64,000 bases of DNA from Minisyncoccia bacterium (GTDB taxonomy: Bacteria; Patescibacteriota; Minisyncoccia; Phycocordibacterales; UBA9973): the NCBI GenBank assembly GCA_965656375.1, contig CBFHKH010000001.1:580291-644290 (forward strand). The letters run 5' to 3'. The notes beneath the pieces are model-generated. The model searched no databases, was not told where the DNA came from, and worked only from the letters and a program-made list of their open reading frames with translations. Below, in pieces: positions 1 to 64,000 of this stretch. The number at the start of each line of letters is the position of its first letter. The stretch's first letter is position 1. The translations under genes were made by a program, and so were the position numbers.

Positions 1-1079
1 CTTTTTTCTCTTCTTTTTTAGCTGATCCTGTTACGAGTTCGCTCACAAGGGAACCTAACCCTTTGGCGAATTGGCGTGTCATGCTCGCGGCATCTTTCAC
101 CGACATACCCTCTTTTACATCACCAAGCATGATGTGGAATTTCCGGAGAATATCATCATCCTCAGGACAAATGGTGAACTGGATAGATGCACCTTCACCG
201 GACTTTTTGAGTTTAGTAAAAACATTCAAAATTATATTGAGTGGATCATGATCAATCGCATCATAGAGCTTGATCGGAAAAACTTCATGGCGAGCGAGTG
301 TCGCATATGAACCTGCCATCTGGCTTCCCTCTGTAAAGATATTGTAGTCATCAGGAACTTCGACAATTTTTGCATGAGGATGGACTCCGAGCAACTGTTT
401 TTCAAACAGGTCTGCCTTTCGTGCTGGAACTGCAGTGTAAAAGATAAAGTGATCAGTATTTTCTGCAAGCGCGATCTCGAGTGTGAAGTGATTACGGCTA
501 AAATTCTCGCGACCTTCACCAACTGAGTGCATCCCTGCATAGAACTGCTCCATAGCGGAGAGCAATTCTTTTAGTCCTTTTTTGTTTTCTGCGTCATCAT
601 CGGGATCAGGTAAAGTAATCTCGAAAAGTTTCATATCGAGCGATTTAAAAAGTGGAGTATTTTCCTTGAGACCTGGAATTTTGTGCGTACTATAGAGATA
701 CTGTACGAGGAATCGATGGAAATCATCATCAAGATGCGGATTGTTCATCTTCCCTACAATCGAAAGCGCACTTGAGATTCCCTTACTCAAAAGTACTCCG
801 AGCATCTCTTCCATCTTGTTGTCATGGGATTCTGGATGAAGGCGCAAGACAAGATTATTCGCCTCTTGTACTGGGATAACAGCACTTTTATGCATTACTT
901 CTTCTGGCTCATATCGTTTGTATTCTTTGATGACATCGTGCGCGATTTCAGCTTTGGAGTATTCAGTCCCAGCTTCCGCAAACGCTTTTTCTTTTTCCGC
1001 AATGTGCGCACGCAAAAATTCAAGCTCTTCTTGGGGAGTCTTGAATTTGGGAGCGCTGTTTAGATTAAAACCTTCCATT
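1..1079 (-). CDS. hypothetical protein, 3' end runs off the window start (more than 359 aa)
   Basis: Uninterrupted minus-strand reading frame from an ATG near 1079 to the window edge, found by manual translation (MEGFNLNSAPKFKTPQEELEFLRAHIAEKEKAF...). It is absent from the ORF track because no stop codon lies inside the window. No recognisable family. The small track ORFs 63-251, 71-310, 232-540 and 824-1063 lie inside it in other frames. Confidence 0.45.
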
Positions 1080-1086
1080 AAAACTA

Positions 1087-1854
1087 TTATATCATAGTTA
1101 AAATTTCTGGCTCACCCTCTGTGATCAAAATTGTATGTTCGAAGTGTGCACTACGAGATCCATCAGCAGTTTTGATAGTATAGCCATCAGACATACTCAC
1201 GATATCTTGCTTACCACTATTGAGCATTGGCTCAATAGCTACCACCATACCGGGGACAAGCTTTTCTCCTTTCCCTTTTTTCCCATAATTGGGAATATAG
1301 GGATCTTCATGGATATGTTTTCCTACCCCATGACCCGAAAGTTCTCTGACTATTCCGTAACGACCGGCTACGAATTTTTCTATCGCATACCCAATATCAC
1401 CCACGGTATTCCCTGCTTTTGCTTCGGCAATGCCGACAAAAAGCGCTTCTTTTGTAGTATGTAAAAGTTCTTGTGATGCTTTTGGTATTTTTCCAACAGC
1501 AACAGTAATTGCATGATCAGTAAACATTCCTTTATGTTTGAGTCCAAGGTCTATGGAAATTGTATCTCCTTCTTTCAGGACTTTACTCGCCTTTGGTATA
1601 CCGTGAACTATTTCATTATTGACTGAGGTACAAAGAGACGCTGGGTAGGCTTTCGCATGACCTTCAGGCTTGTATCCGAGGAATGCCGGCTCATCGCCAC
1701 CTTTTATAATAAGTTCGTAAGCATATTGATCGAGCTCCTTAGTTGTTACTCCAGGCTTCACTTGAGTAGCCACTTCTGCCAAAATAGCAGCAAGTCTTTT
1801 ACCGCCTTCACGTAATATCTCTATTTCTTTCTGAGTCTTTATGATGACTGCCAT
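1087..1854 (-). CDS. map: methionine aminopeptidase type I
   Basis: 255 aa. Pita-bread fold with conserved metal ligands (D..D..H..E..E); typical MetAP-I length; in the expected secY-adk-map neighbourhood. Confidence 0.9.
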   Translation of the reverse strand: MAVIIKTQKEIEILREGGKRLAAILAEVATQVKPGVTTKELDQYAYELIIKGGDEPAFLGYKPEGHAKAYPASLCTSVNNEIVHGIPKASKVLKEGDTISIDLGLKHKGMFTDHAITVAVGKIPKASQELLHTTKEALFVGIAEAKAGNTVGDIGYAIEKFVAGRYGIVRELSGHGVGKHIHEDPYIPNYGKKGKGEKLVPGMVVAIEPMLNSGKQDIVSMSDGYTIKTADGSRSAHFEHTILITEGEPEILTMI

Positions 1855-1883
1855 ATACGGCTTATACTATCAGAAACAGTATT

Positions 1884-3569
1884 TTATACAACTTCCTGCT
1901 GATAGCATGATTCGCAATACAAAATCTCTGGTCGTTCTGGATCATACGAAGTTTCAAATTCATTTTGGCATTTTGCAGTGTGGGAATGATTTGATTTTTC
2001 ACACATACAAGATCTTTTCCAAAGCTTGGTAGGGCCTCTTTTTTGTAACAAATTTTGCTTTCTGCAAAAGAAACAAAGTCGCGGGATTGGAATTTGATTA
2101 AACTTATAAAACTGTAATTCACTTGGGATGATTTGATAGTTTCTACTGCAATCTTCACATTTCATGATTTCTTTAGTAAATGAATCAGAAACATCGTTTA
2201 TAGAATCAGGTATTTCTTGTATAGTTTCTAAACCTGTAGTTAGGGGTAATGAATCTTGCCATGTATATCCTTTTTTCAAGGCTTGATCTTTGGTCAATGG
2301 ATATTGTTCTTGTGCAATTGTCTCATTATAAGAGAATTTCGAAAGCTCTGTAGGAAAAAATTCTCCCCACTCTCCTAATTCTTTCATATCAGAAATAATT
2401 TGATCTCTCAGTTTAAAATATTCTGTTTTTTCATATTGAATATTAAAAATACAATATTTTGCGCTTTTTAAGCCTACACATCCAAATATATCTTCGCATG
2501 ACTGACATGAGTCGCTGTAGTATACATTTGTATCTTTATGACAATACATAGTGAAACATGTTCGATTTGAATTATCAGGATTAATACACTCGTAGCAGAG
2601 CTCCTGTTCGCCGCCACTCAGACAATCATAGCTATCCTTTACAGTGTCTCCTCTTTCAAAATACTTTGTATTTTCAGCTCTCACAACAATAAAGCAATTC
2701 TGTGAATTTTTTGAATTTACAAGGTAGTCACCGGTACAGTCAACACAATTTTTGAGACTCGCAAATCGATGAGGGAGTGTAAGGCGAAATTCTTCAAATT
2801 CTTTCTCTATTTTTGGTAAGGAAGTTGCACAATCAAATTTATATCCTTTTACTATTTCCATATATTCTTCTTTGGTATATTGAATATTCTTGAAACAGTA
2901 TTGTTTATTGCGAAGGTCGACACACATAAAGCAATTAGTACAACCCTTGCAGTCAAAACAATACGCACAATCTGTCATTGTCGATGATCGATATACATTC
3001 TTGCATTTATATGAATTATCTAGATTTATCGAAGAGTAGATATGATTACAATTGTCTTGGAGACCAATACAATCGACTATATCTTTGCCACCAACAAGAC
3101 ATGATGAGTAAAGGGCATTCTCAACTTTCCAAGAATTATCCGTTAGATAGCAGTCTTTACCGCGTGCAAAGTAATTTGTATATTCGCAATTTATGCTTCC
3201 GCTGCCATTGTCATTGAGAATTGCAAGTGCTGGAACTTTGTCGAGAAGATCTTTGAATTGGGAAAAGAAGGGTTTTGAAGAATCATATTTTTGTCCATAT
3301 GAAAAGGGATCCCATCCGTCTTTCCACCAGCAGTTTGAGCAATAGATCGGCAGGGTCTTATCTGGAGAGTAGATAGAAAGCGTATTATCAAAGCAGAGAT
3401 CACACTTTCTTTTATAAAAACAATAATCATTACGCCAGCTCATCCTACGTATACTTCGACACTCCGGACACCATGTTGGCGAAGGAACTTTTATCTTTTC
3501 GTAAAATGAGAGGTCATCTACTTCAAGAATAAAGTCCTTATTGCAATTTTGACAGTTGCGGGTTTCCAT
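1884..3569 (-). CDS. cysteine-rich paralog A (two zinc-ribbon-like ends plus two Cys-hexapeptide modules), unknown function
   Basis: Track ORF 1884-3605. The likely start is the internal Met (METRNCQNC), 2 nt after the stop of paralog B. About 44 Cys in 561 aa. N-terminus CQNCNKDF..FYEKIKVPSPTWCPECRSIRR. C-terminus KCEDCSRNY..FYKFNQIPIPRLCFFCRK ... YCESCYQQEVV. Internal modules: DCAYCFDCKGCTNCFMCVDLRNKQYCFKNIQYTKEEY and SCQSCEDIFGCVGLKSAKYCIFNIQYEKTEY. Confidence 0.8.
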   Translation of the reverse strand: METRNCQNCNKDFILEVDDLSFYEKIKVPSPTWCPECRSIRRMSWRNDYCFYKRKCDLCFDNTLSIYSPDKTLPIYCSNCWWKDGWDPFSYGQKYDSSKPFFSQFKDLLDKVPALAILNDNGSGSINCEYTNYFARGKDCYLTDNSWKVENALYSSCLVGGKDIVDCIGLQDNCNHIYSSINLDNSYKCKNVYRSSTMTDCAYCFDCKGCTNCFMCVDLRNKQYCFKNIQYTKEEYMEIVKGYKFDCATSLPKIEKEFEEFRLTLPHRFASLKNCVDCTGDYLVNSKNSQNCFIVVRAENTKYFERGDTVKDSYDCLSGGEQELCYECINPDNSNRTCFTMYCHKDTNVYYSDSCQSCEDIFGCVGLKSAKYCIFNIQYEKTEYFKLRDQIISDMKELGEWGEFFPTELSKFSYNETIAQEQYPLTKDQALKKGYTWQDSLPLTTGLETIQEIPDSINDVSDSFTKEIMKCEDCSRNYQIIPSELQFYKFNQIPIPRLCFFCRKQNLLQKRGPTKLWKRSCMCEKSNHSHTAKCQNEFETSYDPERPEILYCESCYQQEVV

Positions 3570-3571
3570 AA

Positions 3572-5326
3572 TTACACAATCTCTTGTTGATAACACTTTT
3601 CGCAATATACGATATCACCATCTTTTGGATTAAATCCTGTTCTAAATAGTTCACTACATGGCACATCTCCATGGATATGCTGCACGGTGTTCGTGAACTG
3701 CCCTGTTTCATCTTTCTTCCCAGCACACATACAGTGATTATCGTAGAGTGATATCTTGAATCGATCTGAAATTCGACGTTCGTGTCTGCACTCACTGCAG
3801 TGTGACGGTATTGGCAGGCTCTCACTTTTTAAGAAATTAAATTCATCGGCGAGAATCCGAAACGGTCTATTACAAACGCCGCACTCTAAAATCTCTTTTG
3901 TTATATCTTCTCCTACTTCACCTATTGAATCGGGTATTTCATCAGATTTCTTTGTAACAGCATATTTTCCAGGCTCTTCGTCTATCCAACCGTAATTATT
4001 AGCCACAATTTCTTCTTTGTCTTTGAGGAAATGCTGAAACGCTAAAGAATTATTATATCCAAAAGATGCAAACTCTATAGGGAAAAATTCTCCATATCTA
4101 TATATCAAACCTCGGGAATCAGTGTACGGCAATGCATTCATGTGTTCGATAATTTTTTCTCGGAGTGCCATATATTCCTCTTTGGTATATTGCGTATTAA
4201 ATATACAATATTGCTTGTTGCGCAATCCGACACAACCAAAACAATCTTTGCAAGATTTTAAATGAGTAGAATACTCTATATTGTTGTTATTTGGCCAGCA
4301 GTCCCAGGAAAATCGCACGTTATAGACATTCTCTCCGCAGACTGAGGTCTCGTAACAGAGCTCGACATCCTGTCCCCATATAGAATAATCAAGGCAATCT
4401 TTGATTTTTGCTACTGAAGCATATTGACTATACCGCACATCCTCTCCTCCTTTGACCATGTATGATTCAGTCACATTTTTTGAATGACTGACATATGAAC
4501 CAGAAAAGTTTAGATTTTGAAGTCCTTGATGGTATTTATTTATCTGAGTTTTCCAAAAAGCTCGAGCATTAGTACGGGCTTCATTGATACCAGCTTTTGT
4601 ATCTAGGCGCATTTCGGAAAGAATCTTGAAATATTCTTCTTTGGTATATTGCTGGTTGAAGATACAGTATGAGGCTTTACGCAAATTCGTACATCCAAAA
4701 CAATCATTGCATCCGAGACAATCTCTTGAGAACCACATATTGTGACACTCCACAGACATGATTGTAAAATAGCACTTATAACAATTCTGCAGCCAGAAAC
4801 ATTCGTAACACTTCTCAGAAGAGTTTACGTGTGAATCATCAATACAATTTTTTGAAAGAAAAAAATCATTACCATACAAACAATTCTCCGAAGAGTTTGA
4901 ATTAAAGCACAGATAACAATCTTTAAGCGTAGCTGCATTTGCTGCATATGGACTATCAATCATACGCTCAACATTAAGTGCATATGCAGGGACATCTTTC
5001 TCAAGCTCGAAGAATTGACTGAAAAAATCACGAGAGAAATCAAACTCTCTTCCATACTCCATAGGATCCCAGGAATCACTGAACCATTCTTGATCCGTCA
5101 CGACTTTTCGCAGAGCGGAAGGCGGATATAAGGAGAAAATATTTTCACCTGTGAATGCACTTTTTGCCTTAAAAAGCTTTCGTTCGTTTCTAAATGCAAA
5201 TCGTCGTTCTGCTCTACAATATGAACAAAATGTTGGTGGTGGAACTTTAATCTTGTCGTAGAAAGAAAAGTCTTCGGCTTCGATACTGAAACCTTTTTTA
5301 CAATTCTGACACGTTCGAGTTTCCAT
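3572..5326 (-). CDS. cysteine-rich paralog B, unknown function
   Basis: 584 aa. Begins METRTCQNCKKGFSIEAEDFSFYDKIKVPPPTFCSYCRAERRFAFRNER and ends YCEKCYQQEIV. Internal modules end DCLGCNDCFGCTNLRKASYCIFNQQYTKEEY and SCKDCFGCVGLRNKQYCIFNTQYTKEEY. Starts 6 nt after the pyrH stop, so it is in the same transcription unit. Confidence 0.8.
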   Translation of the reverse strand: METRTCQNCKKGFSIEAEDFSFYDKIKVPPPTFCSYCRAERRFAFRNERKLFKAKSAFTGENIFSLYPPSALRKVVTDQEWFSDSWDPMEYGREFDFSRDFFSQFFELEKDVPAYALNVERMIDSPYAANAATLKDCYLCFNSNSSENCLYGNDFFLSKNCIDDSHVNSSEKCYECFWLQNCYKCYFTIMSVECHNMWFSRDCLGCNDCFGCTNLRKASYCIFNQQYTKEEYFKILSEMRLDTKAGINEARTNARAFWKTQINKYHQGLQNLNFSGSYVSHSKNVTESYMVKGGEDVRYSQYASVAKIKDCLDYSIWGQDVELCYETSVCGENVYNVRFSWDCWPNNNNIEYSTHLKSCKDCFGCVGLRNKQYCIFNTQYTKEEYMALREKIIEHMNALPYTDSRGLIYRYGEFFPIEFASFGYNNSLAFQHFLKDKEEIVANNYGWIDEEPGKYAVTKKSDEIPDSIGEVGEDITKEILECGVCNRPFRILADEFNFLKSESLPIPSHCSECRHERRISDRFKISLYDNHCMCAGKKDETGQFTNTVQHIHGDVPCSELFRTGFNPKDGDIVYCEKCYQQEIV

Positions 5327-5332
5327 ATAGGT

Positions 5333-6019
5333 TTATTGTATCACTGTTCCAACAAACTTTTTACCATTGAGGTAATTATCTAAACTTTCAAGATCGCGGC
5401 CAGCGATAAAGGATACTTCGAGCCCAAGTTCTTGTGCTTTCTGGGATGCCACAGGGTCAAATGGTGTATTCATTCCTGAGGTCCAATCTTTTGGGATAAA
5501 TGTCAGGTATTGCGACCATGAAACCTCCTCGAACTTCTGTGCATTTGGATTGGTTTTTGGATCACTATCATATACATAACTTACATTTGAAAGATTAATG
5601 ACTTTTTTCGCACTAATCTCTTCAGCGGTAAGTACAGCATCCATATCTGTCGAACATCCTGGCTTCCAGCCTGCCCCAATAATAACTTTCTGTGAAAGTG
5701 ATGACACAGCGGATGGATCTGTGATGATATCTTCCGGTGCATAGCTTCCAAAAGACATCCGAACAAGTTGGGCATTAAGATGAGTACTATAAATGCCGAT
5801 CCAATCTAAATCCTCAGTTTTTGTATCTATAGTAGCTGAGAGTGCATTTTGATATACACGACATGTTTTTCCCCCACCAACAATTATGATAAAACGCTTG
5901 CCAGTTGCTACATGTCTCAAGATGAGCTCACGAAAAGAGACGATAAATTCTGGGTCTGGTGCATCAGGAACAACCATAGAACCGCCAAGTGATATAACAA
6001 TAAACTCTTGAGTTTCCAT
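5333..6019 (-). CDS. pyrH: UMP kinase (amino-acid-kinase fold, archaeal/CPR-like short form)
   Basis: 228 aa. Carries the ISLGGS and IVGGG glycine-rich motifs of the uridylate kinase / amino-acid kinase family. Confidence 0.7.
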   Translation of the reverse strand: METQEFIVISLGGSMVVPDAPDPEFIVSFRELILRHVATGKRFIIIVGGGKTCRVYQNALSATIDTKTEDLDWIGIYSTHLNAQLVRMSFGSYAPEDIITDPSAVSSLSQKVIIGAGWKPGCSTDMDAVLTAEEISAKKVINLSNVSYVYDSDPKTNPNAQKFEEVSWSQYLTFIPKDWTSGMNTPFDPVASQKAQELGLEVSFIAGRDLESLDNYLNGKKFVGTVIQ

Positions 6020-6020
6020 A

Positions 6021-6614
6021 TTATAAATTGAGATTTTTAATTATTTCTGAATGAACATCTTCAATCGACTGATTACCATTTATGGTATGAAGCGTATATC
6101 CGGGTTTGTTTTTAAAATAGTTCATCGCTGGAATTACATTATTCATATATTCATCAAAACGCTTTGTAATCCCTTCGTCGGTATCATCAGTACGACCACG
6201 GAGTTTCATGCGCTTTGTGGCTTCTTCTTTTGAAAGTTCAATATAGATGATATGCACTTCCCTACGATTATAATAATTAAGTATTTCTTCAAAGGATTTT
6301 GACTGTAAGATAGTTCGAGGAAATCCATCTGCAATAATGGATGAACCGACTTTCATCGAATAGGCAAGGCTACTTGCCACAAGGCCGGTTGTTAAGAAAT
6401 CTGGCTGAAGATGACCTTTCTCAAGGCTCGTTTTTACAATTTCCCCCGTATAGTATCCTTCATTAATAAGCTTTCTATAGAGAGCCCCTGTAGAAGCAAA
6501 AATAATGTCATCGGTTAATTTCTTTTCTTTTAAATATTTTTCAAGAAGTTCAACTTGAGTTCCTTTTCCAGAACCAACAATTCCAAAAAATACAAATGTG
6601 TACGGTTTATTCAT
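6021..6614 (-). CDS. adk: adenylate kinase
   Basis: 197 aa. P-loop GIVGSGKGTQ at the N-terminus; lies directly downstream of secY, as in canonical spc operons. Confidence 0.9.
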   Translation of the reverse strand: MNKPYTFVFFGIVGSGKGTQVELLEKYLKEKKLTDDIIFASTGALYRKLINEGYYTGEIVKTSLEKGHLQPDFLTTGLVASSLAYSMKVGSSIIADGFPRTILQSKSFEEILNYYNRREVHIIYIELSKEEATKRMKLRGRTDDTDEGITKRFDEYMNNVIPAMNYFKNKPGYTLHTINGNQSIEDVHSEIIKNLNL

Positions 6615-6674
6615 ATAATTTCATTATATACTAAAATCATTCAGGCATTAAAAAAGACCTTCTTCAGGCCTTTT

Positions 6675-7946
6675 TTAATATTCTCTCATTGATAATTGCG
6701 CTTCTACTTTCTTAATCAGATCAAGGACAACAGAGACAACGATAAGAAGTGCTGTACCTCCAACGGCAAATGCGGTAATACCAGTAACTGCTTTAACGAT
6801 AAGCGGAATAACTGCAATGAATCCAAGGAAGATCGCACCCATAAGGGTAATGCGGTTCAAGATCTTTGCAATGTACTCGCGAGTAGCTGGACCCGGGCGA
6901 ATGCCTGGAACGAATGCGCCGTTCTTCTGAAGATTTGTGGAAAGTTGATCTGGATCAAATGTCACTGCAGTGTAGAAGTACGTAAACAAGAATACAAGGA
7001 TAAAGTATGCAATTGCATAGACCCATGTATTGTTTACAAACCAAAGCATACCGTTTGAAATACTAACTAACACATGATGGCTACTACCAGCAAGAGCATT
7101 ACCGATCAATTGAGGGAAGAGTAAGATTGAGAGTGCAAAGATGATTGGAATAACACCAGCCTGATTCACTCGAAGTGGCAAGTATGTCTGTGTACCACCA
7201 GAAACTTTATCTCCTCGTACTTGTTTGGCATAGGTGACTGGAATCGGACGCTCTGCTTCAGTGACAACTACTACACCTGCGATGATGAGTAATCCTACCG
7301 CAAGGAAGAGAATATACACTGGAAGATTTGCCATATCGAATGTAAAGAGGAATTGTGAGAATTCAGTTGGAAGGTTTGCAACGATACCAGCAAATATTAT
7401 GAGTGAAACACCGTTACCAATACCAAACTCAGAAATAAGCTCACCGATCCACATGAGGAACATTGATCCAGCAACAACAACAGATACGTTGGTAATCATT
7501 CCGAATAGAGTAAGATCCCCCAAGATATCCTGACGCTTCAGTACAATAAGAAGAGAAAGTGCCTGAATGATCGCAAGCGGGATTGTGATCATGCGTGAGA
7601 TCTGAGTGAATTTCTTGCGGCCAATCTCGCCATCTTCTTGGTACATTGCCTTCAATCGTGGAGACATGATAGTCAAAAGCTGCATAATGATAGATGCAGT
7701 AATGTATGGACCAACACCGAGCATGAGTATGGATAGATGAGAAAGTCCGCCGCCAGTAAAGACATTGAGAACACCCAGGAATTGGTTGTTATTTACGAAT
7801 GCCTGGAGCTTGAGCGTATCGATACCAGGAATCGGAATTGATCCGAGAAGTCGAAATACGATGAGCGCACCAAGGACAAACAAGACACGCGAACGCAGTG
7901 TCTTGTCTGTAAATATCATCTTTATTTTGTTCCAAACTATTTCCAT
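6675..7946 (-). CDS. secY: preprotein translocase subunit SecY
   Basis: 423 aa polytopic membrane protein with 10-TM SecY topology, immediately after rplO. Confidence 0.95.
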   Translation of the reverse strand: MEIVWNKIKMIFTDKTLRSRVLFVLGALIVFRLLGSIPIPGIDTLKLQAFVNNNQFLGVLNVFTGGGLSHLSILMLGVGPYITASIIMQLLTIMSPRLKAMYQEDGEIGRKKFTQISRMITIPLAIIQALSLLIVLKRQDILGDLTLFGMITNVSVVVAGSMFLMWIGELISEFGIGNGVSLIIFAGIVANLPTEFSQFLFTFDMANLPVYILFLAVGLLIIAGVVVVTEAERPIPVTYAKQVRGDKVSGGTQTYLPLRVNQAGVIPIIFALSILLFPQLIGNALAGSSHHVLVSISNGMLWFVNNTWVYAIAYFILVFLFTYFYTAVTFDPDQLSTNLQKNGAFVPGIRPGPATREYIAKILNRITLMGAIFLGFIAVIPLIVKAVTGITAFAVGGTALLIVVSVVLDLIKKVEAQLSMREY

Positions 7947-7947
7947 T

Positions 7948-8376
7948 TTATTTTACTTCCCCACCTGCTTTCTCGATCTTTGCTTTTGCAGCTTCTGATA
8001 CGGTACATCCTGTAACGGTGAGCTTGATTGTAACATCACCACTTGCAAGGATTTTTACCTTTGGCAATACTCCGCCTACTTTGCGAACGAGCTTTTTCTC
8101 AAAGAGTGTCGCAGGGCTGACTGTTGCACCAAGAGCAAATATATTAAGTGCTCCTACATTTACTGGAGAAGGCTTTGCCACATGTGAAGCAAATCGGTAT
8201 CCGCGAAGTTTCGGGATCTTTTTGATTATATCACGCATCTGAGGACGACGCTTGTTACCCGCGCGAGCTGTCTGACCTTTGCCTCCGCGACCAGATTGCT
8301 TACCACGTGTACCACCACGGCCTACTTGGCGTGCTTTCTTGTTTGGGTGTTCTCTTTTTAGTGTGTGTAATTGCAT
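7948..8376 (-). CDS. rplO: 50S ribosomal protein L15
   Basis: 142 aa, Gly/Arg/Lys-rich N-terminus typical of L15; sits between rpsE and secY. Confidence 0.9.
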   Translation of the reverse strand: MQLHTLKREHPNKKARQVGRGGTRGKQSGRGGKGQTARAGNKRRPQMRDIIKKIPKLRGYRFASHVAKPSPVNVGALNIFALGATVSPATLFEKKLVRKVGGVLPKVKILASGDVTIKLTVTGCTVSEAAKAKIEKAGGEVK

Positions 8377-8385
8377 ATAAATATA

Positions 8386-8985
8386 TTATTTAACCTCTTT
8401 ATCTTCTGCGAGTGCTTCTGTTATCACAGGAGCTACTTTCGGAAGTGTAGAATTTGCACGAAGCTGGTAGAGTGTTGCATAGGCTACGCGAGCATTGTTG
8501 AGTTTGTTCTTTGAACCTGAGTGAAGTTTTGCGGTGACATTCTTGAGTCCTGCAAGTGTAAGCATATCTCGAACAGTACTTCCTGCTACGAGACCCTTGC
8601 CTCGATTTGGCATCATTGTGAGTTTTGAGCTTGAGAATTTATCAGATACCTCATGAGGGATAGACATTTCCTTTGTAGTTTTTATCTTGAACATGTTCTT
8701 CTTTGCCTGGCGTAGTGCTTTGGCAATGGCGACTGCTGTGTCACCTCCCTTTCCTGTACCAAGACCGACTGAACCTTTTTTATCACCGATCGCAAGTGCA
8801 ACAGCAAATGTCATACGACGTCCTCCTGCAACCACACGAGTTACGCGGCGAATAGAAACCATTTTCTGATCAAATTCAGGCTTTGGACGCTCAAAGAAAG
8901 CGCGTGGCTTTCGCTCACCTCCATCGCGTCCTTTGTATGCTGGTCGATCTCCTGATGTATTTGGTTTTTTTGTTGGTGTATCCAT
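8386..8985 (-). CDS. rpsE: 30S ribosomal protein S5
   Basis: 199 aa. Basic N-terminal extension, then the S5 dsRBD and C-terminal domain (VSIRRVTRVVAGGRRM.FAVALAIGD). Only a 9-nt gap separates it from rplO, leaving no room for rpmD (L30). Confidence 0.9.
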   Translation of the reverse strand: MDTPTKKPNTSGDRPAYKGRDGGERKPRAFFERPKPEFDQKMVSIRRVTRVVAGGRRMTFAVALAIGDKKGSVGLGTGKGGDTAVAIAKALRQAKKNMFKIKTTKEMSIPHEVSDKFSSSKLTMMPNRGKGLVAGSTVRDMLTLAGLKNVTAKLHSGSKNKLNNARVAYATLYQLRANSTLPKVAPVITEALAEDKEVK

Positions 8986-8996
8986 ATATAAATTAA

Positions 8997-9338
8997 TTAA
9001 AACTCAAGTCCTGATGTGCGAGCAGAATCTGCAAGCGCTTTGATGCGACCAGTATATTTGAAACCGTTACGATCAAACACTACAGCTTTGATGCCTTTTG
9101 CACTTGCTCCCTTTGCAATTTCAGCGCCGACTGCTGTTGAACGCTCTGTCTTTGTACCCTTCTTTGCTGCAATGTCTGATGCAGAAACGAGTGTTGTACC
9201 AGTTGTATCATCGATGATCTGAGCATAGATGAATTGATTTGAGCGGAATACTGAAAGGCGTGGTCGTAGAGAAGTACCGACAACCTTGGTTCGGATTTTC
9301 TTCTTCAATCGTATTCTTTTTTCTAATTTCTTGTTCAT
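8997..9338 (-). CDS. rplR: 50S ribosomal protein L18
   Basis: Track ORF 8997-9416 overlaps rplF. The likely start is the internal Met ([16 protein letters not shown]...[19 protein letters not shown]), which matches the L18 N-terminal consensus. Confidence 0.85.
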
Positions 9339-9369
9339 AATTTTTCTAGTGGCTAAGGCTAATGCTATT

Positions 9370-9906
9370 TTATGCAGCTTTCTTACCTTGCTTGCGTCGG
9401 ATAAGTTCATCAGCATAGCGGAACCCCTTGCCTTTATATGGTTCAGGCTTTTTCATCGCACGAACTGATGCTGTGAATGCACCAACGAGCTCCTTGTCGA
9501 TACCAGTGACTGTGATGACATTCTTCTCTGCAGTAACAGTAAGGCCAACAGGAATGGCAACTTTAACAGGATGAGAAAAGCCGAGAGCAAGATTAAGCGT
9601 AGTGCCTGCGACATCTGATTTGAATCCCACACCTTCAAGTATAAGCTTTTTAGTGTAACCTTCGTTTACTCCAGTAACCATGTTTTTGACATGTGAAGCA
9701 TAGGTACCCCAGAGTGCATTCAATGTACGGTCACCTTCTTTTCCTGCTGTAAATGTGATTTCATTTCCATTGATATTGATAGCGATGTTGCCTGGGAATT
9801 CGCGAGTAAGTGTTCCCTTTGGCCCTTTTGCTGTGAACGTACTACCAGAGAGAGTGACTTCTGTACCTGTAGGAACTATAACTGTTTGTTTACCAATTCG
9901 TGACAT
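9370..9906 (-). CDS. rplF: 50S ribosomal protein L6
   Basis: The ORF contains the [18 protein letters not shown]6 N-terminal signature; the start is placed at that internal Met. Confidence 0.9.
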
Positions 9907-9910
9907 ATAA

Positions 9911-10297
9911 TTACCAAAGCTTAAAGAGCACTTCACCGCCGACCATTTCCTTGCGGGCTTGCTTGTCAGTTAAAATTCCTTTTGGTGTTGTAAGAACTGT
10001 AAGACCATATCCATTGCGAGTTGGCTTGATTTCCTTTACTCCTTTGTATACACGACGTGATGATTTTGAAACACGTTCTACTCCTGTAACACGAGGCTTG
10101 CCATCTTTGTATGCAAGGCCAAGTTCAAGTGTTGGAAATCCTTTCTTTGTCTTCTTTGCAACGGAAGAGAGAAAGCCTTCACGTGCAAGACATTCTGCGA
10201 TAGATTCTTTGATCTTTGAATACGGAACAGTAACGAACTCGTGCTCAGCACGATTTCCTACTTTTATCATATTTACCATGTTTGCGATTTGATCCAT
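9911..10297 (-). CDS. rpsH: 30S ribosomal protein S8
   Basis: S8 signature MDQIANMVNMIKVGNRAEHEF. The start is placed at the internal Met; the track ORF 9911-10357 has an implausible N-terminal extension. Confidence 0.9.
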   Translation of the reverse strand: MDQIANMVNMIKVGNRAEHEFVTVPYSKIKESIAECLAREGFLSSVAKKTKKGFPTLELGLAYKDGKPRVTGVERVSKSSRRVYKGVKEIKPTRNGYGLTVLTTPKGILTDKQARKEMVGGEVLFKLW

Positions 10298-10310
10298 ATA
10301 GTGTGTGATA

Positions 10311-10496
10311 TTACCAAGATGACTTGCGAACGCCTGGGAGCATGCCTTCATTTGCAAGCTCGCGGAAGCAGATACGGCAGAGACCGAAATCCCTCATATA
10401 TGCATGGCCTCGGCCACAGCGAAAACAACGATTTGTTTCTCGTGTGCTAAATTTTGACTTTTTGCGATGTCGAGCTAATACTGATGTTTTTGCCAT
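10311..10496 (-). CDS. rpsZ: 30S ribosomal protein S14 type Z (zinc-binding)
   Basis: 61-aa product [61 protein letters not shown] with the C-x2-C-x12-C-x2-C zinc motif. The track ORF extends into the leader. Confidence 0.9.
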
Positions 10497-10508
10497 ATAT
10501 AAATAAAA

Positions 10509-10521
10509 GGGGTATATCCCC
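10509..10521 (-). promoter_or_regulatory. leader hairpin (ggggtatatcccc) about 12 nt upstream of the rpsZ start codon
   Basis: Perfect 4-bp GC stem with an AT-rich loop abutting the presumed ribosome-binding region of rpsZ, in a ~100-nt leader downstream of the predicted rpsZ promoter. Coordinates approximate. Confidence 0.35.
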
Positions 10522-10612
10522 GGTGGATCGTGATATCTCGTTCTTTTTCTCAAAAATCCTTAAACCTATTGATTCTTAAGGAGAAGCACGGATCTACGAC
10601 TCACGTTCCCCT

Positions 10613-10641
10613 ATACTAGCAGATCGGAGTATCTGTGTCAA
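10613..10641 (-). promoter_or_regulatory. sigma70-like promoter for rpsZ-rpsH-rplF...
   Basis: On the minus strand: TTGACA, 17-nt spacer, TGCTAGTAT (TG-extended -10). It lies immediately downstream of the terminator hairpin of the inserted gene 10694-11077. Confidence 0.5.
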
Positions 10642-10645
10642 CAAT

Positions 10646-10671
10646 AAAGGCCATCATAAGAGATGGCCTTT
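10646..10671 (-). terminator. intrinsic terminator hairpin after gene 10694-11077
   Basis: aaaggccatcataagagatggccttt, an 8-bp GC-rich stem flanked by A/T runs. Confidence 0.55.
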
Positions 10672-10693
10672 AAAATAAACGATTGTATGTCAA

Positions 10694-11077
10694 TTAAATA
10701 CTTATTTCTTTTACCCCTTCTGTTAGAGGTTGAGGTACGTTTTCACGTTCTTGCATATACTTAATAATCAGAAGATTATTTTTTTCAACTTCGTTTTTTC
10801 GTTGATCTTCTCTCTTTATAAGCCGCTTTCTCATGAAGAATAAGGATTCCGTCTGGGCATCAGGGATAAAAAATCTGGATCGGATTGCCGTTTCTACTGA
10901 ATCGAGTGTAGTTTTATTTATTATTCCTTCCCTTTCTTTTACCATGAGGTCAGTGCATAGAGAATCAATCATCTTTGAAATAACGGCTGATCGTATTTTA
11001 TATACTTGCCCAACTGTTTGAGCAGTAGCATTAAAAAATACAGTGATAAGTGCAAAGAATAAGATTACTTTTTTCAT
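10694..11077 (-). CDS. small exported protein (signal peptide), unknown function
   Basis: 127 aa. N-terminal MKKVILFFALITVFFNATAQ signal-peptide-like segment. Inserted between rplE and rpsZ, where canonical spc operons have no gene. Confidence 0.55.
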   Translation of the reverse strand: MKKVILFFALITVFFNATAQTVGQVYKIRSAVISKMIDSLCTDLMVKEREGIINKTTLDSVETAIRSRFFIPDAQTESLFFMRKRLIKREDQRKNEVEKNNLLIIKYMQERENVPQPLTEGVKEISI

Positions 11078-11230
11078 AAACAGTTATTTTGATTAGAAAA
11101 TTAGGTGGATCCTATCAGGGAATATTCCCGGAGAAAATCCGCCCAACTTTCTCGCAAAATAACCTATGTAGAAGAACAGTAGTCTGTTACTTTTATAGTA
11201 AGACAGATCTAAAAGGAAGTCAATGGTTAT

Positions 11231-11653
11231 TTATTTACACCTAACTCCAGATGTATACCCTTCTTCATCAAGAGCTGTGGTATAGAAACCTGTGCCATCA
11301 GCACAATAGTATTTATTGGTAGCAGTTTTAATACGTGCGGTGAATGTGTGGACTTTTGCTATGCATTCAACTGGATTATCGATGATTTTATGAAGCGTAT
11401 CGAACTTTGATTGAAGACTCGTGCAAATATTATTCGACTTCGAAACGAAGTAATTGTTGTGATCGTAGAAGAATTTTTTTGCTTGGGATTGGAGTTGTGT
11501 AGAAACAGCATCTTTGACAACAGTCTCTGCAGAATCATAATCCTTATCTTTGACGGATTTCTGAAAAGCAGGGTTCTCATCAAGCTTGAAATACTTATAC
11601 CCGATAAAGAGAAGTATCAAAACGCCAATAATAAAAGCGACAGTTTTGTTCAT
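11231..11653 (-). CDS. membrane-anchored protein (N-terminal TM), unknown function
   Basis: 140 aa. MNKTVAFIIGVLILLFIGYKYF N-terminal anchor, then a Cys-containing soluble domain. Second gene of the insertion between rplE and rpsZ. Confidence 0.55.
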   Translation of the reverse strand: MNKTVAFIIGVLILLFIGYKYFKLDENPAFQKSVKDKDYDSAETVVKDAVSTQLQSQAKKFFYDHNNYFVSKSNNICTSLQSKFDTLHKIIDNPVECIAKVHTFTARIKTATNKYYCADGTGFYTTALDEEGYTSGVRCK

Positions 11654-11682
11654 GTTTTAATTATACCCTGTCTTAATAAATT

Positions 11683-11707
11683 AAAAAGCCCCTTCATGGG
11701 GCTTTTT
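11683..11707 (-). terminator. intrinsic terminator immediately after rplE
   Basis: aaaaagcccc ttcat ggggcttttt; GC stem with a T-run on the minus strand. It is bidirectional in form. Confidence 0.6.
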
Positions 11708-11713
11708 AATTCT

Positions 11714-12253
11714 TTATTTCTTGAATGGGATACCGATGAGTTCAAAGAATTCAGTTGCTTCAGCTTTCGTCTTTGCAGTAGTAACAATTGTAACTGCGAG
11801 GCCGAAAATGTCTTTGATATCTTCATCGCCTGTTTCTGGGAAGATCGTGTGTTCTTTGATGCTCATCGTGAGGTTACCGATGTCATCTACAATCTTGCGT
11901 TCAATTCCACGGAAGTCCTTTGTACGTGGGATAGCAACATTGATGAGTTTATCGAGGAATCCATACATACGTGCACCACGAAGTGTAACCATTACGCCGA
12001 TCGGGTCACCCTGACGCATTTTGAATGATGCGATAGATTTCTTTGCACCGCGAACAGCAGGCTTTTGACCTGTCATTTTTGCAAGGCGCTCCATGACGAA
12101 TTTATTGCGATCTTTATCCTTTTTGATTCCAGATCCTGTACCGACAGCAACAACAACTTTCACCAAGTGAGGCGCAGCCATAGAGCTCTTGTAGCCGTAT
12201 GTACCCTTGAGAGTACTGAATGCTTTCTTTTCTTTTTGTTTGACTGTTTCCAT
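11714..12253 (-). CDS. rplE: 50S ribosomal protein L5
   Basis: 179 aa, strong L5 similarity (AAPHLVKVVV..GTG; RGARMYGFLDKLINVAIPR). Confidence 0.92.
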   Translation of the reverse strand: METVKQKEKKAFSTLKGTYGYKSSMAAPHLVKVVVAVGTGSGIKKDKDRNKFVMERLAKMTGQKPAVRGAKKSIASFKMRQGDPIGVMVTLRGARMYGFLDKLINVAIPRTKDFRGIERKIVDDIGNLTMSIKEHTIFPETGDEDIKDIFGLAVTIVTTAKTKAEATEFFELIGIPFKK

Positions 12254-12271
12254 AATATAAATATGTGCTTA

Positions 12272-12490
12272 TTACTTCTCCAACGCTACGTTTGATACGT
12301 TGATTGGCATTGCGATCTCGAGTATCTGACTCTGGTCTCCGCGCTTCTGTGACTTGTGAGATTTCTTTCTCATGTTTACGCCTTCAACGATCACCTTATT
12401 CTCGGATGGGATTGCTTTTACCACTGTGCCCTTCTTTCCTTTATTTGCACCTGCGATAACTCTTACTTTGTCTCCTTTCTTGATTTTCAT
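12272..12490 (-). CDS. rplX: 50S ribosomal protein L24
   Basis: 72 aa. KOW motif MKIKKGDKVRVIAGANKGKKGTV. Confidence 0.9.
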   Translation of the reverse strand: MKIKKGDKVRVIAGANKGKKGTVVKAIPSENKVIVEGVNMRKKSHKSQKRGDQSQILEIAMPINVSNVALEK

Positions 12491-12502
12491 ATATAAAAAT
12501 AA

Positions 12503-12874
12503 TTAAATAACTTCTTGAGCTAAGGAGATAATCTTCTGGTATCCGCGCTCTGCGAGCTCACGTGGAATCGGTCCGAATACGCGACCACCCTTCGGATCCT
12601 GCTTGTCTTTTTCAAGGATTACAACAGCATTGTCGTCAAAGCGAATGTATGAGCCATCCTTTCGGCGATATGCTTTTACTGTACGAACAACAACAGCCTG
12701 GCAAACATCCTTTTTCTTTACACCCTTGCGAGGTTCTGCAATCTTTACTGAGATGATGACTTTATCGCCAATACCAGCATAGCGGCGCTTTGATGAGCCG
12801 AGTACTTTGAAGACCTTGCCAACTTTACCGCCGGCATTGTCTGTGATATTTACTACTGTTCCGTCTTGTATCAT
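12503..12874 (-). CDS. rplN: 50S ribosomal protein L14
   Basis: 123 aa. MIQDGTVVNITDNAGGK...AVVVRT L14 signature. Confidence 0.92.
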   Translation of the reverse strand: MIQDGTVVNITDNAGGKVGKVFKVLGSSKRRYAGIGDKVIISVKIAEPRKGVKKKDVCQAVVVRTVKAYRRKDGSYIRFDDNAVVILEKDKQDPKGGRVFGPIPRELAERGYQKIISLAQEVI

Positions 12875-12895
12875 ATAATTTAAGGTAAATATTAA

Positions 12896-13138
12896 CTATA
12901 GCACTTTAAACTTCTTGTCTTTTGATATTGGGCGTGTTTCTTCGATTGAAACCATGTCGCCTACTTTCTTACTATTGTTTTCATCATGAGCTTTGTATTT
13001 CTTGCTCTTCTTGATGCGCTTGCCGTATTTCTTGTGTTCAACAAAGCGAGTCACGTTCACCACGACAGTTTTATCCATCTTGTCTGAAACGACAATACCT
13101 TTAAGAACCTTCTTTGATTGTTTTGTTTCTTTTGTCAT
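12896..13138 (-). CDS. rpsQ: 30S ribosomal protein S17
   Basis: 80 aa. [21 protein letters not shown]17 signature. It directly abuts rplP, so no rpmC (L29) lies between them. Confidence 0.9.
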
Positions 13139-13143
13139 ATAGT

Positions 13144-13560
13144 TTATCGTGCAACAATGCGAGTAGTAACTGGAAGCTTTGTACCAGCCTTGCGAAGTGC
13201 TTCGCGAGCAGTAGCTTCAGGAACTCCATCAACCTCAAATAATACGCGGCCTGGACGAACATCGAGGCAGTATCCCTGTGGATCACCTTTACCCTTTCCC
13301 ATTCCCACTTCTGCAGGTTTTGCGGTAAATGGTCGATCAGGGAATATACGGATCCACATGCGGCCTGTTTTGCCGATTGTTCGTGAAGTTACCTTACGAG
13401 CAGACTCAATCTGATTTGAACGAATACGTCCACCAGCTGTCGCCTTGAGACCATACGAACCGAAGGCAATAGTAATACCGCGTGTATCAGGAGTTACTTT
13501 CCTCATATCTGTACGGCTTGTCTGCCACTTTCTAAATTTTACTTTTTTTGGTGTTAACAT
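13144..13560 (-). CDS. rplP: 50S ribosomal protein L16
   Basis: 138 aa. [15 protein letters not shown]16 N-terminus. Confidence 0.92.
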
Positions 13561-13569
13561 AAAATTTTC

Positions 13570-14232
13570 TTATTTCTTCTCTGCATTAAAAACTTCACCA
13601 CGATAAATCCAGACCTTGATACCGATATCACCATAACTCATATGAGCTTTTTCACGAGCAAAGTCTACATCTGCGCGGAATGTCTGAAGTGGAATTGAAC
13701 CACGCTTTATCTGCTCAGAACGTGCAATTTCAGATCCAGCAAGTCGGCCACCGACATAGATACGTGCTCCTTTTACTCCACGAGCGCTCATTACTTTTTC
13801 GATAGTAGTCTTGATAACACGGCGGTATGGAAGGCGCTTTTCAAGTCCTTCAGCGATCATACATGCAACGATTGCAGCATCTGCATCTGGATTTGTAACT
13901 TCAACAATATCGAATTTGAAATCTTCAGGGATAGTGACACCTTTCTTTTTGAGCGCTGCTACGAGATCTGTTTTAAGTTTTGCTGCACCTTCACCAGAGC
14001 GACCAATGATCATACCAGGGCGTGAAGTGTGTACCATGACCTTTGTTGCCTTTACATTGCGCTCTATCTCAATGCGAGATACATAGAAACCACGGAGTTT
14101 CTTCATGAGGAACTCGCGGATAACAACGTCACTCTTGAGGAGGTCTTTGTATTTCTTATCAGCAAACCAGCGTGATTTCCAATCACGGAGGGTTACAAGT
14201 CTATGAGCGTATGGATGGACTACTTTTGACAT
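13570..14232 (-). CDS. rpsC: 30S ribosomal protein S3
   Basis: 220 aa. KH domain plus the S3 C-terminal domain (GIKVWIY.GEVF). Confidence 0.92.
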   Translation of the reverse strand: MSKVVHPYAHRLVTLRDWKSRWFADKKYKDLLKSDVVIREFLMKKLRGFYVSRIEIERNVKATKVMVHTSRPGMIIGRSGEGAAKLKTDLVAALKKKGVTIPEDFKFDIVEVTNPDADAAIVACMIAEGLEKRLPYRRVIKTTIEKVMSARGVKGARIYVGGRLAGSEIARSEQIKRGSIPLQTFRADVDFAREKAHMSYGDIGIKVWIYRGEVFNAEKK

Positions 14233-14250
14233 ATATTTTACGGATAGCGA

Positions 14251-14670
14251 TTAGCTTTTAGCGGCTAGCTTTTTAGGGGTCGACTTTTGGACTTTTGTTT
14301 TTGCTTCTTTTACCTCTTTCTTCTCAGCTTTTACTTTCTTTGCTTCTGTCTTCTCTACGAGAGTAAGGGCTACATGACTTGTGCGCTTGTTGATTCGTGA
14401 TGCTGAACCCTGGGCTCGAGGCATAGAACGCTTGAGAACAATGCCTTTATTTACAGTCATATTTTCTATGTATAGGTTCTCTTCATTCACTCCAGCTTGC
14501 TTGGCATTAGCGACAGCCGACTTGAGGAGCTGCTCCATAGGGCCTGTAGCGCGTTTTGGGAGTGCTCGCAATTGAACAAAAGCATCGGCAACCCTTTTGC
14601 CTTTGAGGAGTCCAGCTACAAGGCGAACCTTGCGGGGAGACTGTCTGTAGTTTTTTAAAAATGCTTTCAT
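14251..14670 (-). CDS. rplV: 50S ribosomal protein L22
   Basis: 139 aa. L22 core with a Lys/Ala-rich C-terminal tail. Confidence 0.9.
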   Translation of the reverse strand: MKAFLKNYRQSPRKVRLVAGLLKGKRVADAFVQLRALPKRATGPMEQLLKSAVANAKQAGVNEENLYIENMTVNKGIVLKRSMPRAQGSASRINKRTSHVALTLVEKTEAKKVKAEKKEVKEAKTKVQKSTPKKLAAKS

Positions 14671-14677
14671 ACGTTAA

Positions 14678-15022
14678 TTATTTCTTCTTTGTATCGGTCG
14701 AGGCTTTAGCGGACTTTGCTGCGGATATTTCGGCTTCTTTCTTCTTCTGCTCTAATTCCTTCTGCATCTTACCTCCGTGTCGGACGAACTTGCGGGTCGG
14801 GGAGAATTCACCGAGTCTATGACCTACCATGTCTTCACTGACCAGGACTTCCACGTGTGTTTTACCATTGTGGACTCCGAACACGAATCCTACCATTTCT
14901 GGAGAGATAACGCATGCTCGTGACCAGGTCTTTATCATACCTGTCTCGATCGGCTTTTTACCGGCAATCTTCTTAAGAAGCCGTTCGTCGACGTATGGAC
15001 CTTTTTTGAGTGATCGTGTCAT
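14678..15022 (-). CDS. rpsS: 30S ribosomal protein S19
   Basis: 114 aa. [16 protein letters not shown]...GHRLGEF S19 signature with a basic C-terminal extension. Confidence 0.92.
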
Positions 15023-15063
15023 GTGATTACAATATAAATAAGCTCGTGTGAGCTCGTCCGTCT

Positions 15064-15091
15064 ATACTAGCAAATATAGAAATAATGTCAA
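15064..15091 (-). promoter_or_regulatory. sigma70-like promoter for rpsS-rplV-..., created downstream of the pyr island
   Basis: Minus strand: TTGACA, 16-nt spacer, TGCTAGTAT. The extended -10 block is the same as at the rpsZ promoter. Confidence 0.5.
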
Positions 15092-15200
15092 ATTATTGAT
15101 GACAGGGCATCTGAGATGCAATCTTATTTGACAAACACTCCAAGAAAGGTAGGATTACTAGAAATTCACTATATTTTGTAAACACTTAAAAGTATAAATT

Positions 15201-16127
15201 ATGAACTTCTTTGAAAAAGACCAGCTGCCCATCGGTAACGGTGGTGGCACATGCAAAACGATTAAGGATGTTGAAAAACTTCTGGCAACCGCCATCTCTG
15301 TTATAGAAATTGGTACTATAACATTCGAGGCAAGGCTCGGGAATGAGGGAAATGTTCAACATGATGGAATAACCTATACTCTTAATTCATTGGGTATGCC
15401 TAATCCTGGAATAAAGTACTACAGGGAGAATCTACCTAAGATGATAGAGATGATTCATGAAAAAGGGAAAAAGGTAATAGTTAATATTGCCGGATTCTCA
15501 GGAAATGAATGGATAGAACTATCCCGATTAGCTGTTATAAGTGGCGCTGATTTTACACTTTTGAATTACGGTTGCCCAAATATTTGGGTTAGGGGTAGCC
15601 AAAAAACTATTTTAAGCTATGATTATGGTTTAAAAAAATTTGATGAGATTACCCGGATTGTCATAATCAACAACCAGGAATATGCAAAGCAAGGCAGAAT
15701 TGGAATAAAACTTTCACCTATAATTGACCCCGTGCATATGAGCACTGTAGCAAATCTGATTAATAGATTTTCTACTCTTGGGTATGGTCATATTGGATTT
15801 GTAACAAGCCAGAATACTGTTCCCAATTGTTACGATGAAGATACTACTGGTAAATCTTTCGTCGACCCTGCAGGCGGATTGGCAGGTATGGGCGGCAACG
15901 CCATACTTCCAATGGCGTTAGGCCAGGTACGACAACTAAGAGCATTGCTCAAGCCAAATATAAAGATCATCGGCGTTGGGGGCGTAGATTCAGGCGAAGG
16001 TGTAATAAAAATGCTACACGTAGGAGCGGATTTTGTGCAGATAACATCAGCATATTATTTTAAAGAAGATCCTGGTGTATTTAACTACATAGGGGCAGAA
16101 TACATTGAGCTAAAGGCTTTTTCGTAA
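15201..16127 (+). CDS. pyrD: dihydroorotate dehydrogenase, class 1 (Cys active site)
   Basis: 308 aa TIM barrel. NYGCPN (class-1 N-x-S/G-C-P-N active-site motif) and C-terminal IGVGGVDSGEGVIKMLHVGADFVQITSA FMN-binding motif. No pyrK is adjacent, which suggests class 1A. Confidence 0.8.
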   Translation: MNFFEKDQLPIGNGGGTCKTIKDVEKLLATAISVIEIGTITFEARLGNEGNVQHDGITYTLNSLGMPNPGIKYYRENLPKMIEMIHEKGKKVIVNIAGFSGNEWIELSRLAVISGADFTLLNYGCPNIWVRGSQKTILSYDYGLKKFDEITRIVIINNQEYAKQGRIGIKLSPIIDPVHMSTVANLINRFSTLGYGHIGFVTSQNTVPNCYDEDTTGKSFVDPAGGLAGMGGNAILPMALGQVRQLRALLKPNIKIIGVGGVDSGEGVIKMLHVGADFVQITSAYYFKEDPGVFNYIGAEYIELKAFS

Positions 16128-16146
16128 ATAAACAGGTTAATAATAG

Positions 16147-16181
16147 AATTCCTCCCGTCTTTGACTGGAGGAATTTTTGTT
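16147..16181 (+). terminator. intrinsic terminator after pyrD
   Basis: aattcctcc cgtctttgact ggaggaatt followed by ttttgtttg. Confidence 0.6.
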
Positions 16182-16261
16182 TGCATTTTAAGCTTGAAAA
16201 GCATAGGATAAGTAAAATTTGGCTTTTGGGATATCCCATTTAAACTTTAAAAATAAATATT

Positions 16262-17608
16262 ATGAAAGCAACGCTTATTCGGAATGTACAAGTTGTGTTT
16301 GGGGATGCTCCGGCACGAAGGGCTGATGTGTTGATAGTCGGCTCATATATCGCAAAGATCGCTGATCCGAATTCAATAAACGTACCGAACATACACGTCA
16401 TTGATGGAAAAAATTTGTATTTATTCCCCGGAGTGATTGATGATCAGGTACACTTTCGTGAGCCTGGACTTACCCATAAAGCTGAAATTCAAACAGAAGC
16501 GAAGGCGGCTGTTGCCGGTGGAGTAACCAGCTTTATGGAAATGCCAAATACAGTTCCGAACGCTGTTACCATCGAATTATTAGAGGAAAAATACACCCGA
16601 GCTTCACAATGCTCGCTTGCAAATTATTCTTTTTATATGGGAACGACGAACGATAACTTGGAAGAGTTATTAAAGGTTGATCCTAAAAATGTGTGCGGTA
16701 TAAAGATCTTTATGGGAAGCAGTACAGGCAATATGCTGGTAGATAACCAGGAAGTTTTAGAGAAGATTTTCTCTAGCGTAAAAATGCTGATCGCCACGCA
16801 TTGCGAAGATGATTCGATGATACAAGAGAATTTGGAAAGGGAAAAAGCAGAACGTACCGAAGAAAGTTTTACAGCAGAGCTTCATCCTATCATTCGTGAT
16901 GACAAAGCATGCTACAGTTCATCTTCTTTTGCCGTAGAGTTAGCAAAAAAGTATGGGACAAGGCTTCATGTGCTCCATATTAGCTCTGGGATAGAAACAA
17001 AATTATTCCAGAGTGATATTCCATTGGAAGAAAAAAAGATAACTGCGGAAGCATGCGTGCACCACCTTTATTTCTCAAGTAAGGATTATGCGGAAAAAGG
17101 TAACTTTATAAAATGGAACCCTGCAATCAAATTACCAAAGGATCGTACAGCTGTTTGGAATGCTGTACTCAACGGTTGGATTGATGTTATTGCGACAGAT
17201 CATGCTCCTCACACTGAGGAAGAAAAACGGCTTCCCTATTTACAAGCTCCATCCGGTGGACCATTGGTGCAACACGGATTAAACGCGATGCTTGAATTTG
17301 CATTTGAAGGAAAAATCAGCAAGCAGAAGATCGTACAGATGATGTGCAATAATCCAGCTACGTTATTTCAGATTGAAAAAAGGGGTTTTATCCGGGAAGG
17401 ATACTATGCTGATCTTGTACTGGTTGATATGAATACTGAGTATACGGTCAGTAAAGAAAACATCTTTTATAAGTGCGGCTGGAGTCCCTTTGAAGGTAAG
17501 ACATTTCATTCTGTAATTACGCATACTTTTGTAAATGGTAATCTAGTTTATCATGATGGAAAATTCAATCCCCACATCATGGGAAAGAGATTAACATTCA
17601 ACAGATAG
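16262..17608 (+). CDS. pyrC: dihydroorotase (cyclic amidohydrolase family)
   Basis: 448 aa. DDQVHFREPG (HxH metal-site region) and ATDHAPH motifs of the dihydroorotase / allantoinase amidohydrolases. Confidence 0.8.
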   Translation: MKATLIRNVQVVFGDAPARRADVLIVGSYIAKIADPNSINVPNIHVIDGKNLYLFPGVIDDQVHFREPGLTHKAEIQTEAKAAVAGGVTSFMEMPNTVPNAVTIELLEEKYTRASQCSLANYSFYMGTTNDNLEELLKVDPKNVCGIKIFMGSSTGNMLVDNQEVLEKIFSSVKMLIATHCEDDSMIQENLEREKAERTEESFTAELHPIIRDDKACYSSSSFAVELAKKYGTRLHVLHISSGIETKLFQSDIPLEEKKITAEACVHHLYFSSKDYAEKGNFIKWNPAIKLPKDRTAVWNAVLNGWIDVIATDHAPHTEEEKRLPYLQAPSGGPLVQHGLNAMLEFAFEGKISKQKIVQMMCNNPATLFQIEKRGFIREGYYADLVLVDMNTEYTVSKENIFYKCGWSPFEGKTFHSVITHTFVNGNLVYHDGKFNPHIMGKRLTFNR

Positions 17609-17632
17609 AACCTATGTGCAATTAATTTATAT

Positions 17633-17662
17633 ATTCCTGCTCAATTTGAGCAGGAATTTTTT
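17633..17662 (+). terminator. intrinsic terminator after pyrC
   Basis: ttcctgctc aatttg gagcaggaa + tttttt. The stem sequence is related to the pyrD terminator (aattcct..aggaattttt). Confidence 0.6.
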
Positions 17663-17742
17663 ATTTGACAAAAAATAGGATTACGGTAGGATGAGGAAAA
17701 ATTCTAATCTAACAATTTTGATAACACGTAAACCAAACGATT

Positions 17743-18810
17743 ATGAACAGTTATTTGAAAAGTCTCGCCCGTATACTTGGGCGTACAATGCTTCTTATAA
17801 AAGCAACGACGTACAGAAGTGAACCTTACAAATGGGCTTCCGGCATGTTGATGCATATCTACAATGACAACAGAATGATGTTGGGAGTCTACAGCCACCG
17901 CTGGCGCATAGCAGCAGGCTTTGCTGAACTGATAAAAGGTCACAAAGTCTCACCCACATACATACTGGGTACCAGCACTGCTGGTATTGCTCCCGCAACT
18001 TCTGTAGCCCAATATATGAAAAAGAAAATGTTGATAAATGAAGGAGGAAAATTCTACCTTTATGAAGAAGGTTTGCTGAAATCTGAAACTTTCAAGTATC
18101 AGTGGTTCAAAGAATTTTCTACTATCAAGCCAGGGGACAGAAGTAGGTATGCTATTGTAACAACATCACCGCTCGCCATACCATATGGCGTCCAGTATGC
18201 CAATGAATTTAAAGTTGGATTTGCGTATGTACGCAAAAATGCAAAAGACCACGGTAAAGAATTACAGGTTGAAGGAAATTTAAAACGTGGAACAAAAGTT
18301 GTACTGATGTTCACTGGAACATCAGAAGACGATGTTACCACTGCACACAATACCACTGTAAAAACATTAGAAGATATGGGATGTATTGTGTTGAGTGTAT
18401 ATGGGATTGATCTTTTAAATGGATCACGACACAAGGAAGCAACTTTGGAAGATTTGCGGAATAAGAAAACTGCTGTAATAGAAGATCTGTTTTCTACCGG
18501 CGGAAGTGCAGCATATGAAGTGTTCCAACTTCGCCAGGCAGGTGCAATTTGCAATTATTGCTTTTCCATTTTCAGTTATGATTTTGATGTATTGAAGAAG
18601 CAATTTTCCGGTGAGTCAGAAATTGGCACCAAGAGGGTGTGGCTTTCAATGTCATGTATAACTGATACCTTATTACCATTTTCTATCCTTTGTGAGGAAA
18701 TGGAAAAATTAGGATTCTTCTCAGAAGAGATTAGGATATCAATGAAGGAGGAGATTGAGAATTTTGATCTGAATTATCAAAAATTCCTCCAAACTAATGG
18801 AGCCTCTTAA
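17743..18810 (+). CDS. pyrE: orotate phosphoribosyltransferase, unusually long (355 aa) with an inserted segment and an extra C-terminal PRPP-binding-like motif
   Basis: The N-terminal ~230 aa align by eye with E. coli PyrE (SG..SPY..N; G.AYKGIPIAT region; RK.AKDHG motif; VVLMFTGTSEDDVTT PRPP loop). An insertion of ~55 aa lies after the first half. The C-terminal ~110 aa carry a second, better-conserved PRPP motif, AVIEDLFSTGGSAAY. Confidence 0.7.
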   Translation: MNSYLKSLARILGRTMLLIKATTYRSEPYKWASGMLMHIYNDNRMMLGVYSHRWRIAAGFAELIKGHKVSPTYILGTSTAGIAPATSVAQYMKKKMLINEGGKFYLYEEGLLKSETFKYQWFKEFSTIKPGDRSRYAIVTTSPLAIPYGVQYANEFKVGFAYVRKNAKDHGKELQVEGNLKRGTKVVLMFTGTSEDDVTTAHNTTVKTLEDMGCIVLSVYGIDLLNGSRHKEATLEDLRNKKTAVIEDLFSTGGSAAYEVFQLRQAGAICNYCFSIFSYDFDVLKKQFSGESEIGTKRVWLSMSCITDTLLPFSILCEEMEKLGFFSEEIRISMKEEIENFDLNYQKFLQTNGAS

Positions 18811-18828
18811 GGCTAAGAATAAATAGTA

Positions 18829-18860
18829 AAAAACCGGGATGGTAAAATCCCGGTTTTTTT
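18829..18860. terminator. bidirectional terminator between convergent pyrE and pyrF
   Basis: accgggat ggtaaa atcccggt with an A-run upstream and a T-run downstream. Confidence 0.65.
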
Positions 18861-18883
18861 ATTTAAGATAAAACAACGTTACA

Positions 18884-19822
18884 TTAATTCATACAGTTCT
18901 TAGCAAGGGGCTGCACAGCTAAGACCATTTTTTCATAGTTTTCTTTTGCTTTCTGTTCAGCAGCTTGAGCAAAATCTTCACCTTTACTTGCAAAAATTAT
19001 CTCAGAGCCGTTATTTATAGCCATACTCCCCCAGCCGGCAAACCCACCAGCTATAGTTTCAGCAATAGCACCACCTTGTGTACCTACGGCTGGCACCAAA
19101 AACCAAAGCTTATCGCCGACAATATTACGACACTGCACCAAATGATCATTGTGTATATTCCCAGAACCTTTCGGGTTCTCGTATGCTGCAGCCATAACCA
19201 GGCCTGCATCTTCAACAATTTTCAATTCTTCGGCCCAGGCTAAAGTGCGCTTCGCAATAAATTGCCAATATGGTTCACCAGTAGCAAGTAATGGGTCCTG
19301 AACTTCACGGGCATCTGGATTGCTTGTGTAGCACAATCCTACAATTGCTCTTCTCGGATAGTCTGCATTTATCAATGCCTTCATACAGCTTTTGCCCATA
19401 TACGGAGAAAAATTCATACCCTCAGCACCATCTTTTTCGAAATGGGCGATCTGGTACATTTCCTGCGTGGCATCGATATCACCACGTTTGCAATCCAGAA
19501 AAACGGGAATATCAGGATAATTCTTTTTAATATAGTCAATAACCATTTTCAACGCATACTGCCCGTATTTTCCCAAAGCTTCGTAGTGTGCTTTCTGCAG
19601 TTTGAACATACAGGCATACTTTGCTGTAGCATCAACTATTTTAATCATCCAGTTGGCAACGTCTTTTGCTAGTTGTAATCCATCATCAGACTTTTTCAAA
19701 ATAGTTTTCAGATGTACCGGCATATTTGCTACTTTCGGATCTAACCCTACACAAAGCAGGGAGAGTGTTTTGCGCTGTCTTATAGTAAGACGATAGCGAA
19801 AAGAATCAGTAATGTTGGTCAT
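18884..19822 (-). CDS. pyrF: orotidine 5'-phosphate decarboxylase, type 2 (long form)
   Basis: 312 aa. LCVGLDP N-terminal motif and FLDCKRGDI (D-x-K-x-x-D) catalytic motif of type-2 OMP decarboxylases. Confidence 0.8.
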   Translation of the reverse strand: MTNITDSFRYRLTIRQRKTLSLLCVGLDPKVANMPVHLKTILKKSDDGLQLAKDVANWMIKIVDATAKYACMFKLQKAHYEALGKYGQYALKMVIDYIKKNYPDIPVFLDCKRGDIDATQEMYQIAHFEKDGAEGMNFSPYMGKSCMKALINADYPRRAIVGLCYTSNPDAREVQDPLLATGEPYWQFIAKRTLAWAEELKIVEDAGLVMAAAYENPKGSGNIHNDHLVQCRNIVGDKLWFLVPAVGTQGGAIAETIAGGFAGWGSMAINNGSEIIFASKGEDFAQAAEQKAKENYEKMVLAVQPLAKNCMN

Positions 19823-19951
19823 AAATTGTTTTTTAAGTTGGTTTACATTATTGTTTGATTTGAAAGCCTAAATGGCACTCAAATCAAACAACAAAAACCA
19901 TCACAATTTGGTGTGATTCTACAGTAAGTATTTATATTAGTCAAATAAAAA

Positions 19952-20341
19952 TTAAAGGAGGGAAATTATCTTCGGTAAGAATATAAGAATACCAACTATA
20001 CCAGCGATTATAACTGCAACAGAGACTGCTCCAGCAGCGACGTCTTTTGTATCGCGAGCATACGGATGGTATGTAGGGGATGTAAGATCGATATCTATCT
20101 CTATCGCTGTATTTATCATTTCAAAAAGAATTACAAGACCAATAACGAGAATAATAAAAATCCATTCAGTGTTTGATATATGTAATACAAAGCCCAAATA
20201 TATGGCAAGTACTCCAAAGAAAAGATGCATCCATGCATTGTGAGTAGTTCGGAGAAAGATAGTAATCCCCCGGAATGCATGAGTTGTACTCTTGATCCGA
20301 GCAACAATTGAAAATCGTTTCTTTTCTGGCATTTCTTCCAT
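19952..20341 (-). CDS. dgkA: diacylglycerol/undecaprenol kinase family protein (DgkA-like), three TM helices
   Basis: The start is placed at the internal Met (MEEMPEKKRF...), since the track ORF 19952-20551 overlaps rplB. Motifs AFRGITIFLRTTHNAWMH and EMINTAIEIDIDL match the prokaryotic DAGK family. Confidence 0.65.
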   Translation of the reverse strand: MEEMPEKKRFSIVARIKSTTHAFRGITIFLRTTHNAWMHLFFGVLAIYLGFVLHISNTEWIFIILVIGLVILFEMINTAIEIDIDLTSPTYHPYARDTKDVAAGAVSVAVIIAGIVGILIFLPKIISLL

Positions 20342-20405
20342 ATAACTAGTATACAACAAAAAATACCCCCAGGGGGTATTTTTTGTTGATAGAGAGTATT
20401 TGATG

Positions 20406-21251
20406 CTATTTCTTTGACTTTCCAACCTTTCGGCGAGAAACGATCCACATGTTTGAGTACTTCTTTGGGGTACGAGTCTTCTGGCCTTTTCCAGACGGCT
20501 TACCCCAGAGAGTCTTCGCGCGGCGGAGACCTCGTCCTTGTGCACCTTCACCTCCTCCGTATGGGTGGTCTACTGGGTTCATGGCAGATCCACGAACTGT
20601 TGGGCGGATACCCTTCCAGCGTGAACGCCCTGCTTTACCAAAGTTTTGTAATTTAAATTCAGAGTTTGAAACTTCACCGATACATGCGTAGCAGTTTTCA
20701 GAAACCTTGCGGACTTCTGTTGATGGCATCTTGATGTTGGTGTATCCGAGGTCGTTCGCCACTACCTGACCGAATGTTCCTGCACTTCGTGCAAGCTTTG
20801 CGCCATTGCCTGGCTTGATTTCAATGTTGTATACAAATGTTCCAACAGGAATGAATTTGAGTGGAAGACGATTCGCAGTTGTGAGAGGAACTTTCTCACC
20901 GACGATAAATTTGTCGCCTACTTTGACTGACTTTGGAACTACCACATAACGCTTCTCGCCGTCAGCATATACGGAAAGACCGATGAATGCATTACGATTT
21001 GGATCGTATTCAATCGATGTGATCTTTGCAGGAATATCGCGCTTGTCATACATGAAGTCGATGTCGCGGTAGAGACGCTTGTGTCCGCCACCTTTATGAC
21101 GAGTTGTGATTCGTCCTTGGTTGTTGCGTCCGACAGAGCGCTTGAATCCTTTGGTCAAAGATTTTGTAGGCTTTGTTTTGGTCAAAACATTACGGTATGA
21201 AACCGTTGTCTGGTGACGCTTTGATGGTGTTGTTGGTTTATACGTTTTCAT
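20406..21251 (-). CDS. rplB: 50S ribosomal protein L2
   Basis: 281 aa. L2 signature including GGGHKR.YR and the C-terminal HPYGGGEG. Confidence 0.95.
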   Translation of the reverse strand: MKTYKPTTPSKRHQTTVSYRNVLTKTKPTKSLTKGFKRSVGRNNQGRITTRHKGGGHKRLYRDIDFMYDKRDIPAKITSIEYDPNRNAFIGLSVYADGEKRYVVVPKSVKVGDKFIVGEKVPLTTANRLPLKFIPVGTFVYNIEIKPGNGAKLARSAGTFGQVVANDLGYTNIKMPSTEVRKVSENCYACIGEVSNSEFKLQNFGKAGRSRWKGIRPTVRGSAMNPVDHPYGGGEGAQGRGLRRAKTLWGKPSGKGQKTRTPKKYSNMWIVSRRKVGKSKK

Positions 21252-21253
21252 AA

Positions 21254-21598
21254 TTATGCAAATGTTATCTTATCACCTTTTTTGAGATGAACGACTGCTT
21301 TCTTGCCACCACCTTTGACTCCAAGGATGTTGCGTCGCATTACGACTTTTGATGTGATCTGAGTGATAGAGATTTTCACTGGAGTAACTCCATAGAGCAT
21401 CTTTATCGCTTTCTTGATCTCGCTCTTGTTTGCTGATGGAAGAACGTTAAATGTGTATGCACCGCGTTCTGCATCAAGCGCAGACTTCTCAGTAATGCGA
21501 GGACTCTTTATGAGCGGATGTGATGCGACTTTTTTAGTCTCTGCCACTTCTTTAGTGCTACTTTTTTTAGTTTTTGTTGTTTTATTATTCATGGCCAT
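21254..21598 (-). CDS. rplW: 50S ribosomal protein L23
   Basis: 114 aa. Basic N-terminal extension, then the L23 core (ITEKS.....YTF.V). Confidence 0.85.
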   Translation of the reverse strand: MAMNNKTTKTKKSSTKEVAETKKVASHPLIKSPRITEKSALDAERGAYTFNVLPSANKSEIKKAIKMLYGVTPVKISITQITSKVVMRRNILGVKGGGKKAVVHLKKGDKITFA

Positions 21599-21620
21599 AA
21601 TACCTGCCTGCGCAGGCAGG

Positions 21621-22295
21621 TTATTTTAGTTTCTTCTCAGTTTTGCCTCCCAAGAAAGCAATACTCTCTGTAGGCTGAGCGATGATAATGTATCGGTATG
21701 AAAGAAGATCAACTGGGTTGATATTGCGAACTTCATCGATCTCTACCGTTGGGATGTTTGCAAAACTCTTCTTGAGCGTATCTCCTTTTGCAGGAACAGT
21801 GATGTATGTATTTGGTTTCTTGCCACCAACGATTCTTTCGAATCCTTTGATACCTGAAAGATCTTTCATGACTGCGACTGCGTCTTTTGTCTTGATGTTC
21901 TTGAGTGCAAGTTCTTCTACGAAAATGAGCTGACCTTTGCGGAGCTTTTCAGATAAAACAGTGTAGAGAGCCTTTGCGCGCATCTTTTTGTTGATCTTTT
22001 GTTCGTAACTCTTTTCGTTGCGTGGACCATGTGTAATACCTCCACCTTTCCAGATTGGAGAACGAGATGACCCATGACGAGCACGTCCTGTTCCCTTTTG
22101 TTTCCATGGCTTCTTACCTCCACCGCGAACTTCACCGCGAGTTTTTGTATGCGCAACAGGAGTACGAGCATTTGCTTGCATCGCAGTTACTACCTGGTGA
22201 ACAAGGTCACCATTCCATGCAACACCGAAGATTGATTCAGGAAGTTTAAGAGAGCCGACAGATTTTCCTTTTTGATTGTAGATTTGTGTTTCCAT
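21621..22295 (-). CDS. rplD: 50S ribosomal protein L4
   Basis: 224 aa. L4 family (KPWKQKGTGRARHGS). Confidence 0.92.
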   Translation of the reverse strand: METQIYNQKGKSVGSLKLPESIFGVAWNGDLVHQVVTAMQANARTPVAHTKTRGEVRGGGKKPWKQKGTGRARHGSSRSPIWKGGGITHGPRNEKSYEQKINKKMRAKALYTVLSEKLRKGQLIFVEELALKNIKTKDAVAVMKDLSGIKGFERIVGGKKPNTYITVPAKGDTLKKSFANIPTVEIDEVRNINPVDLLSYRYIIIAQPTESIAFLGGKTEKKLK

Positions 22296-22301
22296 ACTAT
22301 T

Positions 22302-22937
22302 TTAGCCGATTATTTCTACAAGCGTTCCCTTGCGTCCTGGGATCGCGCCTTTAATAAGGAGCTGATTGTTTTCTGCATCAACACCAACGACCTCTAGATT
22401 CTTTATTGTGATTCGGTCACCTCCAGTACGGCCCGCCATGCGCATTCCTTTTGGAACTTTATTGCGAAGACCGCCTCCGATAGAACCTGGCTCGCGCTCA
22501 GAGTGTTTCTGACCGTGAGAACGTGGTCCTCCGTGGAATCCATGGCGCTTCACAACGCCCTGGAATCCTTTACCTTTTGAAAGTCCAGAGATTGTAACCA
22601 TGTCGCCTTTTGCAAATGCACCGACAGTAATTCTGTCTCCCACTGCAATTTCTTCGATATCGCGGAATTCGCGAAGATGCTTGTATGCACCTGCCTGCGC
22701 AGGCATGCCTTCTTCGTTTTTTGCTGATTTTGATACATGACCGAGATGCGCTTTTGTTGCACGGCTTGTTTTCTGTTCATCGTATGCTACTTGTACTGCA
22801 GTATAGCCATCAGTATCAGGATTCTTGACCTGAGTGACAACAAGTGGGCCCGCCTGTATGACAGTCGTTGGGACCACTGTGCCATCAGATAGAAAGCACT
22901 GCATCATATGCTGTTTTTTACCAAGGATAAATTTCAT
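22302..22937 (-). CDS. rplC: 50S ribosomal protein L3
   Basis: 211 aa. L3 family (GKGFQGVVKRHGF.GG). Confidence 0.92.
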   Translation of the reverse strand: MKFILGKKQHMMQCFLSDGTVVPTTVIQAGPLVVTQVKNPDTDGYTAVQVAYDEQKTSRATKAHLGHVSKSAKNEEGMPAQAGAYKHLREFRDIEEIAVGDRITVGAFAKGDMVTISGLSKGKGFQGVVKRHGFHGGPRSHGQKHSEREPGSIGGGLRNKVPKGMRMAGRTGGDRITIKNLEVVGVDAENNQLLIKGAIPGRKGTLVEIIG

Positions 22938-22989
22938 AATTTTAATTCTTATTTTCTAACAGCTAATAGCTAGTTGCTAGAAGCTATTC

Positions 22990-23352
22990 TTACATCATTT
23001 TCACATCAATATCGACACCAGAAGGGAGCGATAGATTTGTGAGTGCCTCGATAGTCTTCGGATTAGGATTCAAGATATCGATAACACGCTTGTGGATTCT
23101 GATCTCAAACTGTTCACGTGCATTCTTAAATACGAATGATGCTCGGTTCACAGTGTATTTCTTGATCTCAGTTGGAAGTGGAATCGGGCCGACAATCTTT
23201 GCATCATAGCGGAGAGCCGTATCAATGATCTGCTTGACGGATGCGTCAAGGATCTTGTTCTCATATGCTCGCACGCGGATGCGGAGAGAGACGACTGCGT
23301 CATCTTTTGCTTTCTTCACAACCTTCTTTTTAGTTTTTAATTCTGTTGCCAT
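22990..23352 (-). CDS. rpsJ: 30S ribosomal protein S10
   Basis: 120 aa. IRIRVRAYENKILD..V..I......GPIPLPT S10 signature after a short basic N-terminal extension. Confidence 0.92.
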   Translation of the reverse strand: MATELKTKKKVVKKAKDDAVVSLRIRVRAYENKILDASVKQIIDTALRYDAKIVGPIPLPTEIKKYTVNRASFVFKNAREQFEIRIHKRVIDILNPNPKTIEALTNLSLPSGVDIDVKMM

Positions 23353-23371
23353 AATGGGGTAGCGTTTCGCT

Positions 23372-23418
23372 TCTAGAGAGTAGCTCGTTCACATTTCTGT
23401 GATGAGCTACTCTCTAGA
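23372..23418 (-). promoter_or_regulatory. 15-bp-stem hairpin between tuf and rpsJ (processing or attenuation element)
   Basis: tctagagagtagctc ...17-nt loop... gagctactctctaga. Perfect stem and no trailing U-tract, so read-through into rpsJ is expected. Confidence 0.5.
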
Positions 23419-23430
23419 GGCTAGTAGCTA

Positions 23431-24633
23431 TTATTTGATGATCTTTGTTACAACACCAGCACCGACAGTCTTACCACCTTCACGGATAGCGAAGTGCTGC
23501 TGCTCTTCAAGAGCGACAGGAGTTACGAGTTTTACTGAAAGCTTTACTGTATCACCTGGCATGACCATCTCTACTCCGGTTGGAAGTGTAGATTCACCAG
23601 TAACGTCTGTAGTACGAATGTAGAACTGAGGCTTGTATCCAGTAAAGAATGGAGTGTGGCGACCACCTTCTTCCTTCTTCAAGATGTATACTTCACACTC
23701 GAATTCTGCGTGGGGAGTAACAGTGCCTGGCTTACAGAGAACCTGACCGCGAGTGATGTCTTCTTTCTTGATACCACGGATTAGTATTCCAGCATTATCG
23801 CCAGCCATACCCTGTTTCAAGTTCTTGTTGAACATTTCGATACCAGTAACTGTAGTCTTTGCAGTATCCTTGATACCAACGATTTCAACTTCTTCACCGA
23901 CGTTTACAACGCCGCGCTCAATTTTACCAGTTACCACTGTACCGCGACCTTCAATTGAGAAGATGTCTTCGATCGGCATAAGGAATGGCTTTGTAACATC
24001 ACGCTCTGGTGTAGGAATGTATGTATCAAGTGCGTTTGCAAGATCAAGAATCTTTGTTGCCCATGAATCAGAGTTGTCTGCTGATTCAAGTGCTTTAAGA
24101 GCTGAACCACGGATAACTGGAGCAGTTGCGCCATCAAAGCCTTGTTTTGTAAGGAGTTCACGAACTTCTTCTTCAACGAGGTCAAGCATATCTGCATCAT
24201 CAACCATGTCGCACTTGTTGAGGAATACGATGATCTTTGGAACACCAACCTGCTTTGCAAGAAGAATGTGTTCACGAGTCTGTGGCATCACGCCGTCAGT
24301 AGCAGCTACGACGATAACAGCACCGTCCATCTGGGCAGCACCTGTAATCATGTTTTTGATGTAGTCAGCGTGTCCTGGAGCATCGATGTGCGCATAGTGA
24401 CGTGCTGGTGTCCAATACTCGTTGTGAGAAAGAGCGATCGTGATACCACGAGCCTTTTCTTCTGGAGCTGAGTCGATTTGATCTACGCCTTTAATTTTAG
24501 CACCATATTCACCACCCTGTCGTGAAAGAACATGGAGGATAGCCGCTGTTAATGTTGTCTTTCCATGGTCAACGTGACCAATGGTTCCCACATTTACGTG
24601 TGGCTTATCTCTGTTAAACTCTTCTGTTGCCAT
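23431..24633 (-). CDS. tuf: elongation factor Tu
   Basis: 400 aa. [10 protein letters not shown]-loop, DAPGHADY and NKCD G-motifs; near-universal EF-Tu sequence. Confidence 0.98.
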
Positions 24634-24811
24634 ATTGTTTTATTGGTTGATATTCATGACAGAGCATATGAGAAATGGCTCTATCCTAAATACCAACATA
24701 AATTACTAATAAATTAAAAACGCACATTCATGCGATTGCTCTATACTATCAGATATAGGAATAAAGTCAAATACACCCCACCGAGTATCGGTAAGGGTGT
24801 ATTTTAATTAT

Positions 24812-25672
24812 TTAACCTTCTATATAGACTGGTCTAATACATTTTTTTGCTTCGGTAGTGAGGGTAGATTTATATGATGCAGTATTTGTAGCATTACAGT
24901 CAGTATGACAACTTGGATCATTTATATCAATCCACAAATCTCCGTCATTATCCTTGCCATCAGCACATTCTGCTTTTGGTGGAGGATTGTCCCCACCGCC
25001 GCCATCACCAGGACTTATTGGTAACACAATAACTGTTGCTTGAGCTTGTGCAGAGCCTGCTTGGCCTACACATGTAACCGTATATGTAGTTGTCATAGTA
25101 AGACTTGCTTGCGTAGTACCAGCCGTTGCTCCATTTGTATTGAAGCCCGCACCAGTACATGAGTTTGCGTTTGTTGAACCCCAGGCAAGCGTAGTAGTAC
25201 CTCCGCCAAATGGGAACGCGCTCGGATTCGCAGTCAACGTTGCAGTGATGCTGTTTTGATTTTGAGAATTTACAACTACGGTCACTTGATCTGAAGCGTT
25301 TGCGGATCCTGCTTTAAAGCAGACAATCTGGTACGAATATGACCCAGCGGAAAGTCCAGACATCGTTTCGCTTCCACCCGCTGCTGCTTTTAATCCGCTC
25401 CATGAAGCGAATGCACTACAGCTATCAGGCGTTCCCGTTGTAGTCCACGTGAGGACTGTCTGATTCGTCGGAAGCGTCATCGAAGCAGGATTTGCCGTTA
25501 TATTTACGGTAATAACTGGAGGAGGAGTTGCTGTTACACTATAGGGAATACTGTGACTCGTATAAACCCATGTTGCTGAAGCAATCTTTGGAGTAGTAGC
25601 GATAAAGAAAACAAGAACGCTAAATGCTAGGAATGTAATTGTGTGTAGTGTTTTTTTCATAATTATATTCAT
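24812..25672 (-). CDS. exported surface protein with two ~85-aa tandem internal repeats and a C-terminal Cys/Asp-rich module
   Basis: Signal peptide MKKTLHTITFLAFSVLVFFIATTPKIASA. Repeats TANPASMTLPTNQTVLTWTTTGTPDSCSAFASW and TANPSAFPFGGGTTTLAWGSTNANSCTGAGF. C-terminal CADGKDNDGDLWIDINDPSCHTDC resembles Ca-binding Asp-rich loops. Confidence 0.55.
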   Translation of the reverse strand: MNIIMKKTLHTITFLAFSVLVFFIATTPKIASATWVYTSHSIPYSVTATPPPVITVNITANPASMTLPTNQTVLTWTTTGTPDSCSAFASWSGLKAAAGGSETMSGLSAGSYSYQIVCFKAGSANASDQVTVVVNSQNQNSITATLTANPSAFPFGGGTTTLAWGSTNANSCTGAGFNTNGATAGTTQASLTMTTTYTVTCVGQAGSAQAQATVIVLPISPGDGGGGDNPPPKAECADGKDNDGDLWIDINDPSCHTDCNATNTASYKSTLTTEAKKCIRPVYIEG

Positions 25673-25677
25673 AGTTA

Positions 25678-26619
25678 TTAATTACATGCCCCAGCAGGAG
25701 TTGGGCAATAGTTACTTTGAGTAAATGGTGCATGTCCTGGGCAGAATGGTCGATTTTGAGGATTAGTAAGGTATCTACATGCAGTTGGAATAGTTCCTTC
25801 AGCATTAGGATCCATTATTCTATATCCACCCCCATCAACACATGGCTTATTGTTACCTGCTGTAATAGTTCCATCACATACTTGAGTACCAGGTTGGTAG
25901 TTCTGCGTAGCATCTCCACATGCCCATGAAAGACTAGTGTGATCAACCCAACCATGATCGAATCCATGTACTCCGTAAAATTCTCCCATCACACTTTGGC
26001 TTGCATTTGCCGGTATGATAAAGTCGGCATATTGCGGAGGGTTGTTTGTTGTTTGAAGACCACCTGGTAGAGCTCCACTTGCATTACCCACAAGAGCAAC
26101 AGTGACAGTCACTTGTGGGTGTTGTGCTGGACCAATCCAGATCACACCTCCAAAGCGGAATGTTCCTACGAATCTGACATATGCCTGACATGAGCCTGGT
26201 GGTACAATTATTTCTTCATCATCTACACCGGTTTTGAACGTGACTGAATAGTTACCAGCAGGAGAAGGTGAGGCAAAGTTTACAGAATCATAAAATGGAC
26301 CAAGGAATCCTCCTTGATTGAGAGTCTGAGTTGGTATAAGCGTATAGCTTGTTCCACCATTATTCTGAGCGACAAGATTAACCGTCTTTGTAGTACATGT
26401 TGAGATACCCATAAAAGCTGAAACTTCAAATGTAGTTGGATTTCCTTCTTGATACGGACCATTTGGCGGACCAATAGTAACAACAGAAGGAATATTCCCT
26501 CCATCAGAGCATGCATATGAATAGGTATCAGCATGCGCAGTTTGTGCGACTACTAACCCTGTAAAGAGTACTACGAGCGTAAAGAAACTATATTTAAAAT
26601 TTGTTAGAAGTTTTTTCAT
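25678..26619 (-). CDS. exported Cys-rich protein, unknown function
   Basis: 313 aa. Signal peptide ...LVVAQTAHA; Gly/Pro/Thr-rich mature part with 14 Cys. Confidence 0.55.
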   Translation of the reverse strand: MKKLLTNFKYSFFTLVVLFTGLVVAQTAHADTYSYACSDGGNIPSVVTIGPPNGPYQEGNPTTFEVSAFMGISTCTTKTVNLVAQNNGGTSYTLIPTQTLNQGGFLGPFYDSVNFASPSPAGNYSVTFKTGVDDEEIIVPPGSCQAYVRFVGTFRFGGVIWIGPAQHPQVTVTVALVGNASGALPGGLQTTNNPPQYADFIIPANASQSVMGEFYGVHGFDHGWVDHTSLSWACGDATQNYQPGTQVCDGTITAGNNKPCVDGGGYRIMDPNAEGTIPTACRYLTNPQNRPFCPGHAPFTQSNYCPTPAGACN

Positions 26620-26624
26620 AATTA

Positions 26625-27893
26625 TTACATTTCTGCCTTAGAACCTTTTCTCTTACTAATATAAATACCAACACCAATAACAGCGAGCAGTGCTACAATG
26701 ATACCTACAGTCAGGCGCTTGCTTAATGGTTTCACTTCGGGTTGAATTCCACTTGTAAATGCAAAATCTTTTTGATCGAGCGTGTTGCCGTCCTTATCTG
26801 TGATTGTTACCGCAAGTTGTGGGTTTTTACATGTTGTTTTTATAGTAAACGGTATCGTTGTCAGTGGATTGTTCCGATCTTGCTCTAGTACTTGTGAAAT
26901 AGGATCTATACATTCTCTTCCATTCTCATTTATCATCTGAGCAGATACAGTAACAGCTGGAAGATCTGTCGCTTTCGTTATGCTTCGTGCAAAAGTACCT
27001 GCTGAAGCTGACCAGAGGAGTGAAAATGATCCTGATTCGTTCGCTCTATAGTAATCCTTGCTAAGAGATACATTCTGGATAGTCGCATTTACACCCTGGA
27101 TGATGTAGCGAAGGAAAATAGCATTTGAATTAACAATACCATTTGTGAGAAATACTGAGAGATTATAGAACTGTGGAGTTGTCCCTTTTGGCAATACAAT
27201 CGAAAAACTCTCGTTTTTTTGAGCACCAAATGATATTGGCATCATATCTCCTCCAACCTCAGGAGAAAGTTTCCCTTGAGCGAAAGAATATTCTGTTTTA
27301 AAAACAGGAGTTAGTGACAACGCATCAGTAGAGTTGTTTCTCGTATTACAGGTAAGTCGAAGTTGTTCATCTTTTGAAATATCTACATTCTCGAGCAAAT
27401 TGTAGTGCGTATTCTTAGCATCTCCTTCAATTTTTAAATAACAAGAATTAGGTAGAATTTCGAACCCTTTTGAAGATGACTCCAAGGTTACTTTCCCAAG
27501 TGAGACTACTCCAAACGGAAAGTTACTCTCATTGCTGCTTATTAAATAAAGATTATATGCGCCTGTAAGTTGGCTTGGGGCGACATATGTAATTTCCTCA
27601 TTGAGAGTACTATTCTCATATAGTGTTATTGATTCATCATACAATTTTTGATCAGCGATATACTTACCGTCTGAAGAGAGGAGCTGCACTCCATACTTAA
27701 CTCCAGTCTGCAAGCCTTCTCTATTACTCAAACTAAATGAGATTAAGAAGGTATTTTTTTCCTGAGAAATTATCTTTTGATTTAAGATATTTACTGTTGC
27801 TACTGTAACTGATTCAGCTGCAAAGAGAGTACTTGTAGTAGATAAAAAAGAAAACAGGAGGAAGCTAGCAACGATACATTTTGATACTTTCAT
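26625..27893 (-). CDS. exported protein with C-terminal TM anchor (surface-anchored), unknown function
   Basis: 422 aa. N-terminal signal peptide, C-terminal LTVGIIVALLAVIGVGIYISKRKG hydrophobic anchor followed by a basic tail. Confidence 0.55.
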   Translation of the reverse strand: MKVSKCIVASFLLFSFLSTTSTLFAAESVTVATVNILNQKIISQEKNTFLISFSLSNREGLQTGVKYGVQLLSSDGKYIADQKLYDESITLYENSTLNEEITYVAPSQLTGAYNLYLISSNESNFPFGVVSLGKVTLESSSKGFEILPNSCYLKIEGDAKNTHYNLLENVDISKDEQLRLTCNTRNNSTDALSLTPVFKTEYSFAQGKLSPEVGGDMMPISFGAQKNESFSIVLPKGTTPQFYNLSVFLTNGIVNSNAIFLRYIIQGVNATIQNVSLSKDYYRANESGSFSLLWSASAGTFARSITKATDLPAVTVSAQMINENGRECIDPISQVLEQDRNNPLTTIPFTIKTTCKNPQLAVTITDKDGNTLDQKDFAFTSGIQPEVKPLSKRLTVGIIVALLAVIGVGIYISKRKGSKAEM

Positions 27894-28042
27894 AATAATA
27901 AGAGTTAGAGTGCGTTAATAATACTCTGTGATTATATCATTATTAGAATATGTGCGGTAGTAAAAAGTTATCCCCAAAAAGCAAAAAAGTGCCTCTGAAA
28001 TCAGAGACACTTTTAAAGTATAGAATAAAACAAAAACTACAG

Positions 28043-28822
28043 CTATAAAATCTTTCCAAACTCCTGGATGCGGATACGTTCGATGCCATCAGTATCGGTT
28101 TTTCTTTGTGATATATGCATTATGTTGTCATTCAGTAAACCTATTCCCCATGTGTTTGGCGGGCTAGTTGTATAACCGAAATTGATTTTCATATTTGTAT
28201 CACCTGGGTTTAAAAGCTGGTACCCATCTGTTCCAACACCTGATCCGGGAATTATTACTTGCCTGAGTGTAGGAGTTTGATACATATATACATTGTTATC
28301 CAGAGTACCATTGGTCATAGCGCCTGTACTTACTACGGTAATTGTATACGTTAGCATTTTCCATTTGGCATAACAGTGCCTGGCACTGTCCCATGATAAA
28401 TAACTCTGGTCCTTATCGTAGGTCTGCAATGTAATGCTTTTTGATACTAACTCGCTCATCGTTGATCCGTCAGCGCTTTTATTAAATGCGCTGAAAGGTA
28501 GTGTCAGGCCATCAGTTACATCTTTAATTATATACATATTCGTTCCGGGAATTTTCTGTACTGATGTTGGCACATTAATAAATTGCGCATCTGTTGCTAT
28601 GGTTACAGTATCCGGCTGATTTTTGTTCACTATTCCGCCATTATTAGACGTAACAGTCAGATATGCTGGCTTTGCAACAATTGGAGTGCCACCTGGGCCT
28701 CCTGTTCCGCCGGAACCGTTCTGGTTTAAGGCCTGAACTTCAGACTTTGGATTGCAGCTGTTAAAGCCCCACAGCATTAAGGGGATTACGATAGCCAAAA
28801 GGCTGTAGTTTAACTTTTTCAT
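28043..28822 (-). CDS. putative lipoprotein or exported protein
   Basis: Likely start at the internal MKKLNYSLLAIVIPLMLWGFNSC (lipobox-like ...GFNSC); the track ORF 28043-28870 has an extended N-terminus. Confidence 0.5.
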   Translation of the reverse strand: MKKLNYSLLAIVIPLMLWGFNSCNPKSEVQALNQNGSGGTGGPGGTPIVAKPAYLTVTSNNGGIVNKNQPDTVTIATDAQFINVPTSVQKIPGTNMYIIKDVTDGLTLPFSAFNKSADGSTMSELVSKSITLQTYDKDQSYLSWDSARHCYAKWKMLTYTITVVSTGAMTNGTLDNNVYMYQTPTLRQVIIPGSGVGTDGYQLLNPGDTNMKINFGYTTSPPNTWGIGLLNDNIMHISQRKTDTDGIERIRIQEFGKIL

Positions 28823-29093
28823 TGTTTTTATTTTTAAAGGTTTATAGTTTGTGAAAAAAGCAACACTCACCTTTGTAAAAAGATGAAAAATGCTTTTTCC
28901 ACAAATAACCCTTATTTTTCAATGAGCTACGGGTGTCAAAGGCAAAGCCTTGACATCTAGCGGAATTATGGGCTATTTTCCTAGAAAAGTCAAGTATTTT
29001 GTCCACATTTTATCCCCAGATTTTCAGATCTATCCATATACCATAATGCCCTATTGACGGAGTTAGCTTCGTATAGTAAGATCATTATATTAC

Positions 29094-29124
29094 AGTCCGT
29101 TTCGAACCGGACTTTTATTTTTAG
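29094..29124 (+). promoter_or_regulatory. terminator-like hairpin plus U-tract in the nusA leader (candidate attenuator)
   Basis: agtccg tttcgaac cggact followed by tttattttt, ending about 22 nt before the nusA ATG. No plus-strand gene lies upstream that it could terminate. Confidence 0.4.
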
Positions 29125-29145
29125 AAAATTTAATAACAATTACAT

Positions 29146-30318
29146 ATGGTAGACCTAAAAACAATGAAATCAGCCCTCGAACAGCTCGAGGCAGAACGTA
29201 AAATCCCCCGTGAGAAGATCATCGACGCTATCGAACAAGCAATCGCAGCAGCATACAAGAAAGATTACGGTAAAAAAGGCCAGATTGTCCGCGCAACAAT
29301 AGACCTTGAAAGCGGAAAGATGGAATTTTACCAGGTAAAGATCGTTGTAGATGAATCACTTGTCCGCATGACAACTGATGAAGAAGATGAGGAAACAGAA
29401 ATTGCTGAAGACGATGATCGTATTCGGTTCAACGAAGAGCATCATATACTTATAGAAGATGCGAAGAAAATAAAGAGTGACGCAAAGCTTGAAGAGGAAA
29501 TCGTATTCCCTCTTGAGACACAAGAAGACTACGGTCGCATTGCTGCTCAGACTGCAAAGCAAGTCATCATCCAGAAAATCCGCGAAGCAGAACGTGGTGC
29601 TATTATCGACGAGTATGGTTCAAAAGAAGGTGAAATAGTAAACGGTTTCGTTCAAAAAATGGAGCGTGGTATTGTGTATGTCGACTTCAACCGTGCGACA
29701 GGTATCATTCTTCCAGAAGAACAGATTCCCGGAGAATTCTATCGACGCGGTGAAAGAATCCGTGCATATCTCTATAGTGTCGAGGAAACTCCACGTGGAG
29801 TAAATTTGAAACTCTCTCGCACTCATCCGCAACTTATCGAAGGACTCTTTGCAATGGAAGCTCCAGAAATCGCATCAGGAACAGTTGAAATAAAATCAAT
29901 TGCTCGTGAAGCAGGTGCACGCTCAAAGATCGCAGTATATTCAAATGATGATCATGTTGATCCCGTCGGATCATGTGTTGGACAAAAGGGTATCCGCGTC
30001 ACGACAGTGATGAGCGAACTCGGTGGAGAAAAGATTGATATCATTCCATGGTCAGCTGATCCTGCATCATATATCTCAAGCGCGCTCTCCCCTGCACGTG
30101 TTCTTGATATCCAAGTTTCTGAAGAAGAACACAAGGCAACAGTAGAAGTTGCTGCTGATCAGCTTTCACTTGCGATCGGCAAGGGCGGTCAGAATGTTCG
30201 CCTCGCAGCAAAGCTTACTGGTTGGAGAATCGACATCAAAGGTGTCGAAGGTGAGGTGGTATCAAGCGACAGTGATATAATTGACGAAGGTCTCGTCGAT
30301 GACGGAACTGAAGCGTAA
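29146..30318 (+). CDS. nusA: transcription termination/antitermination factor NusA
   Basis: 390 aa. N-terminal domain, acidic insert, S1 and two KH domains (DPVGSCVGQKGIRVTTVMSELGGEKIDII; IGKGGQNVRLAAKLTGWRIDIK). Confidence 0.9.
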   Translation: MVDLKTMKSALEQLEAERKIPREKIIDAIEQAIAAAYKKDYGKKGQIVRATIDLESGKMEFYQVKIVVDESLVRMTTDEEDEETEIAEDDDRIRFNEEHHILIEDAKKIKSDAKLEEEIVFPLETQEDYGRIAAQTAKQVIIQKIREAERGAIIDEYGSKEGEIVNGFVQKMERGIVYVDFNRATGIILPEEQIPGEFYRRGERIRAYLYSVEETPRGVNLKLSRTHPQLIEGLFAMEAPEIASGTVEIKSIAREAGARSKIAVYSNDDHVDPVGSCVGQKGIRVTTVMSELGGEKIDIIPWSADPASYISSALSPARVLDIQVSEEEHKATVEVAADQLSLAIGKGGQNVRLAAKLTGWRIDIKGVEGEVVSSDSDIIDEGLVDDGTEA

Positions 30319-30342
30319 TTAGTAATTAACTATAAAACTACT

Positions 30343-30879
30343 ATGAACTTATGGCACGATGTTTCAATTGGTAAAAATATTCCTAATGAATTCAACTGTA
30401 TTGTTGAAATTCCAAAAGGATCTCATAATAAATACGAAATTGATAAGGAGACCGGCATGATTATGCTTGATAGAGCAAATTATAATTCTGCTCCATATCC
30501 ATGTGAGTACGGATTTATTCCACAAACTCTCTGGGAAGATGGTGATGCAATTGACGTTCTTTTGCTTGCTACGTATCCAATTCATCCAGGTATTCTTGTT
30601 AAAGCGCGCCCTGTTGCCCTTATGAAGCTAATCGATGATGGAGAGTCGGATTATAAAATCATCGCAGTTCCTGTAGATGACCGACGCTGGGAAGATGTAA
30701 AAGATCTAGAAGACTTAAACAAGCATACATTACGAGAATTCAAACACTATTGGGAAATAATCAAGCAACTAAAATCAAAACCATCGACTGGAATCATTGA
30801 AGATTTCGGAAACAAAAAAGAAGCAATTGATGCTATCTATAGATCAATGGAACTCTACAAAGAAAAGTTCGGTAAATAA
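30343..30879 (+). CDS. ppa: inorganic pyrophosphatase, family I
   Basis: 178 aa. EIPKGS.NKYE, DGD.IDVL active-site motifs. Confidence 0.85.
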   Translation: MNLWHDVSIGKNIPNEFNCIVEIPKGSHNKYEIDKETGMIMLDRANYNSAPYPCEYGFIPQTLWEDGDAIDVLLLATYPIHPGILVKARPVALMKLIDDGESDYKIIAVPVDDRRWEDVKDLEDLNKHTLREFKHYWEIIKQLKSKPSTGIIEDFGNKKEAIDAIYRSMELYKEKFGK

Positions 30880-30894
30880 TCTAAAAACACTACT

Positions 30895-31965
30895 ATGAAA
30901 ACAGAAATAAAAAAGCTTGATAAGAGCGAGGTTGAAATAGTCGGCACACTCGAGTGGGCAGACTTTGAAAAATACGAAGGTAAGGCTCTCAGTATCATTG
31001 CTGAGCGACTTGAACTTCCAGGATTCAGAAAAGGTAAAGCACCTGCAAATGTCGTGAAAGAAAACGTGACCGAAATGATGATCCTTGAAGAAATGGCGGA
31101 GCAGGCTCTCCATATTGTGTACCCACAAATTCTTGAAGAGAATAAAGTTGATGCTATCGGCCGACCACAAATCGCGATCACAAAGATCGCCAAAGGCTCT
31201 GATCTTGAATTCAAGATCATGACTGCAGTACTTCCAGAGATGAAACTACCAGATTATAAAAAGCTGGCAGAAGAACAAAACAAAAAGGGAGACTTCAAGA
31301 AAGAAATCATCGTTGATGACGCTGACGTAGAGAAAACAATTCTCGAACTCCGAAAGATGCGCGCAGAACAAGCTCGCGGTGGACATGAAGGCCATGAGAA
31401 TATGACTGAGGAAGAGCACAAGAAAGCTCACGAGATCCCAGAAAGTGAGTACCCAGCATTCGACGATGAATTCGCAAAATCATTCGGTGATTTTGCAGAT
31501 GCTGAGGCGTTCAAGAACAAGATCAAGAGTAATATGAAAATTGAGAAAGAAACTGAGCAAAAAGACAAGCTCCGCCTCTCTATCATCGAAGAACTCGTAA
31601 GTAAAGCAGAAGGTGAGATTCCAGAAATACTCATCCAAAGCGAAACAGACAAAATCCTCTATCGTCTTGAAGCTGACATCACAAACATGGGATTCAAATT
31701 CGAAGATTATTTGAAGCAGATCGGCAAGACTGAAGTAGAGCTCCGCGGAGAATGGCGAGCAGATGCAGAAAAGCGTGCAAAGCTTCAGCTTATCATCAAC
31801 ACTATCTCCAAAAAAGAAAATCTTGCGCCAAGTGAGGAAGATATAGAAGTTGAAGTACAGAAGATCATTACGATGTACAAAGATGCTGACCCAATCCGTG
31901 CTCGGGCATATGTTGAAAACATGCTCGAAAATGAAAAAGTGTTTACATTTTTAGAAAGCCAATAA
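30895..31965 (+). CDS. tig: trigger factor (short form)
   Basis: 356 aa. Ribosome-binding signature GFRKGKAP; located immediately upstream of clpP, the conserved tig-clpP synteny. Confidence 0.75.
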   Translation: MKTEIKKLDKSEVEIVGTLEWADFEKYEGKALSIIAERLELPGFRKGKAPANVVKENVTEMMILEEMAEQALHIVYPQILEENKVDAIGRPQIAITKIAKGSDLEFKIMTAVLPEMKLPDYKKLAEEQNKKGDFKKEIIVDDADVEKTILELRKMRAEQARGGHEGHENMTEEEHKKAHEIPESEYPAFDDEFAKSFGDFADAEAFKNKIKSNMKIEKETEQKDKLRLSIIEELVSKAEGEIPEILIQSETDKILYRLEADITNMGFKFEDYLKQIGKTEVELRGEWRADAEKRAKLQLIINTISKKENLAPSEEDIEVEVQKIITMYKDADPIRARAYVENMLENEKVFTFLESQ

Positions 31966-32059
31966 AGATAGCCGTTAGCATCTGGCTTTTAGCTTCTAGC
32001 CAAATCATGATATAATGGCTCCGCTAGTCGCTAATTGCTAACAGCTAGTCGCTAAAATT

Positions 32060-32650
32060 ATGTTAATCCCAACAGTTATTGAAAAAACAATGAATGGAGA
32101 GCGAGCGTATGATATTTACTCTCGCCTCTTAAACGATCGCATTATCTTCCTAGGTGGACCGATTGATGACCATGTCGCAAATCTCGTCATCGCCCAGCTC
32201 CTGTACCTCGATCATGCTGATTCAAAAAAAGACATCCAACTCTATATCAACTCCCCTGGTGGTTCTGTTACCGCAGGACTTGCCATCGTTGATACCATGA
32301 ATTTCGTAAAGTCTGACATCTCGACTATCTGCGTCGGTATCGCCGCTTCGATGGGTGCAGTGCTCCTCTCTGCTGGACAGAAAGGCAAGCGATTTGCTCT
32401 TCCGAATTCTGAAGTGATGATCCACCAAGTTATGGGTGGTGCAGAGGGTCAAGCATCTGATATCGCGATCAATGCAAAACATATCCTTCGTACAAAAGAA
32501 ACACTTAACAAGATCCTCGCAAAGAATACTGGTCAGAGTGTAGCGACAATTGATAAAGATTCCGACCGTGATTACTACATGACTGCTGATGAAGCTAAAA
32601 AGTACGGCATCGTCGATGAGATAGTCGCAAAGCCAAAGAACCTAAAATAG
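32060..32650 (+). CDS. clpP: ATP-dependent Clp protease proteolytic subunit
   Basis: 196 aa. Ser-His-Asp triad context ([11 protein letters not shown]..; MIHQ). Confidence 0.95.
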
Positions 32651-32656
32651 TCTTAT

Positions 32657-32698
32657 ACTAGAAAGACCGCCTTCTTTACAGAAGGCGGTCTTTCTAGT
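32657..32698 (+). terminator. terminator hairpin after clpP
   Basis: 18-bp perfect stem actagaaagaccgccttc / gaaggcggtctttctagt with a 6-nt loop. Confidence 0.6.
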
Positions 32699-32884
32699 AT
32701 TATGAAGTTATCGAATTTTAACAGTTTTATTTAGTGTCTACTTTCGAAATACAGTTTTATCCGGCGCTTCAAGAACTATTTATTTATGAACAAACGTTTT
32801 GCTCCAGTCTCCCCTGTGCATAATAATATACGCATTTCCCCGCGCGAATAACGCTCGTGTTTTCCAAGTGACACGGTCACATAT

Positions 32885-34411
32885 ATGAGTTTAACAGCAA
32901 TAATAATTTCTGTGCTCGCCCTTATCGCAGGGGTCGGAGTCGGATATTATCTGCGCCTCATTATCTCGCTCGGCAAAAAGGGCTCAATGGAGCTCGAGAT
33001 CAAGCAGATAATGCTCGGTGCAAAAGAAGAAGCGCAACGCATCGTCGATGATGCGAAGAAAAAGGCAGAAGAGAAGCTCGAAGAATCTCAGACAGAATTC
33101 AAAAAGAAAGAAGTCGAGTGGAAAGAGACAGAGCATCGCCTCATCAAAAAGGAAGAGCTTCTCGACGCACGCCAAGTCGAGATTGATCGCGAAGTTGAGA
33201 ATATCAAGCTCAAAGTCGAAGATGTGAAGAAGATCAAAGATCGAGTCGACAACATGCAGAATGAAAAAGAGAAAGAACTCGAGAAGATCGCACATCTTTC
33301 AGTAGAGGATGCAAAGGGGCTCCTTTTCCGCAACATCGAAGAAAAATATGAAGAAGATCTTCTTGTTCGCATGCAGAAAATGGAAACAGCAAATACTGAG
33401 AAGCTGGATCGCCGTGCAAAAGACATCCTCGCTGCAAGTATCAACCGCCTCGCTGCATCAACAGCATCAGAAATGATGACAACATCGGTCAATATTCCAA
33501 ACGATGAAATCAAAGGAAAGATCATTGGAAAGGAAGGCCGCAATATCCGCGCATTCGAACGCGCTGCGGGGGTTGAACTCATCATCGATGAAACTCCGGG
33601 GGCTATTGTTATCTCATCATTTGATCCAGTCCGCCGACAAGTCGCCCGTCTCGCACTCGAGAACCTTATCCTTGATGGCCGTATCCAACCTGCAAAGATC
33701 GAGGAAGTCGTCGCTAAGGCCCAGGAAGATATCAACAAGATTATCAAGGATAAAGGTGATCAAGCAGTGTATGAATGCGGAATATTTAACCTTGATCCGC
33801 GTATTGTCGCCATTGTCGGACGCCTCTACTTCCGTACCAGTTACGGCCAAAACGTGCTCCAACACTCTATAGAAATGGCTCACATCGCAGGAATGCTCGC
33901 AGAAGAGCTTGGAGCAGATATTCAGATTGCAAAAGCTGGTGCCCTCGTCCACGACATTGGTAAAGCTCTCGACCACGAAGTCCAAGGTACGCATATCGAC
34001 ATTGGTATCCGTATCCTACAGAAGTTCGGCGCTGATCCACGTATCATCACATCAATGAAGAGTCACCATGATGATTGCCCACATGAAACAATAGAAGCGA
34101 TCATCGTTCAGACTGCTGACCATATCTCAGGAGGCCGCCCTGGCGCCCGCCGTGACTCAGTTGAGAACTACATCAAGAGATTGCAAGACTTGGAAGCAAT
34201 CACAAAGACATTTGAAGGCGTCGAGAAATCATATGCGCTTGCTGCAGGTCGCGAAATCCGAATCTTTGTGACTCCAGAGAAAGTAAACGATGTTGAAGCA
34301 AAAGTAATGGCACGCGACATTGCCAAGAAGATAGAACAAGAACTCAAATATCCAGGTGAAATCAGAGTCACCATGATCCGAGAGAGTCGCATTATTGAAT
34401 ACGCACGATAA
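32885..34411 (+). CDS. rny: ribonuclease Y
   Basis: 508 aa. N-terminal TM helix, coiled coil, KH domain (IGKEGRNIRAFERAAGVELIID) and HD domain (LVHDIGKA). Confidence 0.85.
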   Translation: MSLTAIIISVLALIAGVGVGYYLRLIISLGKKGSMELEIKQIMLGAKEEAQRIVDDAKKKAEEKLEESQTEFKKKEVEWKETEHRLIKKEELLDARQVEIDREVENIKLKVEDVKKIKDRVDNMQNEKEKELEKIAHLSVEDAKGLLFRNIEEKYEEDLLVRMQKMETANTEKLDRRAKDILAASINRLAASTASEMMTTSVNIPNDEIKGKIIGKEGRNIRAFERAAGVELIIDETPGAIVISSFDPVRRQVARLALENLILDGRIQPAKIEEVVAKAQEDINKIIKDKGDQAVYECGIFNLDPRIVAIVGRLYFRTSYGQNVLQHSIEMAHIAGMLAEELGADIQIAKAGALVHDIGKALDHEVQGTHIDIGIRILQKFGADPRIITSMKSHHDDCPHETIEAIIVQTADHISGGRPGARRDSVENYIKRLQDLEAITKTFEGVEKSYALAAGREIRIFVTPEKVNDVEAKVMARDIAKKIEQELKYPGEIRVTMIRESRIIEYAR

Positions 34412-34420
34412 AAGTATAAT

Positions 34421-34446
34421 AAAACCCCCTCAGCTGAGGGGGTTTT
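34421..34446. terminator. bidirectional terminator between rny and convergent gene 34448-34831
   Basis: aaaaccccctcagctgagggggtttt. Confidence 0.7.
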
Positions 34447-34447
34447 A

Positions 34448-34831
34448 TTATACTGCTTCTCTTTTAAGTATCAAAAGATTCATATGGAAATGCTCTGGTT
34501 GAGTCTGGCCTTTCGGTAAATTTTCCCAAATTGCATCATACTGTAAACTCAAATATTCTTTTTTGATTTGTTCAAACTCACTTTTTTCTTCCGTAGTTAA
34601 TAGTTCCCAATCAAACGCTACTTTCCGCTTTGTCGCAAGCATATGAGTAGTGGTAGCAATGGCATCATACGGGAATTGATTATCTATAATAACCCAATGT
34701 TCGAATTCTTTAATCGGCGGTTCATCAAATGGGCTATACTTTATTCCGCTTGCTTCCCTCTCCTTCATTACTTCCATATACTTTGTCATCATCTCATCTG
34801 ATCGGAGGAATGTTCGTGTGATATTTGCCAT
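34448..34831 (-). CDS. hypothetical protein (possible HIT-like fold)
   Basis: 127 aa. The C-terminal EHFHMNLL is reminiscent of the HIT histidine motif but incomplete; treated as unknown. Confidence 0.4.
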   Translation of the reverse strand: MANITRTFLRSDEMMTKYMEVMKEREASGIKYSPFDEPPIKEFEHWVIIDNQFPYDAIATTTHMLATKRKVAFDWELLTTEEKSEFEQIKKEYLSLQYDAIWENLPKGQTQPEHFHMNLLILKREAV

Positions 34832-35073
34832 ATGCGGGATTATAACATACGTGAAAGTTTACTTTTTATATACAAAAAGTAAAATTTTACTGTTTTTAAT
34901 GATAAATTAAAATATAAAGTCAAAAGTTGTCAATGTTATAATTTGCTTGCGCTAAAATAACCTTGGTATATAATAAGATTATCCTGTTTATAAGGACACG
35001 TTTGCAAACGGTCGAATATTATTTAGGTAGTATCCGTATATTTTTTGAAAGAAATATATACGGACAGAAAATA

Positions 35074-35346
35074 ATGAATAAACAAGCATTAGTAGAATGG
35101 GTTCACGGCAAGATCGGCGGTACAAAAGTACAGGCTGAAGAAGTTGTGAACGGTATGTTTGATGCTATCGTCGCTACTTTGAAAAAGGGCGGTGAAGTAT
35201 CAATCGCAGGAATCGGTATCTTCTCTGTAAAGGCACGTGCAGCTCGTATGGCTCGCAATCCAAAGACAGGTGAAGCAGTAAAGGTTGCTGCTACAAAAGT
35301 TCCAAAGTTCCGAGCAGCGAAAGCTCTCAAGGACGCAGTTAAATAA
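35074..35346 (+). CDS. hup: DNA-binding protein HU
   Basis: 90-aa product MNKQALVEWVHGKIGG...AGIGIFSVKARAARMARNPKTGEAVKVAATKVPKFRAAKALKDAVK with the HU/IHF arm. The track ORF starts earlier at 34963. Confidence 0.9.
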   Translation: MNKQALVEWVHGKIGGTKVQAEEVVNGMFDAIVATLKKGGEVSIAGIGIFSVKARAARMARNPKTGEAVKVAATKVPKFRAAKALKDAVK

Positions 35347-35441
35347 TTCGTCTCGCGAGAAGAATTAATAAAAGAGCCACTCTATTCTATCTATGAGTGG
35401 TTTTTTTATTTTTATATTAGTTACTTTAAAAATTTTACAAC

Positions 35442-36188
35442 CTATTCAATAAGAGCAAGTATGAGCATGAGTACTACCCCTAAAATAACTGTCACGATTT
35501 GGAAAAATGAATTCACATTCCCTTTATGCTTATGTAGCTCAGGAATTAAATCTGCAACTGCTATATATATAAATCCTCCAGCGGCAATTGGTAACAACCA
35601 CAACACTGAAGCTTCAGCGATATTTCCTAAAACAAAAGCAAATATCATTCCAACAACAGAAAGTAGGGCTGAAATAAAGTTAAGCCACAATGCTTTTTTC
35701 TTGGTATACCCAGAGTGAATAAGAACAGCAAAGTCCCCTATCTCTTGTGGAATTTCATGAAGTATAACTGCGATCGTAGTCGCAATACCGATAGGAATGC
35801 TAACCATGAAGCTTGCACCAATAAGAATTCCATCAATTAGATTGTGGACACCATCAGAAAACAGTATTAATTTACCAGCAGGATGAATCTCGTGTACATC
35901 TTCTTCTTCAGCATGGTGATGCCAATGTAAAAACTTTTCTAATATAAAAAATATGAGTAAGCCACCGATGATGAGTAAACTTGTGCTGACTGCATTTGTG
36001 CTCTGTTTAAATGCTTCAGGAATAATATGAATAAATGCATCCCCAAGCAATGCACCGACGGCAAGACTAATAAATACTCCGATATATTTTTTTAATATGT
36101 CCTCTTTGAGTGCAAGAGTAAAAACTCCTACGAGCGATACGAGGCTGATTACGAGAACGCTTCCGAGCGCATATAGATATGTGATCAT
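35442..36188 (-). CDS. zupT: ZIP-family divalent metal (zinc) transporter
   Basis: 248 aa, 8 TM segments. HNLIDGILIG and HEIPQEIGDF ZIP signature helices; His-rich loop HWHHHAEEEDVHEIH. Confidence 0.8.
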   Translation of the reverse strand: MITYLYALGSVLVISLVSLVGVFTLALKEDILKKYIGVFISLAVGALLGDAFIHIIPEAFKQSTNAVSTSLLIIGGLLIFFILEKFLHWHHHAEEEDVHEIHPAGKLILFSDGVHNLIDGILIGASFMVSIPIGIATTIAVILHEIPQEIGDFAVLIHSGYTKKKALWLNFISALLSVVGMIFAFVLGNIAEASVLWLLPIAAGGFIYIAVADLIPELHKHKGNVNSFFQIVTVILGVVLMLILALIE

Positions 36189-36192
36189 GCTG

Positions 36193-36263
36193 TGCGGGAT
36201 AAGAGAATCGAACTCTTGCCAACAGTTTGGAAAACTGTAGTTCTACCACTAAACTAATCCCGC
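36193..36263 (-). tRNA. tRNA-Gly (anticodon UCC)
   Basis: 71 nt GCGGGAT...ACAGT TTTCCAA ACTGT...AAGAG TTCGATT CTCTT ATCCCGC A. Cloverleaf checked by hand; no encoded CCA. Confidence 0.8.
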
Positions 36264-36386
36264 GTGATTTTAAGGAATTGGCTATTACATAGCCACTAGT
36301 ACAGGGATTGTGAGTACACATATTGATCCTTACAGGATCTGTACACCTTTCGTATCGTACTCGTTCCACTCCGTTCGATATACTCA

Positions 36387-36410
36387 AGGTTTTCAATTCC
36401 CTGCCATACG
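36387..36410 (+). other. tRNA 3'-half remnant (T-arm plus acceptor-like) on the strand opposite the neighbouring tRNAs
   Basis: ggttttcaattccctgccatacg versus the tRNA-Pro 3' end GGGTTCAATTCCCTGCACCCCGA: a 13-nt identical core (TTCAATTCCCTGC). The T-stem halves are not complementary and no D or anticodon arm is present, so it is a fragment and not a gene. Confidence 0.4.
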
Positions 36411-36465
36411 TAACATAGTTATGTATTCACCCCTCCAAGAAAAACCTACAAAGGTTTTTCTCTTG

Positions 36466-36536
36466 TCGGGGTGCAGGGAATTGAACCCTGTTCTCACGGT
36501 CCCAAACCGCGTATACTACCGGTGTACTACACCCCG
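36466..36536 (-). tRNA. tRNA-Pro (anticodon UGG)
   Basis: 71 nt CGGGGTG TA GTAC ACCGGTA GTAT A CGCGG TTTGGGA CCGTG AGAA CAGGG TTCAATT CCCTG CACCCCG A. No encoded CCA. Confidence 0.8.
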
Positions 36537-36582
36537 AAATCTAACAATTCTTCTATAGTAGCATACTATATATAAAAAACAA

Positions 36583-37017
36583 TTATAGAATAATGTTCTC
36601 AATCGTTTTGACCCGAGCTCTTCGCTTTTCCATGTCGATATAGACAAACAAAAGATCAAACTGCCATGGAGTATTGCCTATTCTATTGTGGATCAAATAA
36701 GTCTCGATTGTCCTTGATAATCGTTTCATCTTCCACGGATGCATATTCTCTTCGGGGCGTCTTATAAAAGGGTTTGTTTCTCGTGTAACACTTTGATTAT
36801 TACTTTCCTCCCCATCTAACTCCTCTAAAGATTGAGAGACTGACTTAACTTCTATAAAATACAACCTCCCTTCTTTTTCTGCAATAATATCGATTTCTCC
36901 CCATTTTTTTGTATAATTTCTCTCTAGAATTTGAAATCCATGTTTCATGAGAAACTTACATGCAGTATTTTCTCCAATTTCTCCAATTTTTTGCGATTTA
37001 GAAGTGAAATTTTTCAT
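36583..37017 (-). CDS. yraN: YraN/UPF0102-family endonuclease-like protein
   Basis: 144 aa. N-terminal GEIGENTACKFLMKHGFQILERN...GEIDIIAEKEGRLYFIEVK matches the YraN restriction-endonuclease-like core; a C-terminal extension follows. Confidence 0.6.
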   Translation of the reverse strand: MKNFTSKSQKIGEIGENTACKFLMKHGFQILERNYTKKWGEIDIIAEKEGRLYFIEVKSVSQSLEELDGEESNNQSVTRETNPFIRRPEENMHPWKMKRLSRTIETYLIHNRIGNTPWQFDLLFVYIDMEKRRARVKTIENIIL

Positions 37018-37041
37018 ATGTTACATGTGTAACTATATTCT

Positions 37042-37061
37042 AATGTTTCACGTGAAACATT
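37042..37061. promoter_or_regulatory. perfect 20-bp palindrome (candidate operator) about 25 nt upstream of the yraN start
   Basis: aatgtttcacgtgaaacatt with a CACGTG core. Confidence 0.4.
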
Positions 37062-37273
37062 AAGTTAGTTTATAGGACAAATTATGCTATTTTAAATGTC
37101 TTTGTATAAATATCATTAATTTATAACACTTTTTATGAAGAAGACCTAAATAATGATGTAAAGTAAATCTGTCTTTTATAAACAATGCACACAGTCTTAT
37201 CCACAGAATCTTATTTTTAAATGATATTTATTGTGTATAAAAGACTGATAAAGGTCATGAGTCTTGTTTGATG

Positions 37274-37346
37274 TGCGCTCGGAGGGAATCGAACCCCCAA
37301 CCCCTTGTTCCGAAGACAAGTGCTCTATCCGTTGAGCTACGAGCGC
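37274..37346 (-). tRNA. tRNA-Arg (anticodon UCG)
   Basis: 73 nt GCGCTCG TA GCTC AACGGATA GAGC A CTTGT CTTCGGA ACAAG GGGTT GGGGG TTCGATT CCCTC CGAGCGC A. Confidence 0.8.
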
Positions 37347-37349
37347 ATA

Positions 37350-37817
37350 TTAATTTCTAAACCAATTAAAATCTCTAGCTGTTTTCTTTCGATGACAATT
37401 TGCACATCTTACATCGCACTTTTCAATTTCCTCTTTTATTTTTTCGATAGGAAATTGTAATCGTATCATAGAAGAAACAGCTTTAAATTTTGTAAACTTA
37501 TTCTTATGATCGAATTCTAATACCCTTAGATCAGATTCTCCGCAATCAATACATGGTCTCTTTTTGAAGAAATCTCTTAAAAAACTATGTATTTCAAGCT
37601 TAAATTTATTATTTCTAGTAGCTGCTTTCTCTAAATAATACTGCTTGTTCTTATTATAGTGATTTTTGATTAATAATCTAGTACATTCTTTACAATGAAG
37701 ATGCCTTACTCCGAAAGCCTTATTCTTAAAATTGAATTCAGTATCAATTTTTTCTTTCTTACATCTTGAACATTTTTTCACATAAAAAATTATATCAAAA
37801 AAGTCTTCGAAAAACAA
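37350..37817 (-). CDS. HNH endonuclease (homing-endonuclease-like)
   Basis: 155 aa. CSRCKKEK...CKEC zinc knuckle, then CIDCGESD...LEFDHKNK...CANCHRKK (the His-Asn-His / C-x2-C core). Visibly more AT-rich than its surroundings. Begins 4 nt after tRNA-Arg and about 70 nt before tRNA-Gly(GCC). Confidence 0.65.
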   Translation of the reverse strand: MFFEDFFDIIFYVKKCSRCKKEKIDTEFNFKNKAFGVRHLHCKECTRLLIKNHYNKNKQYYLEKAATRNNKFKLEIHSFLRDFFKKRPCIDCGESDLRVLEFDHKNKFTKFKAVSSMIRLQFPIEKIKEEIEKCDVRCANCHRKKTARDFNWFRN

Positions 37818-37886
37818 AGCATATCCGAATATTTTATTGCATTATTTAATGGAAAATACTATAATCTAAAACGTTATACATAATCT

Positions 37887-37957
37887 GCGGGGTTGGTTTA
37901 GTGGTAGAACACGTCCTTGCCAAGGATGAGACAGGAGTTCGATTCTCCTACTCCGCA
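37887..37957 (+). tRNA. tRNA-Gly (anticodon GCC)
   Basis: 71 nt GCGGGGT TG GTTT AGTGGTA GAAC A CGTCC TTGCCAA GGATG AGAC AGGAG TTCGATT CTCCT ACTCCGC A. Confidence 0.8.
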
Positions 37958-37966
37958 CAGAAGCAT

Positions 37967-39496
37967 ATGGCCCAAACTAATATAGTAGTGCCTATCGATA
38001 ACTCAAAAATACCTTCATATGTTACACATGTAACAGACACTCTCGAAAAAGCAGGATTCGAGGCTTTTCTTGTTGGTGGGTGTGTCCGTGATATTTTAAT
38101 GGGGAGGGAACCAAAAGACTGGGACATGACAACAAATGCAACCCCAGAAGAAATCATTCCTATGTTCGAGAAAACTATATATGAAAACAGTTTTGGAACA
38201 GTTGGGGTATGTGTTACACATGAAACTGATGTTCTAGATATTACTAACCTGCCTGCGCAAGCCGGTGAAACACCAAAATACGACATTGTTGAAGTTACAC
38301 CATACAGAATTGAAGCAAAATATAGTGATTTTAGACATCCTGATCAAGTAGTATTCAGTAAAAATATAGAAGACGATCTTAAAAGGCGAGATTTTACTAT
38401 TAATGCTTTGGCATACAATACCTCTAAAGGACACATAATTGACCTATATAAAGGACAAAGTGATATAAAGGACAAAGTGATCAGATGCGTAGGAAACGCT
38501 TCAGATAGGTTCAGAGAGGATGCTCTGCGCATGCTCCGTGCAGTACGTTTTTCTACGGAGCTCGACTTCGCCGTTTCATATGAAACCATGGCTGCAATCA
38601 CAGAAAATGCCGAACTTCTGAAAAATATATCAATGGAAAGAATTCGAGATGAATTCACAAAAATAATCGAGAGTCCTAATCCCGCCCAGGGAATTGGATT
38701 ACTTCAGAAATTAGGATTGCTTACATATATTATTCCCGAACTCGAAGAGGGCATTGGTTGTGAGCAAGGCGGTGCACATATCTACGATGTCTTCGAGCAT
38801 TTACTCGGAGCGCTCGGCCACGCTGCAGACAAAGGCTATAGTACAGAGATCCGTCTTGCAGCGTTATTTCACGATATCGGCAAGCCTAAAAGCCGCCGAC
38901 CGGGAACCAAAAAAGCGTATACATTCTACGGCCATGAGGTCATCGGAGCTCGAATGGCAAAGGCTATTATGGAGCGACTAAAGTACCCGAAAAGGACGAC
39001 TGATCTCGTCGTCTCGCTCGTACGCAATCATATGTTCTTCTCTGATACAGAGCAGATCACTCTTTCAGCTGTACGCCGAATAGTACAAAAAGTAGGAAAG
39101 GATCATATCTGGGAACTCATGGAGATCCGGGAATGCGATCGTGTAGGTATGAAAAAAGCAGAAGCTCCATACCGCCTCCGCAAATATCATGCGATGATCG
39201 ATGAGGTACTTCGCGATCCGCTTTCAGTCGCACAGCTTGCTATTGATGGGGAAGTGTTAATAAAAGATCTCAACATGAAACCATCTCGCCGTATGGGGTG
39301 GATACTTCATGCACTTTTAGAAGTTGTGCTCGAAGATCCTAAGAAAAATACAATCGAATATTTAAAAGAAAAAGCCCTAGAGCTTGATACGCTTTCAGAT
39401 AAAGAATTAGAAGATTTAGGCGAAAAAGCGAAAGAACAGAAAGATATCCTTGAGCAGGAAGAAATTTTAAAATTACACAGGAAACATAAAGTTTAA
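37967..39496 (+). CDS. cca: CCA-adding enzyme / tRNA nucleotidyltransferase (class II nucleotidyltransferase head + HD domain)
   Basis: Start moved to the Met after the tRNA, since the track ORF begins inside tRNA-Gly. GGCVRD (G-G-x-V-R-D) nucleotidyltransferase signature; RRDFTINA; HD domain LFHDIGKP ... ECDRVGM. Confidence 0.8.
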   Translation: MAQTNIVVPIDNSKIPSYVTHVTDTLEKAGFEAFLVGGCVRDILMGREPKDWDMTTNATPEEIIPMFEKTIYENSFGTVGVCVTHETDVLDITNLPAQAGETPKYDIVEVTPYRIEAKYSDFRHPDQVVFSKNIEDDLKRRDFTINALAYNTSKGHIIDLYKGQSDIKDKVIRCVGNASDRFREDALRMLRAVRFSTELDFAVSYETMAAITENAELLKNISMERIRDEFTKIIESPNPAQGIGLLQKLGLLTYIIPELEEGIGCEQGGAHIYDVFEHLLGALGHAADKGYSTEIRLAALFHDIGKPKSRRPGTKKAYTFYGHEVIGARMAKAIMERLKYPKRTTDLVVSLVRNHMFFSDTEQITLSAVRRIVQKVGKDHIWELMEIRECDRVGMKKAEAPYRLRKYHAMIDEVLRDPLSVAQLAIDGEVLIKDLNMKPSRRMGWILHALLEVVLEDPKKNTIEYLKEKALELDTLSDKELEDLGEKAKEQKDILEQEEILKLHRKHKV

Positions 39497-39509
39497 AGAT
39501 TTGTCTTCA

Positions 39510-39530
39510 CTTGGTGGCAAGGCCACCAAG
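39510..39530 (+). terminator. hairpin after cca
   Basis: cttggtggc aag gccaccaag; no U-tract, so moderate confidence. Confidence 0.4.
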
Positions 39531-39818
39531 TAGTATAGAGAAATAAAAAAAATACCAGAGCGATGAGCAATGATATTTTATGGCTTTGGTTTCTTAAATC
39601 TTTTTTTTAGAAATGGTATGAACCATTGAAGGAAAATGAGGAAGGCTATAACAATCATAGTTATGGCCGCTTGTTTAAAGTGATATTCAGGCGAGGTCAT
39701 AACTCTATGATTTAGGTTAAAAATAACGATTCCAATTATATTTACAGTAAATCTTTTATTTGAAATAGTCAATGAATCTATATGCTATAATCAATATATT
39801 ATTAATATGTAAACACAT

Positions 39819-40310
39819 ATGATCACAAAAGAACAATACGTAGAGGCATTGATAGGGGAGATTAATATCATGAAACACTTGGCAGAGAAAATACAACCAG
39901 ATCAGCTAGCTCATAAGCCAACAGAATCTCAGAGAACACTTTCAGAATTACTGCATTATCTTACCTATATATTTATCGCAGGAACAGATGGTTCAGTAAC
40001 CGGTAATCCTGATGCATGGAAAAAGTACGCAGACGCACCAATGCCAACACTTGAGAACTTCAATGAGCTCATGAATAAAGAAGCTTCTGAAGTGAAAGCC
40101 CTTATCGAGCCAATGACAGATGAAGATTTGAAACAAGAAATACCGATGTGGGGAAGAACACAAAGTAAAGCTATGCATTTGCTCGGACTTCTCAAGATTG
40201 CTTCTGCATACAAAATGCAACTTTTCCTCTATATGAAGCAGTCAGGTACCACAAACATTGGCACCATGAATCTCTGGGCAGGCATGGATCAGCCACCAAA
40301 AGTAGAATAA
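39819..40310 (+). CDS. hypothetical protein (DinB/YfiT-like helical bundle?)
   Basis: 163 aa, soluble, no clear motifs. Confidence 0.4.
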   Translation: MITKEQYVEALIGEINIMKHLAEKIQPDQLAHKPTESQRTLSELLHYLTYIFIAGTDGSVTGNPDAWKKYADAPMPTLENFNELMNKEASEVKALIEPMTDEDLKQEIPMWGRTQSKAMHLLGLLKIASAYKMQLFLYMKQSGTTNIGTMNLWAGMDQPPKVE

Positions 40311-40319
40311 GTAAAAAAT

Positions 40320-40341
40320 AAAATCCCCATATGGGGATTTT
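40320..40341. terminator. bidirectional terminator
   Basis: aaaatcccc atat ggggatttt between convergent genes. Confidence 0.7.
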
Positions 40342-40344
40342 ATT

Positions 40345-42042
40345 TTAGACAAATTCTTGCTGATAGCACTTTTCACAGTACACAGTTTCTGGTCGTTCTG
40401 GAGCAAACGCAGTCATGATAGAAGTTTTACACTTTGCGCATTCTCGGTTCCATAAGCGTGGAGGATTGAGCCGGGCAAAATGAGCTTTCTGCCGACAGTG
40501 AGGACATGAGTGGGGTATCGGCAAATTCATCTTCTGTAATAAATTAAATTCTAGCGGACCAATCTTGTATCCTCGATTACAGAGAGAACATTTAATAATT
40601 TCACTCGTAATAGCGTCTTTTGTTTCTTTTATTGTTTCTGGTAAATCGCTCGCATCAAGAGTTGTTGTGTATTCAGTTTGTTCTCCTTCATACCAGGAGT
40701 ATCCTATAGAAATAGCTTCCTCTTTCGTCTTTGGGAAAAATTTCATTGCGTTTGATTCATTATAGGAAAGAGGGCTAATAAAAAGAGGGAGGAATTCTCC
40801 GTAGCTCCATACTCGACCTAAATCATCTACATAAGGATTTTTTTTCATATCTTCTATGATATGGGCTTTCATTTTTTCGTATTCCTCTTTTGAGTATTCC
40901 TTATTCAAAATACAATATGATTTACGTTTTAAATTAACGCAACCAAAAACATTTTTACAGGCTGAAGCCCAGATCGAGTATTCAGCATTTAATCCATCTG
41001 GATAGCAGTTTTGAGAAAATCGCACACCACTTGCTTTTTCTCCAGTAGAATGGGTCTCATACATGAGTTCAACATTTGCTCCCCAGCCCGAATAGTCATA
41101 GCAATCTTTTGCAGATGGGACAGTAATAAATTGGCAATATCTGCATTCTTCGGCGTTATTACTCAAATACATATTTTGAGAATTTTTTGACTCGTATGTA
41201 TACTCACCAGTTACATTAAGGTTTAGAGAATTACCACTGTAGACTCTGTAAGGTTTTGTTAACCAGAATGCCTGAGCTTTTTCTTGCATATCTTGTAATT
41301 TCTTCCATGAATCAAGACCGAGCTCTTTTATTTTTTCCACATAGTTTTCTTTGGAATATTTTTGGTTAAAAATACAATATGATTCTCCGCGTAAATTGGC
41401 ACAGCCGATACAGTTTGTGCAGTTATAGCAATTGCGAGAGAACCATACATCAGTACATGCATCACACTCTTCAGAGAAATAGGTTTGGTAGCATTTATTA
41501 ATACCCATTGATTCATAACAAAGCTCAGACTCTTGAGCTCGCATACAATCAGAGGAATCCTTGAGTTGGAAAATGATAGATGAATGCGTAATATTCTCAC
41601 AATAATCTGCCCAAAAAGTTAGATAGCAATTTCGAAGCCATGTTGCTCCGTTACAATATTCAGAATTTACCATTGTAGGACCAATAGTTTCTGTAGCTAC
41701 CCAAGGTGATTTACGAGAAAGTTCGTAAAGTTGTTCAAAAAAATTACGATTAGGGTCATACTCCATTCCATATTCTGTACCGTCCCAATCATCAGCCCAC
41801 CAACATTCAGAGCAAAATACAGTGATAGGCTTTTCTTTATGATACATGGAAAGTGTACGCTTTTTACACTTATCACAGTCTCTCCAATAAACAGTCCACA
41901 CGCTATATGAACCGATGCGACGAATAAGCCGACATTCCGGACACCATGTAGGGTGGGGAACATTGATCTTTTTATAGAAAAGCTGGTCACGTTCATCGAT
42001 CACGAAATCATTTTTACAATTCTGACAGGATTTTGTTTCCAT
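40345..42042 (-). CDS. cysteine-rich paralog C, unknown function
   Basis: 565 aa. Begins METKSCQNCKNDFVIDERDQLFYKKINVPHPTWCPECRLIRR and ends YCEKCYQQEFV. Modules NCYNCTNCIGCANLRGESYCIFNQKYSKENY and ACKNVFGCVNLKRKSYCILNKEYSKEEY. A TATAAT lies 6 nt upstream of the ATG, so the mRNA is probably leaderless. Confidence 0.8.
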   Translation of the reverse strand: METKSCQNCKNDFVIDERDQLFYKKINVPHPTWCPECRLIRRIGSYSVWTVYWRDCDKCKKRTLSMYHKEKPITVFCSECWWADDWDGTEYGMEYDPNRNFFEQLYELSRKSPWVATETIGPTMVNSEYCNGATWLRNCYLTFWADYCENITHSSIIFQLKDSSDCMRAQESELCYESMGINKCYQTYFSEECDACTDVWFSRNCYNCTNCIGCANLRGESYCIFNQKYSKENYVEKIKELGLDSWKKLQDMQEKAQAFWLTKPYRVYSGNSLNLNVTGEYTYESKNSQNMYLSNNAEECRYCQFITVPSAKDCYDYSGWGANVELMYETHSTGEKASGVRFSQNCYPDGLNAEYSIWASACKNVFGCVNLKRKSYCILNKEYSKEEYEKMKAHIIEDMKKNPYVDDLGRVWSYGEFLPLFISPLSYNESNAMKFFPKTKEEAISIGYSWYEGEQTEYTTTLDASDLPETIKETKDAITSEIIKCSLCNRGYKIGPLEFNLLQKMNLPIPHSCPHCRQKAHFARLNPPRLWNRECAKCKTSIMTAFAPERPETVYCEKCYQQEFV

Positions 42043-42067
42043 AGGCCAATTATAGCCCAGATAAAAT

Positions 42068-42094
42068 AAAACACACAGCTAGTCTGTGTGTTTT
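42068..42094. terminator. bidirectional terminator between yceI-like gene and paralog C
   Basis: aaaacacacag ctagt ctgtgtgtttt. Confidence 0.65.
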
Positions 42095-42113
42095 ATTTTT
42101 GAGATGAGGTAAA

Positions 42114-42722
42114 TTATTTCAATGGTGCAGTTACGGTGAGCTCTACCACTTCGTTCGCGAGCTTTTGATCGATACCAAATTCTTTCATATCGATATTGAA
42201 GGTTGAACTAAGCTCGGTAGCAGATGATTTCACATCGACAGTAACGTTCTTCGAAACACCATGTACTGTCATGACACCAGAGAGCTTATTATCCTTAAAA
42301 GAAGTAACTTTGAAAGTTGCAGTTGGATACTTTGATACCTCAAAGAAGGTTTTTGACTTAAGATCTGTAGTTACCTTTGAAATTTCGGTTGAGAGAGAAT
42401 TCATATCAACCATTACCTCTCCTTTTATATCACTACCGTCAAAAGCAAGTTTAGAATCTACTTTGCCAAAAGAACCCTCATGGACTTTTCCAGGACCAAA
42501 ACCTTTGAATGTGATTTTCACATTTGCATTGTCGATTTCTTTATCAGAAGCTGTCTGCGTGGTCTCATTTTCAGATGCTTTTATTTCTGATTCATTATTT
42601 GTAGTAGTAGTTACATCACTTACTTGCGCCTCTTGAATAGATGCATCAGGTTTCGTTTGGATTGCATACCATACCACTCCACCGATAACAATAATTCCTA
42701 ACGCGATTAAAATTGATTTCAT
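42114..42722 (-). CDS. YceI-like periplasmic/lipid-binding domain protein with N-terminal TM anchor
   Basis: 202 aa. Thr/Asn-rich linker, then a YceI-like beta-barrel (KVTFKGFGPGKVHEGSF...MTVHGVSKNVTV). Confidence 0.6.
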   Translation of the reverse strand: MKSILIALGIIVIGGVVWYAIQTKPDASIQEAQVSDVTTTTNNESEIKASENETTQTASDKEIDNANVKITFKGFGPGKVHEGSFGKVDSKLAFDGSDIKGEVMVDMNSLSTEISKVTTDLKSKTFFEVSKYPTATFKVTSFKDNKLSGVMTVHGVSKNVTVDVKSSATELSSTFNIDMKEFGIDQKLANEVVELTVTAPLK

Positions 42723-42990
42723 ATTTTAAAAAATTATTACTGATAGACTAGTATTATACCGTAATACAGATAAATAAAAAAAGGGCTACATTACTGTAGA
42801 CCTTTCACCAGTCAGGGTGATACTGTTTTAGTGACCTGCGGCAATGGCCATGTCAGCCATATTGGGTAAATCTTTCTTCGAAGGATTTACATACAGGCTA
42901 GCGATGATAATTGTTACAATTACCAAACGCCAGAACCAATTCTTGTTTAACATTCTTTTTTATTATAGCATAATCTGCTAAAAAAGCAAG

Positions 42991-43788
42991 CTATATAAGC
43001 TCTAAAACGATAGGGCAGTGGTCAGATCCGTAGATTTCAGGAAGGATATATGAGTCGCCAATTTTACTTTTTAGCTTGTTTGAGACGCAGAAGTAATCGA
43101 TACGCCAGCCGACGTTGCGCTCGCGTGCACTTGCAAAATGACTCCACCATGTATAATGGCCATTACCGTTTGTAAACATTCGAAATGTATCAATAAATCC
43201 TGCATCAAGAAAATTCTGGAAGCCTTCACGCTCTTCGTCTGTGAAACCTTTATTGCCGACATTTTCTTTTGGTCGCGCCAAATCATCTGGTGTGTGAGCA
43301 ACATTGAGATCCCCGCAGAAAATGACAGGTTTGTGTTTCTCAAGCTCTTTCATATAGGCAAGAAACGCTTTATCCCAGATCTTGTGCCGAAGAGGAACAC
43401 GAGAAAGATCATCTTTGGCATTTGGAGTATAGACAGTCACTATGAAGAATTTTTTTAGCTCAACGGCAATGACTCGACCTTCGGCGTTTGCATCCCCATA
43501 CTTGTCAGAGGTGAGTTTAAACTTCTTCGCGATTTCAGGTGGGATATCATAGAGCACTGAAAGTGGAATTTCTTTGGTAAAGATTGCTGTGCCACTATAG
43601 CCCTTTTTCGTGCGCGATGAATTCCAATATTCTTCGTAGTCTGGCAGATCTACTTCGGACTGATGCTGTTCTGCCTTCGTTTCTTGGAGACAGATAACAT
43701 CTGGCTTGTACTTGTTCACAAAAGGAATAAAGAGGTTCTTTTTATGCACTGCGCGTATTCCGTTTACGTTCCATGAAATGATTCTCAT
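42991..43788 (-). CDS. xth: exodeoxyribonuclease III (AP endonuclease, EEP family)
   Basis: 265 aa. MRIISWNVNGIRA...LQETK N-terminus; the C-terminal SDHCP motif. Confidence 0.9.
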   Translation of the reverse strand: MRIISWNVNGIRAVHKKNLFIPFVNKYKPDVICLQETKAEQHQSEVDLPDYEEYWNSSRTKKGYSGTAIFTKEIPLSVLYDIPPEIAKKFKLTSDKYGDANAEGRVIAVELKKFFIVTVYTPNAKDDLSRVPLRHKIWDKAFLAYMKELEKHKPVIFCGDLNVAHTPDDLARPKENVGNKGFTDEEREGFQNFLDAGFIDTFRMFTNGNGHYTWWSHFASARERNVGWRIDYFCVSNKLKSKIGDSYILPEIYGSDHCPIVLELI

Positions 43789-43791
43789 ATA

Positions 43792-44736
43792 TTATTTTGA
43801 CTTACTGTGAAACTTTTTGTGTACATCTCGCAATTGAGCATCCGTCACATGCGTATAGATCTGTGTGGTAGCGATATTAGCATGTCCCAACATCATCTGC
43901 ACTGAACGTATGTCGGCACCATTTGAAAGTAAATCAGTTGCGAACGAATGGCGAATAACGTGGGGTGTAACCTTTTTTGATATTCCAGCTTTGATCGCAT
44001 AAAACTTTACGATGCGCTCAATCGAGCGCGGGGTGAGTCGATTGCTCTTTGCGCCATTGCGTGAATATTGGATGAACAGAGGACTATCAAGATCTTTACG
44101 AGCTTTTAAATAAAGGCGGATAGCATCCTTAGCGGTATCTGAGAGAAATACAACTCGAACCTTTTCTCCTTTTCCACGAATTGAAAACTCATCTCGAGAT
44201 AGATCAAGATCCCGATCAAGTGAGCAGAGCTCTGCTAAGCGAAGTCCTGTTGAGAAGAAAAGTTCAAGGATCGCTTTATCACGCAATCCCTTTGGAGTAG
44301 TGGTATTTGGGGCACTGAGTAACCGATCTAGTTCATTTGTAGAGATCAGATCAAGCGAGCGCTCTTTTACTTTGGCAAGCTCAATCCGATCGGGAGCAAG
44401 GGAAGTGACATCACGCTTTATCAGGTATTTGAGAAATGCCCGGAGCGCGATCAGGTGATAGTTTTGAGTATTCTTCTTGAGCGTGGCCGCCTGTTGCCCG
44501 CGAATCTTTACTCCTGGCTGACGATTGAGATACAGTCGAAACTCGCGGATCTTGTCATCGGTGATCTCTTTCGGATCTGTGATCTTCGCAAACTCAAAGA
44601 ATCGAGAGAGGTAGTATTCATAATTCTCTACGGTCCTCAAACTGTTTCCTTTCTCAATTTCTACATGTTCGAGGAATTCTCTTTTTAATTGTTCAAGCCG
44701 TGATGTCATATGAATGTCGTACAATAATTGTATCAC
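43792..44736 (-). CDS. tyrosine site-specific recombinase XerC/XerD-like
   Basis: 314 aa. C-terminal catalytic box HVIRHSFATDLLSNGADIRSVQMMLGHANIATTQIYTHV (R..H..R..Y). The true start may be the internal MTSRLEQLK. Confidence 0.85.
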   Translation of the reverse strand: MIQLLYDIHMTSRLEQLKREFLEHVEIEKGNSLRTVENYEYYLSRFFEFAKITDPKEITDDKIREFRLYLNRQPGVKIRGQQAATLKKNTQNYHLIALRAFLKYLIKRDVTSLAPDRIELAKVKERSLDLISTNELDRLLSAPNTTTPKGLRDKAILELFFSTGLRLAELCSLDRDLDLSRDEFSIRGKGEKVRVVFLSDTAKDAIRLYLKARKDLDSPLFIQYSRNGAKSNRLTPRSIERIVKFYAIKAGISKKVTPHVIRHSFATDLLSNGADIRSVQMMLGHANIATTQIYTHVTDAQLRDVHKKFHSKSK

Positions 44737-44823
44737 ATTCCAATGAATACTCTGCTGGTAAGGTATTCTAATTTGACATTTATGAAATGATGTATTAATA
44801 TCATCAAATATTTAACCTGATTT

Positions 44824-45423
44824 TTGAAAATTAAAAACACTGATATGAAAAAAACTAGCACTATCATCAACGGTTTTGTGTGCAATACTTTGTACACTAA
44901 AAAGAGAATTCAAAAGAATATCAAACGTTTAGCAAATGTCATTTACAATGACTACAAAAACAAAAAAGATATTGTTTTGCTTATGGTTATGAATGGCGGC
45001 CTGGACTTTGGCCTGGACCTTTCACGAGCCTTAGAAAAAAGAGGGCTCAAACATAGTCGGGAAACCATCACGGCGACCCGTTATACGAGAGATGGAAAAG
45101 AAACAAATAGGGTGCGGATTTTTCACAAAGGCGATTTACAAATTGCCGGTAAAAATGTAATTGTTATTGAAGACCTGATAGATAAAGGCATAACATTAGA
45201 GAAACTTTATCTGTATCTGAAAAACAAAACTCCGAAATCTTTGAACTTCGCCGTGCTGGGAATAAAAGAAGATCATACCTTCACTGGCAAGATTATGTAC
45301 AAGCTTATTGAAGAGCCTTTTCCGGACTTATGGCTGTTTGGGTATGGCATGGATTGGCGTGAGGAATTCAGAAGCCTTACTTCCATACTCTACAACACTG
45401 AAGAAAAAGCAAAACATTCCTAA
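44824..45423 (+). CDS. hpt: hypoxanthine/guanine phosphoribosyltransferase
   Basis: 199 aa type-I PRTase with PRPP loop VIVIEDLIDKGITL. Confidence 0.75.
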   Translation: MKIKNTDMKKTSTIINGFVCNTLYTKKRIQKNIKRLANVIYNDYKNKKDIVLLMVMNGGLDFGLDLSRALEKRGLKHSRETITATRYTRDGKETNRVRIFHKGDLQIAGKNVIVIEDLIDKGITLEKLYLYLKNKTPKSLNFAVLGIKEDHTFTGKIMYKLIEEPFPDLWLFGYGMDWREEFRSLTSILYNTEEKAKHS

Positions 45424-45441
45424 CTTAAAAAAACAAAACCA

Positions 45442-46089
45442 ATGGATTACTTAAATGCAAAAATCTTTAGCGATAACTCTTTTATCGCTTATCTAATGGG
45501 AATCTTACGAAATAGGGAAACTTCTTCTCATGATTTCAGAGATACCTTGCGGACTATAACAGTGCTTATTGGCGGCGAGGTTTTTAAAAACTTGCCATTA
45601 ACAAGTAAAAAGATATGGACGCCTTTGTCTGAAACAGAGGTGCCAGAGATTAAAAGGATTCCATGCATAGTGCCAATCCTGCGTGCAGGTTTGTCCATGC
45701 AAGATGCCATGTGGACGCTGATCCCAAATATGGCAAGTTACGATATCGGTTTACGGAGGGTAGAAGATGATTCACCCAATGTAAAAATTGAAGAATATCT
45801 GAACAAACTTCCAAAAGCATTAGATCCTAAAACGCCGGTGATCATGCTCGACCCGATGATAGCAACTGGTGAATCCGCTTGTCATGCTATTAATCTGGTG
45901 AAAGCAACCGGGGCACAGAATATTACGTATATGGCTATTCTAAGCTGTGATCAAGGGCTACGGAAGATACAAGAATCACATTCAGATGTAAAAATCTTCT
46001 GTGCCGCAATTGATCCTGAGCTAGGGAAAAATAATTACATTTTCCCGGGACTTGGTGATGCTGGTGACAGATATAAAAACACCAAATAA
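45442..46089 (+). CDS. upp: uracil phosphoribosyltransferase
   Basis: 215 aa. MLDPMIATGESA PRPP loop and C-terminal IFPGLGDAGDR uracil-binding signature. Confidence 0.85.
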   Translation: MDYLNAKIFSDNSFIAYLMGILRNRETSSHDFRDTLRTITVLIGGEVFKNLPLTSKKIWTPLSETEVPEIKRIPCIVPILRAGLSMQDAMWTLIPNMASYDIGLRRVEDDSPNVKIEEYLNKLPKALDPKTPVIMLDPMIATGESACHAINLVKATGAQNITYMAILSCDQGLRKIQESHSDVKIFCAAIDPELGKNNYIFPGLGDAGDRYKNTK

Positions 46090-46200
46090 AAGAAAAAGAG
46101 AATAGGCCGCTTGCTACATTAGTCAGCGGCTTTTTTGATATATGAAGACAACAAGAGGGGGCTTGCAATTTTTTATAATATGTGCTAGTATACGAGAACA

Positions 46201-46461
46201 ATGTTAACCGTAAAGAAAAAGCAAAATATTATAAAGAAAAGCCAGATACACGATAAGGATACAGGATCTCCTGAGGTTCAGATCGCTATTTTGAGCAAGC
46301 GTATTGATGAGCTCGCAACTCACTTGAAAGAACACAAAAAGGATAATCATTCTCGCCGTGGACTTATCAAAATGGTTGCCGATCGCCGAAGTCACCTGAA
46401 ATATCTCGAAAAGAAAGACAAGACACGACACGCTCAGCAATTAAAATCATTAAAAGCTTAA
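46201..46461 (+). CDS. rpsO: 30S ribosomal protein S15
   Basis: 86 aa. [40 protein letters not shown] matches the S15 consensus. Confidence 0.9.
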
Positions 46462-46528
46462 ACATTGTCTCCCGACTCCAGTCGGGGGATTTTGTTTTGA
46501 AAAATCAACAAGGTACAATACATAGTAT

Positions 46529-47032
46529 ATGAGTGTAATTAAACATAAAGAACAAAGAGTGGGGGTTTTCATTGACACATCAAACCTCTATCATAGTGCA
46601 AAGAATCTCTATAAGCGGAAAGTGAACTTCGGTTCCGTTCTCAAAGACGCAGTCGCAGGGCGCAAACTTGTACGCGCGACCGCTTACGTCATCACAAGTG
46701 AAGGGGAAGGTGAGAAAGGATTCTTTGACGCACTGACAAAACTTGGCATTGAAACAAAGACAAAAGACCTCCAGATATTTTCTGGAGGTGCGAAAAAAGG
46801 CGACTGGGATGTAGGAATTGCCGTTGATGCCATGAAAATGGCTCCTCGCCTCGATGCGGTCATACTTGTAGCAGGGGATGGAGACTTTCTTCCACTTGTC
46901 GAATATCTCCAGGGGATGCTTGTCCAAGTTGAAGTTGTTTCATTTGGTAAATCAACATCTATGAAATTAAAAGATGCTGCTGACGACTTCCTCGATCTCT
47001 CCAAAAATCCGAGAAAGTATTTAATATACTAA
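46529..47032 (+). CDS. NYN-domain (LabA/DUF88-like, PIN-related) protein
   Basis: 167 aa. VFIDTSNL ... D..I..D ... ILVAGDGDFLPLVEYL acidic-residue pattern of NYN nucleases. Confidence 0.65.
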   Translation: MSVIKHKEQRVGVFIDTSNLYHSAKNLYKRKVNFGSVLKDAVAGRKLVRATAYVITSEGEGEKGFFDALTKLGIETKTKDLQIFSGGAKKGDWDVGIAVDAMKMAPRLDAVILVAGDGDFLPLVEYLQGMLVQVEVVSFGKSTSMKLKDAADDFLDLSKNPRKYLIY

Positions 47033-47082
47033 AAAATGCCCTCTGTTACGGGGGCATTTTTATTTTACATCTTTACCTATTG

Positions 47083-47826
47083 TTAGGAGAATACAACTTC
47101 AAGTGTGAAATTCCATGGTGATGGAAATGTATCTCCATATACCTGGCCATCATCAACTGGTAATCCTTTCTGAAAGCATGGAATATTAACAGCAAATAAA
47201 TAACCATTTTGTGAAACAAACCTATGATTTTTCTTTCTGGAATGAAGCAGGGGTCCACCTGATACTGTTTGGTTATTGATTACTTTTATTTCATTGTAAT
47301 CTTCCATGAAAATATTGCCTTTGTTCACCTGTATAAGTTCACCGTGTACAACTGAATAGCTGCCGTCTTGGTTCTTATAACAAAGTTGAATACAATTGCC
47401 TATTTCCTCATTCAACATCTCTCTCACTGCGGTAATGAAATTCTGGTATGATTGCAAATCTTTACCAATTTCAAAAAATTTCGGCATAGTTTCATATCCA
47501 GGTAAAATAGCAATTTCACCAAATGGATTATCAAACCTGATTGTTTTCTGTATTGGCAATTTTTGATCAGTAGTATCAAAATAGTCTCCGTAATAACTTA
47601 CTTTAAATTCATTCTGATTCTCACCCTTTTGTACATCAAAAAAATGAGTAATTTTTGGTTCAACAGAAAATCCAGTATCACTTAATCTGCCAAGATACAG
47701 ATCAATCGTTTTACTTTCATTTAATTTCATTTTTATTTCTTTAATCATCCTTTCGTAAAAAGGAGTAAAGGTGACAATACCGGCTTGTCCCGTTGTGTGA
47801 TAGTCAGGAAATGTTAACGGTTTCAT
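47083..47826 (-). CDS. hypothetical protein
   Basis: 247 aa, no recognised motifs. Confidence 0.4.
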   Translation of the reverse strand: MKPLTFPDYHTTGQAGIVTFTPFYERMIKEIKMKLNESKTIDLYLGRLSDTGFSVEPKITHFFDVQKGENQNEFKVSYYGDYFDTTDQKLPIQKTIRFDNPFGEIAILPGYETMPKFFEIGKDLQSYQNFITAVREMLNEEIGNCIQLCYKNQDGSYSVVHGELIQVNKGNIFMEDYNEIKVINNQTVSGGPLLHSRKKNHRFVSQNGYLFAVNIPCFQKGLPVDDGQVYGDTFPSPWNFTLEVVFS

Positions 47827-47926
47827 GATGTAACTTATTTTAAATTTTAAAGAATTGGGTTAGTTTGTTATCTTTGTTAGTCTTCACTGTATTACAAAAA
47901 GGGTTAATTGTCAATTCGAGATTTAC

Positions 47927-49309
47927 TTAGAGGAGAGGTTTGATTTCATCAAAAAGACTATTGATACGCTCTTTCGTTTTCGCTTCACCCATGAGGCGTA
48001 CGATTGGTTCTGTATTGGATGGACGTAGATGGATCCAAGAATTATCTTCAAAATCAAGTCTAAGTCCATCAAGTTCGTTGATAGTAGCAGTGTTGAAATG
48101 TTTTTTAATTTTCTCGTATGAGTTACTGATATCACCTGTAATCGGCATTTTATCTTTTCTCATTTCATATTTTGGAAGAGAAGCAACTACCTCACTAAGA
48201 GAAGTATTTTTTTGTCCGAGCAATTGCAAGATGAGCGCAATACTCGTGAAACTATCGCGCGCGGTATTGATAGTTGGATAAATGATTCCGCCACCGCCCT
48301 CACCTCCAATAACTGCGTTGTATTCTTTGATACCTGCTACGACATTTGGTTCACCGACTTTTGTTCTAATTACACTTCCTCCATATGTACTAGCAATATC
48401 AGCATTCATTTGTGATGTAGACATGTTGATAACAACAATTTTATCTTCGGCGGGAGAAGCAGTCATTTTTGAAAGAACGGCTTCGACACCAAGAGAAAGT
48501 GTGTACTCTTCAGAAAGCACTTCGCCATATTCATCGATCACTACGAGTCGGTCAGCATCAGGATCCTGTGCAAAGCCAATATCTGCGCCTCGGCTTTTTA
48601 CAAGAGCGGCAATTTCTGTGAGATTCTCTCGAAGGGGCTCCGGCATATGAGCAAACGCACCATTGGGGATATTGTTAAGGGGAATCAACTCAGCACCGAG
48701 CTGTTCAAACAAATATGGATCAAGCACACATGCAGATGCATTAATCATATCAACTGCGACTTTAAATTTGCGAGATCTAATTTTTTCAACATCAATATTT
48801 TTTATGATATGGTCAACATGTTCGGTTGCAAAATCAGGAATTGGTGTATTCCCCTTAGAATCAGAAACTGAGAAACGGTCTTGCTGTTCTGACTTTTCTT
48901 CACTACTGTATTTTTTAATTCTTTCTACTTGTTCTTTATCTATAAATAGTCCCTCATGGTTTACAAACTTGAGCCCGTTGTATTCGATAGGATTGTGGCT
49001 TGCGGTAATAATGATAGCGCCATCGTACTTGTGTGTACGAACAGCAAAGAGAACAGTAGGGGTTGGAAGAATATCGCCTACAATACAACTAACTCCGAGT
49101 CTTTCTAATTCGTTCCGCACGCCATCAAGAATTTCAGGTCCACTTTCTCTTCCATCACGAGCTAAAAGTATCGTTAGTGTAGTATTAGTATGTTCTGTTA
49201 GAGATTGTATATATGCACGTGCATACGCTATTGCAATCGGCACTGTTAGTGTTTCTCCCCATATTCCTCTATATCCAGAAACGGTAAGATTTGGTTTTTG
49301 TGATGACAT
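47927..49309 (-). CDS. alpha-D-phosphohexomutase (phosphoglucomutase/phosphomannomutase or GlmM-like)
   Basis: Active-site serine loop TASHNP (IIITASHNPIEYNGLKF), Mg loop FAQDPDADR and sugar-binding GGEGGGGII. Start placed at the internal MSSQKPNLTVSGYRG. Confidence 0.8.
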   Translation of the reverse strand: MSSQKPNLTVSGYRGIWGETLTVPIAIAYARAYIQSLTEHTNTTLTILLARDGRESGPEILDGVRNELERLGVSCIVGDILPTPTVLFAVRTHKYDGAIIITASHNPIEYNGLKFVNHEGLFIDKEQVERIKKYSSEEKSEQQDRFSVSDSKGNTPIPDFATEHVDHIIKNIDVEKIRSRKFKVAVDMINASACVLDPYLFEQLGAELIPLNNIPNGAFAHMPEPLRENLTEIAALVKSRGADIGFAQDPDADRLVVIDEYGEVLSEEYTLSLGVEAVLSKMTASPAEDKIVVINMSTSQMNADIASTYGGSVIRTKVGEPNVVAGIKEYNAVIGGEGGGGIIYPTINTARDSFTSIALILQLLGQKNTSLSEVVASLPKYEMRKDKMPITGDISNSYEKIKKHFNTATINELDGLRLDFEDNSWIHLRPSNTEPIVRLMGEAKTKERINSLFDEIKPLL

Positions 49310-49481
49310 ATTCACATAATAGCATTTTAACCTTCTCATTTCTCTCTTTATAAAACTCCCTATTTCTGCTATGCTTTCACTATTAATACGTAACACTGTT
49401 ATTCTCCAGACGGATAGAGTTGAAACCACTACATATCACTGTGTTTCAAAACTAGGGTCTGGGGATTAGCTCATATATAGT

Positions 49482-51605
49482 ATGCATAATAAAGAATATG
49501 AAGTAGAGATAGGCGGTAAAAAGATCACCGCAGTATTTAGCGATCTTGCAGACCAAGCCAATGGCTCAGTCATGCTCAAGTGTGATGGAACAGTCGTCAT
49601 GGCTACAGCAGTCATCTCGAGCGACGGAAGCAAGAATCCAGGATTCTTTAATCTAACCGTTGAGTATTTGGAAAAGTTCTATGCTGCAGGCAAGATCCTC
49701 GGTAGTCAGTTCATGAGAAGAGAGGGTCGTCCATCTGATCAAGCAATTCTCGCTGCTCGTATGACAGACCGTACGATCAGACCGCTATTTGATCACCATA
49801 TAAAGAACGCAGTTCAGGTAATCATCTCAGTCCTTGCGATCGGAAAAGCTGATCCAAAAACACTCGCAGTCAACGCAGCATCGATCGCGATTCATGTATC
49901 CGATATCCCATGGAAGGGACCAGTTGGTGCAGTTCATGTGAGTAAAACAAAAGAGAATCCAACAATCAAAATCAATGACTACATTCCGAATGCTGATGAA
50001 CCAGTCTATACACTTGATCTTCTCGTCTGCGGAAAGGACCAGACCATAAACATGATCGAAGCAATGGCGTTTGAACTCTCTGAAGATGAGATGGGTACAT
50101 GCTTTGATATGGCAGTCGCTGAGATCTCGAAATGGGAAGCATTCCAAGAAACGCTCCGCAAGGAACTTGGAAAAGAAAAACTGTCATTCCCGAAAGTAGA
50201 AGTACCGAGTGAAGTAATCTCACTTTTTGAAGAAAAGATTCAACCAATGCTTGAAAAAGGATTATTCAGTAAAGACGGCAAGAAAATAACAGCTGAAGCA
50301 GAGCTTCTCTGGAAAGCAATGATTGATGAGAAGTATGAAGCATATGATGAGAAAGACAGATTCGTCGCTCATGACTATATGCACCACTATCTCGATAATG
50401 CATTCCATACAAATGCGATCGAAAAAAACGCACGTGCAGATGGCCGTGCTCTTGATGAAGTGCGCGGACTTTACGCAAAAGCAGGAGGTATTTCAGATGT
50501 GCTTCATGGCTCAGGCATTTTCTACCGAGGAGAGACTCATGTGCTCTCAGTACTTACTCTTGCTGGCCCTGAATCAATGCACACCATAGATGGTATAGAA
50601 TTTTCTGCAAAGAAGCGCTTCATGCATCACTACAATTTCCCTCCATACTCAAGCGGAGAAACTGGTCGCGTCGGCGGTCTCAATCGCAGAGAAATGGGTC
50701 ACGGATTTCTTGTAGAAAAAGCACTTACTCCGGTCATCCCTGATAAAATCTCATTCCCGTATACGATCCGTGTTGTTTCAGAATCTGTCGCTTCAAATGG
50801 TTCTACATCTCAAGCATCAATCTGTGCATCAACTGTTGCACTCATGGATGGTGGTGTACCGATCAAGACGCCAGTTGCCGGAATTTCTATCGGTGCGATG
50901 ATTGATACAACTGATAAGAATAAATATGTACTTCTCTCTGATATCCAAGGTCCGGAAGATCACTATGGTGATATGGATTTCAAAGTAGCAGGTACTAAAG
51001 ATGGAATCACTGCGATACAGCTAGATGTAAAAGTCGACGGTATTAAAGCATCTATTTTGAAAGAAGCACTTCTACGTGCAAAAGCTGCTCGTCTGAAAAT
51101 TCTCGAAACTATCACGAGCGAGCTTGCTACTCCGCGTCTCTCTATCTCTCCAAATGCACCGATGATCCTCGTCGTGAAAATCAAGAAAGATCAGATCGGT
51201 ATGGTTATTGGTCCAGGAGGCAAGAATGTAAATGCAATTCGTGAAGAAACAGGTGCCGAGATTACTATCGAAGAAGATGGAACAGTCTTCATTACTGGCA
51301 AGAACGGCGGAGCAGAAAAGGCAAAAAAGATCATCGAAGACATGACCCATGAGTACAAAGTAGGAGATGTTGCAGAAGGTGAGGTCGTGAAACTCATGGA
51401 CTTTGGAGCATTTGTTAAAATTGCAGCTGGAACTGAAGGGCTCGTTCATGTATCAGAAATTGCGCCGTTCCGCGTTGAAAGAGTTTCTGATATCCTTAAA
51501 GAAGGCGATAGAGTTCCAGTAAAGATAATTAAACTTGATGAAAAGGGGCGCTTGAACCTATCGATCAAAGAAGCAAACAAAGAATTCTTCAAACCAAAAG
51601 CATAG
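49482..51605 (+). CDS. pnp: polynucleotide phosphorylase
   Basis: 707 aa. Two RNase PH domains, KH (IGMVIGPGGKNVNAIREETGAEI) and S1 (GDVAEGEVVKLMDFGAFV). Confidence 0.9.
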   Translation: MHNKEYEVEIGGKKITAVFSDLADQANGSVMLKCDGTVVMATAVISSDGSKNPGFFNLTVEYLEKFYAAGKILGSQFMRREGRPSDQAILAARMTDRTIRPLFDHHIKNAVQVIISVLAIGKADPKTLAVNAASIAIHVSDIPWKGPVGAVHVSKTKENPTIKINDYIPNADEPVYTLDLLVCGKDQTINMIEAMAFELSEDEMGTCFDMAVAEISKWEAFQETLRKELGKEKLSFPKVEVPSEVISLFEEKIQPMLEKGLFSKDGKKITAEAELLWKAMIDEKYEAYDEKDRFVAHDYMHHYLDNAFHTNAIEKNARADGRALDEVRGLYAKAGGISDVLHGSGIFYRGETHVLSVLTLAGPESMHTIDGIEFSAKKRFMHHYNFPPYSSGETGRVGGLNRREMGHGFLVEKALTPVIPDKISFPYTIRVVSESVASNGSTSQASICASTVALMDGGVPIKTPVAGISIGAMIDTTDKNKYVLLSDIQGPEDHYGDMDFKVAGTKDGITAIQLDVKVDGIKASILKEALLRAKAARLKILETITSELATPRLSISPNAPMILVVKIKKDQIGMVIGPGGKNVNAIREETGAEITIEEDGTVFITGKNGGAEKAKKIIEDMTHEYKVGDVAEGEVVKLMDFGAFVKIAAGTEGLVHVSEIAPFRVERVSDILKEGDRVPVKIIKLDEKGRLNLSIKEANKEFFKPKA

Positions 51606-51614
51606 CTACATCGT

Positions 51615-52514
51615 ATGGATGAGAACAAGAATCAACCAATAAAAGAAAATATCAAGACAATTCATACATATTCATCTGATATGGCAGACGCTGTGCGTAT
51701 CAATGAAGCATCAGTAATAAAGATAGCCTTGGCTGAACAAGCAAAGAAAGAACGCGAAGCTCTCTATAAAAAAGCTGAGGGATCAAATGGATCAAAAGTT
51801 CTCATGCTTTTGGGCGGACTAATCCTGATTGGAGCGGCAATCGGTGGAGCATATTATTTCGCCAATAAAAAGAAGATCGAGAATACTCCAGTAGAAACGA
51901 AAAAGAATATCGAAGCACTTATCTCATATGATGATCAAGCATTCCTCGATATGACAAGTGCAACAAGTGCTATCGATGCTGCAAATATCATACAGACAGA
52001 AGTGAAAAAGGAAGGGAAGGCGGGCCAGATCAAATCACTTTTCCTTACTCATACCATAACTGGTAAACCAGAACTTGTCGGACTCGAGAATTTCATTTCT
52101 CTCATACGAATCACTGCTCCTTCATCCCTTATTCGATCGCTTACTGATGAGTATATGGTCGGCACCTATCAAGGGGTAGGTACAGGCGCACGATCTCATC
52201 TTTTCCTTGTATTTCAGACAAAAGATTACAATCAGTCATATGCAGGGATGCTCGGCTGGGAACGTACGATGTTCGATGACTTATTTACCCTATTTAATAT
52301 AGATATAACAGAGAATCGAACCGATATTTTTGAAACTCCATGGAAAGACACCTTGATCAACAACAAGGATGCCCGTGTGCTCTATGACAAAAAAGGCACT
52401 CCTCTCCTTTACTATATTTTCTTCACTAAAGATGCCTTTATCATCACCGATGACGAAAATACAATAAAAGAAGTAGGGGGTCGTTTGCTTACCAAACAGA
52501 TAAAACCATTATAA
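51615..52514 (+). CDS. hypothetical single-pass membrane protein
   Basis: 299 aa. One TM helix (VLMLLGGLILIGAAIGGAYYF) near the N-terminus. Confidence 0.45.
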   Translation: MDENKNQPIKENIKTIHTYSSDMADAVRINEASVIKIALAEQAKKEREALYKKAEGSNGSKVLMLLGGLILIGAAIGGAYYFANKKKIENTPVETKKNIEALISYDDQAFLDMTSATSAIDAANIIQTEVKKEGKAGQIKSLFLTHTITGKPELVGLENFISLIRITAPSSLIRSLTDEYMVGTYQGVGTGARSHLFLVFQTKDYNQSYAGMLGWERTMFDDLFTLFNIDITENRTDIFETPWKDTLINNKDARVLYDKKGTPLLYYIFFTKDAFIITDDENTIKEVGGRLLTKQIKPL

Positions 52515-52550
52515 GATTGCCATTTATTGTAGTAATGATAGTATACAAGT

Positions 52551-52919
52551 ATGAATACAGAAGATAACAAGAAAAAATTAGAGGAAGAAAAGAAGGTTCT
52601 CGAGGGTGAGCTTTCTTCAATCGGACGAGTAAACGAAACAACTGGCGAATGGGAAGCAATTCCAGAAGAACAGAGTGCGCCCGAAGCTGATCAGAACGAT
52701 CTTTCAGATCGTGCAGAGGGCTATGAAGAGCGATCAAGCCTGCTTGCAACTCTCGAGATGCGACTTCTAGATATCAATCACGCACTCACAAATATAGAGA
52801 GTGGAGCATATGGCGTATGCGAAGCATGCGGAGCTCCGATTGAAGAAGATCGATTGGAAGCAAATCCAGCTGCACGAACATGTAAAGCATGCATGGAAAA
52901 AATAAATCCTGCGATTTAG
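52551..52919 (+). CDS. DksA/TraR-family C4 zinc-finger protein
   Basis: 122 aa. Coiled-coil N-terminus and C-terminal C-x2-C-x17-C-x2-C (CEACGAPIEEDRLEANPAARTCKAC). Confidence 0.6.
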   Translation: MNTEDNKKKLEEEKKVLEGELSSIGRVNETTGEWEAIPEEQSAPEADQNDLSDRAEGYEERSSLLATLEMRLLDINHALTNIESGAYGVCEACGAPIEEDRLEANPAARTCKACMEKINPAI

Positions 52920-52960
52920 GAAAACTTTAATATAAAAGGGTATCATAAAAATGAGGACAT

Positions 52961-54550
52961 ATGTCCTCATTTTTATCTATGTCATTTTCACGAATCTATT
53001 CCGCACAAACACACCTCTTGAAAGGAAAAATTGTTACCGTTGAAGTTGATATTACTAAAAACACACTTCACGCATTTACACTTGTCGGGCTTCCTGACAA
53101 AGCTGTCGATGAATCAAAAGACCGAATGAGTTCAGCACTCAAGAATTCCGGCTTTGCTTCACCCAAAAATCAAAATCAGAAAATAGTGATTTCGCTCTCA
53201 CCAGCTGATCTGAAAAAAGAAGGTCCGTATTTTGACCTGGCAATTGCTCTTTCGTATTTACTCTCGGCTAGTGAGATAGATTTCCATACAGAAGGACGGA
53301 TATTTCTTGGAGAATTATCACTCAACGGTGAACTCCAACCGATCAAGGGTGCACTGCCACTTGCTCAAGAGGCTAAACGACTTGGGTACACGGAAATATT
53401 TGTCCCCATAGCAAATAGTGAGGAAGCAGCTCTTGTCGAAGGTATTACCGTTTATGGTGCACGCTCACTGAAAGAAGTCATCGATCATATTTACAAAATC
53501 AAGCGCGACAAAAAAGGAAATGCCTTGGAACCTGAGAGGCAAAAGCTTATACCTGTGCCTAAAACGATCATCAAGATAGAAGCAAAAACACATGATATCG
53601 ATTTTTCCGATATACGCGGACAGGAGGGAGCAAAGCGGGGACTCGAAATCGCTGCAGCCGGCGGACATAATATCGCTATGTCAGGACCTCCAGGCACAGG
53701 AAAAACTATGCTTGCCAGGGTTTTTTCTCACATTTTACCTGATCTTTCAATGGACGAAATCCTCGAGATCACCGGAATCCACTCCATCGTAGGACTGCTT
53801 GATGAGAAGCTTATAACCGACTCACCGTTTCGAGCACCGCATCATACCGCAAGCTATGTCTCGATGATTGGTGGTGGCGTACATCCAAAACCAGGAGAAG
53901 TAACGCTTGCACATCGAGGTGTACTCTTTCTCGATGAATTTCCAGAATTTGAAAAACGAGTACTCGAATCCTTGCGTCAGCCTCTCGAAGATAATATTGT
54001 CTCTATTTCTCGCGCTCGAGGATCAGCGATATTTCCATCGAACTTCATTCTCATTGCTGCTATGAATCCTTGTCCGTGCGGCAACAAGGGAAACAAGCAA
54101 AAAGCCTGCCTATGTAAACCAGGCGATCTCGATCGATATGTGCGAAAGCTTTCAGGTCCGATCATGGACCGTATCGATATATGGGTGACTGTTAGCACTG
54201 TTGATTATGACAAGCTTTCTAGAACCGAACAAATAGGAACTACAACACAAACAATCAAAGAAAGAGTTAAAGATGCAAGAGATATTCAATTAAGACGATT
54301 CAAGGGTTCAACACGGAGTATACGCACAAATAGCGAGATGAATGTAAAAGACCTCGCACACTATGCGCCCCTTGAACCAGATGTAAAGAAGCTTTTGAAT
54401 GATTCAGCAGAACGATTGCAACTTTCCGCTCGTGCATATCACCGCGTTATCAAGCTCGCCCGCACAATTGCCGATCTTGAAGGTAGTGAATTAATCAACG
54501 CTTCACATATCCTCGAAGCGCTCCAATATCGCCCAAGAGCTCAGAATTAA
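52961..54550 (+). CDS. comM: YifB/ComM-family Mg-chelatase-like AAA+ ATPase
   Basis: 529 aa. N-terminal Lon-protease-like domain, Walker A GPPGTGKT, Walker B VLFLDEFPEF, then a C-terminal helical domain. Confidence 0.85.
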   Translation: MSSFLSMSFSRIYSAQTHLLKGKIVTVEVDITKNTLHAFTLVGLPDKAVDESKDRMSSALKNSGFASPKNQNQKIVISLSPADLKKEGPYFDLAIALSYLLSASEIDFHTEGRIFLGELSLNGELQPIKGALPLAQEAKRLGYTEIFVPIANSEEAALVEGITVYGARSLKEVIDHIYKIKRDKKGNALEPERQKLIPVPKTIIKIEAKTHDIDFSDIRGQEGAKRGLEIAAAGGHNIAMSGPPGTGKTMLARVFSHILPDLSMDEILEITGIHSIVGLLDEKLITDSPFRAPHHTASYVSMIGGGVHPKPGEVTLAHRGVLFLDEFPEFEKRVLESLRQPLEDNIVSISRARGSAIFPSNFILIAAMNPCPCGNKGNKQKACLCKPGDLDRYVRKLSGPIMDRIDIWVTVSTVDYDKLSRTEQIGTTTQTIKERVKDARDIQLRRFKGSTRSIRTNSEMNVKDLAHYAPLEPDVKKLLNDSAERLQLSARAYHRVIKLARTIADLEGSELINASHILEALQYRPRAQN

Positions 54551-54582
54551 ATATATATCATCATCCTAAGCGATAGCACACA

Positions 54583-55059
54583 ATGATGACACTATCAGAA
54601 AAAATATTAATACTTTTAAATACAAAAAATTCTAGATATAAAGGAGTTCCAATAAACATCTTTGGATTGCCCGTATTCCAAGAATACAACAAAAGGTCAG
54701 TCAGAAACGCTTTTTCAAAACTTCGTTCGAAAAACTTAATAGTATATTATGGTTCATCGGTGAAAATAACAAAAAATGGAGAAAAGTATCTCAAAAGAAG
54801 GAGTGCTCTTTTTGAGACTTTTGAATCTCCGTATAAAGATAATGAAGAAAAGAATTTATTAGTCTTATTTGATATTCCGGAAGGGCGCAAGGCTGAGCGA
54901 GAATGGTTTAGGAGACATTTAAGAATACGATATGATTCAGAAAAGTGTCTGGGTTGGTCCATCACCCCTTCCAAAAGAATTTGTTGTATATATAAAGAAA
55001 ATAAAATTGGAGGATTCTATAAAAACTTTCAAGCTTGCAAGGTCATACAACACAAATAA
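54583..55059 (+). CDS. PaaX-like putative transcriptional regulator (winged helix plus PaaX middle-domain-like segment)
   Basis: 158 aa. The central segment KNLLVLFDIPEGRKAEREWFRRHLRIRYDSEKCLGWSITPS resembles the PaaX middle domain (W.LL.L....K....K..L...GFG.L..S). This is a comparison from memory. Confidence 0.35.
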   Translation: MMTLSEKILILLNTKNSRYKGVPINIFGLPVFQEYNKRSVRNAFSKLRSKNLIVYYGSSVKITKNGEKYLKRRSALFETFESPYKDNEEKNLLVLFDIPEGRKAEREWFRRHLRIRYDSEKCLGWSITPSKRICCIYKENKIGGFYKNFQACKVIQHK

Positions 55060-55103
55060 AATATCATCAGTGTAAGCGACCGCTTACACTGATGATCATT
55101 GTG

Positions 55104-55913
55104 TCAGATAGTTTCATTTAATCTTTTTGATTCTGCCCATGCAAGCTCATAGATCTTTTTCATAGCATCGGCAATTTCGGCAGATTCAATGATGATTCCA
55201 AGCTTTTCACGCCATGATGCAATCATTACTTTATTATCATAGATATTTATCTCGGGATGGAACCCATATGTATCAGGAACGATGAGCGATTTGCGCATTT
55301 CCTCTGTATCAAGACTCGCTCGCTCCCGAGCATCAGCTGAATTAGGAAATATAGCTCTGATCGAAATCCCTTTTTTCGCTCGTCGTTTGTAATATTCAGG
55401 GAAATAATGAGGCAGAGTCGGCTGTATATCTTCTACACTTGCATAAGCAAGGATTTCCTCAGTCGAACTCAACGTATCTTCGTAGACTGTCTCTAAGCCA
55501 TCTTTGCCTTCATAAAATTTAATCTTTGGTCGATTATCCTTATTGTGGATTGATATTAGCTCAGGAATTATTTCTTTTGCTTGTGTAAGTGCAGAAGTGT
55601 ACTCTTTTATTTTTTCTTGCAGGATTTTCTCGATATTCTCTGGAGATTCTGCAGTATACTCCTGTTTCGGCTCTTTACCGGATGTACGAACAAGTTTTTT
55701 AAGTTCAAGAGAGGCAAGCACATGGTAGGCAGTAGGGCGATTGATGCCTGCTTTACGAGCAATCTCTGTTACAGTACCTTTTCCAAGTTCAAGTAATGCT
55801 AAATAGACTTCAATTTCTTTTTCCGAGAAACCGATACTTAGAAGACTTTTTTTGATATTGAATTGGGTATTTTCCATATAATCCATTATATTCAAACTAC
55901 TGAAATCTGTCAA
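55104..55913 (-). CDS. TrmB-family transcriptional regulator
   Basis: 269 aa. N-terminal winged HTH (LSIGFSEKEIEVYLALLELGKGTVTEIARKAGINRPTAYHVLASLELKKLV), then a TrmB C-terminal effector-like domain. Confidence 0.55.
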   Translation of the reverse strand: MTDFSSLNIMDYMENTQFNIKKSLLSIGFSEKEIEVYLALLELGKGTVTEIARKAGINRPTAYHVLASLELKKLVRTSGKEPKQEYTAESPENIEKILQEKIKEYTSALTQAKEIIPELISIHNKDNRPKIKFYEGKDGLETVYEDTLSSTEEILAYASVEDIQPTLPHYFPEYYKRRAKKGISIRAIFPNSADARERASLDTEEMRKSLIVPDTYGFHPEINIYDNKVMIASWREKLGIIIESAEIADAMKKIYELAWAESKRLNETI

Positions 55914-55992
55914 TATCTATCAACAAAATAAGTATAATTTAATTATAACATTAAGAAATATAGTAAATTATTAATATTATTGATCATATATA

Positions 55993-56021
55993 TTGACAGA
56001 TAAAGCCTAGTCTGCTATACT
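55993..56021 (+). promoter_or_regulatory. sigma70-like promoter for gene 56109-56480
   Basis: TTGACA, 17-nt spacer, TGCTATACT. Same layout and TGC-extended -10 as the rpsZ and rpsS promoters. Confidence 0.5.
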
Positions 56022-56047
56022 ATGAAAAGAAATGATCCTTAAGAAAA

Positions 56048-56101
56048 GTTTTAATTGGTTGCCCGGGGTAATTCTAGAAACCCCGATTAACCAATTAAAA
56101 C
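56048..56101 (+). promoter_or_regulatory. nested inverted repeat in a 5' leader / divergent intergenic region (candidate operator or structured leader)
   Basis: Outer perfect 13-bp arms gttttaattggtt / aaccaattaaaac enclose an inner cgggg / ccccg hairpin. It ends 8 nt before the ATG at 56109 and sits between the predicted promoter and the start codon. Confidence 0.45.
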
Positions 56102-56108
56102 TTAAAAA

Positions 56109-56480
56109 ATGAAAAAATTAGTTTTCTTCGTGCTTACTATTATTATAGTGAGCTGCAACTCAAAAACAGAATCAACAGATTCTAAAGAAGATATCTCAAA
56201 ATGGCAGATATATGTAAGTCCTATAAAACATCATATGCCTGATGGATTGAGTACATATGAAGTATATAGATGCCAGCATTGTAATTCTGAAGAATCAATG
56301 GATCAGGTTGTAGAAAAAGAGATAGATAAATTAGTGATCAGAATTGATTCTCTGTGGAGTTCACAAAAAAAGACAGCACTGCGGCAGTTACCACTTTTGC
56401 AAAGCAAGCTTGATGGCTTACGATATGAGCAAGCACTCATCAACCAAGCTATCGCAGATTTTAAGAAAAGTGAATACTAA
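56109..56480 (+). CDS. putative lipoprotein
   Basis: 123 aa. MKKLVFFVLTIIIVSC lipobox-like signal. Confidence 0.5.
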   Translation: MKKLVFFVLTIIIVSCNSKTESTDSKEDISKWQIYVSPIKHHMPDGLSTYEVYRCQHCNSEESMDQVVEKEIDKLVIRIDSLWSSQKKTALRQLPLLQSKLDGLRYEQALINQAIADFKKSEY

Positions 56481-56512
56481 TCTTATTGTTCTTTTTATTA
56501 AAAGCTTAAAAA

Positions 56513-56824
56513 ATGAAAACAGAAAACAATTTGACTTTCACGCTAAAAAGTAGAAAAGCTTTCAATCGCTGGAAAAGAGTTGTGAAGAATGATCCTAATC
56601 TCCAAGAAGTTCTTGAGGAAACTATCAAATGGGGTTCCTTAATGGAAAGAAGAATTAGAAAAGGATGGTGGAGTCTATGTACCAGTGAAACTTTTGAAAA
56701 AACAGAGCTTGCAAAAACCTATATGGGATTTTTGGCACCTGCAATTTTGATTGAATGCTGGAAATATAGCGGTCGCTTATTTTCAAAAGGGGAAGAGCCG
56801 TTGAATATTAAATTTGAAGATTAA
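56513..56824 (+). CDS. hypothetical protein
   Basis: 103 aa, basic, no motifs. Confidence 0.4.
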   Translation: MKTENNLTFTLKSRKAFNRWKRVVKNDPNLQEVLEETIKWGSLMERRIRKGWWSLCTSETFEKTELAKTYMGFLAPAILIECWKYSGRLFSKGEEPLNIKFED

Positions 56825-56831
56825 TTTTTTG

Positions 56832-56868
56832 AACATAGAAAGAGTTATAAAAAAATTCTTTCTATGTT
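56832..56868 (+). terminator. terminator-like hairpin after gene 56513-56824
   Basis: Perfect 11-bp IR aacatagaaag / ctttctatgtt with a 15-nt A-rich loop, followed by ttttat. Confidence 0.5.
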
Positions 56869-56911
56869 TTATAAAGTTAATAAGAGGTATATTATTAATT
56901 AAGTAAGAAAT

Positions 56912-58642
56912 ATGACTAATCAAACCTGCAACACATGCGCTAAAGAATTTGAGGTCACAAATGATGATCTGGCCTTTTATGATCAAATGAAGGTTGAAAT
57001 ACCTAGTTTTTGCTCGGAATGCAGGCTCTTGCAGCGTCTTATATGGAGAAACGAAAAGACACTCTATCGCAGAGAGTGTGACATGTGTCATAGGCAGATG
57101 ATATCAATCTATAGTCTAGATTCAGAATACACTGTCTACTGTCGTGAATGCTTTCATTCTGATAACTGGGATCCTCAGTCTTTTGGCAGACAAATAGACT
57201 TTTCCCGTCCATTCCTTGAACAATTTCGCGCGCTTCAATTACAAGTTCCTCGAATTTCTTCTTTCGTATTCCAAAATACAAAGAGTGAATATGTAAACGG
57301 AGCAGCGTATAATAAGAATTGCTATATGATCTTCAGAAGCGATAATAATGAGGATCTACTCTTTAGTTATTCGACATCGAACTCTCGTTCATCGTCAGAT
57401 CTTTTAAATTCTACCGAGTGTAACATGTGCTATGGTTGCGTCGGATGTATCAAATGCTATCGCACGATATATTCCGAGGATTGTTCAGCTTCGCAAAACT
57501 TGATCGCATGTAAAAATTGTATAAACTGCCAGGATTGCATAGGGTGTGTTAATTTGCACAATGTTCAATACGCGATTTTTAATGAGATCTATACAAAAGA
57601 AGAGTATCTAAAGAAATCCAAAGAACTTGGATTAGAATCTCGAATTAATCTTTCTTCACTCCAGAAGAAAATAAATGAGTTCCAAGCAAAATTTCCAGTA
57701 AAATATTTACATGGGTTGAAAAATGTGGAAGTTTCGGGAGATTATATCTTGAATTCAAAGAATGCTCATATAGTGTTTGATTCGCAAGAATTAGAAAACT
57801 GTAAGTTTATAAATCATGGTGAACATGCGAAAGATTCATATGACTCTTATGTCCTTGTAGATAAAAGTGAACGATCATACAATGTGATAAGCGGAATTGC
57901 TTTAAATACTGTACTCTCGGGGAATTGCATTTGGCATGGGTATAATATCTCCTATTCGGACACCTGCGAAAATTCTCATGATCTTTTTGGTTGTGTCGGA
58001 TTAAGGAAAAAGGAATACTGTATTTTGAATACACAATATACAAAAGAAGAATACGAAGCGCTTGTCCTAAAAATAATCGAGAACATGAGAAGCATGCCAT
58101 TTAGTGATGGAAAAGTAGATTATCAATATGGAGATCCATTACCAGCGACCTTCTCTCCGTTTGCATACAATGAAACAGTCGCTCATGAATATTTTCCTTC
58201 CGATAAGGAAAAAGCGGAACACAGAGGATTTTCTTGGAAAGAAGGAGAAAAGAAAAAGTATGAGGCAACCTTAGAAGGGAACTCTACTCCGGACGAGATA
58301 AAGAATGTAGAAGACTCAATTGTCAAAGAGATCATTGCTTGTGCTCATAGAAATAATTGTGCTCACCAGTGTACAGATGCTTTTAAAATAACAGAGGATG
58401 AATTACACTTATACAGAAGGATCAACATCCCACTTCCTACCTTGTGTTTTAATTGTAGAAATGGAGAGCGGATTGAGAAACGCAATCCATGCAAGCTATG
58501 GCTACGGTCATGCATGTGTACCATAGAAAACCACCACAATCACAAGGGAGCAACTTGTATGGAAGAATTTGAAACAAGCTATGCTCCAGACCGAAAAGAA
58601 ATCGTGTATTGTGAATCATGTTATCAGCAGGAAGTATCTTAA
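56912..58642 (+). CDS. cysteine-rich paralog D, unknown function
   Basis: 576 aa. Begins MTNQTCNTCAKEFEVTNDDLAFYDQMKVEIPSFCSECRLLQRL and ends YCESCYQQEVS. Modules NCINCQDCIGCVNLHNVQYAIFNEIYTKEEY and DLFGCVGLRKKEYCILNTQYTKEEY. Confidence 0.8.
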   Translation: MTNQTCNTCAKEFEVTNDDLAFYDQMKVEIPSFCSECRLLQRLIWRNEKTLYRRECDMCHRQMISIYSLDSEYTVYCRECFHSDNWDPQSFGRQIDFSRPFLEQFRALQLQVPRISSFVFQNTKSEYVNGAAYNKNCYMIFRSDNNEDLLFSYSTSNSRSSSDLLNSTECNMCYGCVGCIKCYRTIYSEDCSASQNLIACKNCINCQDCIGCVNLHNVQYAIFNEIYTKEEYLKKSKELGLESRINLSSLQKKINEFQAKFPVKYLHGLKNVEVSGDYILNSKNAHIVFDSQELENCKFINHGEHAKDSYDSYVLVDKSERSYNVISGIALNTVLSGNCIWHGYNISYSDTCENSHDLFGCVGLRKKEYCILNTQYTKEEYEALVLKIIENMRSMPFSDGKVDYQYGDPLPATFSPFAYNETVAHEYFPSDKEKAEHRGFSWKEGEKKKYEATLEGNSTPDEIKNVEDSIVKEIIACAHRNNCAHQCTDAFKITEDELHLYRRINIPLPTLCFNCRNGERIEKRNPCKLWLRSCMCTIENHHNHKGATCMEEFETSYAPDRKEIVYCESCYQQEVS

Positions 58643-58644
58643 TT

Positions 58645-60330
58645 ATGATAAAACAAAATTGTAAAACATGTTCGAAAGAGTTTGAGATACGTGATGAAGA
58701 CGTAGTGTTTTATGAGCAGATGAAGAGCCCGATGCCACAATATTGTCCTGATTGTCGAATGATGCGAAGACTCGCATTTCGCAACGAACGAACATTGTAC
58801 AAGAGAGCGTGTGATCTTTGTAAAACTGATGGAGTATCGCTATATCCAGCAGGTACACCATTCCCAGTATACTGCCATAAATGCTGGTGGAGTGATAAAT
58901 GGGATCCACGAAGTTTCGCTATGGAGTATGATTCATCCCGACCATTTCTCGATCAATTCAAAGAATTGCAAAGTAAAGTTCCGCGAATTGCACTCTTAGT
59001 CATTGATTCTGTACGATCCGACTATACAAACAATGCAGGAGAAAATAAGGACTGCTATCTGATATTTGCAGCCGAGAATAACGAAGATTGTATGTATGGA
59101 CGCCTTGTACAGAGATGCAAAGGATGTAACGATTGCGCTTTTACCTATGACTCAGAATTATGCTATGAATGCATTGATTGCCGTTCATGCTTCAAATGTA
59201 TGTATAGCGAGCAATGTCAGTCTTCAAGCGACCTATTATTCTGCTACAACATGCGAGACTCGCAAAATTGTATTTTATGTACAAATGGCAGGCATGTTTC
59301 GTACTCGATACTCAATGTAAAATATACAAAGGAGGAGTTTGAAAAAAGAAAAGGAGAGATTCTCTCAAGCTATGAGAATATTGAGAAAGCAAAGAAAGAG
59401 TACGCCGAACTCAAGAACCAATGTATTGTAAAAAATGCGTGGCAGACAAAGTGCCACAATACAACAGGGGACTATATGTATAACTGCTACGATGGGATAC
59501 GGCTTTTCGATGTATCGGATGCAAAGAATTGCTCATATATGGCTGACAGTATGGATGTAAAAGACTCTATGGATTGCAATAACTTTTATATAAAGTGTGA
59601 ATTTGAATACGATATGATGGGAGTACTGGGTGGATCTAAAAATAAACATGGTTTTTATGTGATGTGGTGTACGAATACAGAATATTGTGATTCATGTTAT
59701 CACTCAAATGATCTTTTTGGATGTATCAGACTCAATAAAGAAAGTTATTCAATTTTAAATAAGAAATACTCAAAAGAAGAGTATGAGATACTGCGTGATC
59801 AAATCATTGAAGCAATGAAAGCTGACGGATCATACGGGCAATTTTTCCCTTCGTCTTTATCTCCATTTGGTTACAACGAGACTCTTGCAAAAGAATATTT
59901 CCCGCTTACACGCGATGAAGCAATAGAGAAGGGATTTCGCTGGCAAGAGCAAAACACAGGAACATTTGGAAAAGAAACGATGAATGAAGATGCAATTCCT
60001 AAAACAGTAGAAAATATACAAGACTCAATCCTAGGAGATATACTTGCATGTAACGAATGTGGGAAAAATTTCAAAATTACACAGATGGAACTCGATTTCT
60101 ATAAGAGAATGGATGTTCCGCTGCCACACAAAGATTTCGAATGCCGGCATCAAGATCGAATGAAAAAAAGAAATCCACGAGCTCTCTGGTTACGTTCTTG
60201 TATGTGCGATAAGGAAAATCATGTGAATCATGGTAGAGCAGTGTGTGCTGAAAGATTTGAAACGAGTTACTCTCCAGATCGTACGGAGATACTATATTGC
60301 GAATCATGTTATCAGCAAGAAATATCATAA
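58645..60330 (+). CDS. cysteine-rich paralog E, unknown function
   Basis: Start placed at MIKQNCKTCSKEF, 2 nt after the paralog D stop; the track ORF starts at 58618 and overlaps D. Begins ...FYEQMKSPMPQYCPDCRMMRRLAFRNERTLYKRACDLCK and ends YCESCYQQEIS. Modules ...YSILNVKYTKEEF and DLFGCIRLNKESYSILNKKYSKEEY. Confidence 0.8.
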   Translation: MIKQNCKTCSKEFEIRDEDVVFYEQMKSPMPQYCPDCRMMRRLAFRNERTLYKRACDLCKTDGVSLYPAGTPFPVYCHKCWWSDKWDPRSFAMEYDSSRPFLDQFKELQSKVPRIALLVIDSVRSDYTNNAGENKDCYLIFAAENNEDCMYGRLVQRCKGCNDCAFTYDSELCYECIDCRSCFKCMYSEQCQSSSDLLFCYNMRDSQNCILCTNGRHVSYSILNVKYTKEEFEKRKGEILSSYENIEKAKKEYAELKNQCIVKNAWQTKCHNTTGDYMYNCYDGIRLFDVSDAKNCSYMADSMDVKDSMDCNNFYIKCEFEYDMMGVLGGSKNKHGFYVMWCTNTEYCDSCYHSNDLFGCIRLNKESYSILNKKYSKEEYEILRDQIIEAMKADGSYGQFFPSSLSPFGYNETLAKEYFPLTRDEAIEKGFRWQEQNTGTFGKETMNEDAIPKTVENIQDSILGDILACNECGKNFKITQMELDFYKRMDVPLPHKDFECRHQDRMKKRNPRALWLRSCMCDKENHVNHGRAVCAERFETSYSPDRTEILYCESCYQQEIS

Positions 60331-60331
60331 T

Positions 60332-60355
60332 AAAAATCCCCTTTAGGGGATTTTT
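60332..60355. terminator. bidirectional terminator after paralog E
   Basis: aaaaatcccc ttta ggggattttt. Confidence 0.7.
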
Positions 60356-60635
60356 ATATTTTCTTTTTTACTGTCTTTTTTGTAGTAGCTTTTTTCTTTA
60401 CTTTGGCTGCAGGCTTTGGAGAATGAGGGGCTGTTTCAAGAGTGATAAGTGGAGGATCAAGGTCAACACTACTTTTTTTCTTTATTACCTTCTTCTTGGT
60501 TGTTTTCTTTTTTGCTGTTGTCTTTGAGGTTGTCTTTGTCGTCGCAGCAAATGCAGTACTTGGAATCAAAGCAGTCGAGGTGAAAGCGAAGCTAATGATG
60601 AGAGAAAATATAAATGTAAGTGTTTTATTCTTCAT
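60354..60635 (-). CDS. small exported Lys/Thr-rich basic protein
   Basis: 93 aa. Signal peptide, then TTKTTSKTTAKKKTTKKKVIKKK... low-complexity basic repeats. Confidence 0.4.
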   Translation of the reverse strand: MKNKTLTFIFSLIISFAFTSTALIPSTAFAATTKTTSKTTAKKKTTKKKVIKKKSSVDLDPPLITLETAPHSPKPAAKVKKKATTKKTVKKKI

Positions 60636-60638
60636 ATA

Positions 60639-61805
60639 TTAAAAATCTGAGCTTGTGTTGCCTTTCTTGAGACTAGCATAGGGATTCTTCATACCACGGG
60701 CACTCAAGTGTGTATGATTTCCAGTCGAGCTTCCAGTTGTTCCGACGAGACCGATTATCTCTCCTTGCTTCACTTTTTGTCCGGCAACAGCAATAACTTT
60801 GCTCATGTGACCAAAGAGCATCTGTCCACCTTCATCAAAGTTCAAAACGACATACTCCCCATACCCACCATTGTATCCAACCCCGTCAGCAATAAGCACG
60901 GTTGCATCCTTGATGGCATAGATCGGGGTACCTTTTGGTGCGGCAATATCATATGCATTATCATCATGAAGACCTTGAGAAACCCGACCAATTCCAGCTG
61001 GGAACGGCCATATAAATCCATTTGTAGAAGGCGTTGTTGATGTTTGTGGTGTTTGAGGCTCTACTTGAACATTCACACTTGCGTCTGGAGTGATAGGTGT
61101 AGAGGCAGAAACTGCAATTTCTTTTTCAGGAACTTTTACTTCCACTATTTGCTCTTTTTTCGCTGGCTTTTCCGCTATAACAGGCTTCTCACCACCGGGA
61201 ATGACTATAGTATCACCGACCTGTAGATCAGAAGAATTCTCAAGATCGTTGTATTCAAGAATATCTTTTGTTGTAGCGCTGTATTTCTTCGCGAGACTCG
61301 AGACAGTGTCGCCCTTCTTAACCGTATAAGCTACTCCGTCGATAGGAAGAATAACAAGGACCTGACCGACGGTTACCGTACCCTTTGCATTCAAAGAATC
61401 ATTTGATTTGATAAGAGTATTCTTGGAAATACCAAGGTTTTTAGCAATTTTTTCGATTGTATCGCCCTTTTTAACTGTATACGTAGTAATTTCTGCTGAG
61501 GTAGCATATTGCTTACTAATGGAATCCGTTCCGATAGGTCCGTTTGAAGCAAGAGCCTCGTCTTCGATTATCGTAACAGTCGGCGCTGCTTCCTGGATAC
61601 TCTTTACGTCCGGATTGAGAGAAGCTTCTGGTAACGGAAGTGTCTGAGAATTATGAACAATAGCATTTGGATCAATCGGTAGTTCGGCTGCTTGAATTTC
61701 TGGCTTGAAAACTTTTACCAAATCAGAAAAAAAGCCAGCATAGGTATATGTTGGCATACTGATAGTAACGAGTATGAGTAGCAAAGAAAAAGAAACCTTT
61801 CGCAT
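60639..61805 (-). CDS. LysM-domain M23-family peptidoglycan peptidase
   Basis: 388 aa. Signal/anchor, two LysM repeats (YTVKKGDTIEKIAKNLGIS...; YTVKKGDTVSSLAKKYSATTKDILEYNDL...VGDTIVIP) and C-terminal M23 motifs (HxxxD-like GLHDDNAYD region; GTTGSSTGNHTHLS). Confidence 0.8.
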   Translation of the reverse strand: MRKVSFSLLLILVTISMPTYTYAGFFSDLVKVFKPEIQAAELPIDPNAIVHNSQTLPLPEASLNPDVKSIQEAAPTVTIIEDEALASNGPIGTDSISKQYATSAEITTYTVKKGDTIEKIAKNLGISKNTLIKSNDSLNAKGTVTVGQVLVILPIDGVAYTVKKGDTVSSLAKKYSATTKDILEYNDLENSSDLQVGDTIVIPGGEKPVIAEKPAKKEQIVEVKVPEKEIAVSASTPITPDASVNVQVEPQTPQTSTTPSTNGFIWPFPAGIGRVSQGLHDDNAYDIAAPKGTPIYAIKDATVLIADGVGYNGGYGEYVVLNFDEGGQMLFGHMSKVIAVAGQKVKQGEIIGLVGTTGSSTGNHTHLSARGMKNPYASLKKGNTSSDF

Positions 61806-62184
61806 AGAAGGCTTGATAAATAAAGCTATTTTCGTCCAGTAGCCCCGTTTCGGCAGGGGAACGTCGCTGGAGTCTATTATTTGAGGTTTAATAAGACTAA
61901 TTAAGTAATCACACGGGAATCACCCCATCTGGGAATTACAGTACGACCACAAATGTGAGGGCTGTAATTATCTAATGATTCGAGCGCGATTGTTACGATC
62001 TCTACGGTAATACTTGCAATATAAAGCTTTTCTGTCGTTCTGTAGGCTAGGTCACCTCTATAGAGTAGACCTAAATATAAGGGTATCGTATATATATGGG
62101 TGAGTCAACAAAGTAGTACACAGGTAGTCCACACCATTGTCATCGTCCAAGTAAAACCTATATATAGGTACATTTTACAGACTT

Positions 62185-62214
62185 TTGACACAATTAGTGT
62201 AATTGTGGTATAAT
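62185..62214 (+). promoter_or_regulatory. sigma70-like promoter upstream of partial gene 62294->
   Basis: TTGACA, 18-nt spacer, TATAAT. A second TG-extended -10 (TGTATAAT) lies at about 62273-62280, only ~13 nt before the ATG. Confidence 0.45.
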
Positions 62215-62293
62215 TTATAAGTATAATTCTAAAACTAGATTTGACGCATTAGCTTCTTTCGAAGAAAAAAATGTATAATGAGGAAACTAGAGT

Positions 62294-64000
62294 ATGAACT
62301 CTTCAAATACAAAACTAAATGATCCTCCATTAAATACTTCTACCGAAGAGATTGAGAAAGTAGGAGTCGTAGATGAATCAGAAACGGAGGATGCATCCGT
62401 AGAAAATACAACAACTAGTCCTCAAGAAAAACCAGCTGAGAAAAAAGAAAATAGAACTCCGGAAGCAATCAGAAAAGATCTGGATGAAGCTCGTGAAGCT
62501 TACTCAAAAGAATTAAAAAAATGCCTCGCTAAAATGCGCGAGAAGGTTACCATAGATAAGATCCGAACCAAAACAATGAACATTTTCACAAAGGCAGAAA
62601 ATGCTCTTTGGAGTGAAAAGAAAGAATTAGCGAAAGCAAAAGAATATAAAGAAGAAGATTTTTATACCAAGGAACATAACGATTTACGGAAGGAATATAT
62701 ACAAGCCAAAAAAGATCTTGCCGCAAAACTCATGCATGATAAAACAGCAGAACTCGAAGCTGCTGGCTTTAAGGGTGAGGAACTTGAAAAAGCACTCACA
62801 CGCTACAAGGCAACTGGTGTTTTCAATGAAACTATCTTTGATGAGCGCCAACGGCTTATAGACGAGAGAGCAAAAGCTAATAAAAATATTTTCACAAAGA
62901 CATGGCATGCATATAAAAATATGCCACGTCATTACAAAGTATTGCTGACTACGACAGTACTTCTACCACTTTCTACAACAACAGGGCTGGGCGCAATCGC
63001 TGCTGCAAAGTATGGGGTTGGAGCAATGTTCGCTGGTAAAGCACTCTCAAGCTATGCGATAGGAGGGTTGACGACAGGAGTCACCGCAAAAATATTTGAT
63101 AAAGTCTATGGTAAGAAAAATAAATTATTCGAGGAAAAACAGGCAGAAAAATATGAGAGTCTCAATAATGATTTTGTATATGGAAGAATACAAGAAAGTA
63201 AATATATTCATGACAAAAACATTCTTGCAAAAGAGAGCAAAGTGCGCGCTCGAAATCAAGCAATAGCAAAAGCAGCTACAAGTATATTTATAGGTATGGG
63301 AGCTGGTATAACCTCAAATGCTACTATCGGAAATGCATTTGATTTACATGCAGACTCTGCAGTTGGAGCGGTACATCATTCAGGAGTAGCATTTGAACAT
63401 CCTACATCTTCATCTTCTATAGACAATACTCATGGTGATACACTGAAAGTACACACAGGAGTCATAAAAGAACCAGATGCTACTCTCGCAAAGAATATAT
63501 CTGTTAAACCTTCCGTAGAAGCACAAGATATACCGACAGGGTCGAGTACTGAGGCACAGGATATTCCAACTGGTCCTGAAGTAGAGGAGGTTAAAAGTAT
63601 TTCTCCTACAAGAGGTATCTACGAAACAGGAGGACAAGGGAGTATTTCGCCAACACAAGGTATCTACGAGCCTACTACTATACACGATATTCCATCTGGG
63701 CAATCAGTCCAAGAAATACAAACTGAGGTTGATTTTAAAAACGCACAAGATATACCGACGGGACCTGATTCAAACGTACCTACAACATCTTCTGAACCAA
63801 CCGATATAAAAATAAATACAAGCGGGGCAAAAGATATCCCAACTGGACCTACGAGCACTGAGGCACAAGATATACCGACAGGACCCGCAACAGAAGCATC
63901 TGGACAAAATATTACTGAGCAGTCAGGTATAAAACCTGTTGTTGATACCGAACATGCGAAACCTATTCCTACAGGAACAACAGAGGGAGTAGGAGACGCA
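62294..64000 (+). CDS. large membrane or surface protein with DIPTGP repeats, 3' end beyond the window
   Basis: Reading frame open from the ATG at 62294 to the window edge (manual translation). Charged coiled-coil-like N-terminus, two hydrophobic helices (LLTTTVLLPLSTTTGLGAIAAAKYGVGAMFAGKALSSYAIGGLTTGVTA), then repeated (A/K)QDIPTGP / KDIPTGP units. Not in the ORF track because no in-window stop. Confidence 0.5.
   Translation, partial: MNSSNTKLNDPPLNTSTEEIEKVGVVDESETEDASVENTTTSPQEKPAEKKENRTPEAIRKDLDEAREAYSKELKKCLAKMREKVTIDKIRTKTMNIFTKAENALWSEKKELAKAKEYKEEDFYTKEHNDLRKEYIQAKKDLAAKLMHDKTAELEAAGFKGEELEKALTRYKATGVFNETIFDERQRLIDERAKANKNIFTKTWHAYKNMPRHYKVLLTTTVLLPLSTTTGLGAIAAAKYGVGAMFAGKALSSYAIGGLTTGVTAKIFDKVYGKKNKLFEEKQAEKYESLNNDFVYGRIQESKYIHDKNILAKESKVRARNQAIAKAATSIFIGMGAGITSNATIGNAFDLHADSAVGAVHHSGVAFEHPTSSSSIDNTHGDTLKVHTGVIKEPDATLAKNISVKPSVEAQDIPTGSSTEAQDIPTGPEVEEVKSISPTRGIYETGGQGSISPTQGIYEPTTIHDIPSGQSVQEIQTEVDFKNAQDIPTGPDSNVPTTSSEPTDIKINTSGAKDIPTGPTSTEAQDIPTGPATEASGQNITEQSGIKPVVDTEHAKPIPTGTTEGVGDA

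Follow-up and report, generated by a model that had tools for sequence, protein, structure and literature searches.

The genomes of Patescibacteria, which account for a large share of bacterial diversity, are about 1 Mb in size and have little spare room. What, then, could be the role of a family of large cysteine-rich proteins that takes up 13.4% of the 64,000-nucleotide stretch of DNA analysed here (the window)? The earlier note had described five such ORFs, and we found all five intact, coding for proteins of 561-584 aa with 37-40% pairwise identity to the first copy (Table 1). Their genes sum to 8,556 nt, which bears out the former estimate of about 13%. The alignment contains all of the motifs listed before: CxxC...FY..K..VP.P..C..CR at the N-terminus, WxxDxWDP, and FETSY.P.R.E.V.YCE.CYQQE at the C-terminus. 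The window copies have neither a hydrophobic N-terminal segment nor a TM-like one, in agreement with the claimed absence of a signal peptide. Paralog E has an alternative upstream ATG at 58618, which would give 570 aa; since the family N-terminus fits 58645, we took the latter as its start.

Table 1. Family members, their predicted domains and neighbouring features in the window (residue numbers are those of the paralog named)
Feature	Coordinates	Strand	Remarks
Paralog A	3572..5326	-	584 aa, 35 Cys; without second zinc finger (finger 2 cysteines replaced); family HMM 817 bits
Paralog B	1884..3569	-	561 aa, 44 Cys; four fingers all present; numbering reference
Paralog B, N module (res 1-85)	3315..3569	-	finger 1 C6/C9/C34/C37, zf_Tbcl-like; finger 2 C56/C59/C77/C80, zf_Tbcl_2-like
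Paralog B, M1 domain (res 108-243)	2841..3248	-	predicted cysteine-lined β-helix of 12-residue coils
Paralog B, M2 domain (res 261-395)	2385..2789	-	repeat homologous to M1, fewer cysteines; ladder C355/C364/C373
Paralog B, acidic linker (res 396-465)	2175..2384	-	conserved YGEFFP.ELSPF.YNET.A...FPLTKEEA...G..W; pLDDT >90
Paralog B, C module (res 466-561)	1887..2174	-	finger 3 C471/C474/C499/C502; finger 4 C521/(C523)/C534/C552/C555
Paralog C	40345..42042	-	565 aa, 36 Cys; singleton between YceI-like and DinB-like genes
Paralog C, M1 β-helix, modelled (res 122-228)	41359..41679	-	DSSP E--E--EEEE-- at 12-residue period; pLDDT 86-97
Paralog D	56912..58642	+	576 aa, 36 Cys
Paralog E	58645..60330	+	561 aa, 40 Cys; start 2 nt past D
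Hairpin	60330..60357	.	terminator-like, bidirectional, 12-bp stem; directly 3' of paralog E
VirD4/TrwB/TraG-like soluble P-loop ATPase, 3' part	1..1078	-	conserved family neighbour; full 909-aa copy at 12492-15221 of locus L001
map (methionine aminopeptidase, Peptidase_M24)	1087..1854	-	between paralog B and ATPase; context only
AA_kinase-family gene ('pyrH' of the earlier note)	5333..6019	-	directly upstream of paralog A; context only

The gene order around the A/B pair is L16...L15-secY-adk-(AA_kinase)-A-B-map-ATPase, which places the ATPase two genes downstream of the pair. Paralog A follows the upstream gene after 6 nt, as had been reported, and this gene could be identified as Pfam AA_kinase, not more specifically as pyrH. 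Paralog B starts 2 nt after A, and map 29 nt after B. The spacing was the sole basis for the claim that the pair is co-transcribed at a very high level, which is not supported. Promoter and terminator scans around the pair gave results at chance level and were uninformative on expression. The ribosomal-operon position of the pair is found in this genome alone; related loci do not share it.

The proteins consist of four parts, with paired-CxxC zinc-finger modules at both ends and two homologous cysteine-lined domains between them. Homology was found between the N and C modules (hhalign probability 99.7%, E 2.6e-25) and likewise between M1 and M2 (99.9%, E 4.5e-33). In paralog B the spacing of finger 2 is CxxC-x17-CxxC, the M1 domain ends in CxGCxNCFxC...YCxxN.QYTKEEY followed by a helix, and the C module is conserved up to its last residues (YCExCYQQEV). 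We obtained two AF2 models with pTM of 0.87 and 0.90, the second of which was deeper. The first model had no DSSP strands and, together with the period-3 cysteines, suggested a polyproline-II bundle as the central domain. This was dropped because the second model shows regular β-strands. In it, the strands of M1 recur strictly every 12 residues at pLDDT 86-97, and M2 reaches just 69-79. For M1 the model is confident: a β-helix whose coils are 12 residues long and have a cysteine at each third residue.

The cysteine content had been given as about 44 in each protein, which is overstated. We counted 44, 35, 36, 36 and 40 in the window copies (6.0-7.8%), and the relatives have a median of 35 (n=173) with a range of 23-47 per protein. 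Cysteine frequency has a lag-3 autocorrelation of 0.67 across about 100 residues. In fingers 1, 3 and 4 the cysteines are 86-100% conserved, with C6/C9/C34/C37 kept in 95-98% of the 173 relatives. Finger 2 is missing from paralog A and from about one third of the relatives, and finger 4 retains C534-x17-C552-x2-C555 with a variant first pair. The M1 coil C207/210/213/216 (CxxCxxCxxC) is 77-98% conserved, and about half of the cysteines are conserved at just 30-50%. The metal part of the metal-binding (Zn/Fe) or redox role that the earlier note considered likely is plausible from the four CxxC...CxxC treble-clef-type sites and this coil, which could be a fifth metal site.

Beyond the terminal fingers, no entry in Pfam, NCBIfam, PADLOC or PDB matches the family. 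Scans of the five copies and 79 relatives against Pfam, NCBIfam, PADLOC and PHROGs gave only sub-threshold matches to the terminal fingers and phrog_15341. The fingers resemble zf_Tbcl (PF13451) and zf_Tbcl_2 (PF23477; NCBIfam TIGR04272), which are 'probable treble clef' zinc fingers of about 40 residues and unknown function. Fingers 1 and 3 show the zf_Tbcl pattern of two CxxC pairs flanking F.[IF]...[DE]..FY...P in all five copies (C..C...F.[IF]...[DE]..FY......P..C..CR), and finger 2 has the exact zf_Tbcl_2 spacing. The best window copy scored 22.8 bits against PF13451 (E 8.9e-5; cut-off 24 bits) and the other four had no score; among the relatives, 24 of 79 matched at E<0.05, and precomputed annotation exists for P0011, P0020 and P0080. 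For PF23477 and TIGR04272 (cut-offs 27 and 36 bits) the window copies scored 14.6-21.6 bits, with 29 of 79 relatives at E<0.05 and a best E of 6.5e-8. The two finger families cover less than 30% of the protein with window scores below the gathering cut-offs, and the central ~400 residues are covered by nothing in Pfam.

Other comparisons gave no confident full-length HMM match to a characterised family. Searched against PDB sequences, the family profile, an N module and an ATPase finger each found nothing, and Foldseek gave no match at E<1e-3 in PDB and BFVD. No Fer4-family HMM matched; the conserved CxxCxxCxxC coil has no proline, unlike CxxCxxCxxxCP. The closest known fold may be that of the Tenebrio molitor antifreeze protein TmAFP (PDB 1ezg; PF02420), which is also a β-helix of 12-residue coils. 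The two differ in that there is no sequence-level match (PF02420 had none even at E<=10), the TCTxSxxCxxAx repeat and the TxT ice-binding face are absent, and the family helix is duplicated, zinc-finger-capped and cytoplasmic instead of secreted. Since cysteines at i and i+6 are anticorrelated, the cross-coil disulfide of TmAFP is unlikely in the family. In the literature, we found no description of the family, of its Pfam accessions or of cysteine-rich CPR paralogs.

We asked how widely the family occurs. At E<=1e-3 a profile of the five sequences matched 4,266 proteins, the best of them with E-values near 1e-270; the similarity among members is far beyond chance. At 50% identity the family falls into at least 2,355 clusters, and all organism-named matches belong to Patescibacteria (CPR). 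Many copies are present per genome. In 62 of 80 related loci they form same-strand arrays of 2-8, occasionally with split copies. Neither a fixed long-then-short paralog order nor a pairing rule of copies with and without finger 2 holds in the arrays, where all four orders occur. Each window copy shares 43-61% identity with proteins encoded in other genomes and 37-42% with its window siblings. Because the paralogs are closer to other genomes' proteins than to one another, the duplications are old, as had been proposed.

The high copy number and the occasional split copies could also be expected of selfishly proliferated mobile-element cargo or of an anti-phage defence component. There is also a weak phage relative, the 141-aa Campylobacter phage CPt10 protein CPt10_1641 and its kin (probably PHROG phrog_15341), a near-pure xDCxxC hexad repeat that aligns to M1 (hhalign probability 96%, E 2.5e-9; PHROG E ~1e-5 in four of the five window copies). 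However, it has no fingers, linker or second domain, it comes from an unrelated host and lineage, and composition may account for part of the similarity. On 50,697 phages tblastn found nothing at first and then only Campylobacter phage Cys-repeat proteins at E 0.03-0.1, and in the 2.9 million viral contigs of IMG/VR there was a single edge match. GenBank PF02420 notes on the phage Cys-repeat protein were set aside because current Pfam does not reproduce them. PADLOC gave 0 families for the five copies at E<=1. The arrays have no flanking transposase or integrase, and the window has a single integrase-family gene, ~1.7 kb away from paralog C. The GC content of the family genes (36-38%) falls within the window range (34-45%), and the paralogs are older than the genomes compared. 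Related genomes have the family in abundance, which rules out recent mobile cargo; this explanation is largely refuted and very improbable.

The new result is the linkage of the family to genes of VirD4-like ATPases. In 32 of 82 family-centred loci, of which the 80 genome loci span <=13.7 kb, there is an ATPase of the VirD4/TrwB/TraG/DUF87 type that lacks TM segments; it is usually encoded on the strand of the family genes, 2-100 nt from them. By chance about 3% would be expected, a rough estimate from ~2 such genes per ~1-Mb genome (PMC12102498). An ATPase-centred scan found the cassette ATPase-long, one or two family genes, ATPase-short in 18 of 80 loci, where the long form bears a zinc finger of the family's type and has a disordered tail. 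This CxxC-x15-20-CxxC finger was present on 73 of 136 ATPases. One was scored directly and is a bona fide PF23477 finger (53.9 bits), to which family fingers 2 and 4 align (profile-profile probability 95.7% and 88.7%). No TM-like segment was found in the four ATPases checked, which represent the three forms. A survey counted 5,713 VirD4-like genes across 2,918 Patescibacteria genomes, just 148 of them near virB4, and suggested exaptation (PMC12102498).

Several findings speak against a partnership with the ATPase. No ATPase is within reach in 50 of the 82 family loci. The window's own ATPase has no finger and lies far from three of the five copies. ATPases less than ~65% identical to the query never adjoin the family. 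A single subfamily dedicated to the ATPase was considered and rejected, as none is tied to it. Part of the linkage could be hitch-hiking because the family generally sits in housekeeping operons.

TrwB and VirD4 relatives are DNA-dependent ATPases, and a Pfam TrwB_AAD_bind match was found among the neighbouring ATPases. This would fit a nucleic-acid-binding factor, for RNA/ribosome or DNA, that grips with four basic end fingers beside a nucleic-acid translocase instead of a protein-handling ATPase. With median pI values of 8.1 and 8.6, the finger modules are indeed slightly basic, and they contain many conserved arginines. The window pair lies within the spc ribosomal operon, and elsewhere the family is found beside rluD, L19, L21, S9 and ScpAB. 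However, the whole proteins are acidic (pI 5.3-5.7) with a linker of pI 4.5, Pfam and NCBIfam scans found no known nucleic-acid-binding domain, and the ribosomal neighbours are not conserved. Such a role, which would leave the dnaK/dnaJ/grpE linkage described below unexplained, is unlikely.

Diverged tandem paralogs directly beside a VirD4/FtsK-superfamily ATPase also resemble the loci of T4SS effectors with VirD4 and of ESX/type VII substrates with EccC. The family could therefore be secreted or injected, with the ATPase recognising the invariant C-terminus for export into the host through the type IV system, which is widespread in Patescibacteria (PMC12102498). The conservation up to the extreme C-terminus is consistent with this, and the invariant termini could act as recognition signals. 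The linkage to a T4CP homologue expected of VirD4 substrates is present at the frequencies given above; a membrane-anchored, VirB4-associated coupling protein is not. The ATPases have no membrane anchor or adjacent channel genes and are rarely near virB4 (PMC12102498). The family is far more conserved than typical, fast-evolving effectors, with 40-60% identity across lineages and a housekeeping-operon setting, and it has no signal peptide. Tightly folded zinc proteins are poor translocation substrates. Export as an effector is thus quite improbable.

The second recurrent neighbourhood is that of Hsp70. In the 82 loci we found dnaK 12, dnaJ nine and grpE five times, and the family recurs inside the grpE-dnaK-dnaJ cluster with a PaaX-like regulator. 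A window ORF at 54583-55059 has only a 22-residue motif in common with the PaaX-like neighbours elsewhere and no Pfam match. The ATPase and dnaK linkages, the N/C and M1/M2 duplications, the modelled 12-residue β-helix and the phylum-wide tandem arrays go beyond the earlier note.

The dnaK position, the many copies per genome and the 23-47 cysteines with four to five Cys4 sites would also suit a stress protein linked to redox state or metals, such as a buffer of thiols and zinc or a holdase with an Hsp33-like redox switch. Oxidation would free the metal from the Cys4 sites of such a holdase, and its clients would be passed to DnaK/DnaJ/GrpE. Cys4 sites and this position are shared with the Hsp70-network zinc chaperones DnaJ (CxxCxGxG) and Hsp33, but there is no sequence or profile similarity in Pfam or NCBIfam, and the fold is entirely different. 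Moreover, many non-cysteine motifs and the exact length are strongly conserved, which points to a specific structure and partner instead of bulk buffering, and about half of the cysteines are poorly conserved. We consider this role rather doubtful.

Tentatively, we favour a predicted function in which these multi-zinc proteins work with the orphan soluble VirD4/TrwB-like hexameric ATPases of Patescibacteria, as either their clients or their adaptors. The proteins are cytoplasmic and laid out as finger pair, β-helix, β-helix, acidic linker and finger pair. Each end carries two Cys4 treble-clef-type fingers and the middle a duplicated domain, in which the cysteine at every third position of the tight M1 helix would face inward. 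The conserved finger-bearing termini would serve as docking elements, the setting would be proteostasis or stress, given the dnaK/dnaJ/grpE locus, and the diverged paralogs would lend several specificities to one machine. The analysis shows the architecture, its conservation, the phyletic spread, the arrays and the gene linkage; that the proteins carry metal, that they touch the ATPase physically and which way the relationship runs is what we infer.

It is possible, if somewhat doubtful, that the family and its paired ATPases together make up a cytoplasmic machine, specific to Patescibacteria and so far unrecognised, that is embedded within the Hsp70 locus. In it, an exapted conjugation-type coupling ATPase would remodel, load or move metal-filled cysteine β-helix proteins. 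If true, this would account for the orphan T4CP homologues that CPR genomes contain in their thousands, and for the several percent of DNA that such small genomes devote to one family. The share of the window and the arrays of up to eight genes in small genomes imply a function important for the lineage. The family offers handles to reach it: a defined architecture with a confidently modelled cysteine-lined β-helix for which there is no solved counterpart, predicted stoichiometric metal sites open to direct measurement, and the orphan VirD4-like ATPases as a specific genetic partner, a group whose role a 2025 survey left open. If the link to these ATPases is functional, it would turn two unknowns into one testable system and may reveal a new use of conjugation-type ATPases.

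All five open reading frames of the family (paralogs A to E) were found where the earlier note had placed them. They align end to end with 37-40% identity, and every motif quoted there is present. The genes have a joint length of 8,556 nt and fill 13.4% of the window, in agreement with the claimed ~8.6 kb and ~13%. About 44 cysteines had been claimed for each protein; we counted 35-44 (6.0-7.8%), with 44 reached only in B. The claimed lack of a signal peptide held, since no hydrophobic N-terminus or TM-like segment was found in any of the five paralogs.

Coordinates of the family genes and of other features discussed in the text (window numbering unless a retrieved locus, L, is named)
Feature	Position	Strand	Length
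Paralog A	3572-5326	-	584 aa
Paralog B	1884-3569	-	561 aa
Paralog C	40345-42042	-	565 aa
Paralog D	56912-58642	+	576 aa
Paralog E	58645-60330	+	561 aa
VirD4-like ATPase, DUF8128 form	1-1078 (3' part); full gene L001 12492-15221	-	909 aa
First small gene, spc operon	10694-11077	-	
Second small gene, spc operon	11231-11653	-	
CCA-adding-enzyme-like ORF	37901-39496		
tRNA-Gly(GCC)	37887-37958		
Promoter TTGACA-17-TATAAT (12/12)	55885-55913	-	
Promoter TTGACA-17-TATACT with extended TG	55993-56021	+	
ORF with weak Tad4 match	56513-56824	+	103 aa
CYTH, NDK, CYTH, CYTH, faint-HD genes	L001 15223-18252		
Split family copies	L020 5795-7536; L029 5694-7408; L068 1790-3535; L072 6222-7895		
CPt10_1641 (Campylobacter phage CPt10)	L167 2914-3339		141 aa

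A gap of 6 nt separates an AA_kinase-family gene from the start of paralog A; B follows after 2 nt and map after a further 29 nt. The 6-nt gap and the location of the pair and map among ribosomal-protein genes, secY and adk are as claimed; the upstream gene, called pyrH before, is shown here as AA_kinase-family. Since consensus promoter and terminator scans around the A/B pair stayed at chance level, co-transcription with the surrounding genes is suggested by the spacing only. The same spc operon holds two small genes between rplE and the Zn-type rpsN, neither with a Pfam match; one encodes 127 aa with a signal-peptide-like N-terminus and the other 140 aa with a single N-terminal hydrophobic helix.

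The D/E pair is closed by a hairpin with a 12-bp stem. In paralog E, an in-frame ATG at 58618, upstream of the start at 58645, overlaps the 3' end of D. The exact 561-aa product is absent from the protein collection, so the public gene calls probably use another start, possibly this ATG, which gives a 570-aa form. Two near-perfect divergent sigma-70 consensus promoters are flanked by a TrmB-like regulator gene on one side and, on the other, by the small ORFs 5' of the pair. The ORF just 5' of D weakly matches Tad4 (E 0.0019, 18.9 bits, cut-off 25), a Thoeris inhibitor family. Elsewhere in the window, the CCA-adding-enzyme-like ORF overlaps a tRNA gene when taken from its mechanically called GTG start, so the real start must lie further downstream.

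A family profile search gave 4,266 clusters at 90% identity. Against 1.84 billion 50%-identity representatives we obtained 5,620 matches at E<=1e-3 and 2,355 at E<=1e-30; the best 150 of the 5,620 are mostly 545-600 aa long and matched over their full length. Named matches are nearly always called 'hypothetical protein'. Scanning one genome per GTDB species returned at least 585 family loci. Each of the best 80 is Patescibacteria-named or carries no lineage name, and the named lineages include Nomura-, Lipton-, Giovannoni-, Jorgensen-, Staskawicz- and Sungbacteria, Paceibacterota, Peribacteria and TPA bins labelled Saccharibacteria. In these 80 loci (at most 13.7 kb each) two or more copies are present in 62, with a maximum of eight, and neighbouring pairs are co-directional in 113 of 114 cases and lie a median 46 nt apart. 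In a few array members the gene is broken into two neighbouring ORFs, through either a pseudogene frameshift or an assembly error, which hints at birth-and-death turnover inside the arrays.

The best identity of each window paralog to proteins of other genomes is 43-61%, which is above the identity to its siblings. Since the paralogs are nearer to foreign proteins than to each other, the duplications predate the genomes compared, and the old duplications proposed in the earlier note are supported. Viral contigs and defence libraries searched with the family gave essentially no match, and a role as mobile or defence cargo is largely excluded.

Profile self-comparison matched the N module (residues 1-85, numbered as in B) to the C module (466-561; probability 99.7%, E 2.6e-25) and the central domain M1 (about 108-243) to M2 (about 261-395; probability 99.9%, E 4.5e-33). 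These matches show two internal duplications, N with C and M1 with M2, and the protein is thus ordered N - M1 - M2 - acidic linker - C. Two Cys4 sites lie in either end module, fingers 1 and 2 in N and 3 and 4 in C. Among 173 full-length relatives, finger 1 is conserved at 95-98%, finger 3 at 86-99% and finger 4 at 99-100%. Finger 2, spaced exactly CxxC-x17-CxxC, is conserved at 63-84% and missing in about one third of the members, paralog A among them. Library matches are confined to the fingers (Pfam zf_Tbcl and zf_Tbcl_2, NCBIfam TIGR04272); the window copies score under the cut-offs, and zf_Tbcl or zf_Tbcl_2 matches occur in 24-29 of 79 relatives. The basic fingers would fit a rival reading, a nucleic-acid-binding role, but the proteins as a whole are acidic.

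In the central domains, cysteine stands at every third column and never in the two other phases. The autocorrelation of M1 cysteines is 0.67 at lag 3 and about -0.23 at the in-between lags, with more peaks at 9 and 12; that of M2 peaks at lag 9. The best-conserved central stretch is C207-x2-C210-x2-C213-x2-C216 (77-98%). AlphaFold2 models of paralogs B (79 sequences, pLDDT 83.4, pTM 0.87) and C (122 sequences, pLDDT 89.8, pTM 0.90) share a single compact architecture. In the deeper C model, M1 (pLDDT 86-97) gives the DSSP string E--E--EEEE-- eight to nine times over and is thereby predicted to be a β-helix of 12-residue coils; M2 reaches a pLDDT of only 69-79. The CxxCxxCxxC coil is a candidate metal site. 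The nearest described shape is the Tenebrio protein, likewise with 12-residue coils and inward residues at period 3. However, it has no sequence match to the family, which lacks its TxT face. A family-wide statistic that ignores phylogeny shows anticorrelation between cysteines at i and i+6, so a Tenebrio-type disulfide scheme appears unlikely. The solid part of our interpretation is structural: the protein is cytoplasmic, has at least three to four Cys4 sites and contains twin Cys-lined β-helices.

The phage protein CPt10_1641 aligns to M1 (hhalign probability 96%). It is a nearly pure xDCxxC hexad repeat with cysteine at each third residue over ~90 residues, and its gene lies among genes for replication and nucleotide metabolism. 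Current Pfam does not reproduce the PF02420 notes that its depositor gave.

We clustered the non-family ORFs of 82 family loci. The standout was a VirD4/TrwB/TraG-like P-loop ATPase, present in 32 of the 82, mostly abutting the family on the same strand. It scores above the Pfam cut-offs for TrwB_AAD_bind, DUF87, TraG-D_C and T4SS-DNA_transf, and no TM segment was found in it. The short form has about 485-515 aa, the long form carries a zf_Tbcl_2 finger (PF23477, 53.9 bits) after the ATPase domain and a long low-complexity tail, and a third form has an N-terminal DUF8128 domain. Homology links the zf_Tbcl_2 finger of the ATPase to family fingers 2 (probability 95.7%) and 4 (88.7%). The window ATPase stands two genes downstream of B, after map; its relatives elsewhere carry the zf_Tbcl_2 finger and a disordered tail, between 150 and nearly 400 residues long, with the conserved end ...VPEEVLRKVLEE. 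The genes directly after the window ATPase, just past the window's left end, form an unusual cluster with three paralogs of CYTH (triphosphate tunnel).

The 82 loci also contain dnaK (12), dnaJ (9), grpE (5) and a PaaX-like regulator (6), typically in the order grpE - family - family - regulator - dnaK - ATPase-long or family - ATPase-short - dnaJ. In a reciprocal scan of metagenome contigs, 18 of 80 ATPase-centred loci held the cassette ATPase-long, one or two family genes, ATPase-short, all with an ATPase that shares about 70% or more identity with the query. ATPases less similar to the query instead come after a protein of about 456 aa with several TM segments. In lineages where the ATPase is not beside the family, this protein lies directly 5' of it in 29 loci (L127-L166, e.g. 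L158 6322-7986), suggestive of a membrane-tethered form of this ATPase system.

Because of the gene linkage and the shared domain, we tentatively propose the soluble VirD4-like ATPases as partners of the family, in a setting linked to Hsp70, which we regard as possible rather than probable. A redox or metal stress role would also agree with the many cysteines and with the dnaK locus; against it stands the conservation of many non-Cys motifs. That the arrays adjoin a coupling-protein homologue could mean that the proteins are exported effectors, but the ATPase has no membrane anchor, and the family is strongly conserved and found in housekeeping contexts. The proposed partnership and its rivals are partly compatible, as not all of them are mutually exclusive.

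Our literature search found no published description of the family, and we found neither a curated model over the central roughly 400 residues nor a solved structure resembling it beyond generic solenoids. In public data it consists of thousands of hypothetical proteins and nothing else. We rate it as outside known kinds of protein or system, by which we mean its characterisation status and not a demonstrated mechanism. The original observation is confirmed; its interpretation is partly supported, and the architecture, the arrays and the linkage to ATPase and dnaK genes now extend it. In a survey published in 2025, 2,918 Patescibacteria genomes contained 5,713 VirD4-like genes, of which only 148 lay close to virB4, and exaptation was suggested (PMC12102498). 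By the linkage found here, the family is a candidate partner for such orphan VirD4-like ATPases.

Follow-up and report, generated by a model that had tools for sequence, protein, structure and literature searches.

A probably old, modular pyrimidine cassette in the split S10 ribosomal protein cluster of Nomurabacteria

In the window, as the whole 64-kb stretch of DNA analyzed is called here, the S10 ribosomal protein cluster is interrupted. According to the ORF list and profile searches, rpsS and rplB lie 5,383 bp apart, the space being filled by pyrD, pyrC, pyrE, pyrF, and dgkA (Table 1). The rpsS of the window shares 90–97% identity with S19 of sister lineages, the Pfam Ribosomal_S19 match having been obtained on the identical rpsS of L001, and its rplB groups with L2 proteins of Nomurabacteria in one 90%-identity cluster, which assigns the window to Candidatus Nomurabacteria. 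The original prediction had described rplB and rpsS as split by about 5.4 kb of pyr genes and dgkA. This observation is confirmed, the gene identities it gave hold in Pfam, NCBIfam, PDB and structure matches, and the separate terminators and promoters were found by folding and consensus scan where it had placed them; its interpretation is partly supported. Each cassette gene appears to form its own predicted transcription unit. The promoters and terminators, called from consensus, folding and conservation, would be used for transcription, and the enzyme activities of the cassette products are likewise predicted from sequence.

Table 1. Genes and predicted signals between and including rpsS and rplB (window coordinates).
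Feature	Coordinates	Strand	Description and evidence
rpsS (S19)	14678..15022	-	ORF; first S10 gene downstream of the interruption
rpsS leader hairpin	15040..15055	-	GAGCTCacacGAGCTT, then ATTTATATTG; terminator-like in scan
rpsS promoter	15064..15091	-	TTGACA, 16 nt, TAGTAT, preceded by TG; consensus scan, 10/12 matches
pyrD promoter	15128..15155	+	TTGACA, 16 nt, TAGGAT; consensus scan; both hexamers kept in sisters
pyrD	15201..16127	+	class-1A-like dihydroorotate dehydrogenase, form A; Pfam DHO_dh 6e-33
pyrD terminator	16146..16177	+	outer stem ATTCCT/AGGAAT; -18.8 kcal/mol, z -3.9
pyrC	16262..17608	+	Bacteroidota-type dihydroorotase; NF006688, 674 bits, cutoff 535
pyrC terminator	17633..17657	+	outer stem as in pyrD terminator; -17.6 kcal/mol, z -5.1
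pyrE promoter	17665..17692	+	TTGACA, 16 nt, TAGGAT; consensus scan; orthologous copy in L004
pyrE	17743..18810	+	long-form orotate phosphoribosyltransferase (OPRTase), 355 aa; family profile and structure matches
pyrE/pyrF terminator	18828..18859		bidirectional, between convergent genes; -20.6 and -19.4 kcal/mol
pyrF	18884..19822	-	type-2 OMP decarboxylase; TIGR02127, 150 bits, cutoff 110.6
pyrF leader hairpin	19848..19894	-	long inverted repeat; -32 kcal/mol, z -6.0
pyrF promoter	19916..19944	-	TTGACT, 17 nt, TAGAAT; consensus scan
dgkA	19952..20341	-	DAGK_prokar family lipid kinase, 129 aa; Pfam DAGK_prokar 4e-32
-10-like box	20348..20353	-	TATACT/TATAAT; a few nt 5′ of dgkA ATG (6 nt in window)
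rplB terminator	20354..20388	-	intrinsic, directly 3′ of rplB; 17-bp perfect inverted repeat; -22.1 kcal/mol, z -6.3
rplB (L2)	20406..21251	-	ORF; last S10 gene upstream of the interruption

The top NCBIfam match of PyrD is the class-1A model PRK02506, at a score below the NCBIfam equivalog cutoffs, and its best PDB match is the L. lactis enzyme DHODA (1jqx, E 3e-30), to which the catalytic cysteine in LNYGCPN and the NSLGMPN motif align. A PyrK partner was not found in the island. The closest relatives of PyrD are those of the sisters (50–59% identity), followed by proteins from many CPR phyla (37–46%), which places it in what appears to be a CPR-wide class-1A-like group; with this type so widespread, the earlier view of the pyr genes as generally foreign to CPR was not borne out. 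PyrE scores below the Pfam and NCBIfam (equivalog) cutoffs. Its family profile matches the S. mutans OPRTase 3dez (E 8e-52), little or no variation is seen in the loop YVRKxxKDHG and in VIEDLFSTGGS, the PRPP motif, and a Foldseek search of the PDB with its AlphaFold2 model (pLDDT 94) returned OPRTases for 32 of the 33 top matches, the first exception being at rank 33. On the basis of profile, motifs, and model, the predicted OPRTase identity is confirmed despite the sub-cutoff scores. The enlarged form is confined to CPR and DPANN archaea. In PyrF, the DCKRGDI motif aligns to the Leishmania OMP decarboxylase.

The signals of the plus-strand genes resemble each other. Promoter and leader of pyrD and pyrE form a direct repeat with 73–74% identity over about 85 nt, a pair also seen in L004, between which and the window the pyr promoters are conserved. 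Both are consensus-like, whereas pyrC is preceded by no more than a weak promoter match (TTGCAT, 17 nt, TAGGAT). The common stem noted previously in two terminators is real: ATTCCT...AGGAATTTT, shared by those of pyrD and pyrC, occurs exactly twice in 64 kb, compared to 0.01 expected occurrences.

At the borders of the gap, features were found that do not depend on the pyr genes. The gene dgkA, previously counted as a member of the island, was present in the rplB–rpsS gap of each of the nine lineages examined, with pyr genes or, in two of them, without any at the site, and its product is 57–80% identical among eight of the nine (L103 left out). A longer dgkA ORF overlapping rplB was rejected in favor of a start at the ATG at position 20341. 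Upstream of dgkA, TTTTGTTGTATAMTA is invariant in an alignment of seven lineages, which suggests that the transcript may be leaderless or carry a very short leader. The terminator behind rplB, unmentioned in the original prediction, was present in all seven lineages tested; its stem sequences differ but still pair by compensatory changes (-17 to -25 kcal/mol). Similarly, the rpsS promoter and leader are kept in seven out of seven aligned lineages, the hairpin being invariant, and these include L098, which has no pyr genes at the site. The promoter is present as predicted, but since it is conserved where dgkA abuts rpsS directly, an origin through insertion of the pyr genes is not supported.

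Comparison of the rplB–rpsS region among sisters had been set beforehand as the test able to refute a recent acquisition. It revealed pyr genes at the same gap in six other Nomurabacteria lineages, whose rplB is 83–95% identical to that of the window. In L004 the layout equals that of the window; in L101 and L102 the plus strand carries all four genes, pyrD, pyrC, pyrE, and pyrF; L096, L095, and L002 have pyrE and pyrF without pyrD and pyrC. In the pyr-free L098–L100, rplB, dgkA, and rpsS are consecutive, and in L103–L105, also pyr-free, an additional 65-aa ORF lies between rplB and dgkA. The pyrE/pyrF pair of these relatives is located elsewhere, in L005 (Nomurabacteria GW2011_GWF2_35_66), with the same convergent layout as in the window; the long pyrF leader hairpin is absent there. 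Among lineages, identities amount to 83–95% for rplB, 59–72% for pyrC, and 46–64% for long pyrE. Flanking enzymes diverge similarly to the cassette, as seen for the window against L096 (pyrH 54%, adk 68%, map 71%). The closest pyrE pair, L096/L005 (59%), agrees with the neighbor-joining ribosomal-protein tree, built on identity-based distances, in which L096 groups with L098/L103. Both pyrC and pyrE thus look vertically inherited within the clade. As both pyr-free lineages fall into a single clan of this unrooted tree, the cassette could be ancestral and have moved out once rather than having been inserted once, while the location of a long pyrE elsewhere in one distant CPR relative weakly favors insertion. 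In contrast to pyrC and pyrE, pyrD is represented at the site by two forms (A and B), and pyrF there by five or more lineages; the PyrF of the window is 53% identical to that of L005, and only 24–31% identical, or not detectably similar, to those of the other sisters. In the sisters, unrelated versions have taken the place of both genes at the same site.

The origin of pyrC is a different one. Its product aligns with the P. gingivalis enzyme 2gwn (E 4.5e-143, common DDQVHFREPG motif) and is 64–68% identical to enzymes of Bacteroidota, a label that leans on the named matches among these relatives. In a neighbor-joining tree on identity-based distances (not maximum likelihood), rooted on 2gwn, the CPR copies form a monophyletic group (82%) that is nested among those of Bacteroidota (79%). 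The gene is thus foreign, and one CPR clade inside the Bacteroidota enzymes points to a single old transfer. Such a similarity would also be expected if a Bacteroidota fragment had been chimerically joined into a CPR contig during assembly or binning. This possibility is practically negligible, since an independent Logan assembly (ERR15116721) contains the same junctions and proteins, the junctions recur in six other lineages from unrelated samples, and no Bacteroidota protein is more than about 67% identical to pyrC, whose GC3 and tetranucleotide content are host-like.

The Bacteroidota type of pyrC might also be taken as a sign that the whole 5.4-kb block, dgkA included, landed recently in the S10 operon and forced the rpsS promoter into being, as had been proposed. 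Codon use could point in the same direction: the combined share of CTG, CCG, and CGG among codons is 2.3% for the pyr genes, as against 1.5% for the remaining non-ribosomal genes (p = 0.03) and 0.5% for the genes of ribosomal proteins, such rare codons being about 1.5 to 2.3 times as frequent as in other non-ribosomal genes. The predicted codon shift is hence real, but mild. The codon adaptation index (CAI) of the pyr genes (0.53–0.56; fourth to seventh from the bottom among 36) is below that of other genes (Mann–Whitney p about 0.015) but within the native range of 0.48–0.73, and could be lowered by weak expression or by a residual foreign signature. Tetranucleotide distances (z +0.7 to +0.95) and a GC content of 0.39 do not deviate from the host, and neither integrase or mobility genes nor a tRNA or flanking direct repeats were found around the cassette among window ORFs and in a repeat scan. 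A recent arrival is also at odds with the presence of the cassette at this site in another six lineages, with island proteins only 46–72% identical to those of the window, and with the conservation of dgkA, rplB terminator, and rpsS promoter described above. When origins were considered gene by gene, pyrC alone proved to be foreign, the nearest relatives of pyrD, pyrE, and pyrF being found in CPR. A recent acquisition is thus largely refuted and highly improbable: the layout is old, common to relatives, and rebuilt gene by gene.

We consider it probable that in Nomurabacteria (Parcubacteria, CPR) the S10 cluster is permanently cut after rplB and holds an old, modular, vertically inherited pyr cassette with genes swapped in place. 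The conserved intrinsic terminator would end the upstream half after rplB, with dgkA following, and transcription would begin anew at rpsS from the conserved promoter and leader. The cassette, facing away from rpsS, also occupies the stretch from dgkA to rpsS in most lineages. In the window, pyrD, pyrC, and pyrE would be separate plus-strand units, each with its own terminator, and the minus-strand pyrF would have its own promoter and share the bidirectional terminator with pyrE. This convergent pair would be the common core of a cassette that was passed on vertically within the clade and yet remained modular, joined once by pyrC from a Bacteroidota-like donor and altered by in-place exchange of pyrD and pyrF; in several sisters, the step from orotate to UMP is the sole route. 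In its gene origins, the cassette is a mosaic.

In terms of function, PyrC would convert N-carbamoyl-aspartate to dihydroorotate, PyrD dihydroorotate to orotate, long-form PyrE orotate to OMP, and PyrF OMP to UMP. The earlier statement that only the half of the pathway from carbamoyl-aspartate to UMP is visible is true for the listed ORFs of the window: neither pyrB nor carAB was seen among ORFs of at least 70 aa, which were read by eye and of which a minority was run against Pfam. Whether the first substrate is scavenged or made with the help of pyrB and carAB genes located outside the window appears about evenly balanced. In the latter case, the cassette would contribute the last steps of a full de novo pathway that does without scavenging, the 840-kb genome then encoding pyrB, and carAB or a carbamate kinase, at another place. 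A near-complete pathway has been described for another Parcubacterium (PMC5220378), dihydroorotate dehydrogenase is widespread in CPR, and a role for pyrC is hard to see without a supply of carbamoyl-aspartate. Nevertheless, we regard a complete pathway as a tentative option, given the ORFs of the window, the three lineages with pyrE and pyrF only at the site, and another Paceibacterota genome having pyrD, pyrF, and pyrE without pyrC. Such a graded series of entry points is what would be expected if intermediates are taken up, and the window encodes a uracil phosphoribosyltransferase, making the organism salvage-reliant in any case. Scavenging gains in plausibility from the sisters with pyrE and pyrF only. 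Alternatively, the PyrD and PyrC reactions are both reversible and CPR bacteria are fermenters (PMC5220378), so that the two enzymes might break orotate down to carbamoyl-aspartate, as orotate-fermenting clostridia do. This direction is exceedingly doubtful, as pyrD and pyrC are always accompanied by pyrE and pyrF, which would draw orotate toward UMP, neither ureidosuccinase nor carbamate kinase is encoded nearby among the window ORFs, and the minimal conserved module of pyrE and pyrF is anabolic. Since some sisters keep this module only, orotate salvage would fit as the core function of the cassette.

Few prokaryotic loci keep their gene order as strictly as the ribosomal-protein superoperon, in which the canonical S10 operon reads rpsJ-rplC-rplD-rplW-rplB-rpsS-rplV-rpsC-rplP-rpmC-rpsQ. 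The ribosomal genes of the window follow this order and orientation to either side of the gap between rplB and rpsS. Unlike in the canonical operon, a conserved terminator interrupts the cluster behind rplB and is followed by dgkA, a pyr cassette of divergent orientation and a new promoter for rpsS. The original prediction, which had placed pyr genes and dgkA between rplB and rpsS, was borne out, with five genes found in the 5,383-bp gap. As a terminator follows rplB and rpsS has a separate promoter, the two genes are predicted not to belong to one transcription unit. An assembly chimera was rejected because independent assemblies agree: a separate Logan assembly (ERR15116721) gave the same locus. 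At 90% identity, the L2 protein of the window clusters with L2 proteins from genomes of Candidatus Nomurabacteria, and the island proteins, encoded on an NCBI contig of 840,184 bp, are singletons in protein clustering. A longer mechanical ORF overlapping rplB was rejected as dgkA, since the ATG at 20341 is indicated as the start by the Pfam coverage and by the length of the sister proteins (129-131 aa). The cluster contains no ORF for rpmC (uL29) between rplP (end 13144) and rpsQ (start 13138), which also applies to the sisters. A uL30 gene is likewise missing from the stretch between rpsE and rplO (7948-8985), where the sister loci look alike. Within the CPR, uL29 loss is lineage-specific and uL30 loss universal (PMC9297842).

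Features of the window (promoters and terminators are consensus, folding and conservation calls)
Feature	Position	Strand	Description
rpsS	14678-15022	-	edge of the gap, 5,383 bp away from rplB
rpsS leader hairpin	15040-15063	-	GAGCTCnnnnGAGCTT followed by ATTTATATTG
rpsS promoter		-	TTGACA, 16 nt, TAGTAT, with TG before it; consensus-like
Promoter-leader repeat, pyrD	15124-15206		direct repeat, up to the ATGAAC start
pyrD promoter		+	TTGACA, 16 nt, TAGGAT; consensus-like
pyrD	15201-16127	+	Pfam DHO_dh, 6e-33, 114.7 bits (cutoff 27); best NCBIfam model class-1A PRK02506, below cutoff
pyrC	16262-17608	+	NF006688, 674 bits (cutoff 535)
Promoter-leader repeat, pyrE	17661-17748		direct repeat, up to the ATGAAC start
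pyrE promoter		+	TTGACA, 16 nt, TAGGAT, motif as for pyrD; consensus-like
pyrE-like	17743-18810	+	355 aa; phosphoribosyltransferase-like, under all curated cutoffs
pyrF, type 2	18884-19822	-	TIGR02127, 150 bits (cutoff 110.6)
pyrF leader hairpin	19848-19894	-	21-bp arms, -32 kcal/mol, z -6.0
pyrF promoter		-	TTGACT, 17 nt, TAGAAT; consensus-like
dgkA	19952-20341	-	DAGK_prokar (PF01219), 4e-32, 110.4 bits (cutoff 22.3), model covered over full length
Invariant element	20342-20353	-	TTTTGTTGTATAMTA, directly after the rplB terminator
rplB terminator	20354-20388		17-bp perfect hairpin, -22.1 kcal/mol, z -6.3
rplB	20406-21251	-	other edge of the gap
Paralogous proteins	1884-5326, 40345-42042, 56912-60330		five copies of ~565-585 aa
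Likely UMP kinase	5333-6019		AA_kinase family, adjoins adk
Two small ORFs	10694-11653		127 and 140 aa, hydrophobic N-termini, no Pfam match; between rplE and rpsN/rpsH in the spc cluster
Two phosphoribosyltransferases	44824-46089		phosphoribosyltransferase (PF00156, 2e-15) beside uracil PRTase (PF14681, 2.5e-55)

Gene orders in related Nomurabacteria loci, read on the contigs carrying homologues (>, plus strand; <, minus strand)
Locus	Content of the gap
L004	as in the window, plus a DUF2061 ORF
L101	pyrD> pyrC> pyrE> pyrF> <dgkA
L102	as L101, with an unrelated 237-aa protein (9451-10164) in the pyrE slot
L096	pyrE> pyrF> <dgkA
L095	pyrE> <pyrF <dgkA; contig stops before rpsS
L002	162-aa ORF> (2398-2886) pyrE> <pyrF (380 aa) <dgkA
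L098-L100	rplB> dgkA> rpsS; no pyr genes
L103-L105	rplB> 65-aa ORF> dgkA> rpsS; no pyr genes

The cut of the S10 cluster after rplB is kept across the Nomurabacteria lineages examined. Since dgkA lies in the gap of every layout, it is the constant occupant, and the pyr cassette forms a second layer that is present in seven of the nine lineages. The organism of the L098 type, with no pyr genes in the gap, encodes a convergent pyrE and pyrF pair between recR and rplU (locus L005). Searches with the 237-aa protein of L102 gave no Pfam or NCBIfam match, and its candidacy as OPRTase was rejected, with an hhalign probability of 0.4% against the long-OPRTase profile. The 162-aa ORF of L002, likewise without significant family match, occupies the place where the window has pyrD and pyrC.

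A terminator missed in the original prediction directly follows rplB. It was found in all seven lineages tested, in which the flanks AACAAAA ... TTTTGTTG are kept and the stem cores vary yet pair (TACCCCC/GGGGGTA, GCGCCC/GGGCGC, GCACTC/GAGTGC, TTCCC/GGGAA and others). Comparison of these hairpins was based on per-sequence folds (-17 to -25 kcal/mol, z -5.5 to -7.4), since MAFFT placed them in different registers. In the alignment of this region the element TTTTGTTGTATAMTA is invariant in the lineages tested, as is a -10-like box (TATAAT/TATACT) located a few nucleotides 5′ of the dgkA ATG (6 nt in the window); judged from this spacing, the dgkA mRNA may be leaderless. At the other edge of the gap, the rpsS promoter, a 16-nt leader hairpin and the subsequent ATTTATATTG are essentially invariant in 7/7 lineages, including L098, where dgkA abuts rpsS. 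The leader hairpin resembles an attenuator or a site of autoregulation by a ribosomal protein; it has no Rfam match, and no covariation is seen because the hairpin never varies. As both the rplB terminator and the rpsS promoter and leader occur in the pyr-free L098, they exist independently of the cassette. In this locus, the S10 cluster has been re-partitioned in a lineage-conserved manner by terminator, dgkA and restart promoter, and the re-partitioned site hosts a modular pyrimidine cassette.

Within the cassette, the three terminators that had been proposed all fold well (z -3.9 to -5.1), with -18.8 kcal/mol for the pyrD terminator, -17.6 kcal/mol for the pyrC terminator, and -20.6 and -19.4 kcal/mol for the bidirectional hairpin between pyrE and pyrF. 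The proposed sharing of a stem by two of them was also confirmed, as the outer stem ATTCCT...AGGAATTTT occurs twice in 64 kb (0.01 expected), at those sites only. This stem is absent from the sister loci and hence specific to the species of the window. The promoter-leaders of pyrD and pyrE are direct repeats, 73-74% identical over ~85 nt, and this duplication is also found in the sister locus L004. Together with the twin terminator stems, these repeats suggest that regulatory parts were copied locally as the cassette grew. Upstream of pyrC, which has its own terminator, direct reading of the sequence revealed only a weak match (TTGCAT, 17 nt, TAGGAT). No U-run follows the hairpin in the pyrF leader, and no such hairpin lies 5′ of the orthologous pyrF in L005. 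An Rfam search of the island and the whole window yielded no known leader, attenuator or riboswitch, the only hits being four tRNAs outside the island.

The Gram-positive pyr operon has the order pyrR-pyrP-pyrB-pyrC-carAB-pyrK-pyrD-pyrF-pyrE. The window shares with it a cluster of pyr genes ending in UMP, whereas pyrB, carAB, pyrK and pyrR are missing from the cassette, and so, according to the lack of an Rfam match, is a PyrR-binding attenuator. In contrast to this single attenuated polycistron, pyrD, pyrE and pyrF of the window each have their own consensus-like promoter and terminator. Such a one-gene/one-terminator layout with separate promoters would ease swaps of single genes.

The original prediction interpreted the pyr genes and dgkA as a candidate horizontal acquisition. 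This holds in part: one gene of foreign derivation, pyrC, was identified, while a freshly arrived island is not supported by the data. The tetranucleotide composition of the island (z +0.7 to +0.95 in 4.6-kb windows, GC 0.39) lies within the window's own spread, and neither mobility genes nor a tRNA target nor flanking direct repeats are found in 14900-20500. Nor is the block absent from close relatives and nearly identical to a donor, as pyr genes occur at the same site in six other lineages and the best non-CPR identity of the island proteins, reached by pyrC only, is ~67%. The claimed shift towards CTG, CCG and CGG codons is real but mild, with 2.3% in pyr genes vs. 1.5% in other and 0.5% in ribosomal genes. 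With the ribosomal proteins as reference set, the codon adaptation index of the pyr genes is 0.526-0.557, compared to 0.477-0.725 (median 0.608) for native non-ribosomal genes (Mann-Whitney p ~0.015). This mild shift fits low expression.

Between the lineages, rplB is 83-95%, dgkA 57-80%, pyrC 59-72% and the long pyrE 46-64% identical. The flanking housekeeping enzymes diverge at a rate comparable to that of the island genes, the values between the window and L096 being 54% for pyrH, 68% for adk, 71% for map and 81% for secY. In a neighbor-joining tree of ribosomal proteins and tuf (1,353 columns), the pyr-free L098 and L103 group together (100%) and are joined by L096 (88%) against the rest; the closest pyrE pair, L096/L005 with 59% identity, agrees with this tree. 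All pyr-free genomes fall into one clan, so that the distribution is explained by a single gain or a single relocation, the polarity of which needs an outgroup. In a more distant CPR relative, the long pyrE is found by itself in the vicinity of ftsH and smpB, a weak argument for the S10 site being the derived state. On the basis of these comparisons, the cassette appears to have been inherited mostly vertically, with pyrD and pyrF replaced in place.

The single genes differ in origin. The window pyrC product is 64-68% identical to many Bacteroidota dihydroorotases, for example that of Bacteroidetes bacterium UKL13-3 (3.2-Mb contig), and 66-71% identical to sequences assigned to the CPR. Eleven pyrC matches were inferred to be CPR copies by their length (448-453 aa) and tree grouping, with three of them (window, L101 and L102) confirmed by context. 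In a tree rooted on the Porphyromonas gingivalis enzyme 2gwn, these 11 copies are monophyletic (82% bootstrap) and nested among Bacteroidota-like sequences (79%), which indicates one old transfer of pyrC from Bacteroidota into the Nomurabacteria clade of the window. By comparison of its relatives, pyrD is a CPR-type gene, since its nearest relatives are the sisters (50-59%), followed by Liptonbacteria, Paceibacterota, Wildermuthbacteria, Kerfeldbacteria and Levybacteria (37-46%). It occurs in two forms, form A in the window and L101 (51% identical) and form B in L004 and L102 (61% identical), that can barely or not be aligned by BLAST, though L101 and L102 are sister genomes. For pyrF, at least five lineages occur at one site, namely those of the window and L005 (53%), of L101 and L102 (58%), of L004, of L002 (380 aa), and a type-1 form in L095 and L096 (35%); between these groups, identities are 23-31% or undetectable.

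The enzymes themselves are all of known kinds, and what is new is their arrangement, the pattern of replacement and the enlarged OPRTase. The best solved-structure alignment of PyrD is that to Lactococcus lactis DHODA (E 3e-30), a class 1A, fumarate-dependent dihydroorotate dehydrogenase. The Cys of its LNYGCPN segment corresponds to the catalytic-base Cys of DHODA, its FMN and orotate motifs can be aligned as well, and no PyrK partner is encoded, with no pyrK-like ORF present in the island; these features agree with class 1A. Unlike DHODA, it belongs to a CPR-wide subgroup and remains below the NCBIfam equivalog cutoffs, scoring 148 bits on the class-1A equivalog model (cutoff 301). PyrC resembles the P. 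gingivalis dihydroorotase 2gwn (E 4.5e-143, 54% identity), with which it shares the unusual metal-site motif DDQVHFREPG, and scores above the equivalog cutoff of the Bacteroidota model NF006688. It differs in being CPR-encoded and in belonging to the separate clade of the 11 inferred CPR copies, with 448-453 aa compared to 445-446 aa. PyrF carries the motif DCKRGDI. Family membership could be assigned for the dihydroorotase, the dihydroorotate dehydrogenase, the OMP decarboxylase and DgkA, the latter being, by its Pfam match, a predicted member of the prokaryotic DgkA/undecaprenol kinase family with diacylglycerol or undecaprenol as putative substrate.

The PyrE protein does not reach the cutoffs of the curated HMMs (TIGR00336, 72 bits vs. 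106.8; PF00156, 17.9 vs. 26.3). It does possess both the PRPP motif and the catalytic flexible loop (K-x-H-G) of an OPRTase: in an alignment of 25 members, the loop YVRKxxKDHG (YVRKNAKDHG in the window) and the PRPP motif VIEDLFSTGGS are invariant or nearly so, with R164, K168, H170, G171, E247, D248, S251, G253 and S255 invariant. The generic pattern EDLxSTGGS also matches ordinary OPRTases of Firmicutes and Spirochaetes, with no Nomurabacteria locus among the matches listed. The family profile matches the Streptococcus OPRTase 3dez (E 8e-52), and the AlphaFold2 model (pLDDT 94) has a type-I PRT fold closest to solved OPRTases, which occupy all of ranks 1-32 in a Foldseek search of the PDB (TM 0.77-0.85 over the target, E down to 6e-11). 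Thus, fold, catalytic loop and PRPP motif are shared with canonical OPRTases (Streptococcus 2aee/3dez, Bacillus 4rv4), in contrast to which the window protein has about 130-150 extra residues. This long form (314-380 aa) has relatives only in the CPR and in DPANN archaea (Woese-, Pace- and Nanoarchaeota). Two segments of 3dez are each matched twice by the profile, 112-126 at positions 83-97 and 139-153, and 148-155 at positions 175-182 and 226-233, suggesting a possible internal partial duplication of the beta-alpha-beta core. A self-comparison of sub-alignments with hhalign gave the expected register at weak significance (E 0.003 and 0.012). A metagenome contig search with a single long PyrE protein yielded seven loci, one of which (L088) resembles L005. 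Literature searches found nothing on a long OPRTase or on the arrangement rplB-pyr-rpsS. To our knowledge, the long OPRTase common to CPR and DPANN is undescribed and uncharacterised, which makes it a target for biochemistry.

Taken together, the four pyr enzymes are predicted to convert carbamoyl-aspartate into UMP. With the exception of L102, every lineage that has the cassette shares the long pyrE and pyrF, a module leading from orotate to UMP. The likely UMP kinase and the two phosphoribosyltransferases encoded elsewhere in the window imply that the genome also has direct uracil salvage to UMP. Neither pyrB nor carAB was seen, by eye, among the listed ORFs of the window, which comprises 64 kb of the 840-kb genome and leaves ~776 kb outside. 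Entry into the pathway at different intermediates fits the common pyrE and pyrF, the lack of pyrC in the Paceibacterota locus L106, the uracil salvage genes and the unseen pyrB and carAB. One Parcubacterium has been reported to possess a near-complete pathway for de novo pyrimidine synthesis (PMC5220378). Because of this precedent and the ~776 kb beyond the window, scavenging of intermediates and a complete pathway are considered about equally probable. Related genomes form a graded series (pyrE and pyrF; pyrD, pyrF and pyrE; pyrD, pyrC, pyrE and pyrF), which suggests that pyrimidine intermediates are imported by CPR cells. A joint reading of all observations, which is tentative and as a whole rather unlikely, would see the gap between dgkA and rpsS as a fixed site at which a salvage route to UMP was assembled backwards, starting with pyrE/pyrF, followed by pyrD and then by the Bacteroidota pyrC, with single genes since exchanged for unrelated versions. 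In this view, pyrB and carAB would be absent from the genomes, which would belong to symbionts living on host-derived orotate, dihydroorotate or carbamoyl-aspartate, and the OPRTase would be an enlarged, undescribed CPR/DPANN-specific form that arose by internal partial duplication and was exchanged between both radiations.

The stable, lineage-wide interruption of S10 may serve as a synapomorphy-like marker for a Nomurabacteria clade. With the terminator, restart promoter and metabolic genes of its own that it brings, it shows that reduced genomes can re-partition even this locus. The graded series, with one step from Bacteroidota and others swapped in place, shows how a pathway can grow by one cassette at a time and gives a means of testing what CPR cells obtain from their hosts.

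Besides the S10 gap, some further observations were made. In L106 (8722-12541 of a 719-kb contig from another Paceibacterota member), pyrD, pyrF and a canonical 201-aa pyrE, with no pyrC, lie at a break of the spc cluster, preceded by an FKBP gene and two small ORFs. This locus adds a second example of pyr genes adjoining a breakpoint of a ribosomal cluster. The five paralogous proteins of the window share the N-terminal pattern CxxC...FY.K..VP.PT.CP.CR and match no Pfam family, except for weak treble-clef zinc-finger matches at both ends of one copy. The spot between rplE and rpsN/rpsH, which holds two small ORFs in the window, is occupied by other unknown ORFs in the sisters, namely 155 aa in an L004-type contig, 83 aa in L101, and 124 aa plus a Cu-oxidase_4 protein in L098, which makes it the second site of the ribosomal superoperon where insertions vary.

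What the first reader, a model, noticed from the sequence alone, without database searches (positions are those of the whole stretch)
56912..60330. Internal architecture: duplicated zinc-ribbon ends flanking two cysteine-ladder hexapeptide-repeat modules
Within each paralog the N-terminal C-x2-C...FY.K...P.P..C-x2-C-R.RR unit recurs near the C-terminus (for example KCEDCSRNYQIIPSELQFYKFNQIPIPRLCFFCRK in A, and CSLCNRGYKIGPLEFNLLQKMNLPIPHSCPHCRQ in C), giving a pseudo-symmetric layout. Between these ends sit two modules whose cysteines fall on a strict 6-residue period. Examples: DCAYCF|DCKGCT|NCFMCV|DLRNKQ in A, DCLGCN|DCFGCT|NLRKAS in B, and NCINCQ|DCIGCV|NLHNVQ in D. Each module ends with an almost invariant cap, G-C-x-x-L-[RKH]-x3-Y-C/S-I-F/L-N-x-Q/K-Y-T/S-K-E-E-Y. 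Hexad [DN]-C-x-x-C-x ladders recall cysteine-ladder beta-solenoids such as insect antifreeze proteins, and left-handed beta-helix hexapeptide repeats, but the combination with terminal Cys4 ribbons is unfamiliar. The motifs do not fit ferredoxin (CxxCxxCxxxCP), SPASM, or CxxCH heme signatures; CxxCH occurs only once, in paralog D.
Basis: seen in the sequence. Interest (0 to 1): 0.75.

Follow-up and report, generated by a model that had tools for sequence, protein, structure and literature searches.

The report
Cysteine-lined twin beta-solenoid, zinc-ribbon protein family
The two genes (and three more in the window) encode an undescribed protein family of tiny "candidate phyla radiation" bacteria, predicted to contain two narrow spiral domains whose cores are lined with cysteine at every third residue, flanked by detachable zinc-binding ends; what the proteins do is unknown.

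Summary
D (56912-58642) and E (true start 58645, to 60330), with paralogs A, B and C, share the layout Zn1-Zn2 / solenoid 1 / helices / solenoid 2 / conserved mid motif / Zn3-Zn4. Profile comparison shows that Zn1 is homologous to Zn3, Zn2 to Zn4, and solenoid 1 to solenoid 2.

The cysteine period is 3 residues, not 6, with a 12-residue super-period. Every third residue is Cys, Ser or a small aliphatic residue, and N/D/G usually precedes it. This is the in/out pattern of the Tenebrio antifreeze beta-helix. Only solenoid 1 is Cys-rich in these proteins.

The family is specific to Patescibacteria: 3,150 clusters at 50% identity. Genes often lie in tandem arrays.

Relatives show the modules are separable:
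- ~315-aa core-only proteins with an almost perfect (xxC)n ladder;
- ~90-aa stand-alone Zn1-Zn2 proteins encoded next to them.

Recurrent neighbours are a TrmB-like regulator and, in Paceibacteria, orphan VirD4-like ATPases.

Function is unresolved. My best guess is a rigid, thiol-rich binding or metal-handling scaffold.

The parts
56912..58642 (+). Paralog D, 576 aa, full gene
   Evidence: ORF. 100% identical to P0001, which lies on an 840-kb contig. AF2 model pLDDT 82, pTM 0.81.
56912..57061 (+). D Zn1: treble-clef-like Cys4 ribbon (C6, C9, C34, C37) followed by an Arg-rich helix (R38, R42, R46)
   Evidence: The four Cys are conserved at 96-98% in 268 homologs. Homologous to Zn3. Pfam zf_Tbcl PF13451 is matched by 13 of 60 family members at E<0.01.
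57062..57205 (+). D Zn2: CxxC-x17-CxxC ribbon (C56, C59, C77, C80)
   Evidence: The spacing can be read directly from the sequence. All four Cys are present in 196 of 268 homologs and are lost in paralog B. Homologous to Zn4 and to the C-terminal ribbon of long VirD4-like ATPases.
57266..57595 (+). D solenoid 1 (residues 119-228): about 7 coils of 12 residues. The inward position falls every third residue (137...224) and carries 12 Cys.
   Evidence: Phase lock, P 5.6e-6. Column statistics. Autocorrelation peaks at lag 12. DSSP bridges in the AF2 model are spaced 12 apart.
57518..57547 (+). Last full coil of solenoid 1: the C203-x2-C206-x2-C209-x2-C212 ring, the best-conserved ladder cysteines
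   Evidence: Cys frequencies are 0.84, 0.93, 0.96 and 0.78. CCCC occurs in 155 of 268 homologs, CCCS in 48 and LCCC in 30.
57542..57607 (+). Cap 1: G-C-V-N-L-H-N-V-Q-Y-A-I-F-N-E-I-Y-T-K-E-E-Y
   Evidence: N224 is invariant in the 60-sequence alignment A2 and 99% conserved in 268 homologs.
57698..58042 (+). D solenoid 2 (residues 263-377) with cap 2. It is homologous to solenoid 1, but the inward positions are mostly Ser, Leu or Val.
   Evidence: hhalign E 9e-30. BLASTP E 2e-9. Cys is conserved only at 352, 361 and 370.
58043..58321 (+). Helix plus conserved mid motif (YGEFFP...SPFxYNETxAxExFP...W). The first part of it is retained in the core-only short forms.
   Evidence: This stretch, with the adjoining cap 2, has the lowest column entropy in the protein. 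Short forms end in YGxFxPSxYPxEDT.
58322..58489 (+). D Zn3 (C477, C487, C512, C515, plus C483), a repeat of Zn1
58490..58639 (+). D Zn4 (C534/C536, C549, C567, C570), a repeat of Zn2 with a His-rich insert in its first knuckle. The C-terminus is the conserved YCExCYQQEV.
   Evidence: Weak zf_Tbcl_2/TIGR04272 hits.
58645..60330 (+). Paralog E, 561 aa from ATG 58645, two bases after the D stop codon (junction TAATTATG). It has the same eight-part layout as D.
   Evidence: The ortholog in L083 is called at 561 aa. AF2 model pLDDT 87, pTM 0.89.
58999..59328 (+). E solenoid 1: 14 Cys, all in one phase modulo 3
   Evidence: P 6.3e-7. The DSSP pattern shows periods of 3, 6 and 12.
59428..59772 (+). 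E solenoid 2 with cap
1884..3569 (-). Paralog A (561 aa from ATG 3569). It lies in tandem after B with the same TAATTATG junction.
3572..5326 (-). Paralog B (584 aa). Its Zn2 cysteines are lost.
40345..42042 (-). Paralog C (565 aa). Its Zn4 has the canonical CxxC-x17-CxxC spacing.
55104..55913 (-). TrmB-family regulator, divergent from D/E. It is a recurrent neighbour of the family in distant Patescibacteria.
   Evidence: Pfam TrmB is found in the syntenic and distant loci L083, L085, L091, L094 and L097. The L091 copy is 44.6% identical to the window copy. Homologs occur in 5 of 79 GTDB loci.

Best explanation
Shown:
- Each protein is an internally duplicated, pseudo-symmetric protein with no signal peptide or membrane segment, so presumably cytoplasmic.
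- Its conserved core (about 300 aa) has two homologous modules, each closed by a cap (G-C-x2-L-R...Y-C-I-F-N-x-Q-Y-T-K-E-E-Y) that runs into a helix.
- The sequence repeat is a tripeptide: [N/D/G turn]-[small residue]-[variable]. It has a 12-residue super-period.
- Two kinds of Cys4 unit are added to the core, each present at both ends: a treble-clef-like type (Zn1, Zn3) and a CxxC-x17-CxxC type (Zn2, Zn4).

Predicted by AlphaFold2:
- Each module is a narrow beta-solenoid with four three-residue sides per 12-residue coil.
- This is the same in/out geometry as the Tenebrio antifreeze beta-helix.

Inferred:
- The 'cysteine ladder' is the inward-facing position of that coil. Cys, interchangeable with Ser, Leu and Val, lines and packs the very tight core. 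The ladder cysteines are not a set of fixed ligands.
- The one well-conserved four-Cys ring on the last coil of solenoid 1 is the best candidate for an internal metal site.
- The four terminal units bind zinc. They are accessory docking modules, because in other Patescibacteria the core and the Zn1-Zn2 unit are separate, adjacent genes.

Function (inferred, weak):
- A rigid, thiol-rich scaffold that binds partners through its ribbons.
- It is probably under a TrmB-like regulator.
- In Paceibacteria it probably works with, or is handled by, orphan VirD4-like ATPases that carry the same ribbon type.
For: Duplication:
- hhalign and HMM cross-hits and BLASTP within D.

Tripeptide and 12-residue period:
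- All Cys share one phase.
- Inward positions are 83% C/S/T/A/V/L/I, and the preceding residue is 48% N/D/G.
- Autocorrelation is maximal at lag 12.
- K135/E147/K159/E171 form a 12-residue ladder.

Fold:
- Two AF2 models, pTM 0.81 and 0.89.
- TmAFP inward residues are C2, S5, C8 and A11 of a 12-residue coil (PMC8038014).

Cys as core lining:
- 5 to 17 of the 29 inward sites are Cys per protein. Ser is the main substitute. Solenoid 2 has Ser or Leu at equivalent sites.

Zinc:
- The Cys4 sets of Zn1, Zn3 and Zn4 are 96-100% conserved.
- There are matches to PF13451, PF23477 and TIGR04272, mostly below the curated cut-offs.
- CxxC-x17-CxxC proteins of M. mazei bind zinc by ICP-MS (PMC12704099).

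Modularity:
- Core-only proteins of about 315 aa, with at least 476 homologs.
- Stand-alone Zn1-Zn2 proteins of about 90 aa encoded directly downstream of a core gene in three loci.

Cytoplasmic location:
- No hydrophobic segment (maximum Kyte-Doolittle 1.08), and the ribbons start at residue 6.

Partners:
- A VirD4/TrwB-like ATPase occurs in 20 of 79 loci, usually directly upstream. About 2 loci would be expected from roughly 2 copies per genome (10.1101/2025.01.22.634366).
- The ATPase ribbon is homologous to Zn2: prob 95.8%, E 7e-9.
- TrmB is a neighbour in Paceibacteria, Peregrinibacteria and Gracilibacteria-type loci.
Against: - No coordinates could be inspected, so handedness, ring geometry and inter-domain packing are not verified.
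- pLDDT is only 50-75 over parts of both solenoids.
- The very high Cys preference in short forms (about 20 consecutive inward sites at 58-97% Cys, 9.5% Cys overall) exceeds what packing alone requires. It hints at chemistry, whether metal or redox.
- No VirD4-like ATPase lies in this window or in the Peregrinibacteria/Gracilibacteria loci examined.
- Neighbourhood counts are inflated by shared synteny among related genomes.
- The proteins are acidic (pI 5.4-5.6), which does not favour nucleic-acid binding through the Arg-rich helices.
- No experiment exists for any family member.
Confidence: 0.6

Rival explanations
1. Metal-thiolate store or buffer. The Cys-lined solenoid core, not just the ribbons, binds a row of metal ions (Zn, Cu(I) or Fe). 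This would be analogous in logic to the Cys-lined four-helix-bundle copper storage proteins (Csp1/Csp3; recalled from memory, not checked).
For: - Short forms have Cys at nearly every inward site: consensus DCVDCDYCEKCELCYECVDCKNCYNC...DCKNCTDCEYCYDCKGCKNCFGCVGL, about 30 Cys in 315 aa.
- The four-Cys ring 203/206/209/212 is conserved.
- One short form lies directly downstream of a ZIP permease and divergent from a Fur-family regulator.
- A CopA-like ATPase and a CsoR-like repressor lie near the Peregrinibacteria cluster.
- The proteins appear cytoplasmic and these organisms are thought to be mostly anaerobic (background knowledge, not tested), which makes disulfides unlikely.
Against: - The number and positions of Cys vary widely between paralogs (5-17 of 29 inward sites).
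- Solenoid 2 of the long forms has almost none.
- A 12-residue coil leaves little room in its core.
- Metal genes are not enriched near long forms: CopA in 1 of 79 loci and ZIP in 1 of 79.
Confidence: 0.25
2. Cargo or effector of a VirD4-like coupling ATPase. The paralog arrays would encode proteins recognised through their ribbons or conserved C-terminus and exported towards the host cell.
For: - The ATPase lies directly upstream of arrays of 1-5 family genes in many Paceibacteria loci.
- There is no Sec signal.
- The C-terminus YCExCYQQEV is nearly invariant.
- Copy number differs between syntenic genomes, 1 versus 3.
- CPR coupling-protein genes are mostly orphan.
Against: - Length and fold are uniform, and divergence is star-like at about 40% identity. 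This is unlike typical effector repertoires.
- Rigid zinc-bound domains are poor translocation substrates.
- The association is absent in this window and in the Gracilibacteria/Peregrinibacteria loci.
- DnaJ and DnaK neighbours suggest other readings.
Confidence: 0.15
3. Disulfide-stapled secreted antifreeze, ice-binding or adhesin-like solenoid, a true relative of the insect antifreeze proteins.
For: - The same 12-residue coil and every-third-residue inward pattern.
Against: - No signal peptide or membrane segment.
- No TCT/TxT face, and no sequence match to any PDB chain.
- Cys at i and i+6 do not co-occur (mean phi -0.15), and the ladder Cys count is odd as often as even (133 versus 135).
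- The Cys4 zinc-ribbon ends are typical of intracellular proteins (background knowledge).
Confidence: 0.03
4. Iron-sulfur or electron-transfer protein, or a left-handed beta-helix (hexapeptide) acyltransferase or gamma-carbonic-anhydrase relative.
For: - Many CxxC motifs.
Against: - No CxxCxxCxxxCP motif.
- No Fer4, Hexapep or radical-SAM Pfam hits at E up to 1.
- The ladder cysteines are not conserved.
- The coil is 12 residues, not 18.
- No conserved catalytic constellation was identified.
Confidence: 0.04

Closest known systems
Tenebrio molitor antifreeze protein (TmAFP, 1EZG), 12-residue right-handed beta-helix TCTxSxNCxxAx
   Same: Both have a 12-residue coil whose inward residues fall at every third position (C2, S5, C8, A11 in TmAFP, per PMC8038014). 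In both, Cys or Ser lines an extremely narrow core, and N/D/T precedes the inward Cys.
   Different: There is no detectable sequence homology, no TCT ice-binding face and no signal peptide. Cys at i/i+6 are not co-conserved, so disulfide staples are not indicated. Here there are two solenoids per protein, with helical caps and zinc ribbons, in a bacterial protein with no export signal.
Ryegrass ice-binding protein LpIBP (3ult) and curli CsgA (8c50): small two-sheet beta-rolls or solenoids
   Different: Sequence identity is 5-8%. Their coils differ from the 12-residue coil here (about 14-15 residues in LpIBP and longer in CsgA; figures recalled from memory, not checked). They have no cysteine lining and are extracellular proteins.
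Pfam zf_Tbcl (PF13451) and zf_Tbcl_2 (PF23477) / TIGR04272 CxxC-x17-CxxC domains
   Same: Zn1/Zn3 and Zn2/Zn4 are distant members of these families. Zn2 has the x17 spacing exactly in D, and Zn4 has it in paralog C. Stand-alone Zn1-Zn2 proteins carry PF13451 hits. M. mazei CxxC-x17-CxxC proteins bind zinc.
   Different: The window paralogs score below the curated cut-offs (best 22.8 versus 24 bits). These Pfam families have no assigned function and do not cover the solenoid core.
Left-handed beta-helix hexapeptide-repeat enzymes (LpxA, GlmU, gamma-carbonic anhydrase)
   Different: They have an 18-residue triangular coil and the [LIV]-G-x4 signature, and they are trimeric enzymes. None of these features is found here.
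Cys-lined copper storage proteins Csp1/Csp3 (recalled from memory, not tested)
   Same: The shared concept is a protein core lined by many cysteines in a regular array.
   Different: Those are four-helix bundles with demonstrated Cu(I) loading. Here the fold is a beta-solenoid and no metal data exist.

Membership tests
Beetle antifreeze proteins (TmAFP type) | 12-residue coil with inward residues every third position | tested here: met
   Autocorrelation is maximal at lag 12 and positive at all multiples of 3. Phase lock. DSSP bridges in the AF2 model are spaced 12 apart. The TmAFP pattern is taken from PMC8038014.
Beetle antifreeze proteins (TmAFP type) | TCT/TxT ice-binding face, secretion signal, and C2-C8 disulfide in each coil | tested here: not met
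   The aligned modules show no recurring TCT/TxT repeat, though no explicit pattern search was run. No hydrophobic N-terminus. Cys co-occurrence at i/i+6 has mean phi -0.15, and the Cys count is odd as often as even.
Beetle antifreeze proteins (TmAFP type) | Sequence homology | tested here: not met
   The module profile finds no PDB chain at E up to 10. Whole-protein profiles find nothing either.
Hexapeptide-repeat left-handed beta-helix (Pfam Hexapep) | [LIV]-G-x4 hexapeptides, 18-residue coil, Pfam match | tested here: not met
zf_Tbcl (PF13451) treble-clef-like zinc finger | Two CxxC knuckles with the family's sequence profile | tested here: inconclusive
   Paralog C scores 22.8 bits against a cut-off of 24; D and E have no hit. 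13 of 60 family members match at E<0.01. Stand-alone Zn1-Zn2 homologs carry precomputed PF13451 hits.
CxxC-x17-CxxC domain (TIGR04272 / PF23477) | CxxC, 17 residues, CxxC, plus a profile match | tested here: inconclusive
   The spacing is exact in Zn2 of D (C56, C59, C77, C80) and in Zn4 of C. Profile scores are below cut-off (21.6 versus 27; 18.4 versus 36). The neighbouring long ATPase passes the cut-offs (48.7 and 49.8 bits) and aligns to Zn2 at prob 95.8%.
Zinc binding by the four terminal Cys4 sites | Bound zinc | not testable with these tools
   Inferred from 96-100% conservation of the Cys4 sets and from ICP-MS on M. mazei CxxC-x17-CxxC proteins.
2[4Fe-4S] ferredoxin / SPASM / c-type heme | CxxCxxCxxxCP, SPASM or CxxCH motifs | tested here: not met
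   A regex over the five paralogs finds no ferredoxin motif and one CxxCH, in Zn2 of D. No Pfam hits.
Known anti-phage defence proteins (PADLOC) | Profile match | tested here: not met
   No hit for A, D or E.

The most novel reading that the evidence does not exclude
The solenoid core is a functional metal-thiolate tube. Stacked rings of inward cysteines would hold a linear array of metal ions (Zn, Cu(I) or Fe) inside a 12-residue beta-helix. There are up to four such cysteines per coil over about five coils in the core-only relatives. This would be a new kind of metal store, buffer or wire for ultra-small symbiotic bacteria, with the zinc ribbons acting as docking or hand-over modules.
Probability: 0.15. 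Interest if true: 0.9.

Novelty: new variant of a known kind. Interest (0 to 1): 0.6.

Why it matters
Patescibacteria have genomes of about 0.8 Mb. This one nevertheless spends 13% of the 64-kb window on five copies of this family.

The family has about 3,150 clusters at 50% identity and no curated description, structure or function. Understanding it would add to what is known of CPR biology.

For protein science, it would be a bacterial, apparently cytoplasmic example of the minimal 12-residue beta-helix geometry otherwise familiar from beetle antifreeze proteins. Its core is almost entirely cysteine, and its zinc-ribbon modules are detachable, with fused and split gene versions both found.

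The split and fused versions, the conserved TrmB-like regulator and the VirD4-like ATPase neighbours provide concrete handles for experiments.

Tried and rejected
Database and structure searches that found nothing useful:
- Pfam, NCBIfam and PADLOC on the five paralogs gave only sub-threshold zinc-finger hits.
- PDB sequence searches with four profiles (whole protein with 5 and 115 sequences, Zn1-Zn2, module) found nothing meaningful.
- Foldseek against PDB found nothing with E<1. The AFDB library was unavailable.

Phage origin:
- There was one edge hit in IMG/VR.
- PHROG 15341 (unknown function) matches the modules at 1e-4 to 1e-6.
- tblastn against 50,697 phage genomes found nothing. This lead is left open.

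Tests of specific ideas:
- Disulfide pairing by Cys co-occurrence showed no i/i+6 coupling; the correlations probably reflect subfamilies.
- Conserved operon context was checked for A/B (SecY-Adk-kinase-B-A-Map) and C (CCA enzyme...Exo_endo_phos). The synteny is lineage-specific and functionally uninformative.
- Metal-gene enrichment around long forms was not seen.
- The small ORFs between TrmB and the family genes are not homologous between lineages.
- The 158-aa ORF after the split Zn gene in L097 is a membrane protein, not a Zn3-Zn4 module.

Literature:
- Literature searches found no description of the family.

Full report
**What is at the coordinates**

The interval 56912-60330 holds two co-directional genes: D (56912-58642, 576 aa) and E (listed from 58618, 570 aa). 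The four other paralogs are 35-43% identical to D and align end to end. Together the five genes occupy 13% of the window.

E almost certainly starts at ATG 58645 and A at ATG 3569. In both tandem pairs the upstream stop and the downstream start form the same TAATTATG junction. The E ortholog in a syntenic genome is called at 561 aa.

**Checking the internal duplication**

I cut a 60-sequence family alignment (A2) into segments and compared them with hhalign:

| Comparison | Probability | E-value |
|---|---|---|
| Zn1 (D 1-50) vs Zn3 (470-526) | 99.2% | 7.6e-20 |
| Zn2 (50-98) vs Zn4 (527-576) | 96.6% | 6.8e-10 |
| Module 1 (115-236) vs module 2 (262-386) | 99.8% | 9e-30 |
| All cross-controls | below 8% | |

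- HMMs of each segment find their counterpart in every one of the five paralogs, and in no other ORF of the window.
- Within D alone, module 1 and module 2 are 31% identical over 102 residues (BLASTP E 2e-9).
- The cap motif occurs twice per protein.

The layout is therefore Zn1-Zn2 / helix / solenoid 1 / two helices / solenoid 2 / helix plus conserved 'YGEFFP...SPFxYNET' motif / Zn3-Zn4.

**The periodicity**

The cysteines do not follow a strict hexad.
- Cys-Cys spacings are confined to multiples of three (3, 6, 9, 12, 15, 18, 21), and 9 and 12 are at least as frequent as 6.
- In solenoid 1 of D, E, B and C all 12-14 cysteines share one phase modulo 3 (P about 6e-7 to 6e-6 each). In A a one-residue indel shifts the phase.
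- Across 268 homologs the in-phase positions are 83% C/S/T/A/V/L/I, the preceding residue is 48% N/D/G, and the following residue is the most variable.
- Profile autocorrelation is positive at every multiple of 3 and negative elsewhere. Its maxima are at lags 12 and 24, and lag 6 is not special.
- A K135/E147/K159/E171 ladder also repeats every 12 residues.

The unit is a tripeptide side, [turn]-[inward small residue]-[outward], with four sides per 12-residue coil. [quoted passage not shown]

**Structure prediction**

| Model | Alignment depth | Mean pLDDT | pTM |
|---|---|---|---|
| D | 60 sequences | 82 | 0.81 |
| E | 115 sequences | 87 | 0.89 |

- Both models show ribbons and helices at high confidence. 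The modules appear as runs of one- to four-residue strands repeating every 3, 6 and 12 residues. Parts of both solenoids have pLDDT of only 50-75.
- Foldseek against PDB and four PDB sequence-profile searches find nothing.

**Are the ladder cysteines ligands?**

- Across the family, 5-17 of the 29 inward sites of solenoid 1 are Cys. Ser is the commonest replacement, followed by Leu and Val.
- The number of ladder Cys is odd as often as even (133 versus 135).
- Cys at i and i+6, the TmAFP disulfide partners, tend not to co-occur (mean phi -0.15).
- Solenoid 2 of the long proteins carries Ser or Leu at the equivalent positions and keeps only three conserved Cys.

Most ladder cysteines therefore behave as small core residues rather than fixed ligands. 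The exception is the last coil of solenoid 1, C203-x2-C206-x2-C209-x2-C212. Its Cys frequencies are 0.84, 0.93, 0.96 and 0.78, and CCCC occurs in 155 of 268 sequences.

By contrast, the Cys4 sets of Zn1, Zn3 and Zn4 are 96-100% conserved. Zn2 is either complete (196 of 268) or lacks most or all of its four Cys, as in paralog B.
- Zn2 has the exact CxxC-x17-CxxC spacing. Domains of that type from M. mazei bind zinc by ICP-MS (PMC12704099).
- Pfam and NCBIfam give only distant matches (PF13451, PF23477, TIGR04272), below the curated cut-offs for the window paralogs.

**Family and distribution**

- D has at least 3,986 homologs, all unnamed, from Patescibacteria.
- A profile of the ten window modules finds 3,150 representatives at E up to 1e-3 (862 at 1e-30) among 1.84 billion clusters at 50% identity. 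Every one of the best 150 has at least two modules.
- A scan of GTDB species genomes gave 581 relatives. Nearly all of the best 80 are labelled as Paceibacteria-type or generic Patescibacteria assemblies.
- In 79 loci the genes are often in same-strand tandem arrays of 2-7 copies. Copy number differs between syntenic genomes.
- Most members are about 40% identical to every window paralog, a star-like radiation.

**Modular relatives**

The module search uncovered a short form of about 315 aa. It begins at the helix before solenoid 1 and ends just after the 'YGxFxPSxYPxEDT' motif, with no ribbons.
- It is found in Gracilibacteria and Peregrinibacteria and has at least 476 homologs.
- Its ladder is almost perfect: about 20 consecutive inward sites at 58-97% Cys, and 30 Cys per 315 aa.
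- One Peregrinibacteria locus carries three long and two short forms.
- In three separate loci (L091, L096, L097) a short core gene is followed directly by an 88-104-aa gene. Its product aligns to family-profile positions 3-85, that is to Zn1-Zn2.
- Fifty-four clusters of such stand-alone proteins were found, with sources naming them 'zinc-ribbon domain containing protein'.

This fused-versus-split pattern is the strongest evidence that the ribbons are accessory modules that work with the core.

**Genomic context and function**

Contexts in the window are uninformative.
- A and B sit between secY-adk-kinase and map.
- C sits near the CCA-adding enzyme.
- D and E are preceded by a divergent TrmB-family regulator.

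That regulator recurs:
- in the syntenic locus L083;
- in 5 of 79 GTDB loci;
- twice in the Peregrinibacteria cluster;
- next to short forms in L091, L094 and L097. The L091 copy is 44.6% identical to the window's copy.

In Paceibacteria the most frequent neighbour is a VirD4/TrwB-like ATPase without membrane segments.
- It occurs in 20 of 79 loci, usually directly upstream, sometimes with a short DnaJ in between.
- With about 2 such genes per CPR genome, mostly not near virB4 (10.1101/2025.01.22.634366), about 2 loci would be expected. Shared ancestry inflates the observed count.
- Long versions of the ATPase end in a CxxC-x17-CxxC ribbon that aligns to Zn2 (prob 95.8%).
- No such ATPase is in this window.

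One short form follows a ZIP permease opposite a Fur-like gene. Metal genes are not enriched near long forms.

The proteins have no hydrophobic segment, are acidic (pI 5.4-5.6) and match no defence family.

**Verdict**

- The architecture is real and the solenoid interpretation is supported. The correct description is a tripeptide/12-residue, TmAFP-like coil lined by Cys or Ser, duplicated, with four detachable zinc ribbons.
- It resembles the insect antifreeze helix in geometry but fails that family's defining tests: ice-binding face, secretion, disulfide pairs and sequence homology.
- It is not a hexapeptide left-handed helix or an Fe-S protein.
- Function is unknown. My best-supported guess is a rigid thiol-rich scaffold using its ribbons to dock partners, under a TrmB-like regulator and linked in Paceibacteria to orphan VirD4-like ATPases.
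- The main rival is metal storage in the Cys-lined core. It cannot be excluded and would be the most interesting outcome.

Noticed in passing
window 1087-7946 (-): Paralogs B and A are inserted in the conserved secY (6675-7946), adk (6021-6614), amino-acid-kinase-family (5333-6019) ... map (1087-1854) gene string at the end of the ribosomal-protein cluster. This placement was not seen in the other loci examined.
   Followed up: partly
window 58640-58647 and 3567-3574: Both tandem pairs (D/E and B/A) have the identical stop-start junction TAATTATG, a 2-nt spacer that suggests translational coupling. The ORF-list starts of E (58618) and A (3605, TTG) are probably too far upstream.
   Followed up: yes
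window 58511-58558 (D residues 534-549): In A, B, D and E the first knuckle of Zn4 is split by a 10-22-residue insert. In A, D and E this insert is His-rich (C-M-C-x3-N-H-x2-H-x4-C); in B it is longer. Paralog C has the plain CxxC. The insert could form an extra Cys/His metal site.
   Followed up: no
window 5033-5326 (-) and 60031-60177 (+): Paralog B has lost all four Zn2 cysteines. In paralog E one Zn3 ligand is replaced by Asp (PHKDFECRH versus PTLCFNCRN in D). About a quarter of family members lack a complete Zn2 Cys4 set.
   Followed up: partly
window 56513-56824 (+) and 56109-56480 (+): Two small ORFs lie between the TrmB-like gene and D. One is a 103-aa protein with a weak Pfam Tad4 (Thoeris inhibitor) hit (E 0.0019, below cut-off). 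The other is a 123-aa predicted lipoprotein. The small ORFs at the same position in other lineages are not homologous.
   Followed up: partly
L053 1529-5980, L076 1-5133 and similar loci (L038, L057, L064): A recurrent Paceibacteria gene set precedes arrays of the family: a sigma70-region-4 + HARE-HTH protein, a 450-aa membrane protein with no Pfam match, a ~172-aa protein, and a VirD4-like ATPase lacking membrane segments. A short DnaJ lacking the zinc-finger domain often follows the ATPase.
   Followed up: partly
PHROG phrog_15341 (profile positions 37-268): A phage protein family of unknown function matches the solenoid modules of D, E, B and C at E 1e-4 to 1e-6. No member could be found in 50,697 phage genomes by tblastn. 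Only one contig-edge hit appeared in IMG/VR.
   Followed up: partly
L089 6490-8767; window 35442-36188 (-): In one Gracilibacteria-type lineage a core-only family member lies directly downstream of a ZIP metal permease and opposite a Fur-family regulator, with prophage-like genes 4-8 kb away. The window itself has a ZIP homolog (44.6% identity) about 4 kb from paralog C.
   Followed up: partly
L084 5299-11725 versus window 37901-44736: A syntenic region (Exo_endo_phos ... CCA-adding enzyme) holds three family genes plus a ParE/YafQ-like toxin pair in another genome but only paralog C here. This shows gain or loss of copies at a fixed chromosomal site.
   Followed up: partly
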